Made by a program: the position numbers and the translations under genes. Below the pieces are notes generated by a model. The model was not told the DNA's origin and did no database searches. It was given only the letters and a program-made list of their open reading frames with translations. A stretch of DNA of 64,000 nucleotides from Octopus vulgaris (Eukaryota), in assembly GCA_951406725.2 (NCBI GenBank), contig OX597835.1, forward strand, positions 27,652,001 to 27,716,000. The letters run 5' to 3'. Position 1 is the stretch's first letter. Each line of letters begins with the position of its first letter. Shown here one piece after another: positions 1 through 64,000 of the stretch.

Positions 1-1163
1 TCAAATCCTAAGTTTTCTGCTGATTAGCATGACTTGAAGAATCTGCTTTGCGATTCTTTCCTGTGACATCCTAATCACATGCCCATAGTACCAAAGCTGT
101 TCCCTCTCAATGTGGAAAAGGAGCAGCTGGAATCTGAAGAAACTTCCTGATCTCCAAGCAACAAAGCCTGTTGAGTAATGTTACTCCAGAGATTGTCTAT
201 AGGAACCCCATTTTGGCCCCTTGTACAAACAGTCAGCTAACATTTGCAGACAACTGATGTTGCTAGGTTCATCAGAAAATGATCTCCAGCAGGCACTGAA
301 TGGAGATTCACTGCCAATTGCAGCAAAGCAGGGTGAGGCAATCACAAGAACAACGTTATCCATTAAGTCCCTTCAAGTGGTAGAGCACAACTTTGAGGGA
401 AATTTTTGTCGCTATTTCTAGCAGGCCACACAACCATGTAGAGGGACACTTGTTGGCTCCTTCTAATAAAGTTTTAACCTGTGGTTAAATGCATTCAGAA
501 TTCAGAGACCTTATTTGTCAGCCTCTCACAAGTTCTGACTGTATATGAAGTAGCATTTATAGATTTATATCTTCATGTGTACATGCACACCTCACCCCAC
601 CACACACACACATGAAGGTACACAAATACACAAACACACATTCTTTGGAGAAAATGTGAAAATCTTTGATACACAAGTCTACAGTATTTTATCTATAGCA
701 CCGTTAATTTTTTCATGTTTTGATTTTTTTTTCTTACATTGTAAATAAAAAGAAACATCAAATCACTATTTCACTTCATGTAGGCGAAAGTTAAGTAATT
801 GTATATTTATTTTTTTTATTTATTCATTTATCTATTTTTTGAACGAAGGAGGGGGTGGGTGGGTGGGTGGGAATTTATTCTTTTAATATTTTTGTTTTCT
901 GCTTCATTCAGGTCTACGTGAACATGAGTGGGAGTGCGAGAGCGAGAGAGAGAGAGAGAGGTGTGTGTGTGTGTGTGTCTGTGTGTGTGTGTCTGTGTGT
1001 GTGTCTGTGTGTGTGTGAGTCTGTGTGTGTGTGTGTGTCTGTGTGTGTGTGCACATTTATTTTCAAAACCAACATCAGTGGAATGGTAAATGCCTAACTA
1101 ATTGATTCTGGTTTATGTATGTAGTTACAGAATAGCCATTGTAGCTAGGAACATAAATAAAAG

Positions 1164-1210
<47 letters not shown>

Positions 1211-2197
1211 AGGAAAGCAAAGCCTTTATCTGTTCAGCATTTTCTGTGAAGTTATTTATCTAAAAGTTCATTCCAACATCTCACTGTGCTTAAAATCAAT
1301 GAATTGAAGGACGATGATAAGCAGAAGATTCAGAGCGTTCTTAAAGATATGCTTCTTCCACACATCACTAATATTCAGACCCAAATATTTGGTGCCATTG
1401 TATGCATTGCAGTTAAAAGAAAAGGAAGAAGCGAAAAACCCAATGAATCAATACCACTGTTTTATTTATTTATTCATTTATTTATTTATGTATATATATA
1501 TATATATATATTTATTTATTTATTTTCTTATTTTTAGTATCAGAAAAATTTCTGTATTTTCATGAACCGATTTTTTCCATTTTTTTTCTTTTTTTTTTTT
1601 TTTTGGAGTTGTGGTGATTGTGGCGGTGGGAGTGGGGGTAGGAATGAGATACGATACGCCAAGAAATATACTACTTAAAACGAAGCGAAAAACAAAAGAA
1701 CCTCCCACCCCACCCCCACTCCATTCGTCACCTCCCCCCACATTTCCTAAGCTAAATAAATTTCAAGGTTAATGTATTAAAGAGGAAACATTTTTGGAAA
1801 TGCCGTTATAGAATAGACCAGCTCTTTACCATCAATAGATGCCATTGAACGCACTTCGTTTCTCAGTACTTGAAATTTTGGAAGACCCCACAAGACCAAA
1901 ATAGATAAGACAAAAAAAGTTAAAAAGGTAACAATAATAAGAATAATGGTTTTAAATTTTGCCCCAAGGGCAGCAGTTTTGGCGGGGGTGGGGTTGAGTC
2001 AATTGCACTGACCCCAGTGTTCAACTGGTACTTGTTTTAGCAACCCGAAAGGATGAAAGGCAAAGTCAACCTCAGTGGAATTTGAACTCAGAACATAGTA
2101 ACAGGTGAAATACCATGGAGCATTTCGTCCAGTGTGCTAACAATTCTGCCAGCTTGCTGCTTTAATAATGATGATGATGATAATAATAATAATAATT

Positions 2198-2480
2198 AAA
2201 AAAAGGTACTGAAACCTATTTGAAAATGATTCCAGGCTTACCATCCCTACAGGAAGTGCAAAAAATCGTATTAACTGGAACGGCTCATGTACTGTGAAAA
2301 CAACATCCATCCATGAATTTATTTATTTATTAATTTTTTAAATATATATTTTATCTGTGAATTTGTGCGTGTAATCTGGGAATGCATACAATGCCCTTCT
2401 CTGCCCTGGGTGTATGGAAAACACTCGACGAGAAATGGAAGAAAATTTGAAGAAAGAAGGAAAAAACATAATAATAATGA
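2198..2480 (+). mobile_element. 3' end of an R4/Dong-like non-LTR retrotransposon in a (TAA)n tract
   Basis: KGTETYLKMIPGLPSLQEVQKIVLTGTAHVL*K resembles the R4-clade C-terminus (QK..L.GTA..LR). Flanked by TAA repeats on both sides. Confidence 0.65.
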
Positions 2481-3059
2481 TAATAATAATCCTTTCTATT
2501 ATAGGCACAAGGCCTGAAATTTTGAGGGTGAGGGCCAATCAAGTAGATTAACCCCAGTACACAACTGGTACTTAATTTATCGACCTTGAAAGGATGAAAG
2601 ACCTCGGTGGAATTTGAACTCAGAACGTTAAGACAGATGAAATTTTGTCCAGTGTGCTAACAATTCTGCCAGCTCGCCTCTTTAATAATAATAATAATAA
2701 TAATGATGATAATAATCCTTTCTATTATAGGCACAAGGCCTGAAATTTTGAGGGTGAGGGCCAATCAAGTAGATTAACCCCAGTACACAACTGGTACTTA
2801 ATTTATCGACCTTGAAAGGATGAAAGACCTTGGTGGAATTTGAACTCAGAACATAAAGACAGATGAAATGCCACTAACAATTCTGGCAGCTCGCCACTTT
2901 AATAATGATGATGCTGATAATAATAAAAATGATAATAATAATAATAGAAGTCTAGGGTACTTGAAAAAAATGATATAGGGCAGTTCTATATTTAAGAGAT
3001 GAGGAATTATATACATTATTTACATTTGACGGATATTGTTCCTCATCTTGTTTGTTGCT

Positions 3060-3105
3060 AACACAACGTTTCGGCTGATATACCCTCCAGCATTCATCAG
3101 GTGTC
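3060..3105 (-). ncRNA. Inverted second copy of the minimal hammerhead motif
   Basis: GACAC-CTGATGA-A-TGCTG(10 nt)CAGCC-GAAA-CGTT-GTGTT on the minus strand. Confidence 0.7.
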
Positions 3106-3282
3106 TTGGGGAAATTTCAAACCTGGGTTCTTATTCCTTAGGCATTTTCCAATGTTATTATTATTATTATTATTATTATTATCGTTGTTATTCAGGTCGC
3201 TGCCTGGAATTGAACTTGGTATCTTGCGGTTAGTAGCCTATGCTCTTAACCCCAAGATTCCATGTTTTATTCCAGGCAGTGA

Positions 3283-3338
<56 letters not shown>

Positions 3339-3391
3339 GTAACATTGAAAAATGCCTAAGGAATGAGAACCCAGGTTCGAAATTTTCCCAA

Positions 3392-3437
3392 GACACCTGA
3401 TGAAGGCTGGTGGGTATATCAGCTGAAACGTTGTGTT
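3392..3437 (+). ncRNA. Minimal type I hammerhead ribozyme motif (Penelope-type)
   Basis: GACAC-CTGATGA-A-GGCTG(10 nt)CAGCT-GAAA-CGTT-GTGTT. Stem I and stem II pair, and palindromic AACGTT replaces stem III. Confidence 0.7.
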
Positions 3438-5294
3438 AGCAACAAAGAAGATGAAGGCAAATATCCGTCTAATGTAAATAATGTAAATGATATAGGACTC
3501 AGTATGGCAGATCACTTCTGAGAGACTCTCATACTTTGCTGCCAAACCAATTCATACTGACAGAGTAAGATTGGAAATAACATATCAAAGAATAGAGGCA
3601 AGAGAAACACAGAGTATTTGCAACAAGATTTGCATAAAAGGTATGCATACATCTTAGAAGACTGCTTGTAGTATCATCCCTTATTTCTTGAGAGTTTTGC
3701 TTTGGCACCCCGTCACTACCTTCTGATCTTTTTCCCAGTTACTCACACCTACCCTTATATAAATGCAGGGTTGTATATGTATGTTCTCTATAGCATGGCA
3801 CCTTAACCCTGACATGAAATCACCTCTCCACCTACTCAAGAACTCATCTCACTCATTGTAGCTTGTTTGTTCCTTCTCGAGCCATGCCTGGCTCATAAGG
3901 GCTGGTTTCCTGGTTTCCTTGGCATATAGGTTCCCCACCTGGACGGGACGCTGGTCCGTCACAGGTGAGCTGCAAGATGCAGGAGGAAAGAGTGAGAGAA
4001 ATTTGTGGCGAAAGAGTCAGCAGAAGTTCACCATTACCTTCTGCCAAAGCTGCGTGGAGCTTAGGTGTTTTCGCTCATAAAGACACACATTGCTCGGTCT
4101 GAGACTCGAACCTGTGATCCCTCGACCACGAGTCAGCTGCTCTAACCCTGGGTGAATGTTACCACAAGTACAAATTCAAGTAAGTGTTAGATATTTTTGC
4201 AGCTATCTCCGGCACTTGGATTGCAACAACATAACCATTGAGATGTACATGATCTATGGTCAAGAGCCTGAGTGAGGCCTTTATTTCATGCAGTGCCATC
4301 ATGAGGCCAGTAGCGTCAAATAACCCCCTTCTCCAAATTTCAGGCCTTGTATCTGTACTAGAAACAACTGTTATTGCAATAATAACTAGTGACCAATGCT
4401 GGAGTGACCATTAAGCAAAAGAAGCACATGCTTAAGGAATCAAGGGTAAGGGGGAGGGGACACCATAGAAATGGTAAATGGTTTACCATCTTTCTGTCGA
4501 GATGCTCTGTGTTTCTTACAATTAATTTTTAGATATAACAAAAAATTTAGTAAAATAACTTAGTTATCATTAAGCTAGGGTTAGGAACACAAATTGTGAC
4601 TAAGGTTTGGTGGAAAGATTTGAATTCAGAACTTTTGAAAACAAGATATTTGTACAACAGAGCCAGGGGTGGTTTCAGATGGGTTGCTAAAATAATATTC
4701 AAAGTGAATTATATGACTGGAAATATAATTTGAAAGTGTTCATGGTGTCATGGTGAGGATCTGATTAAATACTTTGCAATAAAAAAAAAGCAGAAGTATA
4801 CAAAAATAAACATTACTTTCCTTCTTACTGATAATTTTGTTTCATTTTGAAAAATAAAAAAATTTAATCTATGGCTTATTCCTGTTTATATTTTTAATCC
4901 CTTACATATGGGGGCACCACAATCTTTTAAGTGCTCAAGGCCTCTATGGGGCTTAATCTGGCGCTGCCAATGACTTATGGTCTATGGCAGACTTTATGGT
5001 CTATCTGCAGACAAGATGTTGTTCTGTTGCACATAATTCATTCTAGCTTTACAAACACCATGTTCTACAGCAGACTTTTCCTTCTTTCTTCAGACATTAT
5101 GGTGGTTCCATTGTACATTCTTCATTCTATCTTCCGACAACACATTTAACTCACTCGAATGTGTGATGCCTATTTTAAAAATCAATATTAGCATTACCAT
5201 TATTATTGTTATGGACCAATGGAGCAATGTAAAATTTTAGTATATTCTTAGTAAATTGAATCTCTAGCATAACTTTTAAGTCCTTATTGAACTA

Positions 5295-5886
5295 CAAAGC
5301 AACTTCTACACAGCTACTCAAAATGCTAGAAACAGCAACCAATTCTCTTCCAATCACCCTCTGCTCCAGCTATCTGAAAGGAAGGATGTAGTGTATTCTC
5401 TGAAATACAAAAATCCAGGGTGATCATGGTTGGAATGGCTTTCATTTGAAATTGCTCCATCTGAACTGAACTGGCACTCAATATGCCAGAATTAGCGACC
5501 AATTCTTCCTTAAATCACCCTCACCCCTGCTATCTGAAAAGAAAGGTACAGTGTCGTCTCTATAATGCAAAAAGTCGAGATGGTCATAGTTGGAATGGTT
5601 TCCAATGAAAGTTGCAACTTCTGAATAAACTGGTACTAAACGACAAAAATATTGCACCAATATTCTTGGAAAGACATGCTTGCCACAACTGGCAAGTTCT
5701 CCTTCCTTTTCATATCAAAAGTATGGTCCAAACACAGGAAACTATTCTAACATACTTCCAAGGTGGACATAGCCTAAAGTTGAATTTCAATCCTTTGGCT
5801 GTTGTACTATTTTCTCTGCTGGAGTCAAAAGATGAGGTGGCCACCATGGGAATGTCTACTTGATCATGGCAGGTTTGGGGAAAAAT

Positions 5887-5937
<51 letters not shown>

Positions 5938-6495
5938 GGCTACTGCTAGCCTAAAAGAAGCTTCTACACAGTTGCTTGACCTGCTAGAAATAGCAGTTAA
6001 AAATATCTCTCGAATCACTCCATATGCTCGCAGATAAAATGAAGGGCACATTGGAAAAGGTGGTTGTAGATACACAACAGAAAACAAAAGATGGGGTGGT
6101 CACAACTGGACTGTCTATGTTACTGTAGGTGTGCTTGATCATGGGTGGCTAGATGTGAGACTATTACTCTCTACTTTACTAGCTTCAAAGAAGCTTGATC
6201 TGTTCGAAATAGCAGTTAAATATTTCTCAAATCACTCCATACAGTCTTAGTAAAAAGGAAGGGCACATGAGATAATGTGGTTGTAGATACACAAAGGAAA
6301 GCAAAAGATGGGGTGGTCACAACTGGACTGTCTCTGTAATCAGAAGTCTGTTTGATCATGGGTGGCTTGGGGTGAAACAACTGATGTCTACTATAACTAG
6401 CCTAACAGAAGCTTCTACACAGTTGCTTGACGTAGCTAGAAGTAGCAGCTAAATAACTTTCAAGTCACTCCATACAGTTTTAGAATAAGAGTACA
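5295..6495 (+). repeat. Cluster of about 5 diverged copies of a CTGCTAGAAATAGCAG-containing repeat
   Basis: AGCTTCTACACAGTTGCTTGAC..GCTAGAAATAGCAG..AAATCACTCC recurs near 5299, 5480, 5958, 6181 and 6410. The motif is also dispersed near 410, 9883, 38513 and 63486. Confidence 0.7.
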
Positions 6496-6732
6496 TTGGA
6501 ATGGCCAATCAGTAAACCAGCATTACTGTCTCCTCAATATTTTACCCTTCAGTATTTAAGCCAACCATACCTGACCAAAATATTCTACCTGTTTTTAATA
6601 TTCAAATTGGCTAGATTCAACTTCTCATACTTATCCTGCAATGTCTTTGTAAAAGGAGACAACCACATCGTTAAAATATCAAAGCTATGAGATAATGCAT
6701 GATTAATTGTAAACAATGCAATTATATATGTA

Positions 6733-7119
6733 CTAGCAGTATAGCCCAGCGTTGCTCAGGTTTATTTTCTTTTCAAGGAATTTTTGAAAAGTAAGAACTT
6801 TGCATTATGTAGCTTGTTATTCTCTTTATGTGAACATTTTTCTGGTTGTAATACACCGAAAAATGGCGACACAGCAGTCAAAAAATCGTAAAAGATAGGG
6901 ATTTTCATAGAAAAAAAAGCACCTTTTTTATGTAAATAATTTTTGGTGTGAACATGGTCCAATTTGAATTTTTTCTTCTACGGAAGGAAGAGCAAGCCTT
7001 CTTCTATCATACTCTTAATTTTGGTCAACTTGCGCCATAGCGTCTTGGAGGAGAAAGTGTTAGTTAAAGGCTACCAAACCTGCCATACACAGACAACTTC
7101 AGCTTTATATATATAGAGA
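6733..7119 (-). mobile_element. Non-autonomous Helitron
   Basis: Minus strand A|TCTCTATATATATAAAGCTGAAG ... CCTGAGCAACGCTGGG hairpin ... CTAG|T. Nested in a piggyBac-like MITE (about 6541-7157). Confidence 0.75.
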
Positions 7120-7885
7120 TTACATCTGATGAGTAATTGTAATGCCAAAAGATTAAATGGAGACAAAGTTTGTTTATTCTTAATCACTGCTTGGAGCTGA
7201 TGCTGCTATATTTATTCCAACCAGGCAGTCCACTAGTGTAACTCAGTCACTGAGGTTGATTGTCTTTTAGTTAAAGCTATGGCTTTGAATCTGTCCGGAG
7301 TTATCTCCCTTTGGTACTTCTCATTAAGGAAGGCTAAAGAGCTAGAAACACATGTCTGGGAATCCTATAGGGGAAAAGCACTGTGCAGATGTGGTGTTTT
7401 TGCACCTTTTACCATAAGAGAGAATTTTTTCTTTGCAGTAACATCAGTGGATTTGCCTTTAGAAGTTAAAATATGTCACAAACATATTTTAATTAACCAA
7501 AAGTTCATTTATTCCTACTTGCAGTTATAGAACTTCAAGTAGTATTTGGAGAGAGGTGAGAAGAAAAAGATTGAAAGTGATGAGAAACTGGTGTTGGTTT
7601 AGACTGATGAGGAAAAAGAGAAATTTGAAGTGAGACTAATGTTTAAGCTGTGTTCCAGTTATATATATTGGAAGGATATTTCCCTTGGTTCTGTGGGCCA
7701 TTTTTATTTCTCATTGATTTCATTCTAACTCTCATTAGATAAATATACAGCATAATGTTGTGGGGATGTCAACGGTTGGGTGATTAGAATAACAGAACCA
7801 ATTGAGAAGTTGGGAATTCATATTTTATCACTGATGCTGTTGTATTGTTGGGCCCAAATCGCTACCTCTTTATCTTTCAACTTAA

Positions 7886-8105
7886 CCCTTTAGTGTTTAA
7901 CCTGGCCATATCTGGCCAAAATATTCTACCTGTTTTATGTTCAAACTAGTCAGATATGGTCATTCATAGCCACCTTATTGTGTCATTTTAAAAATAAACA
8001 ATCACATCATTGAAATCTCAAAGCCATGAAATGAGGCAAGATTAATTTTACATGTTGTGAATACATAAGCTTTACATTTGACAGAATAATCTGAATGGTA
8101 AAGGG
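7886..8105. mobile_element. piggyBac-like MITE
   Basis: TTAA|CCCTTT ... AAAGGG|TTAA. Other copies at 24256-24474 (opposite orientation), about 6541-7157 and about 44995-45764. Confidence 0.7.
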
Positions 8106-8739
8106 TTAAAGGCTGATAAAGCTGTAAAAATCAAACTGTCAATGTTTCACTTCTATGATGGCGATTATTTAGCTCTACCTACATTGAACAGATCAATGTG
8201 GTTCCAGTACCATTCTGTTACAAAACTTTTGTTGAAATATACTGCCTTTCATCATCATCATCACCATCACCATTTAATGTCAATTTTCTATGCTGGCATG
8301 GTTGGCTGGTTTGACAGGAACTAACAAAGCCAGGGTCCACACCAGGTTCCATAGACTGGCTTGGTTTTTACAGCTGGATGTCCTTCCTAATGCCAACCAC
8401 ATTACAGTGAGTACCGGGCACTTTCTGCTTGACACCATCACCACTGCATTTTACATAGCACCAGTAGCAGTGATTTTTATGTGACACCATCACCAATGCT
8501 TTGAAAGAATTTAGTCGAAATAATTTCGTTGTTAATAAGATGGTGTTCAGAATATAAGTGATATCTTGATGGAAAGTTTAATTTAAAACATGAAGTTTGT
8601 CTCACAGAACAAGGGACAGCCTGAAACAGATTGATATCAAAAGGATTAAACAGATGCTGAAGATTTCCTATACAGAGGGAATAATTACTGTTGAGCATAA
8701 CCAGCCCGTTTATGCGTAGCTTTTCCTTCTTTGGTCACT

Positions 8740-9298
8740 AAACTTTGCTTGCGAAGACCTGTTGAGGCAAGTGAAATCAAAATCATTTCAATGACTGGCA
8801 TCCGTGCTAGCAGGGTGCAAAGAGCACCATACGAGTGTGATCGTTGACAGAGCGGCTATTCGAGTATGATCGTTACCAGCGTCGCTTTACTGGCACTTAT
8901 GCCTGTGCTAGTAGGGGTGCCAAGAACACCATCCGAGCGTGATCGTTGTGATCGTTGCCAGAGCAGCCAATTGGCTTCCGTACCCGTGGCATGTAAAAGG
9001 GCACCATTTGAGCGTGATCGTTACCAGCATCGCTTCACTGGCACCTGTGTCGGTGGCACATTTAAAAAGATTTGAGCGAGGTCATTGCCAGTACCACCTG
9101 ACTGGCCCCCATGCAGGTGGCACATAAAAAGCACCCACTACACTCTCGGAGTGGTTGGCATTAGGAAGGGCATCCAGCAGTAGAAACTCTGCCAGATCAA
9201 GACTGGAGCCTGGTGCAGCCATCTGGTTGTCAGCCCTCAGTCAAAACCGTCCAACCCATGCTAGCATGGAAAACGGACGTTAAATGATGATGACGATG
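8740..9298 (+). mobile_element. SINE-like family C (TGGCACGTAAAAAGCACC repeats, GGAAGGGCATCCAGCTGTAGAAAC, (GAT)n tail)
   Basis: Multiple homologous copies at about 8250-8500(-), 9350-9615, 11620-11850(-), 19715-19940(-), 28360-28520(-), 30017-30350(-), 35400-35797, 45320-45708 and 58370-58615. Confidence 0.8.
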
Positions 9299-10901
9299 AA
9301 AGACTTCAGATGAGTACAGGCCATCAGAACACTTATTAATAAGATTCAGGCTACCATTCGAGCATGACCGATGCCTGTGCCACCTGACTGGCATGTAAAA
9401 AGCACCATTTGAGCATGGCTAATGCCAGTGCTGCCTGATTGGCTCCCATGCTGATGGCACATAAAAGCACTCACTACACTCTTGGAGTGGTTGGCTTGAG
9501 GAAGGGCATCCAGCTGTAGAAACCATGCCAAATCAGATTGGAGCCTGGTACAGCTTGCTAGTTCTCAGTCAAACCATCCAACCCATGCCAGCATGGAAAG
9601 CGGGCATTAAATGACATACGGAGTGGGTGGGGGCAACAGGCTGAGTTCACTGGACATCACACGTGAAGACTAAACCTTGAATACTCAGTGACAAATGGAA
9701 AACTGAAAGGGTACAAAAATGTCAAGGAAAATAAATAGACAAGGTACTTGATGGTCTTCCCAGCTGGCTACAGAAAGACAAACACCAAAACTTGCAAAGT
9801 TGTGTGTGGAAAAGGAGAAGGTAGAGTTTCCATGATTATCAAAGCCAGACAAAATAAAAAGTATGTGATAGGAAGAAGACTTGGCTGCTATTTCTAGCAA
9901 CTTGAATAGCCACACTGAGACTCACTCATTGGCTCTTTCCTGTCTTGGAGTTTTGTTGTTTAAACTTCAAGCGAGCCCTCATTGAGCTAACCTAAAAAGC
10001 TATATTCAAAGACATTCCACCCATGACCCTCTAGCTTTTCTCCCCAGAGATAGCAAATTTATTATATTGTTCAAAGTGTCCTTTCCAAAGCTTTACAGAA
10101 AGTTTGGTAGGTACTTCAAGAATACTGAATGCCAACCTAACACAGAAGAGGAAGGAAAGCATCTTTTTTCAGTATCCCAGAAGCAAACTGCAAGAGGATA
10201 AGAATCTCCTGCTGAGAAAAATATTGATTCTTTCATTATTTTTATGTCCATTTTTTCCATGCTGGCATGAGTCAGATGAGATTATTTTTGAGGCAGTATT
10301 TTACAGCAGGATGCACTTCCTGATACCAAAACTTTACAAATGAATCGATACACAGCTTACATTATAGTTTTAGCCTTAAGCAGTTTTTTTTGCATGTGGT
10401 GAGCATTTTCAAATATCAATACAGGTGAATGGGTTTCTTCACCATGAGGTGAAGGCTTTCACACTGATTCTGTGGACTTTCTAGAGAGTAGCCTATGTGT
10501 AAATGGGTGCAGAAACAAATGTTGCGACCAACTATTTAAGCCTGCTATCCTCCATTATTGTGTTATGTTATTCTTACACACACACACACACACCCATACA
10601 CACACAGACACACACACACATAATGAGAGCATAAAAGCTGGACAGGCAGTTCTTTATGGCATTTACAAGTTACATAAACACACACACACACATACACGCA
10701 TACATAATTAATCAGAAAGCAGAAAGATAGTCGATGGTAGTTCTTCACAAAAAGATAGATATTCAGAAGTTAATGTAAGTAAAAATACAATTGAGAATAA
10801 AGGGGGGAAAAAAAAATCTCAATTTTATTTTTGCTTATGTAACTTCTGAATATCAGTCTTTACGTGAAGGACTAACAATGAACTATCTTTCTGCTCTCTG
10901 A

Positions 10902-10938
<37 letters not shown>

Positions 10939-10977
10939 TATACACATATATATACACACGTACATACATATATATAA

Positions 10978-11008
<31 letters not shown>

Positions 11009-11083
11009 CATACACACACACATATGTATATACATACATACATATATATATATATACATATATACATACATACATATATATAA

Positions 11084-11130
<47 letters not shown>

Positions 11131-11264
11131 TATGTATATACGTACATACATATAATTATACATACATATATACATACATATATACACACATATATATACA
11201 TACATACTATATATATACATATATACATATACATATATACATATACACACACATATATACATAT

Positions 11265-11295
<31 letters not shown>

Positions 11296-11370
11296 CAACT
11301 ATATACATATCTATATGTATGTACATATATCTATACATATAGTTTGTATATATATCTTTACATATTTTTC

Positions 11371-11407
<37 letters not shown>

Positions 11408-13078
11408 AACTTATTTGCAAATGGCCTGGGTCCATAAATAACTTTTATTTTATCTGTATTTTCATTAGTTCGACTCGTGTGTTTCCTACAACCAGCTCCT
11501 GTTTAGTTGGTTTATGTCCCCCATGAACAGGACGCTGGGGTTTAGGAATTCGATCTGGTCTGAGCACTAATCCGGTCCATATCTATTCTAAGCCATTTGA
11601 TGCAGTCTTACCCACTGCCATCGTCATCATCATCAGCATCATCATCATCTACTGTCCATTCTTCGAAATAGCATGGATTGGATAGTTTGACTGAAGCTGG
11701 CCAACTACAGAACTGTCTAGGTTCTGTTTGTTCGTTTTAGCATGGCTTCTGTGGCTGGATGCCCTTCCTAACATCAACCACTTTACAGAGTGTACTGGGT
11801 GCTATCACGTGGCACCAGCATGGGTGCTTTTACATGGCACCAGTACAGATTCTTTGTGTATGTATGTGTTCATTTCTAATAGTGGTGGTGGGGGTTGGGG
11901 AGGGGGGAAGGAGAGATGTTTCTGTGTTTGTTTCTGTGTTTGTGTATCTATAATATAAATTGGACATGGGTGATCATTATATTATTTCTTGTCTTGATGT
12001 TCACAGCCAAACGGCTGGGTGGATTCGTGTGAAAAATGGCACACATGTGGAGACGGGTGCATAGATTGGAATGTGATTTGCAATTATTTCCTAGACCCCA
12101 TAGTTACCAAGAAAATCGATTAAAACTTTTTCTAATGGAATTCCCTTGTTTGTTCTGCCATTAAAACAACCACTTGCTCACACAGCCAGCATATACCATT
12201 TCCCTAGCAACAAGGGGAGTACAGGATGATAGTCAGCCAAAACTTTCGCTATGCTGTCTCTCTTCTTTCATCTCTTTCTGGGGTTAATAATCTTCATCTT
12301 TAGTTACAGTTTCTCATTCAAACTACATAAATTTCTTTAGTGGGGGTGGGGGATTATGTAAAAAAGGAAGTATCTCAATAGGTGAACTTATCCATCCACT
12401 AAACCTAAGTCAATAAATTAAATTTTAAACAAAATTCTCAGCAGGTGTTCAAATAAAAAACTAATTAAAAAATATTGGAAAAATCAGTGTTCCACCATGG
12501 TCCCACTCAAAGATTGAAACCAGACCTGTAAAGGAATTAAATGACTGTGTAGTATACTCAGTAAATTAGAGGTATTTCATTTCACTAGATCTGTTGTCAA
12601 TAAGGAATTACTGTCTCCAAAACTACTTTAACAGTGATGCTCTAGCATGGCCACAGTCCAACGACTGAAACCAGTAAAAGAATTACTGCTACTTCATTTA
12701 GCTTTTCTAGCTGGCAACAAGCAACTTCAACTCTGAAAATAACTAATTTCTACTGATTCACCATGCCAAGTACAAAATGAAGCAGATAAGTTTTTTGCAT
12801 GTCTGAGCAAGGCATTATTAAATAAAACAAAATGCAATTGAAGAAAGAGAAAAGTATTAGAATTTAACAAAAAAATAATAAATTTCAAGAGAAGGCAAAG
12901 AGAAAACTGCATAAAATATTTCTATATATATACATATATATATATATGTATATATTCAGGCAAATATGCACATGTATACACATAAATACATAGACACACT
13001 AATATAAAGATCTATATATGCATATATATGAGTGTGTGTGTGTGTATATGTATATATATATATATATGTGTGTGTGTG

Positions 13079-13134
<56 letters not shown>

Positions 13135-13195
13135 CATATATATGTATATAAATATACATATATATGTATATATATATACATATATATGTATATAA

Positions 13196-13244
<49 letters not shown>

Positions 13245-14140
13245 ATATATATATATATATATATACATACATGTGTAAGTATATAGACATCATACACAGG
13301 GCATCACAAAAATTTGAACCTCATAGGACGAACACAAGATGTTGTTTCAAGATGTTATTCCACCACATCTTCATACTGGCACGAGTACTTTCTTTAAACA
13401 AAACCTACTGGTTAGAGTTTGGAGGCTAGTGACCGTAAAATCATGGGTTCAATTTCCAGGCTGACTAGTGCAGCATGTCATGTCTTTGGTACAAGGTACT
13501 TCATCTTACATTGCTCCAGATCATTTAGCCGAAAATGTGTACTGGCCACATGAGTGGTCATAAGGCTGAAGGGCTTGATCCTGCAATAGGCTGGTCATCT
13601 GTCCAGGGGTTGGTTTATAATATAAGTCAGCAGTACCCCCCACCATCACAGCCTTTTCTGCAGCACAGACCAATTTCATGTATGACAACCTCTCCACAGA
13701 CTAGGGGACCAAGCATGTAACAATACACAGTAAAGTGCATAATATAAAATTGGAGACCTTAATACGTTTTAGGCACAGACATGGCTGTGTGGTAAGAAGC
13801 TTGCTTCCCAGCCACTTGGTTCTAGGTTCAGTCCCACTGCAGGGCACCTTGCAGTGGATTTGGCAGATGGAAACTGAAAGAAGCCTGTCATGTATATATG
13901 TGTGTGTGTGTATTTATGTTTGTGTTTGTTCCCCACCCCCCACTAGTGTTGATATTTTTATGTCCCCATAACTTAGTGGTTCAGCAAAAAGAGACCAACA
14001 GAATAAGTACTAGGCTTTAAAAAGTCCTGGGGTTGATTTGTTTGACTAAAAACCATTCATGCAGTGCTCCAGTATGACCACAGTCAAATGACTGAAATAA
14101 GTGAAAGAATAAAAGAATAAATATATGATGGAACGAGAAG

Positions 14141-14470
14141 ACGTATGGCTCAGTGGTTAGCGCGTTGGGCTCACAACCATGAGATAGTGAGTTCGATTCC
14201 TGGACCGGGCTGCGTGTTGTGCTCTTGAGCAAGACACTTTATTTCATGTTGCTCCAGTTCACTCAGCTGTAGAAATGAGTTGCGATGTCACTGGTGCCAA
14301 GCTGTACCGGTCCCTTTGCCTTTCCCTTGGACAACATTAGTGGCATGGAAGAGGGAAGGTTGGTATGCATGGGTCTTCCATAAACAACCTTGCCCAGATT
14401 TGTGCCTCAGAGAACTTTCTAGGTGCAATCCCATGGTCATTCATGACTGAAGGGGGGTCTTCACCCTTTA
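14141..14470 (+). mobile_element. tRNA-derived SINE family E
   Basis: TGGCTCAGTGGTTAG (A box), GTTCGATTCC (B box) and CTTGAGCAAGACACTT core. 3' part also at about 29685-29850; related heads at about 42660-42912 and 44290-44550. Confidence 0.75.
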
Positions 14471-14712
14471 TATATATATAATGTGCTGCTTTCATTGTCT
14501 GAACAGATCCATAGTGTGCCATATGCCAGGGGTGAAAGTGATCGTAGAGAAATGCAAGATAGAGTATTTTGCTCAAGAAAATAAAGCATCACCCAGTCCA
14601 GGAATTGAAACCAGGATCTTGCAATATCCTAACCACAAGGTCATGTGCCCTCACACATATACATATATAATGCAAAAACACACTGCAGACTGTGATTCAC
14701 AGGCTGGTACTG

Positions 14713-15022
14713 GTCTGGTGACTCCTACCCTAAGTCATATGCTTCAGGACCCATGAGTCTGTACGCTTGAGACAGTCTGGTGACTCCTACCCTAAGTCAT
14801 ATGCTTCAGGACCCATGAGTCTATAGGCTTGAGACAGTCTGGTGACTCCTACCCTAAGTCATATGCTTCAGGACCCATGAGTCTATAGGCTTGAGACAGT
14901 CTGGTGACTCTTACCCTAAGTCATATTCTTCAGGACCCATGAGTCTGTACGCTTGAGACAGTCTGGTGACTCCTACCCTAAGTCATATGCTTCAGGACCC
15001 ACGAGTCTGTAGGCTTGAGACA
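14713..15022. repeat. 62-bp minisatellite, 5 near-identical copies
   Basis: Unit GTCTGGTGACTCCTACCCTAAGTCATATGCTTCAGGACCCATGAGTCTGTACGCTTGAGACA starts at 14713, 14775, 14837, 14899 and 14961. Confidence 0.95.
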
Positions 15023-15340
15023 GACTTTAGCATTCCCCCCACCCTATCAGGGTGGATCAAGAGATGAAGTTTAGTTGACTGACCACTGTAGTCTCCAGGC
15101 TCAACATCACTAATTTTTTTCTATTTTCTTATTCTTTTTTTTTCAATTTTGTTGTTGGAATATAGGGATCATATGCACTCTGTAGGCCACACGAATTGAC
15201 CAAGAACAATGGATGTCTAAAAGGATTAAATCATATCTGCTGAAATACAAATGAAGCAAACATGTAACATATTTTCTAAATATGCAAATTTTGGGACTGC
15301 CCTGTATGTACACATATATAAAGACATGTATGTGTGTGTG

Positions 15341-15395
<55 letters not shown>

Positions 15396-15505
15396 GATGT
15401 ACATATATATATATAACTGTGCATATACACACACATACACACACACATATATATGTATACACAAATTCATATACACACATATAAATGTACATATATATAT
15501 ATATA

Positions 15506-15541
<36 letters not shown>

Positions 15542-15594
15542 TATATACACATATATATATATATACATACACATATAGATATACATATATATAT

Positions 15595-15661
<67 letters not shown>

Positions 15662-16106
15662 CATGCATACACACACACACACACATATATACATAGATGC
15701 AGTCAAATGACTTAAATGAGTAAAAAAGTAAAAGAATATATATACATATATATTTATATATTTACATATAAATAGTCATATATAGAGATACATAAAATAT
15801 ACATACACATATATATGTATACACATACACACACATGTGTATATACATATATATATGAACATACATATGCACAGTACATTTACATACACGAAACAAATAT
15901 ATATATCTATGGCAAACAAACAGATAAATAAATTAAGAAAAAAACTAAATGAATAAATAAAGCATATAAACTGATACGGCATCACCAAAGAACATCAGCA
16001 ACTAAACAGAATTTCAAATGCAAACTGTTTTAATAGTTTAAAAAAAGGTAGAAGAATTAAGCATCTAGCATTCTCTATAGTTAGAGTTAAATACACATTA
16101 ACGAAC

Positions 16107-16139
16107 CTGTTATAATCATCAGCTTCGTCATTGGAACAA
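16107..16139 (-). CDS. unc-13: 33-nt phase 2-2 microexon: (S)CSNDEADDYN
   Basis: ctaattccttactttccag|TTGTTCCAATGACGAAGCTGATGATTATAACAG|gttcgt. Branch-like CTAAT present. Paralogous to 36611-36640. Confidence 0.65.
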
Positions 16140-16329
16140 CTGGAAAGTAAGGAATTAGACAAATTGTTGAAATGAATCAACGTGCAAAGAAATTATTTCG
16201 TCTCTCTTTTTTTTTTTTTTCTGCAATGGTTTTTCCCTGTAAGAGACTTTTGGAAATTGGTAAATGAAATGGAAAGGGCCATGTATTTATTTTGATGTGG
16301 TTCTCTGTATTATGTGTATGTGAGAGGGT

Positions 16330-16660
16330 GAGAGAGAGATGGAAAGGCAGAGAGAGAGATGGAGAGGCAGAGAGAGAGAGATGGAGAGGCAGAGAGAGAG
16401 ATGGAGAGGCAGAGAGAGAGATGGAGAGGCAGAGAGAGAGATGGAGAGGCAGAGAGAGAGATGGAAAGGCAGAGAGAGAGATGGAAAGGCAGAGAGAGAG
16501 ATGGAAAGGCAGAGAGAGAGATGGAGAGGCAGAGAGAAAGATGGAGAGGCAGAGAGAGAGAGATGGAGAGGCAGAGAGAGAGAGATGGAGAGGCAGAGAG
16601 AGAAATGGAGAGGCAGAGTGAGAAAGATGGAGAGGCAGAGAGAGATGGAGAGGCAAAGAG
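16330..16660. repeat. 20-bp purine-rich minisatellite (ATGGAGAGGCAGAGAGAGAG)n
   Basis: Directly visible tandem units. Confidence 0.95.
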
Positions 16661-18379
16661 AGGTGGAGAGAGAAGCAAATTTTGAGCGTTAATTAAAATC
16701 TAAATGTTTGAAAGTTATAGTTAAGAAGAGCAAAATGCTGAAGAGTGTGCACACACAGGTGTGTGTATATGTGTGTGTGTTTGTGTGTGTTTGTGTCTGT
16801 GTTTGTGTGTGTGAGTGTGTGAGTGTGTTTGTGTGTTTGTGTGTGAGTGTGTTTGTGTGTGAGTATGTTTGTGTGTGTTTGTGTGTGTCTTTGAGAGAGA
16901 GAGAAGACTGTGTTTGTGTCTGATAAAGAGAGAGATAGACTATATGCAAGTGTGCTGAGAGAGAGAGACTCTGGTGTGTGTGTGTATGTGAGAGTAAGAG
17001 AGACAGAGCTAAAAGTGACGGAAAGGGAAAGAGAGAATCTGAACTCAAATGCTTGAAATTAGAAATCAAACAACAGCAAATGACTGACATTTTTTTTTAT
17101 AAAAATAACCAAGACCCAACTTTTTCAAAATCTCACTTACATCCATGCTGTGCTTGGAATATACATTGCCCCCTCACCCAGCATATGACTGGTACCTTAG
17201 TTTACCAACCACAGAGAGATGAAAATCAAAGTTGACCTCAATAGTAATAATAATAGTAAAATCACTTCAATGTAAATATAGCCACTCTTCAGGTTAAAGA
17301 CAAAAGCAATAAAATAGTTAATTAGATAAATTAATAACTATACGTAAATAATCTTGTAAAATACGAAATATCTTAAAAAATATATTCTTGTTTAAATATT
17401 ATCATTTCTTAAATATAGCCATGAAACATGTGTCGTTATTTTACCAAATTTATACATTTTATTTACTATTTAGCATATTACTTAATCATTGTTATATGTT
17501 TTATCTTATATTTAATCTTTCTATAATATGTAATTTTTCTAAATGGTATAATTTAATTTTTCATTATTGAATTGATAAAAGGTGGTTGATTTCTGATATA
17601 TATATATATATTATATTTTGTGAAATTTGATTTAGTATTTCTAAATTGAATTTTTCCCTGTAAGTTTGGAATAATATTCCCTCATATTATTATTATTATA
17701 TATATTATATAATTATCTAATTTGTTTACTTGCATAACTGCAAATATATACATATATATATATATATATATTGTTTAGGCATATCAATACAAACAACCTG
17801 GTGTTAGAATTCATATGCTTCAAAATATAGTGATAGCCGAGTACAGAGCATAAAAGGAAATTAAATTAATAACAAAGTTACAAGAAATTGTGAAATTGTT
17901 ACATTATGAACTGCATTAGCTTACAGCTGTTTCTGCTAAAAGACATAGTGCACTCAAAACTGAGTGCTTGTGCATCACATTATTACTCTGAAAAAGTGCC
18001 AGCCATCACTTGCAAGCAAGTATGGATTGGTAACATGTACCATGCTTTCAGAAATTGCTTTAGGTGCCTGCATAGTCACAAGCACACAGATATATTCTAG
18101 ACTCTCAGACCTTTCCATGCTGTGGCACAAGCAGTATGTAACAGCTGGAGGGACAGTTTGATGCACAAGCAACCAGCTGCAACACATTCTCATCTGTGTA
18201 GACTTGGGTAATGTGAAATGACGTGCCTTGCTCAAAAAAAAAATACAATGCACTACTTGATCCAAGGATTGAACTCATGGCATTATGGTCATGAGCCGAA
18301 CATATTAATTACAATGATACACACTTTCACCACATACATACATACATTATATGGATACACATATATATGTATCTATGAA

Positions 18380-18431
<52 letters not shown>

Positions 18432-18751
18432 TATTTATACATGGATACAGGCACACAGATACAAAGGCATGAAATTGTAATGATCTTTTTGACATTGACT
18501 GACGAGGGATTAACCATGGATTTTCTTTTTATGTTTTTGCAAAAATTTTCTGTTTGCTGTGTTTTTGCTAAATTTTTTAAATATGAACACGCACACATCA
18601 ATATATGCATATATATCTTAGTCTATTACTGTATTGACCAGACTATTAGACATTGTTATAAACTGCTGATCACAATGCGCTTCCTTGCATTGTTGTAGCT
18701 TACAAATAATACTACACATATTTACACATACATACAAAATATATGTGTGTA

Positions 18752-18790
<39 letters not shown>

Positions 18791-20159
18791 GTGTATATAT
18801 AAATATATATACACACACACACACATGATATAAACGTAGATACAATAAAAAATGTTAAAATTTATTAAAAAAACTTCATGCAATATAAGAAAATTCGCAT
18901 TCTTTGCACATGCCTTTGTTTTCATTAGATTTCAAATAAAGAACAGAAAAAAATATTGATGCAGAGACAGAATATGAAATCCATATATATATATATATAT
19001 ATATGATGTATATGAAAATTTGTTAGCTAGTGAAGATTGGAGAAATCAATATATAGAGAACTGGCAAATGATCACGGCTGTGACCAAACAAATGAAGCTG
19101 ATGCTGTCAGTTTTGTTTTGCATGCTTGCAATGAATTCACGACGGAATTTACAGATGACGGAACATGATTTCGAAGAAGAAGCATTGATTTCTTCATCTC
19201 TATCACAAGATATAGCAATGAAAATTGCTGATAAGTGCTTAATATGACAAATAAAGATAAAAAATATAGAAAGTAAGAAAGGAAATATATGCTAACCAAA
19301 TATTGCACAATTATGGAGAAGCAGCGGATGTGAAGACATTGGTTGACAGTAAACACCAAAATGGATTCAAATAGAAGTCATGGCTGTATAGTTAAGACAT
19401 TTGGTGGGTTCAAAACCCTATGGTTCTAGGTTCAAACCCAATGCCCAGCAGCTTGAGTAAATGGGTTCCACTATAGCCTTGGGTTGATCAAATGTCTTCC
19501 GAGTTGAAATTTTTGATAAGCTGAATCTGTACGGATTCTTATCAAAGATGTGTATAACAATACATACAAACACACACACATACATACATATATATAAATG
19601 CATATTACTATATATTATATAAATATAATTATAGGATATATATACATAACTCTATATATGATATATATATATATATATATAACTATATACATGAGATCTA
19701 TATATATATATATATATCATCATCATAATTGTCTAACGTCTGTTTTCCGTGCTGGCAATGGTTGGACGGTTTGACCAAGGATTGGCAAGCCAGATGGCTG
19801 CACCAGGCTCCAATCTGATCTGGCAGAGTTTCTACAGCTGGATGCCTTCCTAACGCCAACCACTCAGAGTGTGTAGTGGGTACTTTTACGTGCCACCTGC
19901 ATGATGGCCTGTCAGGTGGTACTGGCAACAGCCATGCTCGAATGTTGCATAGTCATATCTCTTGCACACCACATCTGATGCTTCTTATGTCCAACTTTTC
20001 TCTCAAGGCACTTACACTCAGTCGAATATGCACACTGACATTACACATCCAGCAGAGCATACTGGCTTCATTCCTTGCAAGCTTACACATGTTTTTTTCC
20101 ATACCAAAACTAATTGGTAAAATTTATTAATTATTAAATTAACAATTCTTTACCCTATA

Positions 20160-20207
<48 letters not shown>

Positions 20208-20487
20208 CATACAATAGGCTTCTTTCAGTTCCTATTTATCAAATCCACTCACAAGGGTTTGGTCAACCTGAAGCTATAGTAGAAGACACTTACCCAAGAT
20301 GCCCTGCAGAGGGACTGAACCCAGAACCATGTAGTTGGGAAGCAAACTTTTTACTACACACCTAAGTTGAGTGAAAGGTTTTTGGGTTTTTCACTATGAT
20401 TTGTGGCAACTTGTATTCCCACAATTCTTTTTATTTTTCATATATAACATATAAACATTGTCAATTCTTTATTCTACAGCTTTGATA

Positions 20488-20697
20488 ATGAGTGGTGAAA
20501 CAATTGCAAACAGAACCTTGTACACCACCTGTGGATAAAAAAAAGGGACTGAATGCAAGGCCAGCAACAAAAGAAATTGATGATGTGGAAGACCCAGGAA
20601 CTGTCAACAAACAAGTGGCACAAAACTAGTTTAGACATTTCAAGGAAGGCAATACCAGCCAAGAAGTCAAACCAAGGTCAGTAAAGACCTTCTGTTG
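20488..20697 (+). mobile_element. Mariner transposase N-terminal HTH fragment
   Basis: KGLNARPATKEIDDVEDPGTVNKQVAQN*FRHFKEGNTSQEVKPRS matches the mariner WF.RFK.G..SL.D.PRSGRP motif. Confidence 0.7.
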
Positions 20698-20989
20698 TAC
20701 CTTGGGCAAGTATCTTTACTATAGCCTAGGGCTGATCAAAGCCTTGTGAGTGAACTTCATAGATGTACACACATACATAATTATATACATAGCAGGTTTC
20801 TTTCAGTTTCCATCTACCAAATCCACTCGCAAGGCTTTGGTTGGCCTGGTACTAGAATTGAAGACACTTGGCCAAGGTGCCACGTAGTGAGTCTGAAACC
20901 CAGAACTATATGGTTGGGAAGCAAGCTTAAACTTCTTACCACACAGTCATGCCTGTGCCTATAAAAGATTCAGAATTTCATTGAGCCTA

Positions 20990-21061
20990 AGGGGACACCT
21001 GGGATAGAACCGGGGACATCATGATCTGCAGTAGAATGCTCTCCCACTCAGCTATACCTCA
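20990..21061 (-). pseudogene. tRNA-Cys(GCA) pseudogene
   Basis: 72 nt, TGAGGTATAGCTGAGTGGGAGAGCATTCTACTGCAGATCATGATGTCCCCGGTTCTATCCCAGGTGTCCCCT. Colinear with the animal tRNA-Cys sequence as I recall it (about 13 mismatches). Anticodon loop CTGCAGA; stems and T-loop are damaged. Confidence 0.75.
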
Positions 21062-23695
21062 CTACTATGATGGGTTTCTCATTGTTATTGTCTGCCTAAT
21101 TCACCCGTCATCAAGGTTGACTTAACAGTTACATAATAACAAGAACCATAACTTTCTTCTCAACTATCAACAGCCAAACTAGAGAATGAGTAATAATAAC
21201 AACAACACCAACAACAACAACTACAGTGACTTAGTAACAAAATTTCTGCAACACTGAAATACTAAATAGAAGTCACGGTACATTAGATAATCACTCAATA
21301 AAACTTTAAAGCTAGACTAGATAATCATCGTCAAGTTCAAGGTCAATTTGGTTTTCAGACTTCCAGGAACATACTAGAAGAGAATGATTAAAAGCCAAGC
21401 AAGCATTCATTTTCATTGCACTTTCCTAAATTAAATTAAATTATCTTCAAATACTCTTAACATTCTGGAAATTCTTTCTTCTGTAATCTGGATAAAACTC
21501 AGTGTTGAAGACCGCCGAAAACCAATTCTGCCCGAGACTCGTTACAAGATAACGAATTTCAAATAAGGCAGATAACAGACTAATATTCTAATATTGGAGT
21601 CAATAAATCAAAACAACCGATAGTTTTATTAGAAGCATCTGCAGAGATTTGTATATGCATTCAGTTTGGCGGTGTGGTTAAGAATTCACTGCACAACTGT
21701 GTGCTTTCTGGTTCAGTTCCACTGCCCAACACCTTGGAAAAGTATCTTTTACTATAGCCTAGGGCTGACCAAGGCCTTGTAAGTGAACTAGGAAGACAAA
21801 AAATGAAAGAAATAGATCACACATAAACACACACATGCGTGTGTGTGTGGGAGAAAAATTAGTTCAAGTAGAACAATTTGAACTTTTTGGGGAGTCCAAA
21901 AGGTTAGATTTCTAATAAAGATTTTTCATATCAAAATAGTAACTTTCTATTGCAAGTATTTGAAATATGAAAATAAGACAATTAAAAATATGTTATGAGT
22001 ATTAAAGGATAAAATCTTCCATAAACCCAACTAACAGTTAAAAAATGGAGAAGAGATGTTAAAAGTTTTTATAAATTTTTAATCCAATTTATAAAATTTA
22101 TAAAAACTTTTAACATCTTCTCTTCTCCATTTTTTAACTGTTAGTTGGGTTTATAGAGGATTTTTATCTTATAATACTCCATAACACATTGGGCAAGTGT
22201 CTTCTATAATGGCCTCGGGCTGACCAAGACCTTGTGAGTGGATTTGATAGAAACTGAAAGAGGCTCATTCTATGTGTATCATATGTTATCATATAGAGTG
22301 GAAGTTTAATACGAAGTTTTGAACTCATCATCTTGTGGTTAGTAATCCATTCCCTTAAATTTGAAGCCATTCTATCTTTAAACATTATTTTACTGGGTTT
22401 CTAACCACATGTTGCTAGATGTGGTGGGAAAATATTCACAATATTCCATTCTACAAACTACACAGTCCAAGTGAAATTGAGAGAAAAATCAGAGAAAAGA
22501 ACTTCGTCAATAAATTCCAACCCAAACTAAATAAGCAGTAATACTATGACTTAGAGGTACTATTTCTGCTGCTACAACCACTACCACTAACAACAATACT
22601 AAAGGTGCTCATGATGATGATAACAGGATAATATTAGCTAAGTCAAAAGAAAAATGAGTAAAAATAATCTTATTTTGGTGTTTAAAGTTCTGTCACCACA
22701 GCTACTTTTATCACCACTACCACCACCAATAACAACAATGACAACAGTAATAAAAGAGATGATAATGGTGATGATGATAAATGAAATGTAAAAATCCCTG
22801 GGAAATGTTTACAGCATTTCTAAAAATAGCCCAACAATTACTGCTTTGGTCAGGGTCAAAATACAAGTCTCTTGACATATTCAACAAACCGTAATGCCTA
22901 AACCAAACACCAATCAACTTAGGTAATTTAGTAAAGCCACACACTGATTGGTCAGAAAACAGTTTGCAAAAACTAACATTCTGCAACCTGTACAAATGTA
23001 TTTAAGGCACACAGCTTAGCCATCTCACTACAGCTGTAAATTGTAAAACATAACCGTCATCACTACAACATAAACCTGAAGATTGCCTAGTTTAATTCAT
23101 GAAAGTACTAGTTCAGTCAGAATGGACATTTGATATTCTATCGTTTCATTATATTATATTATATTGTAGGTAGTGAGGCTCCGAAAGGTGTCTCAGGGAG
23201 TAGCATCCCTGCCTTCCTGAGTTAGTTTTCCACCACATTCCTTAAAAATCGTGGTAGAGGCTGTGGTCTTAGGACCACTCATGTCTAGAAACTGAGGTTG
23301 GGTAGTAAGCAAGCGCATACTCCTTGTAGAAAATCCAGCTCCAAAAAAGCCTCATGATAGCAGGGGAGAATGGGCACCAGCCAACCCAAAGGTAGGGGTG
23401 GGCTACACCTGCCTGCCTCAGTTGCTATGGCATTAAGGTAGATCCAGCCACCCCTGTTAATGAGGACAAAACCTGGATTTAAAATACTAGATGATGATGA
23501 TATTAACATATATTATTATAAGCTGGTAAATAAAATATGAAAATCAGACAAGGTTGGAATTTCTTTGACTAATATATATATCTATGTGTATATATACATG
23601 GGAAGGTTTACGAAAATAAACAAAAGACGAAGGCAGGTGGTGGAGTACAAACAAACAAATGTATTAGTATAGCGTTCAGAAATAGAAATAGAAAG

Positions 23696-23733
23696 TCTTT
23701 TACGTTTCGAGCCTACGCTCTTCGACAGAAAGA
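23696..23733 (-). ncRNA. Minimal hammerhead motif with CUGUCGA core, in a short Penelope-like repeat (about 23598-23768)
   Basis: TCTTT-CTGTCGA-A-GAGC-GTAG-GCTC-GAAA-CG-TA-AAAGA. Stems I and II pair perfectly. Confidence 0.6.
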
Positions 23734-24255
23734 TACACAGAAAAAAACAAGGAGAGAAAAAAATGCGTATGTATGTATGTGTGTGTGTGTGCATATTATA
23801 CAGATATATCAAACAAAACCAGGATGTTCACAGTCATCATTTGTTTGTAGGTTTGATTCATCTGGGCCAACTAGCATGGTGGTGGTGGCGGTGACAGTGG
23901 TGGTGGAGGTAACTAAACCAATAAAAACAACAACAAGTCTGCCTGATCAGATCTGAGACCAAAGAATCAACCGATAAAACAGACATAACAAACAACAACC
24001 AAACAGTAAACCATTTGCTATGAATAAAAGAAAATCCAGAAAACACAAGCATTTCAAAGCTGTCTGAGAATTTCTGCCGTCATTACTAAATCAAAACACA
24101 AAAAAAAATTACCATCAAAACAACAGCTGAGAAGTTTTTTTTTCAAATAGCAAAGAACAATAACTATTTGAATTTCAATGTGTCCTGTCAACTGATTTTG
24201 TACAGTATTTATAATCTTGATCCCGAGGCTATTTTGATCAGTTTATCTGACTTAA

Positions 24256-24474
24256 CCCTTTAACATTTCACATTTCTATGTTCAATGTAATGTTTATTTA
24301 TTCACATTGCTCTGAATTAATCTTATGTTATCTCATAGCACCGAGATTTCAAAAGCTGTGATTGCTCATTTCCGGAACGACATTGTAGGGTATGTATGAG
24401 AAGTTGAATCCGGCTGGTTCAAATATACAAGGGGATTATTTGGGCTGGGTTTGGCTAGTTTACATGCAAAAGGG
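24256..24474. mobile_element. piggyBac-like MITE
   Basis: TTAA|CCCTTT ... AAAGGG|TTAA termini; interior homologous to 7886-8105. Confidence 0.7.
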
Positions 24475-25031
24475 TTAAAGAAAAAGCAAAATGAATCAAA
24501 GGCGTTAAGCAAGGTTTTTTACTTTGTTCATTGTTTTTTGTTTTTCTCCCCCCCCCCCAACATTCATTCATTATGCAAAAGTCTCAATGAGCCTAAACTG
24601 CTCGACAGCTTAACTTTTGAACTTTTTAAAAAATATTGTATAATATTCTTCTTAATTAATCTTTATTATTCCTGTTTTCAAAATGCTTTGCATATCTTTC
24701 AAAGAAGATAATTTATTCTTGGGAAGAATTTTTTTTGTTTTTTAAAATAATTATTTATGGAAATGCAATTTTCTGATATAATCTTCTATCCATAAAATGT
24801 GAAAAAAACAAACAAACAAACAAACAAACAAAATACTGGCACAGGCGTAGCTGTGTGGTAAGAAGCTTGCTCCCCAACCACAAGATTTCAGGTTCAGTGC
24901 CACTGCGTGGCACGTTAGACAAGTGTCTTCTTCTATAGCCTTGGGCCAACCAAAGCTTTGTGAGTAGATTTGATAGATAGAAACTGAAAGAAGCCCATCG
25001 TATATATATATAGATGTATATATATATATTC

Positions 25032-25068
<37 letters not shown>

Positions 25069-25082
25069 TGTATATACATGTA

Positions 25083-25128
<46 letters not shown>

Positions 25129-25140
25129 TACATGTATATA

Positions 25141-26100
25141 CAGGATGAGATGGGTAAATTGTCACCATTTTATATTTTTAATTTTGTGCATGTGCATTGT
25201 TTGTTTTGATTTTGTTGACTACACAGTATAGTAGGGTCAGTTGGGCACCATCTGTGAGAAAAACAGCACCATGATGTAATTCACTCTGCCAGAAATTTGG
25301 AAATGACATGTTGTACTGCTTCGCATTCGTGCCGGAAGCCCCAATACGAACAAGTCAGAGTGTTTTGGTGTCAATTTGAGAACGGTGCAATCTGAGAACA
25401 GGTACCAAGAGTGATAAAAATCATATATCCAGTCAATAGCATGGTGTTTGGAGTGATCACTAGCGATGGCAACGTTATGCCTCCATTCATCTTCCCACAT
25501 GGTCTCTAATTCAACACGGAGGCCTACATCAAGTGCCTGGAGGACGTAGTGCTGCCCTGGGTCAGGAAGGTGGCTGTTAGAAGATACTGTGTCTGGCAAC
25601 AGGACTCTGCACTATGCCACACAAACAAGAAAAACCAGTCATGGGTGTCAGACAATTTCTGCGACTACATCACCCCTAACATCTGGCCACCTAACTCCCC
25701 AGACTGCAACCTCCTTGATTATTATGTGTTGGGTGTAGTTGAGTGAGAGACCAACAAAACTTCTTGTAACACCAAAGAAGAACCGAAGGCAAGGATTATG
25801 GCAGCATTCACCAACTTAAACAAGGAGACCATCTAGAAGTGTTGCAGGAGATTCTGAAGTCGTCTGGAGGCCGTGGTTGAAGCCGATGGCAATTTTATTG
25901 AATGTATTTATTCTTTCATGAAGTATATTTGCCACCTAAATGTGGCTAACCCTTAAGGGTCGATGCTATTGTAGCTTGTAGTCCCAAGAAGACATCTCCT
26001 CCAGCTGGTTATTGACACACTATCTGTGCCCTATCAGTTTTGATGTAATTTTGGTAAATATGTATGTTAAAATGAGATGTCAGTGTTACTTTCATTTTTG
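25141..26100 (+). mobile_element. Decayed, internally deleted maT (DD37D, Bmmar1-like) DNA transposon
   Basis: TA then CAGGATGAGATGGGTAAATTGTCACC left end. Relic frames MVFGVITSDGNVMPPFIF and WQQDSALCH...WPPNSPDCNLLDY, with 37 aa between the last two catalytic Asp. In-frame stops; right TIR not found. Confidence 0.85.
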
Positions 26101-28514
26101 TGTATATCAATGGCTAACTAACTACAAGTATATAAATGACTGTTGAGCTACGTCAAACCTCATCTCCATCAAACCATGCCTAAGATCTAAAATCCTTAGA
26201 TATTTTGGGAACTTTCAAAGATGTATTATTTCTTTTAATACCAACTGCTTTGGATCTATTATACAAATTTCTTATTTTAAAGTAAATTAAAATATACTAT
26301 TAAAATTTAATATTAACTCAAGCTCCGGGCACCAACTTAATAATGATAAAGTTGTTTTATTAAAATCTTCAATATTTTCAAAATTAATTGAAACACATAT
26401 AGTTAAGGTGAGACAGTGTCACATGACAACTTGCTGGGGCTGCCTGCTGGAGTCTAGCGGCAGGTATTTAAAGGGAAAAAATTTGGCAAGTCAGCCAGTC
26501 ACTGGCTGACACTCGCTGATGCTACATCGAAGAGGCCAGGGAACAGAAGAAGAAAGAAGACACGCCTTCAACACCAGAGCTGAAGACACCTACGAAAGGG
26601 GGGGTGGCCACCACGTCAAAACGGTAGAGGAGTAGGGGCCAAAACCAGACGTGGTTCCTCCTGATGATGTCTTGAGCTAACTGGATCCTATAAAGGAGCT
26701 GTTGTGGTAGCAGACCATGAAACACGGTTGTAATTCCTCCAACTGGAATTTGGTAATGAAAGAGTTAAGGTTTGTCTTTGGAGACTGGTGGAAGAAACCC
26801 TGGTGCACATAAACAAAGATGGAAGAAACACATTGCAGATGGCATATTGGTGCCTTTTTGTTTTTAAAAAACAATAATCTGGTTTCATTCCCTACCATCG
26901 ACTATTTTCATACAAATTTTCAATATAATTTGTCTTCATCTCATCCATCCATCTTCTCCACCCTCTAATTCCTGGGAGGGTCATGGGGGTAGAGTCCTTA
27001 GGCACCTCTTCCACAGGGTCCTATCAAAAGCAACCAAACTTTACACCTTCCAACTGAATTCCCATGCATGACCAAACGAGATGTTGAATATTATTCAACC
27101 AGCTTTTTCTTGGTCAAGCCTTAGGTCTTGGTTGAATGGCTGTCTACATGATATAGTATTATCAGTTAGTAAAAAGAGTGATTTAACATTAAAGGAAATA
27201 GTGTGGACTGTTATCAATTAGTAATTAAAATTTTGAAATTAATATTGTTTCTATTATTTCATAAATTTCAGCTTCAGGAACAAAATTTGAATGAAACCAG
27301 TTTTCAAACACCACAGCGAACAGCCATTATTTATATCTGTACGCCAACGAACTGAGATAGAGTAATTTTTATTCATTTCCCTCATTACACATGGATTAAG
27401 ACTAAAACCCCTATTAATTAATAATGGCTTCAGAAAACAGTCCCTTAATGCATTACATCATAATAACAATGAGGCTTGATCATCAGACGGTTTGAATCCA
27501 TTAACCATTTTGCACTGTTCTTGGTATAAATATTCTCTTTGGGATTTTCATCTAAAGCAGTCTGATTTGATTAGCATTAAGTATTTGGTTTAAAGAACAG
27601 GAACTCTAGTGATCAATTATCTTTAACTAGCTCTAGCACAAATTCTTCAGCAGTTGTCTTATTGTTTCATTACATTTTTACTGTAGAAAGCTTTGACTTT
27701 TAAAATTCTCAAGGCAACCCTTGCAGCCTGAAAATCCAAGTTGTAATTGATTAGATGTTTGATTTGGGATGGTGGTTTGATTAAAAATCCTTGCTGCTTT
27801 CATTGTGTGGTAAAGTTGTCTACAAGCAATCTTTTCATTCAAAATAATAAAGCAGTTTTTTTCCCCTCTCCCCACTCCTCATTATTTACATAAAGCTATT
27901 GCATATGTATGACGTGTGCTTTGAACTTATTGGAAGATTCTGCCTTATAACTATATCTTTGGTTTTTGCTATATCTTTTTATACGGTTTCACTATATCTT
28001 TGTCTTCCATTGTTAAAACGATTTCTTTGTTGGCATTGAACTGTTTCGAATTTCTATTGAACCCCCACCTTCCTCTTGAAAGTTAACTTAACATCTTAAT
28101 TTTGATTTTTAGAGATTTTGGTTTCCTTATCTGTTTTTTTTGGGTTTGACATGCGAAACTCTATTATTCAATCTCAGAATTATTTAACAACATATGAAAT
28201 ACATAAACAAATAAATGTAACTCAGGTGTTACTATAGAGTGTCATGTGTCTCATTATTGTAGAAGAGAAATGAATGAAAATAACGAGAAATAAATCACCG
28301 AAATGGAAATGACAAAACAAAAAAAATGGTATTTCTGGATGATAAATCAGCATCAAAAACATTTAACATCCGCTTTCCATGCTGGCATGGGTTGGACACC
28401 TTGACAGGAACTGTCAAGGCCAGGAGCCACACCAGGTTCCATAGACTGTTTTTGCTTGATTTCTACGGTTGGGATTCCCTTCCTAATGTCAACCACTCTA
28501 CAGAGTGTACTGAG

Positions 28515-29000
28515 TGCTTTTTATGTGGCACCAGCACCAGTGTTTTTTATGTGGCACCAGTGCCACCACTGTTTATGTGACACCAGCACCAGAGCTTTTT
28601 TTTATGTGGCATTAGCACCAGTGATTTTTATGTGGCGCCAGCACCAGTGCGTTTTTTTCTTCTGTGACACCAGTACCACTGCTTTTTACATGGCACCATC
28701 ACTTGTGCTTTTTATGTGACAGCAGCACCAATGCTGTTCATGGGACATCAGCACCAGTGCTTTTTACGTGGCACCAGCATTAGTGCTTTTTTATGTGGCA
28801 CCATCACCAATTCTGTTCATGTGACACCAGCACCAGTTCTTTTTCTGGAACCAGCATCAATGCTTTTTATATGGCACCAGCATTAGTGCCTTTTATGTGG
28901 CACCATCACCAATGATTTTCATGTGACACCAGTATCAATGCTTTTTACGTGGCACCAGCACAAGTGCTTTTTTATGTCACCAGCACCAGTGGTTTTTACG
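28515..29000. repeat. ~26-bp degenerate minisatellite grown from SINE family C
   Basis: Repeated TTTTTATGTGGCACCAGCACCAGTGC, contiguous with a minus-strand family C copy. Confidence 0.85.
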
Positions 29001-31175
29001 TGTTTCTAGATGATAAATCATCAACAACATTTATCATCCGCTTTCTATGCTGGCATGGGTTGGCAGGAACAAGCTGACAAGAACTGGCAAGAACAGGGGC
29101 CATGTATACCCACATGCATACATACACATGCAGCGGCACACACAAATGATGGACTTCCATTGCAGTTCCCATCAGCCAAAATTTCACTCACAAGGCATTA
29201 TTAAACAATGTGAAGCTATAGCAGAAAAAACACTTGGCCAAAGTGCAGCTGCATCACAAAACCAAAAACGAAAAAAAAAAAAAGCACATGGTTGCAAGTT
29301 GAACTTCTTAATCAGAAAGCTATGCAGGCGTCAGCTTGTTGCAACCGAATAAATCAAAGTCATCGTAAGTAAATATTTATCCAGCCACATGGCAGCACCA
29401 ATGCAAAAATGTAAATATAATTCTGAGAATTTACTTGCAGCTGTTCAATTACAGAAAAATAATGGAATAATGAAGAATTACGGCCAGAACAATATCTAAA
29501 AGTCTTGAAGAACATGAAATTTTAAAGAAGTCAATTATATATAAATTTAAAATGTTTTTTTTTTGTTTTTTTACTTGCTTCAATCATTATCCCAAGACTT
29601 CTTTTCTGTTTTTTTTTAAGCCTGGTATTCTACTCTTTTTGCTGAACATCTAAGTTACAGGGATGTGAACAAACCAACATCAGTTGCCTAGCTGTATTGG
29701 CTTTTGCCTTTCCCTTGGGCAACATTGGTGGCATGGAGAGGGGAGGTTGGTATGCATGGGTGACTACTGGGCTTCTGTAAATAATCTTGCCCAGACTTGT
29801 GCTTCGGAGGGTAACTTTCTAGGTGCAATCCCATGGTCATTCATGGTCCTCAATACCTACATTTACATATACCTATACACACATTTAAACAAACCATGTC
29901 CAGTCTAAATACCTTGTTTAATGTTCAGACTGGCCTGAATCGGCCTCTCACACCTATCCAACAATGTCATTTTAAAAATAAATGATCATATCATCGAAAT
30001 TTTGAAACTACAAAATATCATCATCATCATCACTTAACATACGCTTTCCATGCCGGCATGGATTGGATGGTTTGACAGGAACTTGACTTTCCATCCAGTA
30101 AAACTGAATTATAGATTTGACAGGAGCTGGCAAACCAGAGGACTGCACCAAACTCCACTGTCTGCTTTGGCATGGATTTTTATGGCTGGATGCCCTTCCT
30201 AATGCCAACCACCTTACAGAGTGAACTGGGCACTTTTTTATGTGGCACCGACACCAGCTTCAGCGAGGTCTGTTTTGGCATGGATTTTTTATGGCTGGAT
30301 GCCTTTCCTAAAGCCAACCCTTCTACAGATAGGACTGAGTGCTTCTGATTAATTCAAAACAAAATGAATAAATAAGCATTACATTTGATTCAATTAAATG
30401 AATGCTAAATAGTTAATATAAGTTACATTGGTAGACATAGTAAAGTATTCATCTTTTATTTGTCTCAATCATTAAACTGTGGCCATGCTGGGGCACCAGC
30501 ATGAAGAATTTTTCGTCAAATATACTGACCCCCTGTACTTGTTTTTAGTCAAGCTTGGTTCTTATTCTATCAGTCTCTCCTGCCAAACCACTAATTTAAA
30601 GGGACATAAACACACCAGTGCAGGTTGTCAAGCAGTTGTGAGGGGACAAAAATAGACACAAACATACGCACAAATACATAGATACAGATAAATAATGGGC
30701 TTCTTTCAGTTTCCGCCTACCAAATCCACTTATAAAGCTTTGGTTGGCCTGAAGCTATAGTTGAAGACACTTGCCCAAGGTGCCATGCTGTGGGACTGAA
30801 CCCTGAATCATGTGGTTGGGAAGCAAGCTTCTTATCACACAGCCATGAAATCAAGATGTCTAAGTATTTAGCTATGGGTATTTCCTCTCTGAGTGGAAAT
30901 CACATAAGCGTCAACTTGTCCTACACTGTTCTACAGGTTGTTAAAAATCGTAAAGCACCAACATACTGGTGCTGTAATGACATCAAGATGATCAACTACA
31001 TCCTCCCACACCAAGAAAGCAAAAAGAAAAAAATGAACCCTTAATAAACCCTGAGTTCTTCAAGCCAATGTGAAACCTTTATGTTATGTTTAGGCTGTTT
31101 GTTGCATTTTGTTTCCATAAAGTCAGAAATCTAAGTTAATTACCTACACACATACATATGCACACATGCATGATT

Positions 31176-31475
31176 TTGTTTGTTCCTTCTCGAGCCACAC
31201 CTGGCTCATAAGGGCCAGTTTCCCGGTTTCCTTGGCGTATAGGTTCCCCACCTTGATGGAACGCCGGTCCGTCGAAGGTGAGCTGCAAGATGCAGGAGGA
31301 AAGAGTAAGAGAAAGTTGTGGCGAAAGAGTCAGCAGAAGTTCGCCATTACCTTCTGCTGGAGCCATGAGGAGATTAGGTGTTTTGCTCATAAACACACAA
31401 ATCGCCCGGTCTGAGATTCGAACCTGCGATCCCTCGACCGCTAGTCCTCTGCTCTAACCACTAGGCCATGTGCCT
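31176..31475 (-). mobile_element. tRNA-derived SINE family D
   Basis: Head TGGCCTAGTGGTTAGAGC...GGTTCGAATC and tail GGCTCGAGAAGGAACAAACAA. Copies at about 3863-4147(-) and 63695-63952(+, internal deletion). Confidence 0.85.
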
Positions 31476-31916
31476 CCATACATGTATGTGTATATCATGT
31501 GCACACTATGTGCACATGCAATACTACATGTGCACATAGAATGCACACATGTGCACATAACTAGCTGTACACATACATGTGTGTATGCTGCACATGTGCA
31601 TGTACATAGTAAGCATGTATGTGCACACAGCAATGCCTATATGTGTATATGCATACATAGAACACACACATGCAAGTGTATATGTCTGTGAACATAGCAT
31701 GCATATATGCACATGTGTGTGTGTGTGTGTCTGTGTGTCTGTGTGCGTATAGCATACCTGCAAATGGATTTCTGTCAGTTTGAACAATTAGTGTTCAGTT
31801 GTTTGATTGACAGAACTCGCAGCTCTTTAGTGTGGAACCGACTGGGAATCCCACATAGAGACATGCACTCTTAACATAATTCCCAGTTGGAATTGGCATG
31901 TGACAAGGCTGGACCT

Positions 31917-32696
31917 TTAACCCTTTCAATACCATACTTCTGGTGAAATGCATCAGCATTGTTTCAATTAATTTTGGAAACAGCGAAGAATTCAACAAAA
32001 TAACTTCGTCGGCATTAAGCTGGTGTTTGAAATATAAATCAATATGGAATCTTGATGGAATGTTTATAATTTAGATCACTTTAACTCTTTAGTTACCATA
32101 TTTTTGTTGAAATACACAGCCATTGTTTCAATTAATGAAAAATTTAGCAAAATAAGTGTCATTGTTAAGCTGGTGTTTGGGACAAAAATTAACAGGAAAT
32201 TTTGATGGATGGCTATAATTTAGATCACTTTAACTCTTTAGTTACCATATTTTTGTTGAAATACACAACCATTGCTTTAATTAATGAAAAATTTAGCAAA
32301 ATAAGTGTCATTGTTAAGCTGGTGTTTGGGACAAAAATTAACAGGAAATTTTGATGGATGGCTATAATTTAGATCACTTTAACTCTTTAGTTACCATATT
32401 TTTGTTGAAATACACAGCCATTGTTCCAATTAATGAAAAATTTAGCAAAATAAGTGTCATTGTTAAGCTGGTGTCTGGGACATAAATTAACAGGAAATTT
32501 TGATGGATGGCTATAATTTAGATCACTTTAACTCTTTAGTTACCATATAAAGTAACTGTCATTATAAAGCTGGTTCTTAGTACATGAATTCACATGGCAT
32601 TTTGACGGAAGATTTTAGTTTAGATCATTTTAAAATTGGAATTCTGTATCATGCCACCAGGGCTGGTCTCAGATTGGTTGGTACGAAAAGAGTTAA
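31917..32696. mobile_element. piggyBac-like MITE with an internal 149-bp tandem array
   Basis: TTAACCCTTT start and AAAAGAGTTAA end. TTAGATCACTTTAACTCTTTAG recurs at 32071, 32220, 32369 and 32518. Confidence 0.7.
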
Positions 32697-33590
32697 ATTA
32701 CAGGGACAATCCATCCTTTGGTTCTCCACAGAGTTGCCATCTTATCAACCAAGTTTCTCGCAAAAGACTTCAGTAAACTTGAGGTTTATGGTAAAACAAT
32801 CATTTCTGGCCTAAGATAATGCTTAGATAAGATTGAGTCTTAGAATTTTATTATTGCTAAGCAACCTGCTTAATCATTCAACCAAGCTGTGTTCACATGC
32901 CCCTGTGTGCTCTGTGTGTGTGTGTGTGTGTGTGCATGCATGTGGATGCGCTTAACTGTTTTTAAACAATCAAAACATGGATATGTACCAAACATAAGCT
33001 TTTTTTAATGAAAAGCCCAGATTTTTTCCCTCTAATGTTTTTGCGAGAAAGAGAGAAGATATAAAAAGAAGTGAATGAGAGAGAGAGAGAGGAGGAATGA
33101 CTGCGGGAGAGATAGAGAAGAGGAGAAAGAGGGAGAAGGGAAGGAGAGAGAGAGATATTTAATTAACAAGAAATTTAGGGCAAAACAAATCTTAGCAACG
33201 AATTTACCTCGTTTTAGTCTTTTATTCCTTAACTTCTTTACCGTTTATCGACCTCCGATGAATTTTCTTCAGAACATCATGCAGTGTTTTGACTCCCAAA
33301 CACACAGCAGAAACCAATGATGATGATGTTGATGATGATGATGTTGATGATGATGATTGTGATGATACCATCTCAAAAAGACATGTACCACAGAGAAGAG
33401 AGAGAGAGGCAGACAGACAGACAGGAGAAAACGAGAGAGAGAGAGAGGTGTTGCTTGCTATTTTAATGATGAAGTGAGGTACAGAATAGAGAAGAGAGAG
33501 AGAGAGAAATAGAGAGGAAGAAAGTATGTGGCATGTGAGTTTTCGTCGGAGAGAAAGGGGAAAAAAGGGAAAAGGAGGAGAAGGGGAGGG

Positions 33591-33656
<66 letters not shown>

Positions 33657-35017
33657 TATCTGCTGTCTAAACGATGATATAATTGATATAAGGTACAGAA
33701 TTGAAAATAGAGAAAGAGAGAGAGAGAGTGAGAGATTTGGTTTTTCTCTCTTAAGTCCTTTAACTTAAAACAGATATAAATAGAAAGTGAGAGAGAAAGA
33801 GAGTGAGAAGTGAGAGAGAGAGAGAGATGTTACCTGCTGTCTAAATGATGACTTAACCCAAAAGACACACAACAGAATAAAAAAAAACGACAGAAAATAT
33901 GAGAGAGAAAAAGTGAGAGAGAGAGGAGGGAGAAGGGGGAGAGAGAGAAGGAGAAAGAAAGAGACAAAGCGACATAGAATTGTTACCTGCTATCTCAACT
34001 GCCATTTTTTTGTGTGTTTTTTGCTTTTTTTCCCCTTTCCCATTTAAATAGCTGCTTCCCAATAGTCATACATACAGAACTATTTTGAGAGTAAAAAAGT
34101 AAAGCGAAAATAAAATTTAAAAAATGAAAAAAAAAACATAAAATAGAATCAAAAACGGTACTGCTGCTGCACCATTCCTTTTATTCTTCCCATGAACAAT
34201 AAGTTGCACATCAGTCAATCCATTGTAAGAACAAGAAAGAAAGAAAGACTATTTTTTGGTGAAAAATTCTAATCCAATTACTCGTTATTTTTGTTCTTCT
34301 TTCTTTCTTTCTTTCCTTTTCTCCTCCCTCTCCCCCTCTCTCTTTCTTTCTTTCTTTTAAGCCATTTTAATAATTCCTAACGAAAAATATTTCCTTCTTA
34401 CATAAATTATGATTCATATATTCTCAATTTAACAAGGTTGTTACACCAAAAATAAACCGGTAGAAAAAAAAAAAAAGAGATGTTATTTTGTTTGTTCGTT
34501 CGTTGTTTATATTTTTCGAAACGAGATCAAACAAATAAACAAACAAAAGTGCAGAAAAAAAACAGACAATAAAACAAAAAAAAAAAGAATCAAGCAAACC
34601 CGATTTTGTTTCTCAAAGAGAAATAAAACACACACAGGTATAGAAATTGTGTAACGGAGAGTAGTTGAGCACGTTGGCAATGAACAGTGTTTAAATGTTG
34701 CGAACTAGTCTCACACAATAACATATCAGTGAACAAGTGGTTTGTTTGTTTTTTTTTTGTTTTTTGGCAGAGCAATTATTATTATTGTTATCATTAAGGT
34801 GGCGAGCTGGCAGAATCGTTAGCAAGCCAGGTGAAATGTTTAGTGGCATTTCGTCTGTCTTTACGTTCTGAGTTCAAATGCTGCCAAGGTCAACTTTGCC
34901 TTTCATACTTTCAGGGTCAATAAATTAAGTACCAGTGAAATAATGGGGTCGATGTTATCAACTAATCACCACTCCCACACCCTGAATTTCAGGACTTGTG
35001 CCTTAAGTAGAAAGGAC

Positions 35018-35089
<72 letters not shown>

Positions 35090-35113
35090 TGTTATTATTA
35101 TTATTATTATTAC

Positions 35114-35158
<45 letters not shown>

Positions 35159-36310
35159 TGTTATTATTATTGTTATTACTATTGTTATTATTATTATTAT
35201 TACTGTTATTACTATTGTTATTATTATTATTATTACTATTATTATTATTATTATTATTATTATAATTATTATTATTATTATTAAGGCCTCACAGAGGAAA
35301 TGATGAAGACCGAGACCTCTGAGATATGCTGTGATGCGAAGACCCAACAAATGAAGTGAGTTCATGGCTTGCAGGATGGCCTGCTGTGCTAACCTTGGAT
35401 CTTGCTAAGCAATGTTCTTGAGGAGACCTATTGAGTCAAGTATGTCAACACCAACATCAAAATTGTAGTTAAGTTACCCGTGCCAGTGGCACGTAAAAAG
35501 CACTATCCGAGCGTGGCTGATGCTAGTGCCACCTGACTGGCGATCGTGTCGGTGACACATGAAAAGCACCAACCAATTGTGGCCGTTTGCCAGCCTCCTC
35601 TGGCTCCTGTGCCAGTGGCATGTAAAAAGCACCCACTACACTCATGGAGTGGTTGCATTAGGAAGGGCATCCAGCTGTAGAAACAGTGCTAGATCAGACT
35701 GGAGCCTGGTGCAGCCTCCTGGCTTCCCAAACCCCGGTCGAACCGTCCAACCCATGCTAGCATGGAAAACGGACATTAAACGATGATGATGATGATGAAC
35801 TGGCAGAATCATTAGCACAGAGGATGTAATGCTTAGTAGCCTTAGTTCATCTTTATGTTCTGAGTTCAAATTCTGCTGAGGTCGACCCCTTTCAGGGTTG
35901 ATGAAATAAGTTCCAGTTGAGCACCAGGGTCTATGTAATCAACTAGTCCCCTCCCCTTAAATTTCAGGCCTTGTACCTTTAGTAGAAAAGATATTATTAT
36001 CATTATTATTATTATCAACATTATTATTATTATTATTCCTGATTTCATATTCCGCTGAAGTCGACTTTGCTTTTCATCCTATCGGAGTCGGTTAAATAAG
36101 TACCAGTTGTGCACTGGGGTTGATGTAACTGACTTAAACCCTTCCCCCAAATATCAAGCATTGTCCCTACAGTAGAAAGGATTATTATTATTATTATTAT
36201 TATTATTATCATCATTTATAAAATAAGGATAAAAATCACGTTAATGATAATTATCAGATAGTCAACATGGAAAAAAGCAATTTATATATATTTATATATT
36301 AAATTAATAA

Positions 36311-36352
<42 letters not shown>

Positions 36353-36610
36353 CTATTTTAGTCACATGTATTTATGGAGTTTTTTCAGCAGCTTCATAAT
36401 GCTTGGACATTAATTCAGTATGGAGAAGATAAGGCTTGTTTTGACTTTTTCCCTTAAAATAATTATATATATGTATATAATCATTAAATTAATATTATTA
36501 TTATCATTATTATTATTAAGTATAGCAAAAAATAATTATAAAGAAAGTATAGCTATACATATATACATATATATATTTATATATATATATACATAATGAT
36601 GAATACTGAC

Positions 36611-36640
36611 CTGTTATAGTCTCCTTCTTCATTGGAACAA
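36611..36640 (-). CDS. unc-13: 30-nt phase 2-2 microexon: (S)CSNEEGDYN
   Basis: tttctttccttttaatatttcag|TTGTTCCAATGAAGAAGGAGACTATAACAG|gtcagt. Paralogous to 16107-16139. Confidence 0.7.
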
Positions 36641-36910
36641 CTGAAATATTAAAAGGAAAGAAAAATGAAAAATAGAGGGAAATGATTATAGCTTTAGGCA
36701 CAAGTAATAAACCATTTGCATTGTACACCATTTTAAAATGATCTAAGGAATGATGAAGGTGGTGGAGACGACGACGACAACAATGATGATGATGGTGATG
36801 ATGATGATGTAGGTGAGGATAATACATTAATCTCCTGACTATCGTGGGTGTTACGTTCCAGCCCCACCCCGTGGTGAGTGAAAATCCACGAAGTAGAAAC
36901 AGTACTGTAA

Positions 36911-37127
36911 ACTCTTTACTCTTTACTCTTTTACTTGTTTCGGTCATTTGACTGCGGCCATGCTGGAGCACCGCCTTTAATCGAGCAAATCGACCCCGGG
37001 ACTTATTCTTTTGTAAGCCCAGTACTTATTCTATCGGTTTCTTTTGCCGAACCGCTAAGTAACGGGGACATAAACACACCAGCATCGGTTGTCAAGCAAT
37101 GCCAGGGGGACAAACACAGACACACAA

Positions 37128-37171
<44 letters not shown>

Positions 37172-37305
37172 ATATACGACTAGCTTCTTTCAGTTTCCGT
37201 CTACCAAATCCACTCACAAGGCTTTGGTCGGCCCGAGGCTATAGTAGAAGACACTTGCTCAAGGTGCCACACAGTGGGACTGAACCCGGAACTTACCACA
37301 CAGCC
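36911..37305 (-). mobile_element. SINE family B (CORE-like CTTGGGCAAGTGTCTT, internal microsatellite, AAAAGAGT tail)
   Basis: Best-preserved copy. Others at about 13774-14120, 20210-20362, 20790-20960, 21665-21810, 24838-25000, 30450-30846 and 48005-48430. Confidence 0.8.
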
Positions 37306-38656
37306 ACTATTTTTATTATTTTTATAATTTGTATGTATTTATTTTATTATAAATGCAAAACAACACCAGAGGAATTGACGTGAGCTTAAATAATAAACCG
37401 TGATAGGTGAACCGCAATGGGGGAACTGCGATTACTATAATATAGGTGATGACGATGATGATGATGATGATAGAGGAGGTAGCAATAAAGATTATGTTTG
37501 TCATGATAATGATGAAGATGATGTTGGTGGTGGTGATGAAAAAGCACTTTCTGTGCCCCACCACCAGCACCACCACCTTAATGGACTAGTATAAGAGGCC
37601 AGAGGTTCCACAAGATTCCTGGTTTCAGAATAGGTACGTTATGTCCTTTTGTGCATGGCCTTGTGGTGGGAGTAACAGGTTCATCAGTATAAAGTCATGG
37701 GTTCAATCCTCCAATCAAGTAACACATTGAATCCTTGAGCAAGGTACTTCATTTCACATTGCTCCAGTGCACTTCAGCTTAAACTTGAGAACCAGTGGCA
37801 CCAGGGGTTAACACTACAACAAACTAGTGCTCACAGCCTAAACCTCTTAAAAATCCAGATGAGCGCTGGCCTTATGAGTGTGTAAATATTATGTCCCTAT
37901 GATTCATAAGAAATAACTAAAGGGGTTGATAACATGAAAGGCATCCAATTGTAAAAACTCTACCTCCATCTAATCCATGCTAATTTTATGTCCCAAACAC
38001 CAGTTGAATAATGGCAAAATTGTTTTACTAACTTCCTCATTATTTCAAAAATTAATTGGAACTAAAGCAGTGTATTTCATTAAAAATATGGTAAGAAAAG
38101 GCTTAAAGTAACCTAAATGAATCAATCAAGGTTCACCAGTTAAATAATGGCAAATTTGTTTTACTAACTTCCTCATTATTTTAAAAATTAATTGGAGCAT
38201 CAGAAATATCGCAAAAAAAGCGATTTAAATTAAGATCTTCTGACAAAGTTTCAAGTCAATTTATGATTCAAACACCACCTTAATAATAGGTAAAGTTATT
38301 TTACTAAATTCTTTATTTTCAAGCGATGTGTTTTAAGAAAAATACGGTAACAAAAGGGTTGCACATGGTGAACTGCAATCAAGCAGATTTATGATGAGAC
38401 CCACTTCAGCTGAGAAGTATCCCACTTTTTGTAAGGACTATGTGACACTACAAGGTTCAACACACATCGCCTTCAATTTAAAATAGTAAGGTATCATATG
38501 AGAGGAGATCTAGCTGTTATTTTTAGCAGCAGCCTGAGCAACTGAACAGACGTTTCCCTCGTTGGCTCATATTTAAAATATGCTTTACATGGTAGCTTTA
38601 AATCAATATTACACGATTAAGATTAATGCATTTGACAGATTGGTGATGTAGAAAAC

Positions 38657-38690
<34 letters not shown>

Positions 38691-38956
38691 TGATGATAAT
38701 GATATTCTAAGCAAAAGCAAACAAACGCACAAACACAGACATATGCACGAACAAAATAATCCTCCTTTATCTGGTCTACGATATAAATTCAAAATGATCC
38801 AATTCTGTAATAATTTGTATCATTTTCATAGATTATCTTTGGAATTAAGATTACCACTTCTTTCAGTTAGAACTGTCACAGAATGATTCCAGTAATCTAA
38901 ATCTGATGCTGGTTTCAGTATACATATTAACTGACACAGTTCCATACATTTATTTC

Positions 38957-39009
<53 letters not shown>

Positions 39010-39095
39010 CATTGTTATTATTATTATTATTATCATTGTTATTATTATCATTGTTATTATTATTATTATTATTATCATTGTTATTATTATTATCA

Positions 39096-39135
<40 letters not shown>

Positions 39136-39955
39136 CATTGTTATTATTATTATTATTATTGTTATTATTATTATTGTTTTATTATTATTATTATTGTTAT
39201 TATTATTATTATTCTGCTTTCTTTGCTAGAACATATGGCAACACATCATATCACTGCGAATCTTCCAATCAAACCACAGCAATTATATTTCCATTTTTTG
39301 TGTTTTAATTGTTGATGCTATCTCTCCGTACCAGCTCCTGACAGAAGCATCAATATTTTTTTTTTCTTTTTCTATTTGCTTTTTGATATTCTTGCTGACA
39401 GGAAGTAGGATTTGATCCCAGAATGTATAAAGCTGGAATAGATATATTGCAAAGCGGCACATTATATCCTTGGACAAGACACTTTATTGCTCACTGCTCC
39501 AGTCCATTCAGCTGGCAAAATTGATAAATACCTGTAATTCAAAGGGCTGGCTTTGTCATATTCTGTGTCATGCCGAATCTCCCCAAGAATTACGCTAAGG
39601 GTATGTTATGTCAATGGAGTGCTCAGCCACTTTTGCATTAATTTCACAAGCAGGGATTTTCCAGTTGATCTGATCAACTGGAACACGAACTCTAACTGAC
39701 CGAATGCTAGAAGTATAACCACATTCTTGGGCATAAATCTTAGCAACAAGATCTCATGTGGATCCTCAAGGGCCACATGGACCTCAGTTGTGACCCCGGC
39801 TCTTGAGCATTCATGGGTAAACTGCAGTCCACAGGACATTCTGAATGGCATACCTAATGCCAATTTACCTTGAATTCATTTAGGTGTGCAGCACACCTGA
39901 TGGTAAGCAATGTGGGAACAAACCACAAATTCATGTATAACGGAATTATTCTAAA

Positions 39956-40370
39956 GGTGGCGAGCTGGCAGAACCGTTAGCACGCCGGGCGAAATGCTTA
40001 GCAGTATTTCGTCTGTCATTACGTTCTGAGTTCAAATTCCGCCGAGGTCGACTTTGCCTTTCATCCTTTCAGGGTCGATAAATAAAGTACCAGTTATGCA
40101 CTGGGGTCGATGTAATCGACTTAATCCGTTTGTCTGTCCTTGTTTGTCCCCTCTGTGTTTAGCCCCTTGTTGCTAGTAAAGAAATAGGTATTTCGTCCGT
40201 CTTTACTTTCTGAGTTCAAATTTCGCCGAGGTCGACTTTACCTTTCATCCTTTCGGGGTCGATTAATAAAGTACCAGTTACACACTGGGATCGACGTAAT
40301 CGACTTAATCCGTTTGTCTGTCCTTGTTTGTCCCCTCTATGTTTAGCCCCTTGTGGGCAGTAAAGAAATA
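39956..40370 (+). mobile_element. tRNA-derived SINE family A (dimeric copy)
   Basis: GGCGAGCTGGCAGAA..GTTAGC (A box), GAGTTCAAATTCC (B box) and a central CTTTCATCCTTTCGGGGTCGATAAA domain (Nin-like, from recall). Other copies at about 1947-2160(-), 2491-2900(-, tandem pair), 34797-35016, 35798-36181, 43614-44240, 47565-47980(-), 48480-48610(-), 62928-63140 and 63250-63455(-). Confidence 0.85.
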
Positions 40371-40905
40371 AATGTCTCATGTAGCTCACTTCTTACTAAA
40401 GATTGCCCATGCTTGCACTGGAGTGTACGTGGGAGGGCGGGGAATGGAAGGGACCTTGTTCCTCAGAACTGTGGCAGAGAACTATAATTAGTGGAACACA
40501 TGTTTAAATGATTGTTGTACTGCAAGAACCATGCATTTCTTCTGCTTACTTTGCAACATACAATGAAAAGGTGTAGAATTGCGTTCAGCTTTTTGTTGAA
40601 GGAAAAATTTCGCAGAAGAACACAAAGTAAATTTAATAAACAGAACTAGAGAAATTGCGTGAAGTTCTGCTTGGTTAGGATTGGGAACAAACCACAAATT
40701 CATGTGCAACGGAATTATTCTACGGCATGTCACCAAGAATCACCAACTCTTAATACCCAACAGCTATGAATAGTCAAAGATGGCAATAAACAAGCCTTCT
40801 ATATATATATATATATTTAGTCTTAGATTCAAAATGCGGTTCATTTCTTTCCTGATATTAATAATGTTGTTACTGACACAGCAAACACTGTAGTTATGAG
40901 TTCAA

Positions 40906-40950
<45 letters not shown>

Positions 40951-40955
40951 CATAA

Positions 40956-41005
<50 letters not shown>

Positions 41006-41189
41006 ATATTGCATCTTTGGTTCAGTCACCCATTTATTGCATTTCCAATGTGAGAGTGACGACAAAGGAGAGCATCTGTGCAACTCGGGTGGAATGAATA
41101 CTACAAAGGTATTTTTCCTTGAATACATTGGGATTGGGTTATTGATTTTCTCAAGACATATGCTACATGCACACTTACAAATATTTATT

Positions 41190-41247
<58 letters not shown>

Positions 41248-41421
41248 GTGTGTGTTTGTATGTATGATGGATTTTTGTACAGATTGTGATTCTATCTACA
41301 ATGATTCCACTCACAATGCACTGAGTTTGACTAAAAATCCCTCAAAGCCGTGCCCCAGCATGGCCACAGTATAATGACTGAAACAAGTAAAAGATAGAAA
41401 AAATATTTCTATTATTAAATA

Positions 41422-41923
41422 CTAGCAGTATCGCCCAGCGTTGCTTGGGTTTGTAAGGGAAATAACTATATAAACATTTTTAGAGAGTTATAGCCAAAAA
41501 ATAGCAAAAAAAAAATGCATTAAAAATGGAAAAAAAATTATGGTAAATTTTTTTAAAAATCGTTGACTCATCGTAGACATTTTTAGAGAGTTACTTCCCT
41601 TATATAATAGCGAAAAAAATGCATTGAAATGGAAAAAAATGATGGTAAATTTTTTTAAAAATCGTTGACTCATCATAGACATTTTTAGAGAGTTACTTCC
41701 CTTATATAATAGCGAAAAAAATGCATTAAAATGGAAAAAACTGATGGTAAATTATTTTTAAAATCGTAGACATCGTAGACGCGCGCTAATACCCAGAAGG
41801 GCTCGATATGAATCACGACTATAAGATACCCGGTTTTGGTTACACTGCACCGCAAAATGTGGGAGTAGTTAGGAATCTAAATCGTAGGAGACAGACACAC
41901 AACTTGACTTTTATATATAAAGA
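41422..41923 (-). mobile_element. Non-autonomous Helitron with an internal ~102-bp tandem triplication
   Basis: A|TCTTTATATATAAAAG 5' end and the same 3' hairpin plus CTAG|T as 6733-7119. Units start at 41475, 41578 and 41680. Confidence 0.75.
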
Positions 41924-42332
41924 TAATTAGGAATTGTAAGACTATGGTAGAAACCACTTAACTAAGGTGCCAAGCAGAGGGATTGAACTAGCAGCATGTG
42001 GATGTGAATTATGGCACCAAGTATTTATCTTGGTTTTGCAGACCAAAATCAAGTCTAACACAAGCACAATACCTTAAATTTTGGAGGAGGAGGGGGTCTT
42101 GCCATTCATATCAACCCCAACATTTGCTTATTTTGTTGAACCCAACCCTTGAAAGTCAAAGTGGACCTTGGTGAGTCTGAATCACAGAATCTACAGAGAC
42201 ATAAATATATACTCTGCAAGAGAAATTAGGGTAAAGAATGGATTATAATCCAAGTTGTGGATTATTTTTGAATCTTTGTGGAATTATGGATAGGAAATCC
42301 ACACATTTTCTAAATGCATAAACCTATTATGA

Positions 42333-42361
<29 letters not shown>

Positions 42362-42369
<8 letters not shown>

Positions 42370-42470
42370 TCCGCCTTAGCGAAGGTGGGGGTATTGTTTT
42401 CAGTTGTGTTTGTTTGTTTGTGGACAAGACATCTCAAGAACCGCTGGATAGATATGGACGAAACTTTCAG
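42362..42470 (+). mobile_element. Helentron-associated (HINE/DINE-1-like) 5' fragment
   Basis: TTATTACCTCCGCC...GGTATTGTTTTC followed by (GTTT)n and GAAACTTTCAG, a typical HINE layout. Confidence 0.5.
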
Positions 42471-42941
42471 GACTTATTCTTTTTAAGCCTAGTACTTATT
42501 CTATCGGTCTCTTTTGCTGAACTGCCAAGTTATGGGGATGTAAACACACCACCATTGGTTGTCAAGCGATGTCAGAATTCTGAGTTCAAATCCTGCACTA
42601 GCTTGCAAGGGTGGGAGATTTAATCCGTTGCCTGATTCAGTGGCATCAATTGGCACCTTGGTGGAGGTGTAATGCTTAGTGGTTAGGGTGTTGGACTTGT
42701 GGCCATAAGATTGTGGTTTCAATTCCTGGACAGGGTGATGGGTTATGTTCTTGAGTGAAACACTCCATTTCACATAGTTCCAGTCCATTCAGCAAAGCAA
42801 AAATGAGTAATCCTGTGAGAGACTGGCGTCCCATCCAGGTGGGGAAAATATAGGCCATGGAACCAAGAAACCAGCCCTAATGAGTTGGTATGGCTTAAGA
42901 ATTTAACTTTACTTTTTTTTTCTCCTTAGCATCCTGGTTAC

Positions 42942-43066
42942 CTTCAGCAGAGTCCACTCTGTTGTAAGCACTGAAACAAAGATGTCCAGTTTGAGGATAA
43001 CGTCCTCCTTCCCAACACAATCTCAGAGGCTCTGTGAAGGGCCACAAGCACTGCTTTCCCTCTTGA
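42942..43066 (-). CDS. Candidate 125-nt exon (phase 2 to phase 1): QEGKQCLWPFTEPLRLCWEGGRYPQTGHLCFSAYNRVDSAE
   Basis: Long pyrimidine tract ending ...atgctttag| and donor AAG|GTAACC. Only the phase-2 entry frame is stop-free. Peptide not recognised. Confidence 0.4.
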
Positions 43067-44667
43067 CTAAAGCATAAATAAAAAAAAAGAAGAGAAAATT
43101 AAAAGATTAAAAAAACCCAAAGAAGCCAAGTGACTGCCAATTCAATGGCATATTATCATTTACATGATATATTCCTCTGACGTCAATTCATCGTCAATTA
43201 CAAAATGACATCGTTGACAGCATTGACTCGTCTTTTTCATGGATATTAATATTTTTTTTTTTTATTACAATGTTTTCTGATTGATGTATGCATAAATTTT
43301 AGTATCATTAATGGAGAGAAATTGTTTCATTTTTTATTTAATATTTTTATATAACTTCATCAGAGTGCTTTTATTCTATACTTTCCCCACCCCACTCCAC
43401 CAACCATGGAGATCTTGTAATAAGGTTATAGTCACTTCCCCATCTTCCCAATTAATCCCTCTCCTGCATGAAAAATGAAAAAAAAAGACCCCTCCCCCAA
43501 AATAAAAAAATAAAAAATGGGATTTCCAACAGACAGACTGTCACGGCATTAAGCAGATCAGAGAGAAGCCCCTCCCTTGCAAAGGACAAACTGTTGCTAT
43601 TGTAGATCTATGAAGGCAGTGAACTGGCAGAATCGTTAGCATGCCGGGCAAAATGCTTAGCCATATTTCGTCTGACGCTACGTTCTGAGTTCAAATTCCG
43701 CTGAGGTCGACTTTGCCTTTCATCCTTTCGGGTTCAATTAGATAAGAACCAGTTATACACTGGGGTCAATATAAACGACTTAATCCATTTGTCTGTCCTT
43801 GTTTGTTCTCTCTGTGCTTAGCCCCTTGTGGGTAGTAAAGAAATGGGTATCTCGTCTGTCTTTACATTCTGAGTTCAAATGCCGCCGAGGTCGACTTTGC
43901 CTTTTATCCTTTTCTGGTTGATAAATTAAGTACCAGTTGTGTACCGGGGTCGATCTAATCGGCTGGCACCCTCCCCAAAAATTTCAAGCCTTGTGTCTAG
44001 AGTAGAAAAGAATATTTATAATTTAAGGCGGCAAGCTGGCTGAAACGTTAGCATGCTGAGCGAAATGCTTAGCGGTATTTTGTCTGTCTTTATGTTCTGA
44101 GTTCAAATTCTGCCAAGGTCGACTTTGCCTTTCATCCTTTCGGGGTCGATAAATTAAGTACCAGTTGTGTACTGGAGCCGATCTAATCGACTGCCCCCCC
44201 CACTCACCCAAAATTTTGGGCCTTGTGCCTAGAGTAGAAAAAAATTGTTGTTTTATGCGATGGTATTAGTGAAAGCATGTGGGTTTTGTGTTTTTGTGGT
44301 TAGAGTGTTAGGCTTTCAATCTGGTTTCAATCCACACAGCAAACAGCAGTGTAGACTGGAACCAGATTGTACTCATGAGCAAAGGCAGTCCGTTTCACAT
44401 TGCTATGGTTCACTCAGCTGGGAATGAATGCCAGCAGTAGCAGCTGGGGAGTTAACATTGTGATGGACTGGTGTGCCATCCAGGGAGAGTGTTCATGGAT
44501 ATAATAGCTGGTTGATATGACAGCATGAGTTCTGAGTAAACCCTACTGCACTCAACTTGATGATGGTGGTGGCGGTGGTGATGGAGATTATGATGAATGA
44601 TATATATATATATGATAGATCGTTAGCTACTACACGCATTTTTTTCTCTCCTTGTTTTTTTCTGTGT

Positions 44668-44707
44668 ATCTTTCTGTGGAAGAGCGTAGGCTCGAAATGT
44701 AAAAGAT
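44668..44707 (+). ncRNA. Second copy of the CUGU-core hammerhead motif (repeat about 44620-44800)
   Basis: ATCTTT-CTGTGGA-A-GAGC-GTAG-GCTC-GAAA-TG-TA-AAAGAT. Flanks match 23598-23768 in the opposite orientation. Confidence 0.55.
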
Positions 44708-44795
44708 TTTTTTCTATTCCTGAGCACTATACTAATACATTTGTTTGTTTGTACACCACCTGCCTTCGTCTTTTGTTTATTTTCGTAAACTTTCC

Positions 44796-44841
<46 letters not shown>

Positions 44842-45893
44842 TCTTTTACTTGTTTCAGTACTTTGACTGTGGCCATGCTGGAGCACCACCTTTAATCAAA
44901 CAAACTGACCCCAGGACTTAACTGTCCTTATTTACCTGGTGTTAGGAACATAAATTAACATAAAATTTTTTTGAAGTTTCTAAATTAGATTACTTTAACT
45001 CCTCACCATTCAGACTAGTTATTCACATTGTTTTGAGTTAATCATGCATTATCTCATACCTTTGACAATTTGATGGTGTGATGCTTATTTTTAGAATGGC
45101 AGAGTAGGGTAGGTGTGTGAAGCCATATCTGGCTAATTTGAACATAAAACAAGAAGGAAAATTAGGCTGGACATGACTGGTTAAAATGTTAAAGGGTTAA
45201 GCTGACCATATTTGGATAAAATATTTTATCTTTTTTATGTTCAAACTATCCAGATCTTGCCTCTTACACTTAACCCACAATCACATCATCTAAATCTCAA
45301 GCTAGGAGACAATGATGATTGAGACCTATTGAGTCAAGTACATCAACATCAAAATAAATATCAAATGGAAATTGTAGTTGTGATACCTGTGCCCGTGGCA
45401 CGTAAAAAGCACCATCCGAACGTGGCCGATGCCAGCGCTACCTTGACTGGCTTCTGTGCCAGTGGCACGTAAAAAGCACCATCCGAACATGGCCGATGCC
45501 AGCACTGCCTTAACTTGTTTCTGTGCCTGTGGCACGTAAAAAGCACCCACTACACTCACAGAGTGGTTGGCATTAGGAAGGGCATCCAGCTGTAGAAACA
45601 CTGCCAGATCAGACCAGGCCTGGTGCAGCCTCCTGGCTTCCCAGGCCCCGGTCGAACCGTCCAACTCGGGCTAGCATGGAAAACGGACGTTAAATGATGA
45701 TGATGATGAATTTAAATGAACAAGCATAACATCTGACAGAGGAATCCGAATTCTAAAGGGTTAAAACAGGAAGTTTGTATCATAGAAAAAGGGGCCAGTT
45801 TCAGGTAGATTGGTGCTGAAAGGGTTCAGGAGTTCACTTGACAACAGAGACGAAACTGAAGAATATTTGCAAACTGAATGTTTTCAAACTTAC

Positions 45894-45953
45894 CTGTAGT
45901 CTTGTGTGCTTTGTCTGCTTACATTCAAGGAAGAAACATGGCTGTCAACAGGA
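45894..45953 (-). CDS. unc-13: 60-nt phase 2-2 exon of the same gene: (S)PVDSHVSSLNVSRQSTQDY
   Basis: Branch-like CCTTAC, then ctttctctcccaacag| acceptor and consensus donor CAG|GTAAGT. Phase matches the upstream phase-2 donor. Confidence 0.7.
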
Positions 45954-46183
45954 CTGTTGGGAGAGAAAGGTAAGGTTTTTATTAAGATTTCTTTGAAATT
46001 GTTTGATTTTATAAAAGACAAAACAAAATGAAAGTGACTTTCAGACACATGACCACAAAAACACAAATTTCTGTACGTCACTGCCTCATGAAGGTCACTG
46101 ATAGCTCTCACTGTGCATGCTACTGTGTGCTGCCATCTGTTGGCATGCTACAGAACTAGTCTGGGAACTTTTTGATACCACCT

Positions 46184-46265
<82 letters not shown>

Positions 46266-46379
46266 TATATATAGATAGATAGATAGATAGCATACTCTAT
46301 ATCTCTCTGCCTCTTACACTAAAAATAGCCACAAGACGACAGCAGCAGTGGTCACTAGACAAGTTTCAAGTGTGTATAA

Positions 46380-46476
46380 ATACATATACACACACAAAAA
46401 TATAATGCTTGTATGTATACGCATGTATATAAGTGTGTACATATATATAGAAATGCACACACACTCACACACACAA

Positions 46477-46519
<43 letters not shown>

Positions 46520-46630
46520 TAAACACATATATATATATACACATATAAACACATAAATATAATGCATGTATGTGTACACATGTATATAAGAGAGTGTACA
46601 TATATATAGAAATGCACACACACACACACA

Positions 46631-46686
<56 letters not shown>

Positions 46687-46775
46687 ACGTAAATATAATG
46701 CATGTATGTGTACGCATATATACAAGTGTGTACGTATATATAGAAATGCGCATATGCACACACACACAAATACAT

Positions 46776-46806
<31 letters not shown>

Positions 46807-47110
46807 AACACGTAAATATAATGCATGTATGTGTACGCATATATACAAGTGTGTACGTATATATAGAAATGCACATATGCACACACACACAAATACATAC
46901 ACACACACATATATATATATACACATATAAACACATAAATATAATGCATGTATGTGTACGCATGTATACAAGTGTGTACATGTTTTTATAGAAATGCACA
47001 TACACTCACACAGAAATACATGCATATATATATACATATATAAACACATAAATATAATGCATGTATGTGTACGCATGTATACAAGTGTGTACATATATAT
47101 ATAGACACAC
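46380..47110. repeat. Higher-order repeat (~120-bp units containing AT/AC microsatellites)
   Basis: AAATATAATGCATGTATGTGTAC..AAGTGTGTAC..AGAAATGCAC recurs 5-6 times. Confidence 0.8.
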
Positions 47111-49069
47111 GCGCACATGCACACACAAACACACACATATATTTCGAAAGTTTAGTATTACTCATTGTAAAATGCCAACCCAAAGGTCATTAGAAGTGCA
47201 TATTTTAGTTCGTTTAAATAAGTGAAGTACGTACATGTTTTATTGATTGAGAAACGATGGCATAAAACAGATCAATAACTTCTCTCTCGCAATGACCATT
47301 AAGACATTCAACAATCTAAACTATGTGAGGAGTACTTAAAATTTCAGTTTGCTGTTTATAAATCTGTAGAAAGAAGCACAACTTCCTTCGGATCCGTTTT
47401 ATTTACAGTTTAGCCTTTTTAATATAAACCATTGCATCAGAGGTCGGACGTACTTTGTCAACTGTTCACTACTTTATTGACCTTGAGAGAAATTGAAAGC
47501 CCAGTCAAAGTCAAAAACCAAACAGCCTGAAGGAAGCCCCCCCCCCGCTTCTATGCATATATATATATTTCTATATTGCCCACAAGGGGCTAAACATAGA
47601 GGGGACAAACAAGGACACAGAAAGGGATTAAGTTGATTATATCGACTCCAGTGCGAAACTGGTACTCTATTTATTGACCCCGAAAGGAGGAAAGGCAAAG
47701 TCAACCTCGGCAGAATTTGAACTCAGAACATTACGACAGACGAAATATCTATTTCTTTACTACCCACAAGGGGCTAAACACAGAGAGGACAAACAAGGAC
47801 AGACAAAGGGATTAAGTTGATTATATTGACCCCAGTGTGAAACTGGTACTTTATTTATCGACCCCGAAAGGATGAAAGGCAAAGTCAACCTTGGCGGAAT
47901 TTGAACTCAGAACGTAATGACAGACGAAATACTGCTCAGCATTTCGCCCGGCGCGCTAACATGTCTGCCACCTCACCACCCTACTATGCATACATATAGG
48001 AGCAGGGATGGCTGTGAGGTTAAGAAGCTTCATTTATAATCACACGGTTACGGGTTCAATCCTACTATGTGACATTTTGGGACGACCGATGCTTGTGAGT
48101 GAAGTTGATAGGCAGAAACTGTATGAAAGCCTATTGTTACTGTGTGTCATTAACATAGCAAGTGGGGTGGGGGAGGAAAGTGAGTGGTGGTCTTCCGTGG
48201 GCAGCACTTTTATGGGGACAGCACCACTTTTGGGTCTGCTGTAGTCAGCATGTTTCCTTTGTTGGGGCTCCAGGTGTGGCACACACTCTAGCTATGCTAG
48301 TGCTGTGTGTGTGTGTATGTTTGAGTCTGCGTTTGTCCCCCTCCACTGTGATCAACAACTGATATTGGTTTATTCATGTCCCATAACTTAACAGTTCAGC
48401 AAAAGAGACCAATAGAAAAAGTACCAGACTCAGAAAAAAAAGTAAAAATCTGAAAATAAATACTGTGTACTTGACTGATCCTTAATTTATCGACCCCCAA
48501 AAGGATGAAAGGCAAAGTCGACCTCGGCAGAATTTGAACTCAGAACGTAGTGGCAGAAGAAATACAGCCTAAGCATTTCGCCCGGCGCGATAACGATTCT
48601 GCCAGCTCACAACCATAGCAATGATGATGATGATGATGATGATGATAAGGATAACAATAATAAAAATTTATAATAATAATAATAATAATAATGATAATAA
48701 TAATAATAAAAAACAAATCACAGCACATACCCAAGGCACACAGAGCTGCGCTCGGTAGTGAAGTGAAAGCACGCTATAAAAATAAAACTACTGAATAATA
48801 ATAATAATAATAATAATGAAATCAGAAAAACTGGAAATCCATTCAAATATCCATACATAATAATAAATCGGTATTTTATGATGTAACTAAATCTTTCATG
48901 GCATTTTGTCCAAATACTAATGATTCTGCTAATCCACTGCACCAAATACAAAAAAATAATAAAAATAGAAACTAAAAAAAAAAAATTCAAAGCCCAACCA
49001 ACAACAGTTGGGAACCCACTCAAATATCCATGCATAATAACGAACTAATATTTTCAATTTGTTACATAC

Positions 49070-49144
49070 CTATCGTTTATGAAAGATTGTGGTCTACTAT
49101 TTGGTCTGCTGTTATAGTAGAGCAGTTCTGAATCAGTATCACTT
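49070..49144 (-). CDS. Candidate 75-nt symmetric (phase 2-2) exon created by tandem duplication of the 3' end of the 277-nt exon
   Basis: ttttttgtatatggtag|AAGTGATACT...AACGATAG|gtatgt. Encodes (R)SDTDSELLYYNSRPNSRPQSFIND, with 2 substitutions relative to the parent copy. Confidence 0.35.
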
Positions 49145-49274
49145 CTACCATATACAAAAAAATAATAAAAATAGAAACTAAAAAAAAAAACTTAAAAATC
49201 CAACCAACAACAGTTGGGAACCCACTCAAATATCCATGCATAATAACAAACTGATATCTCAATACATTACATAC

Positions 49275-49551
49275 CTATCGTTTATGAAAGATTGTGGTCT
49301 ACTATTTGGTCTGCTATTATAGTAGAGCGGTTCTGAATCAGTATCACTTCTACCAGGGTAATATACCCCATCTTGATAATAATCGGGCTCACGTTCATAC
49401 CCGCGGTCGAATGACCCGAAATCCTCTTTGCTGTCATTGTGCTGCATTCGAAATCCATGGTCTCCGCGAAACTGATGGGCTGAGCTGTTGTGTTGATGCT
49501 GCACGGGGAAGTTGACATCACTTGTATAGTCGCTATCTTCGGACATACCAG
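49275..49551 (-). CDS. unc-13: Internal coding exon of an unc-13/Munc13-like gene (linker after the C2A domain)
   Basis: Acceptor tttttgcag|CTGGTATG (phase 1) and donor GATAG|gtatgt (phase 2). The open frame GMSEDSDYTSDVNFPVQHQHNSSAHQF...DSEPLYYNSRP resembles the SEDSDYTSD / N.S.HQ motif I recall from invertebrate UNC-13 (vertebrate Munc13 has DSDYRSE...NASVHQY). It is CpG-rich unique sequence inside repeats. The ATG is probably internal. Confidence 0.75.
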
Positions 49552-49733
49552 CTGCAAAAATATAACGAGCAAGTGATTAAATGGTGTTTATCCAAATTCA
49601 AATTTTTGCTCAAATATGCATTGAAACACAATAAGCGCTTTTTTTTAATAGCTCAAAATAATACAACCGGATGCAACAGAATCAAATCATATATGGAAAA
49701 GCAACTTTTAATCATGAATTTGAAAATGAGCAA

Positions 49734-49778
<45 letters not shown>

Positions 49779-49961
49779 TATAACAATTATAATAAAGCAA
49801 ATCAGAGAGAATAATATACCAACAATAGAAACAAAAAGACTACTATGTGTGTATATATACATATGGATGTGTGTGTGTGTGTGTGTATATACATATGGAT
49901 GTGTGTGTATGTATGTGTATATATACATATTGATGTGTGTGCGTATATATATACATATGGA

Positions 49962-50006
<45 letters not shown>

Positions 50007-50042
50007 GGATGTGTGTATGTATATATATATATACATATGGAA

Positions 50043-50073
<31 letters not shown>

Positions 50074-52264
50074 CATATGAATGTGGGTGTGTATATATAT
50101 GTATATACATATGGATGTGTGTGTGTGTTGTGTGCGTGTGTGCACATGTGCGTACCAAGTCTAAGTAAAAGGCATTAATGCTTCAGCCACAGTCTCATGT
50201 TTTAATTCAAGAAAATAACTTGATGGGATTAATTTCACTGCTAAATGAAATCGAAGTAATAACTTCCATTTTGAAAACTTCAACAAAGAAATACAGTAAA
50301 GATAAACAGCATCATTTTAACTTTTGAATTGGAGATCCACACACACACACGCATATATGTGTGTGTATGTGTGGGAGCGTGGGGCTTTGTAGTGAGAGTG
50401 TGGGGTACTCACAATCACAAGATTGTGGTTTCGATTCCTGGACCTGGCTGTGTGTTCTGTGTCAAGCAGTGGTGGGAGACAAACACAGATACAAGGATAC
50501 ACACACATACACATACCCGTATATATACGATGGGTTTCTTTCAGTTTCTGTCTACCAAAGGCATTTACAGTGTTATACATCACTGGTCACAATGCACTTC
50601 TTCACAGTCAAATGGACTGGTGCAATGTGAAATGAAGTATTTTGCTCAAGAAAAAATAATATGCCACCATACTGGGAATTGAAACCACAGTCTTGTGATT
50701 ATGAATGCAACACCCAAACCACAAGACCATGCACCTTCATATTCATATATACATGTGAGTATGTGTGTGCGTGCATATGTGTCATGTGACTGACCAGGCT
50801 ATTACATGTTGTTGTATATCACTGGTCACAATGTGCTTTGAATCATTTTAGCTTTCAGATGATGTCAGTCTGCTGGCTTAGGTAAAGCAGGCCAACATCC
50901 GTCCTGATCAGAAGGCTCATCTGTCACAGGGTTAGCCATTTATAGCTGAATCAGTTGGAGCAATGGGAAATGAAGAGAGAGAGAGAGAGTGTGTATGTGT
51001 GTGTGTGTGCGCATGTATTGTTTGGCAGGAATCAAAAAATTTTAAATGATTTAAACACTAAAAATTCATCCATACTAGAAAATGATTTATGAATAATTAA
51101 GTGTATATAATAAAAATCACCGTATACATAAGTCGATCTATAGGTTCTTAATATACAATAAAGAATCCAGATTTTACAAATAAAAATTAATAAGTGAATA
51201 ATTTCAGAATTAAGCCTCAAGCATTGTACTTCATATAACATATGGAACAGACTTTAATGGCAAAAAACATCGTTGTTTATACAAAGATAATGTAAGCATG
51301 AAGTCAAGTGAAATAATTAGCTTTGCAAAATATTAGTTCGATAAAGAATGGCTCATACTGATAAAAGAGTCTTGGAGAAATTACCAATTGTTTCGACTAA
51401 AATCAAGGTAAGAAGATTTATAACGGAATCTTAATATCATTTTAGATAAGTCTTTGTGAAATTGTGAAATTTAATCTACTGCTTTCTTGGAAACAAATAT
51501 TATGAATAATAATAACTACATTAAAATCTTAACTTTTCGCAAAGTGTTGATAGAATACAGAATATATAAAATGCAAATAGCCATTCTGTTTATGGTTGAA
51601 TAAATATCTTGAAATCAAATAGATTAATTACAAAAGAGAGGAATTTTCTCGGTGGAGAATGGTAGTTCAGTTGTGCTAAAATCTAAAATTAATTTTCCTG
51701 AAAATAATATTTCTTTGAAGATATTTTTCACTAAATAAGATTAATTCTGTTCTTCTGTTTTTCTTTCTATTTTTTTTTTTTTGTTATTTAAATTATTCAG
51801 ACATATTTTTATTTTTATTTTCAAATTGTAAATTTCCTAAAACTTTTAAAAAGAATCCTTTACAGAATAATTTAAGAACAAAATAAAATAAAATAAAATA
51901 AAATAAATATATAAATAGATATACAAATAAACAAATAAAACTGTTATATAATCACTATATCTTTCCTCACCAGTAATTACCAAAAAAAAACAAAAAAAAA
52001 AAAAGACAGTATTTCTAACATATATCAATCACTAGCAGAAAAGAATGTTAGCAATAATAAACGTACATATACAAAAATAAAAAAGAAAAAAAAGAAAAAG
52101 ACAAAGAAAAAAAAAAGGAAAATGGAATTTTGGAAATAATCCATCAAAACAAAAACTGAAATGACGGTTTAATCAATGAGATAATAATAATAATAATGAT
52201 AATAATAATAATAATAATGATAATAATGATAATAATAATGATAATGATAATAATAATAATAATG

Positions 52265-52309
<45 letters not shown>

Positions 52310-52640
52310 GACAAGAGAAACCACAAAGAGTTACTAGAGGGGAATATCATAATCAGAGTGTTATACTTGCATATTGCATGCAGATATCTAGGTGAACACA
52401 AATGTCACATAGGACCTAAGTGGAAGATGCATGAAACTACATGTGAAGTGTGGAAAGAGTGTTTTATATTTTTATAAGGATTTACTGTGACAAGATACTT
52501 CAAATGGTTATAGCAATTATGTAATGACTGACGGCCTTCGGTATTCAGTATTAGAATAAGGTCGATAGGTTGGACAGGTTTTCAAATTTTGATATTCCTT
52601 GATTCCCTTTTTCGGAGCTCGAGGTTTGTGGATGTGTAAA

Positions 52641-52676
<36 letters not shown>

Positions 52677-52726
52677 CATGTGTATATATGTATGTGTTTA
52701 TATACATATATATATGTGTATGTATG

Positions 52727-52757
<31 letters not shown>

Positions 52758-52873
52758 ACATATATATGTGTATATCTATCTATCTATATATATATATATA
52801 AAATATATATACAAATACATGTGCAAATATATATTCACATGTGCGTGTATATATATATATGTATATCTATCTT

Positions 52874-52951
<78 letters not shown>

Positions 52952-52958
52952 TAGATAA

Positions 52959-53011
<53 letters not shown>

Positions 53012-53013
53012 CT

Positions 53014-53629
53014 CAATTTAGGTTAGTTAAAATATGTTTGTCACATATTTCAACTGCTAAAGGCAAATACCCTGCAGTTACCATGGAGAAAAAATCTCTC
53101 TTATGATAAAAAGGTATGAAGACACCCATTTCGTTTAGTGTCATCATCTCTCGGGGAATCTCAGACATCGATGTTTTGAGTTTATTGAATCTTGTCGATG
53201 AGACATACATGAAGGAGGAAACTGAACAAACTAAATAAAACTTATAGCTTTATATATATTTCTGCCAACATGTTGATTTGTGCTAATAGATCATTCGATC
53301 GAGAAAAATATCGGAGTAATGGTGCAAAGCACAGTTTACGTATAATCACAATTCAGGTTAGTTGAAATATGTTTGTCCAGAGTTGCCTCTCTTAGGTATA
53401 TCTCATTGACAAGGGTCAATAAACTCGAAACATTGGCGTCTGAGATTCATAACAGATGGTGACACTGAACGAACTAGTTGTTTTCACACTTTTTTTTTAC
53501 CATAAGAGAGATTTTTTCTCCATGGTAACTGCAATTTATTTGCCTTTAGCAGTTGATATATGTGACAAACATATTTCAACTAACCTAAATTGTGATTACA
53601 GGTAAACACTGTTCTGTGCCATTACTCCG
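53014..53629. mobile_element. Inverted copies of a Penelope-like non-autonomous element
   Basis: About 53014-53224 is inverted relative to about 53381-53592, and about 53311-53378 is inverted relative to about 53563-53629. A related decayed copy lies at about 7315-7500. Confidence 0.55.
53400..53446 (+). ncRNA. Type I hammerhead motif with U3:A8 core (UUGACAA)
   Basis: ATCTCA-TTGACAA-GGGT-CAATAA-ACTC-GAAA-CATTGGCG-TC-TGAGAT. An inverted copy at 53158-53204 has the palindromic stem III ACATCGATGT. Confidence 0.55.
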
Positions 53630-54336
53630 CTATATATATATATATAAATTAGAAATATATATGTATATATATATAAAAATTAGAGAAAAGAAACCTTTTA
53701 TCAATTCAAAATGAATAATTAAATTACACCATCTAGAAAATTACATATAATAGAAATATAAAAATTAAAATAAGTATAACATACCGATGCTTAAGTAAAT
53801 TACAAAATAATAATAATAATAATAATAAAAACGTATATACGTTTTTATTATTATTTTGCAATTTACTTAATCATCAGTATATTATTGTTATTTTAATTTT
53901 AATATTTCTATTATATGCAATTTTCTAGTTGGTGTAATTTAATTGTTCATTTTGAATTAATAAAAGGTGTTTTTTTTCTAATTTTTTTATATATAAATTA
54001 TGTTGTGAAATTTGATTTAGTATTTCTAAATTGAATTTTTCCCTGTAAGTTAGGAATAATATTCCCTCAAATAATTATTATATATATATATATATATATG
54101 TATATTTGCAAAAAGAAGAACGACTTCACTGGTAGTTCTAATCAGTTTAATTTATTCCTTTTTAACTTTTTAATAATATAAATTCTATGCTTTAGTTCAT
54201 AGATCTAGTCTATGCACTAAAGTGTAAAATTTATAGTATCAAAAAGTTTAAAAAATACTAAATTAAACTGATTAGAACGACCAACTAAGTCATTCTTTTT
54301 CAAAATATACCTAACTGTACTGAGAATATCATATTT

Positions 54337-54380
<44 letters not shown>

Positions 54381-54453
54381 GTAAATGTAATATGTGACAA
54401 TTATTCGGTTATCTTACTGTTTTTATCAATATATATATATATATATATATATC

Positions 54454-55020
54454 TCGGATTGGCAACTAAGTTCCCGTTTTTTTATTAAATTTTGGAATTT
54501 ATTGCGTTTGTAAGTTTTGGAATCTATTTTTTTTCAAGAATTCTATTTTTGAATAATTGTGGAATTTATTTTGTTGTTTTTTTTTCGAGTTAATTTTAGT
54601 TAATTTTTGTTTATTTTCATATCATTAAAATGGAATGTCAAGTTAAGAAAAACGAGCATTTTCGACACCTCTTTCTTTTTGCTTTTAATCAAGGTTCTAA
54701 GGCTACAAAAGCTGCTCATGACATTTGTGCTGTGTATGGAGAGAGTGCCATAGCTGAAAGAAACGCTCGTGATTGGTATGCCAAGTTCAAAATTGGAAAT
54801 TTTGACCTCAAAGACACAACTCATTCTGGCCATCCAGTTGAGTTCAATAAAGAGTGATTAAGCCAACTTTTGCATGAAAATTCTCGTCAAACAACAAGGG
54901 AACTGGCAGAGAAAATGGAATGCGCCCACACTGCTATAGAGAAGCATCTTCACTTGATGGGAAAGGTTCAGAAGTGACAACAAAAATCAATGAGTGACAA
55001 TCTCAGCTGGTTTGCTTGCA
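54454..55020 (+). mobile_element. 5' fragment of a mariner transposon (mellifera-subfamily-like)
   Basis: TIR-like TCGGATTGGCAACTAAGT next to a (TA)n tract. ORF 54630 MECQVKKNEHFRHLFLFAF...WYAKFKIGNFDLKD..HSGHP continues past a stop as ..RQTTRELAEKM..HTAIEKHLHLMGKVQK, which is the mariner bipartite HTH. Confidence 0.85.
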
Positions 55021-55499
55021 ACACAGGAGCTCTCAAGGTTGGATTATACGTTGTTCACTTGGAAGCCATGATTAATTTGCAGCAAGGGAATTACCAAAAG
55101 GATAACTTAATATTTCTTTTTCTTATTTTTTATTCCTCATTTTTGTTCCTTATTTAGTAATGAAAAATTATTTCGATGATTTCTAGTTGTATAATTTTGA
55201 TTGTCATATCTTTATATAGGATGTAAGTAGTAAAATAGTTTTATATAATCCAGAACTGAAGATTGGCAGTATAGTCGGATTCATATGGCATTGAATTTCT
55301 AGACCTTCTATTTCAGCAATACCGATAGATATATTTTCATGAAACACGCATAGTCTATATAATTTAATATATGATTCAGAATAGTAATTGTAGATATTAA
55401 TTTTGAAAAATTTAATTGTATATATATCTATCATAGATAATGTCGTTCAATCTTGACTGAGTTGCTTGAAGGTGGTTCTGTCTCGTAAACCTATCTATT

Positions 55500-55500
55500 G

Positions 55501-55595
<95 letters not shown>

Positions 55596-55774
55596 CATAT
55601 ATATATACATACATATATATTTACATATACATATATATATACATACATATATATTTACATATATATATACATACATATATATATACAAACATATATATAT
55701 ACATATACATATACATATATATACATACATACATACATACATATATATACAGATATATATATAAATATATATAC

Positions 55775-55812
<38 letters not shown>

Positions 55813-56705
55813 ATATACAGATATATATATATAAATACATATATGTATAAAGATATATATATACATATATACATATATATAAACAGATATATATATAAAG
55901 ATATATATATATAAATACATATATATATATAAATACATATATGTATAAAGATATATATATACATATATACATATATATAAACAGATATATATATAAAGAT
56001 ATATATATATAAATACATATATATATATATACATATATATACATAAATACATATATATATATATACATATATATACATATATACACACTCACACACATAT
56101 ATATATATACATACAGATATATATACATAGATGCATACATACAGATATATATACATACATACAGATATATATATACATATAGATATATACATACATATAT
56201 ATATATATATGCATACATACAGATATATATACATACATACATACATACAGATATATATATATATATACATACATACATACATACATACAGATATATATAT
56301 ATATATACATACATACAGATATATATATATATACATACATACAGATATATATATATATACATACATACAGATATATATATATATACATACATACAGATAT
56401 ATATACATACATACATACAGATATATATACATACATATATACATACATACATATATACATACATATATATACATATATACATACAGATATATACATATAT
56501 ATACATACAGATATATACATACAGATATATACATATATATATACATACAGATATATACATACATATATATATATATATATACATATATATATGCATACAT
56601 ATATACATGCATACATATATGTATATACGTATATATATATATACTACATATATATTTTGCTATATATATACATATACACATATATATATAGATATATATA
56701 CATAT

Positions 56706-56744
<39 letters not shown>

Positions 56745-56889
56745 GACATACATATATATATATATAGATAGATAGATAGACATATATATATATATATATA
56801 CATACATAGACACATACACCTACGTATACCTGCACACACACATATATACATACATATATGTACATACAGATACATATCTATACATAGAT

Positions 56890-56932
<43 letters not shown>

Positions 56933-56980
56933 GAGACACATACACCTACGTATACCCACACACACATACACACATATATG
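55500..56980. repeat. ~1.5-kb compound (TA/TACA/CAGATA) microsatellite
   Basis: Direct. Similar tracts at about 10905-11410, 12920-13275, 15310-15700, 35020-35282 (TTA), 38960-39212 (TTA), 52180-52310 (TAA) and 62150-62570. Confidence 0.95.
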
Positions 56981-57020
56981 CAGGAAGAAATTTTTTAACA
57001 GGAAATTAAAAAAGTTTAAA

Positions 57021-57052
<32 letters not shown>

Positions 57053-57737
57053 TAATAATAATAATAAATATTCAAGCAACATGTGCATAAGAAAACATGC
57101 AAACAAAGATAAACACATTAAAATTTTTTTAACATAATCTCAATTAGAGTTATTGATCACAATACAATCAAGAAAAGAGCATGTTGCTTTTGTGGTGATG
57201 TGCCAAGTTACTATAAACTGGTGTATCAAAATACATGGTCGAATACTAATTTAGTTCTCATCACAATAAAATAAACATATAAATAACATATGAAAATACG
57301 AAAAATAATAATAAAAATAAACAAGTGATTAAAATCTTGAAACCACTGACGAGCGTTTGAATGAAAGTTTTAAGCTTAAAGAAAGAACTGCGATTTGGTA
57401 TTGGAATTTTTAGTTCGAGAAAAAGAATTTTTTTATTTCTTTTCTGGAATGAAATAATGCTTCGAAAGAATACCAAAAGAACTATATACTATAATTATTC
57501 CAGATAGTCAGTTACTGCAGACTGAACATAGAATAACGTTCAGCTGGAAGAATAATAAAAAAAAAATATAAAATTAAAAAAAAAACCTGTGCAATGAAAA
57601 ATACTTAAATTTTAATTAAATTTTAGTATGATATAATAGAATTATTAAAAACGTGTATGTGTATATTTGTGTGAATATATATATACATACACACATATAA
57701 ATACATAAATATATATTAATATATATTTATGCATATT

Positions 57738-57777
<40 letters not shown>

Positions 57778-57832
57778 TATTTATGCGTGTGTGTATATAT
57801 ATATATATATATAAATATATGCATGCATGTGT

Positions 57833-57864
<32 letters not shown>

Positions 57865-60800
57865 GGATAAATATATATCTAAACATATAAATTTATAGAT
57901 ATATATACATATATATGTGCTAGTAAAGTTTTGCTTATTTTTTTATCCTGGGTTATATAGGTTTTCATTGTCTTTTAATTTTTGTTTTAAACAGAGAGAT
58001 AAAAAATATTACAAATGAAACACCACTGCCAGATAAATGAAGCCGTCATAATTTCAACCCAGACAAAAGGTAATGATAATAATAATAATAATAATGATGA
58101 TGATAATAATCACTGATGGTTAACTAGTTTCTTCAATGGAAACTTTGTAGGTGAAATGCCTATGATTTTCATGAAACAGTAATTACATAGTTGTTAGCAT
58201 CTCTTTTTAAAGGGCTGTACCTATGTAACTCTAATTTCGTTTACATACATACATACATACGAAAAATAAAATCAACCGACTTGCACATTACAAATAGAAT
58301 CTGTAAACGGAACAGTAAAACTATGCGAAACTTTTCTCAGGTTTAAAATGTGACATTGTTTTCATTATCTATCTGTGCCAGTAGCACGTAAAAAGCACCA
58401 ACCAGTCATGGCCATTGCCAGCCTCCTCTGGCCCCTGTGCTGGTGGCACGTAAACAGCACCCACTACACTCACGGAGTGGTTGGCGTTAAGAAGGGCATC
58501 CAGCTGTAGAAACACTGCCAGATCAAACTGGAGCAGCCTGCTGACTTCCCAGACCCCTAGTCAAACCATCCAACTCATGCTAGCATGGAAAACAGATGTT
58601 AAACGATGATGATGACATCTCAAAGATGGAGCTTTGTATCTTTGTTAGAAACCAGCTCCTTTCTTCGGAGGAAGAATTTAAATGATTACATGCAGAAAAG
58701 ACCTACATACATATATCATTTACGTCCAATAGAAGCAGTATTTGATTAAAATAGTCATCAATGTATCATACATAAAGCAAACACACTGTTCAAAGGCAAA
58801 ATTACTGTGGCATTACGTTTTTATGCATAGCATGTTCATAAGAGCCAAACACTTTGGATGAATACTGCCGTATATTTGCCTTTCAGCAATGTATTTACAT
58901 TAAGTATAATACACAGGCTGCTCTCTCTCTCTATAAATATATATACACATACACTTAATGTCCATTTTCTATAATGGCATGGATTGGACAGTTTGACAGA
59001 AGCCGACCAGAAAGAGTTTTAGTGCAACTAAACAGGAAGAAATTAGCTCATCTAAGGAGTGGTTTGAGTTAGTGTCAAGGCAAAGTATGAAAGAAGTTCT
59101 AAAGGGCAAGTCATTATAATTTGCTGATCTGGAGTAAACTTCTGACAGACTACCATACTCCTGTAATCTGTTGATCTCAAAGATATATTTCTGAAGTTAT
59201 TGGTCTGAGGAACTTTCTGGTCAAGCACCCACTGTCAAGATCTTTAAACATGACACCAGCTTCTCTTCCCAGGTGTATCATTTCTTTATTGAACTTCCTG
59301 TTAGTCTTTTTATTCAAATAGCTTATTTCCCTTGAACTGCTGCTCTCTGGCACTCACTAGCATTGCCTTGTTTTCCTTTGGTCTATATTCTTCAGTTCTT
59401 TAAGCTTTCTGTCAATCAACATCTTTTGAATTGAATAAGCATCTTTTTTTTTTTACTTCTTTGTAATTCCTTACACTACAGTGACCTCAAGGCTTGTTTG
59501 GGACAAAAATGAAAAATTTACAGAGATTTTATAAAATAATGAGAATTAGCAATTAGTTCAATTGAGAGGGCTCCTCAGAAATAATTAATGGTTTCTGTTA
59601 CTCAGGTGACCTAATTTGCAGTGGCAGAGGGAGGGTGTTTTGAAATAGTTTTCCATGCTGGTATAGGCTGGACAATTCAACAGCAGCTGGCAACCCAGAA
59701 GACTGCACCAAACTCTAATGTCTGCTTTGGCATGGTTTCTACAACTGGACAGCCTTTCCCTTCCTAATGCCAAAGGATGGCTTAACATTTTGTGCAGATG
59801 CTCTTCCTCGGAAGCAGAGGAAAATCCAATAGAAGGGAAGACGGAGGAAGAAAATTGCCAATGATTCACATGTGGTTACATTTTGAAAATACAGGAACTC
59901 TCAAGAGTAAACAAGAGAGGCAGAGACAGGCAGAAACAAGGAAAATGCCCCTTGTATATGAATACTATGCAAATATTCTTTTAAAAAACTGCTCTTTTAA
60001 TTCTTCCAAAATTTAATTGTTTTCCATGCTTACAGTTGAAATAGTCTCAATGACTGAAACCAGTACTGAAATGTTTTTTATAAAATTATTTTAGCATTTT
60101 CTACCTTGACTTTTTCTATATACACACACAAACACACACATATATATATATACACATACATATATACACACACATACATATATATGCATATATATATATA
60201 TATATATATATATTGATATATATATATACATACATATCTTTTTATATATATATATATATGAATGATATATCAATGCTTGTTTATATATATATATATATAT
60301 ATATATACTTGATATGATCTTCAACAAGTAATAATGCCTTGTTCAGCTAAGAGAAAGTGTATGTATACATATATCTATTTATACACACACACACACACAC
60401 ACACACATATTTAAGCATGTGTTATAGTGATAATAGCTTCCTTTCAACTAAAACCAGAATTTCCTTCTTGAAAGGAAGTGGTGCACACAACAGAACAGCA
60501 ATCCCAGTACCTCACTGGCACTTATTTCCAAAATAAAGAGCTCACTGCCAATAGCCATTAGGAAATCTTGGACCATCTCTCAACTATCTCAGATAATCAA
60601 AAAGAAAATCGAAGACATTTTTTTGGTTTTGTTATTTTTGCTTTCCACTCGCTTGGAATACATATTTCATAAACCCGAGACACGAATAGTGTGCTTCCTT
60701 TAAATTGTGTAATTGCAGAGTATTGTCACACACCGACTTCGCTCACCTACTGTTTCTTAGACTGGCAAAACCTCGAGAGGAAGAAGCAGTTGTTGTTGTT

Positions 60801-61053
60801 GTTGCTGTTGATGCTGTTGTTATGCATAAACATTTTCATTCTCGTGATAATCAAATTGCAAAATTTTATTTTGATAAATCCGACACTACTCTTAATGTGC
60901 AATGAGACTTCGATGTGTGTCTGCTCAGTATAAAACGTATTCAAAACCATTATCAGTTACCATTCACGATCATGATTAAAAAGAACACACACACACACAA
61001 ACACATATTTATATATATACACACTCACATATATATGTATGTATATATTTATA

Positions 61054-61099
<46 letters not shown>

Positions 61100-61143
61100 T
61101 ATATATATTCACATACATACACAACCATATATAAGTGTATATA

Positions 61144-61219
<76 letters not shown>

Positions 61220-61302
61220 TAGGTATGTATATATTTATATCTATATATATATATACACACACACACATATGTATATTTACATACATACACAACCACATAT
61301 AA

Positions 61303-61347
<45 letters not shown>

Positions 61348-62153
61348 CATACAGAGAGAGAGAGAGATAGATAGATAGATATAGACATACACATAAAGAA
61401 AAAAAATTTGCTCTTGCTCGATATCAAAAGCACGCTTCTACATTACTGCAAGACATTTTTTTTAGAGATGTTAAAATAACTATATTTTTGAAGCTTAACT
61501 ACACAATTTGCTTCATCTTGGTTGTTTTCACTACATTTTCTTTTCACATTTATTTGCTAAAATACTAAAAATGTTCAACAACTACAACAAAAAAAAACAT
61601 TTTTTATATATATATATATGTATATATGTATGTATACACATACTCTAATTCTTTTCCGTTTTTTTTTCTTCTACACAATAAAACAAAAACCCAAATGCAA
61701 CACTCTCACATCATCTTTGCTGTCATGGTAGCAATCTATGCAATATTTTGTTTCACTCTGATAGCAAAATATTGATCTCTTAAAATATATACACCATCAT
61801 TATCATCATTGTCATCATCAACAACAACAACAACAACAACATCACTTTAATGCACATTCTGGCATGTTAGCATGGGTGCAATTCTGCCCAGGTGGTAGGA
61901 ATTTTGTTGCGCAATTCAAAAGGTTTGGGGCCCAACTCTGTGATGAGAATCCAAGGGCATAGTTAGTAGTTGGTTTACTTTTATTTCAAACCCTATCAGT
62001 CATGAAAAGCCCTTAAGAATAATAAAATGTAAAAAAACAAAAAAAAACTACAGGTGCACTCCCCACCCTCCACATCTCCTCTTTCTAAACAGTGATAAAA
62101 TGAAATCTTAAAATATCTGCCATATAGTGTATGAATGTAGGTGTGCATAAATG

Positions 62154-62201
<48 letters not shown>

Positions 62202-62230
62202 CATATATACATATATTTATATATATATAC

Positions 62231-62265
<35 letters not shown>

Positions 62266-64000
62266 TACATATGCATACTAATACATATACATGCTTATTT
62301 AATATATGTATACACATATATATACACACACACTCATACCTTTAGAGTGATATATATGTACATACATATATATATACATATGTATATATATATATGTGTG
62401 TGTGTATATATATATATACATATATATGTGTATATAGATATATGTATACACACACATATATATATATATATAATATATATATATGTGTGTATATGTACAT
62501 ATATATATGTATAAATATATATATATGTATATATATATATACACATAGACACACGTGCACACACTCATACATTTAGATTAATATACACACATGTTCATCT
62601 ACAGCGTTCTTTTTAGTCACGATCATGAATGGCAACAGATAATGGATTTGAATACATTTTACATCGAGCAGACACACATCGAAGTCTCACTGCACATTTA
62701 GAGTAGCGCAGGCTTTATCAAAAATAAAATTTTGCAATTTGATTATCACGAGAATGAAAATGTTTATGCACAACAACAACAACAACAAACAACATGCAGT
62801 ACAGTTTCTTGTCGATGTTTGCCATCTTAAGAAATAGTAGGTGAATTTGGAGAGTGACAATACCGCTCGTTTACACATTCCGTAGGAAACATACTATTGT
62901 CATCTTGGGCTTTATAGAACATGTATTGTGAGCTGGCAGAAACGTTAGCACGCCGGGCGAAATGCTTAGCAGTATTTTGTCTGCGTTACATTGTGAGTTC
63001 AAATTCCGCCGAGGTCGACTTTGCCTTTTAATCCTTTCGGGGTCGATAAATTAAGTACCAGTTACGCACTGGGGTCGATGTAATCCACTTAATACCTATG
63101 TCTGTCCTTGTGCGTCTCCTCTGTGTTTAGCCCCTTGTGTATTATGAGTGGGAATCCAAATCGGCAACAGAAACAAATGGTTCTGCCAGCTCACGACCTG
63201 ACTGTCTTATATAATTAAAAGAAAACAAATGTATGTCTTTACTACCCACCTACAAAGGGCTAAACACAGAGAGGACAAACAAGGACAGACAAACGGATCA
63301 AGTCGATTACATCGACCCCAGTGCATAACTGGTACTTATTTAATTGACCTCGAAAGAATGAAAGGCAAAGTCGACCTTGGCGGAATTTGAACTCAGAACG
63401 TAATGGCAGACGATATACGGCTATGCATTTCGCCTGGTGTGCTAACGTTTCTGCCAGAAACAAATGATGATTTGTAACTAAGGGAGCAGCTAGAAATAGC
63501 AGTCTGGGAGAGTAAAGGACCCATAGGACAATGTTGTCCACAATATCTATAAAAAGAGATGGTCATGGTTTTCACCTGACAAAATGAGTCTAGGACATTT
63601 AGCCCCTACCCCCCATGGACAATAACCTCCCAAGGACAATTGCCACTGAGAATAACAGAGGATGATTTAAAACCTCTTAATATATTGGAGAGTGGAGGCT
63701 CATGGCCTAGTGGTTAGAGCAGCGGATTCTCGGTCGAGGGTTTGCGGGTTCGAATCTCAGACCGGGCAATGCAGAAGGTAATGGTGAACTTCTGCTGACT
63801 CTTTCGCCACAACTTTCTCTCACTCTTTCCTCCTGCATCTTGCAGCTCACCTGCAACGGACCAGCGTCCAGTCCAGGTGGGGAACCTATACTCCAAAGTA
63901 ACCGGGAAACCGGCCCTTATGAGCCAGGCATGGCTCGAGAAAGAACAAACAAGAGAGGGGGTAATTAACCAAAGTGGGTAATTGTCTTAGGGGGTAGTTG

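Follow-up and report, generated by a model that had tools for sequence, protein, structure and literature searches.

Unc13 determines both the probability of release and short-term plasticity, and its N-terminal linker is the least understood of its parts. There is ample precedent for small alternative exons in Unc13. The conserved VLK microexon of unc-13 is 9 nt long in C. elegans and Drosophila and 6 nt in mammalian Unc13c; placed between the calmodulin site and C1, it is a precedent for a few linker residues tuning release by neuron type (PMC12287369). Within the same region of the protein, the X domain (C2A-C1) of C. elegans has an inhibitory effect on release that does not depend on calmodulin binding (PMC6779330), and the autoinhibitory polyE segment of Munc13-1, a one-piece 54-residue Glu/Asp run (317-370), binds the MUN lysines K1494, K1495 and K1500 and is freed from them by Ca2+ (PMC12184661). 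Tandem duplicated and mutually exclusive exons are homologous exons of one gene with similarity confined to the exon (PMC9013439; PMC9741552), and the Srrm3/4-associated (eMIC) neural microexons feature a UGC near the acceptor, a long AG-free zone and a CUAAY branch point (PMC8797185).

Exons A and B of octopus unc-13, described here, resemble the VLK microexon in being small, alternative and in frame and in lying within the regulatory linker near the N terminus (PMC12287369), but they precede the calmodulin-type helix, measure 30 and 33 nt, are paralogous and acidic, and are so far octopod-only. They are not the VLK microexon, an apparent octopus counterpart of which (VMK) is separately present in P0064, P0065, P0071 and P0072. 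Like polyE, the octopus insert is acidic and lineage-specific and falls between C2A and the calmodulin site, but it is non-homologous, is built from two separately spliced exons and contains no long tandem Glu/Asp run; as only 7 of its 21 residues are acidic, against a polyE of 54 residues, the analogy is loose. Like tandem duplicated exons, A and B are homologous within one gene and alike only in the exon, but they are additive (one or two copies), very short and 20 kb apart.

Both exons lie on the minus strand of the 64,000-nt stretch of Octopus vulgaris DNA analysed here (the window). The assignment of the gene to unc-13, made in an earlier note on this DNA, is borne out by Pfam C1, C2 and MUN domains on P0066 and P0072 and by window exons that translate exactly into P0066; an N-terminal C2A is also present, as in neuronal-type Unc13/Munc13, and C2A and the core match Munc13-1 structures. 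The upstream anchor of the region is a 277-nt linker exon (GMSEDSDY...SFIND; 49275..49551, minus strand) that ends in phase 2 and whose 3′ end is spliced, in 4/4 contigs examined (with loose ends), to the 60-nt exon E60 (45894..45953, minus strand, phase 2/2, SPVDSHVSSLNVSRQSTQDY). E60, which is covered by spliced contigs, belongs to an older duplication as its repeat 1; the matching repeat 2 makes up the opening 60 nt (D60) of the following large exon, D, which lies about 2.8 kb past the start of the window (E60 versus D60, z = 9.6). Octopus unc-13 holds the products of three successive phase-2 exon-fragment duplications, differing in age and next to one another. At 49.1 kb, a recent duplication of 205 bp gave rise to another in-frame candidate exon, one that no protein uses. 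The window yielded no convincing candidate for an alternative start exon lying between E60 and D, comparable to that of limpet P0099, either by tblastn with the N-termini of 12 short isoforms or by a scan from ATG to donor.

Exon A (36611..36640, minus strand) comprises 30 nt in phase 2/2, adds SCSNEEGDYN with three acidic residues and ends at the donor GTCAGT, and exon B (16107..16139, minus strand) comprises 33 nt in phase 2/2, adds SCSNDEADDYN with four acidic residues and ends at the weak donor GTTCGT. A check of the sequence places both where the earlier note had them, each starting after cag with TTGTTCCAATGA and finishing with TATAACAG before gt. A single frame is open and conservative in both (CSNEEGDYN and CSNDEADDYN); of the other two, one has stops and the other reads VPMKKETIT and VPMTKLMIIT. 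The differences had been described as mostly synonymous or conservative, which holds for the conservative E/D and G/A replacements and the one codon indel but not for synonymy, seen in one of three changed codons (GAC/GAT). Six of nine codons are identical, third positions included, and among the conserved codons 6/7 are identical even at the third position, so constraint on the RNA, in the form of splicing signals, fits as well as constraint on the peptide.

The similarity of A and B (z = 8.7) is reached by none of 500 shuffles and, as claimed, is confined to the exon, the 60-nt flanks being at chance (170/500 shuffles reach the score upstream and 161/500 downstream). No colinear flank homology was found by blastn of the 3-kb surroundings of A and B, which returned simple repeats and pieces of dispersed repeats only. 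A degenerate A/B pattern matches twice in 2.8 Gb, at A and at B, with no match for the reversed control; the acceptor 15-mer has five genome matches, three of them with unrelated following sequence. Membership in a dispersed repeat, which the earlier note had named as fatal to its reading, does not apply, and dispersed repeats and chance as origins were ruled out by the shuffles, the flanks and the genome-wide pattern count. Hamming scans of the whole window and 30 kb beyond its start gave no third paralog. Derivation of A and B from the E60/D repeat was also considered and is not borne out: A versus E60 gives z = 3.2 (2/500 shuffles), but B versus E60 gives z = 1.1 (85/500), and the local alignments are gappy. 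The earlier reading as an old duplication under coding constraint is supported; the frame, the paralogy and the identity are in hand, replacements between A and B preserve acidic character, and the two are almost certainly real duplicated coding exons of octopus unc-13.

The acceptor region of A (36641..36692, minus strand) has a 49-nt AG-free zone and 17/20 pyrimidines, and that of B (16140..16202, minus strand) has a 60-nt AG-free zone, a CTAAT branch-point-like motif at -19 and 16/20 pyrimidines. P0180, a protein model from O. bimaculoides, reads through the end of the B intron; of its roughly 13 codon positions there, one departs from the window sequence, so the B acceptor stretch looks conserved. 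With the eMIC microexons as described in PMC8797185, A and B share frame preservation, weak donors and long AG-free zones, and B also a putative CUAAY branch point, but they exceed 27 nt and their nearest UGC is far from the acceptor (-60 for A, -47 for B); the constitutive-looking 277-nt exon also has a 55-nt AG-free zone. Both fall outside the microexon definition of at most 27 nt in PMC8378409 and within the frame-preserving definition of at most 51 nt in PMC12064062, and the 30-nt definition of PMC8042270 covers A only. From the weak donor and long AG-free zone of B, we infer that it is a regulated cassette.

Public Unc13 records contain the predicted spliced peptide QDYSCSNEEGDYNSCSNDEADDYN, unaltered in Octopus vulgaris and O. 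bimaculoides and with one change in Argonauta. These records already contain both exons, contrary to the suggestion that annotation had missed them. Translation of the spliced 277-nt exon, E60, A, B and D is an exact substring of P0066 and P0068, which may be models from this same assembly and are then not independent, and its linker part matches P0072. The remaining three exon combinations keep an open frame and match none of the proteins. Both exons are present in 4/4 octopod proteins with the full linker (P0066, P0067, P0068, P0072).

The distance from repeat to repeat, expected to be 60 nt with neither exon, 90 with A, 93 with B and 123 with both, is 90 in contigs X4 and X17 and 123 in X9. 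The insert is accordingly 30 nt in X4 and X17, assigned to A only from its length and not its letters, and 63 nt (A+B) in X9. These contigs come from four of 24 listed runs, without tissue labels, of which three are informative, the X1 contig stopping inside E60 and saying nothing on A or B; the runs are not recorded as RNA, and the spliced joins show that they are. Of the combinatorial use foreseen in the earlier note, a restricted version is supported, with A only or A+B; B alone was seen in none of the three informative contigs. P0180 was considered as a B-only isoform and, being a partial model (intron read-through, B and D), was not counted. B is very probably the optional one of the pair.

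Cross-species conservation, on which the earlier note had let the pair depend, is found in three octopod species. The insert is identical at 21/21 residues in O. bimaculoides and 20/21 in Argonauta, whose split from Octopus predates about 46 Ma (29-68) according to node ages in PMC7104719. This conservation is no better than that of the adjoining repeats (19-20/20), and the segment after repeat 2 matches at 17/37 in Argonauta. Presence of the insert was tallied in the 92 of 197 proteins with both repeats matchable, the 105 omitted being fragments, short isoforms, single-repeat Lingula and scallops missed by the pattern; the scallop rows listed are 6/6 without the insert. It occurs in 4/92, all octopod, and the 88 proteins without it are from non-octopod molluscs, including five cuttlefish models and one cuttlefish-like protein. 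Short-protein and representative searches, both covering cluster representatives only and thus weak as to absence, gave no further motif carriers outside octopods. With 0/88 in non-octopod molluscs, the pair looks from the protein sequences like an octopod gain, and A and B were likely born through one exon duplication in the octopod lineage.

The insert occupies residues 312-332 of P0072, ahead of the calmodulin-type Trp 384, and sits between the two older repeats, with the calmodulin-type helix about 50-70 residues further along. Each unit has a conserved Cys, an acidic Tyr, one S-x-x-E site of predicted phosphorylation and 3-4 acidic residues, and the flanking repeats (SRQSTQDY) are of the R-x-x-S/T type. 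With the insert, the local charge goes from -2 to -9. Between YNSRP and the calmodulin-type Trp, octopods have a net charge of -9, -9 and -10, and six other molluscs range from -2 to +4. A 21-mer of charge -7 is already present in the linker of cuttlefish, compared with -8 in octopus. The octopus MUN domain carries a KK-x4-K patch matching the polyE-binding lysines, an equivalence we presume from that spacing and from the construct numbering. The patch is basic in 110/110 full-length proteins examined, insert or no insert, and hence does not single out octopus. A and B are stacked, not swapped, as A alone (by insert length) or A+B, and each added unit would step up the acidic charge and predicted phosphorylation sites of the C2A-C1 linker. 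This linker likely restrains vesicle priming, and additional units may restrain priming slightly more strongly or place it under more phospho-control. A function of A and B through charge or phosphorylation of an inhibitory linker is a tentative proposal with a little under an even chance, and the whole reading, of octopod-duplicated mini-exons stacked as a stepwise acidic or phospho dial on that linker, is evenly balanced between right and wrong.

The other mode of use raised in the earlier note, in which A and B swap one acidic peptide for the other like classical tandem duplicated exons, fits their paralogy and symmetry, the A-only transcripts indicated by the spliced contigs and the frequent mutual exclusivity of tandem duplicates (PMC9013439). 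It requires exactly one exon of the group to be included, yet A+B occur together in all four octopod full-linker proteins and in one of three informative contigs (X9), B alone is absent from those three, and the 20.5-kb intron imposes no steric exclusion, every combination preserving the frame; already refuted as sole mode, such exchange is highly improbable. Tolerated accretion is a somewhat unlikely account, under which the exons are real and have little function, being kept by their frame in a disordered linker with the sequence held mainly by splice signals and B skipped through a leaky weak donor. The mollusc linker does gain and lose small pieces, as in scallop P0184 and Bulinus P0024 without repeat 1 and in Haliotis, Littorina and Physella with other short inserts, and the unused exon from the 205-bp duplication and the conserved third codon positions of A and B point the same way. 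Against accretion, the insert held at 20/21 between Argonauta and Octopus while the post-repeat segment drifted, three species keep both exons across 9-20 kb introns, and the A-to-B changes leave the acidic character intact. Rather than through bulk charge on MUN, the units could act by length between the SRQSTQDY repeats, whose spacing of 18-24 residues in the 88 proteins becomes 41 with A+B, or could recruit a partner through a binding motif (Cys-Ser-Asn, acidic Asp-Tyr-Asn), for which the Cys and acidic Tyr of each unit speak; a 57-residue linker query gave no partner or family match, only two gastropod Unc13 matches (flanks only) and three unrelated proteins without the motif, and a spacer or docking role appears quite improbable.

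A and B form a countable lineage-specific module, with 0 units in the cuttlefish models and 1 or 2 in octopods, and offer a clean natural series on whether linker acidic charge tunes priming. In this pair, duplicated exons also add up instead of excluding each other. With the module one can further ask if octopods arrived convergently at the polyE principle, considered particular to homeotherm Munc13-1. It is an unlikely but conceivable outcome that octopods, independently of birds and mammals, evolved an acidic autoinhibitory Unc13 linker segment from a duplicated microexon, in which splicing would dose one or two units and thereby give different neurons discrete levels of vesicle release probability and short-term plasticity.

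The small exons A (36640-36611, 30 nt) and B (16139-16107, 33 nt) of the octopus unc-13 gene lie on the minus strand at the coordinates reported in the earlier note, and each is preceded by a pyrimidine tract and CAG and followed by GT. Only one frame leaves both exons open with conservative differences, giving CSNEEGDYN for A and CSNDEADDYN for B, in agreement with the phase-specific peptide previously read there. Similarity is indeed confined to the exons, which resemble each other at z = 8.7 (a score reached in 0 of 500 shuffles), while their 60-nt flanks are at chance level (170/500 and 161/500 shuffles). The acceptor 15-mer occurs five times in the 2.8-Gb genome, three of them in unrelated context, and a degenerate pattern of the whole exon occurs only twice, both times at A and B, with none for the control. 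As the whole-exon pattern is found only at the pair and the flanks are at chance level, an origin by chance or from a dispersed repeat is ruled out, and the first reading of the pair as a real feature is correct. Third codon positions are identical in six of the seven codons conserved between A and B, which fits a constraint at the RNA level. Short tandem arrays with periods of ~62 and ~149 bp are present in the introns around B (window 14700-15000 and 32150-32520).

The proposed unc-13 identity of the gene is supported by the translation of the 277-nt linker exon (49551-49275), which has annotated molluscan Unc13 proteins as homologs, and by the Pfam domains C2, C1 and MUN. The exon order is linker exon, E60 (a 60-nt exon, 45953-45894), A, B and D, with intervening introns of about 3.3, 9.3, 20.5 and 18.9 kb. 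Mapping of a homolog on the genome places D, the next large exon (193 nt), ~2.8 kb beyond the window start and the C2A exons ~100-170 kb upstream. All junctions from the linker exon through D are phase 2, and the frame is kept in all four A/B combinations. In the O. bimaculoides protein P0072, C2A spans about residues 1-150, A+B 312-332 and C1 509-558, and a calmodulin-type helix starts near Trp 384, as judged by position and the W-x3-I-x2-V pattern (excerpts of PMC9282427). A short isoform without C2A, the A/B linker and the calmodulin-type helix begins with the alternative first exon MEGTDDTPCENHTTEENMR (L016:3534-3478, minus strand), an exact match to O. sinensis models.

E60 is duplicated in the first 60 nt of D (z = 9.6), and a contig therefore matches E60 twice, the spacing of the matches measuring the content in between (expected: 60 with neither exon, 90 with A, 93 with B, 123 with A+B). 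Contigs were examined from 4 of 24 sequencing runs, and all four are spliced, as the linker exon adjoins E60 directly in each. The spacing is 90 in runs X4 (record 1137 to 1227) and X17 (4015 to 3925), corresponding to A alone by length, and 123 in run X9 (337 to 460), corresponding to A+B; the X1 contig stops within E60. X4 and X9 are coded as one organism and X17 as another, with a separate study for each. Forms with A alone, identified by insert length, and with A+B both exist, and neither B alone nor the absence of both was seen among the contigs of X4, X9 and X17, although minor forms are lost from contigs. Of the mutually exclusive or combinatorial use suggested earlier, the combinatorial mode is supported in a narrow form (A alone or A+B), and mutual exclusion as the rule is refuted by the joint presence of A and B in the X9 contig and in octopod protein records. 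This additive use differs from the mutually exclusive choice to which tandem duplicated exons, a common class, are usually tied (PMC9013439, in part). In line with an optional exon, B has a weaker donor (GTTCGT) than A (GTCAGT), and its acceptor region contains CTAAT at -19 and is free of AG over 60 nt. The UGC motif typical of Srrm3/4-type control (sections of PMC8797185) was not found close to the acceptor of either exon.

The expectation that annotation misses such exons did not hold. Translation of the A+B form gives a sequence contained without mismatch in O. vulgaris CAI9738990.1 and CAI9738991.1, two records that may have been modelled on this same assembly. O. bimaculoides UVH70864.1 matches it across the linker, and in Argonauta hians GAB1607815.1 one of the 21 residues of the insert is changed. 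Its presence in Argonauta, together with node ages of 46 Ma (29-68) for the Argonauta-Tremoctopus split and 101 Ma for the Cirrata-Incirrata split (PMC7104719, in part), gives the pair a minimum age of several tens of millions of years. The older E60/D duplication accounts for the two SRQSTQDY-type repeats of gastropod, bivalve and cephalopod proteins, with a single repeat in Lingula; some models of scallops and Bulinus leave out repeat 1, and the limpet isoform P0099 has an alternative first exon spliced into repeat 2. Both repeats are visible in 92 of 197 proteins (isoforms counted, not species). The 21-residue insert is present in four of the 92, all octopod, and the other 88 include five Sepia pharaonis models, the cuttlefish-like P0003, gastropods and bivalves. 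Insert-centred searches of protein cluster representatives returned no other carrier except one partial O. bimaculoides model, and the annotated proteins suggest that the insert is an octopod gain, although cuttlefish introns may hold skipped copies that annotation lacks.

A recent tandem duplication of ~205 bp (window 48941-49355, minus strand, 94-95% identical) copies the 3′ end and donor of the linker exon after a T-rich tract ending in TAG, and is a snapshot of the same duplication process. It gives rise to a candidate exon, SDTDSELLYYNSRPNSRPQSFIND (49144-49070, minus strand, 75 nt, phase 2/2, open), which was not found in the Unc13 records P0066 and P0068 of O. vulgaris or in P0072. Small alternative exons form another cluster outside the window, between the calmodulin-type helix and C1, where the octopus isoforms P0064, P0065, P0071 and P0072 vary at the VLK site (VMK, VKVMK and two different 9-11-residue inserts). 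The previously studied microexon of unc-13, VLK (9 nt), is located between calmodulin site and C1 (PMC12287369, in part), and because octopus isoforms have a separate VMK at that place, A and B are not the VLK microexon. The pair belongs to known kinds, namely duplicated small exons and alternative exons in the Unc13 linker. No description of it was found in literature on microexons or unc13 in octopus and cephalopods, within a coverage that excludes most subscription papers. The available text of PMC9699675 and bioRxiv 10.64898/2026.09.05.749416 does not mention unc13, and their supplements (isoforms of O. vulgaris from long reads; tables of tissue-specific exons that cover O. bimaculoides) may list A and B. 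The exons are already in public protein records, but their nature as a pair of paralogs that are spliced additively and restricted to octopods is apparently undescribed.

Each A/B unit carries three or four acidic residues along with a single S-x-x-E site, Asp-Tyr and Cys, and the units sit between two R-x-x-S/T repeats; by consensus motif, the predicted kinases are CK2, tyrosine kinases and CaMKII. Between YNSRP and the calmodulin-type Trp, three octopod proteins carry a net charge of -9 or -10, compared with -2 to +4 for six molluscs outside the octopods; by count it would be -2 with neither exon, -5 with A and -9 with A+B. Octopus also has a KK-x4-K patch matching MUN lysines of Munc13-1, with numbering matched by spacing and construct limits. 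The A/B linker corresponds to the X domain of C. elegans, which inhibits release independently of calmodulin binding (parts of PMC6779330 and PMC11991699), and to the region where Munc13-1 has its acidic autoinhibitory polyE segment, which folds back onto MUN at lysines K1494/K1495/K1500 until Ca2+ releases it (excerpts of PMC12184661).

These features could reflect a splicing-set dial on the linker or, as the main rival, tolerated accretion of the exons. Against a dial, the octopus insert has seven acidic residues, far fewer than the 54-residue polyE run of Munc13-1; 110 of 110 full-length proteins have a basic MUN patch, whether they carry the insert or not; a nearby cuttlefish 21-mer is about as acidic (-7 versus -8 in octopus); conservation of the insert is no better than that of the adjacent repeats; and the shared third codon positions of A and B fit a constraint on the RNA. 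A convergent polyE is improbable. The dial is nevertheless favoured because of the acidic units, the charge shift, the X-domain and polyE position and the octopus KK-x4-K patch. By including A and B, splicing would set the charge of the Unc13 linker and its phosphorylation at predicted sites, and may thereby modestly tune priming.
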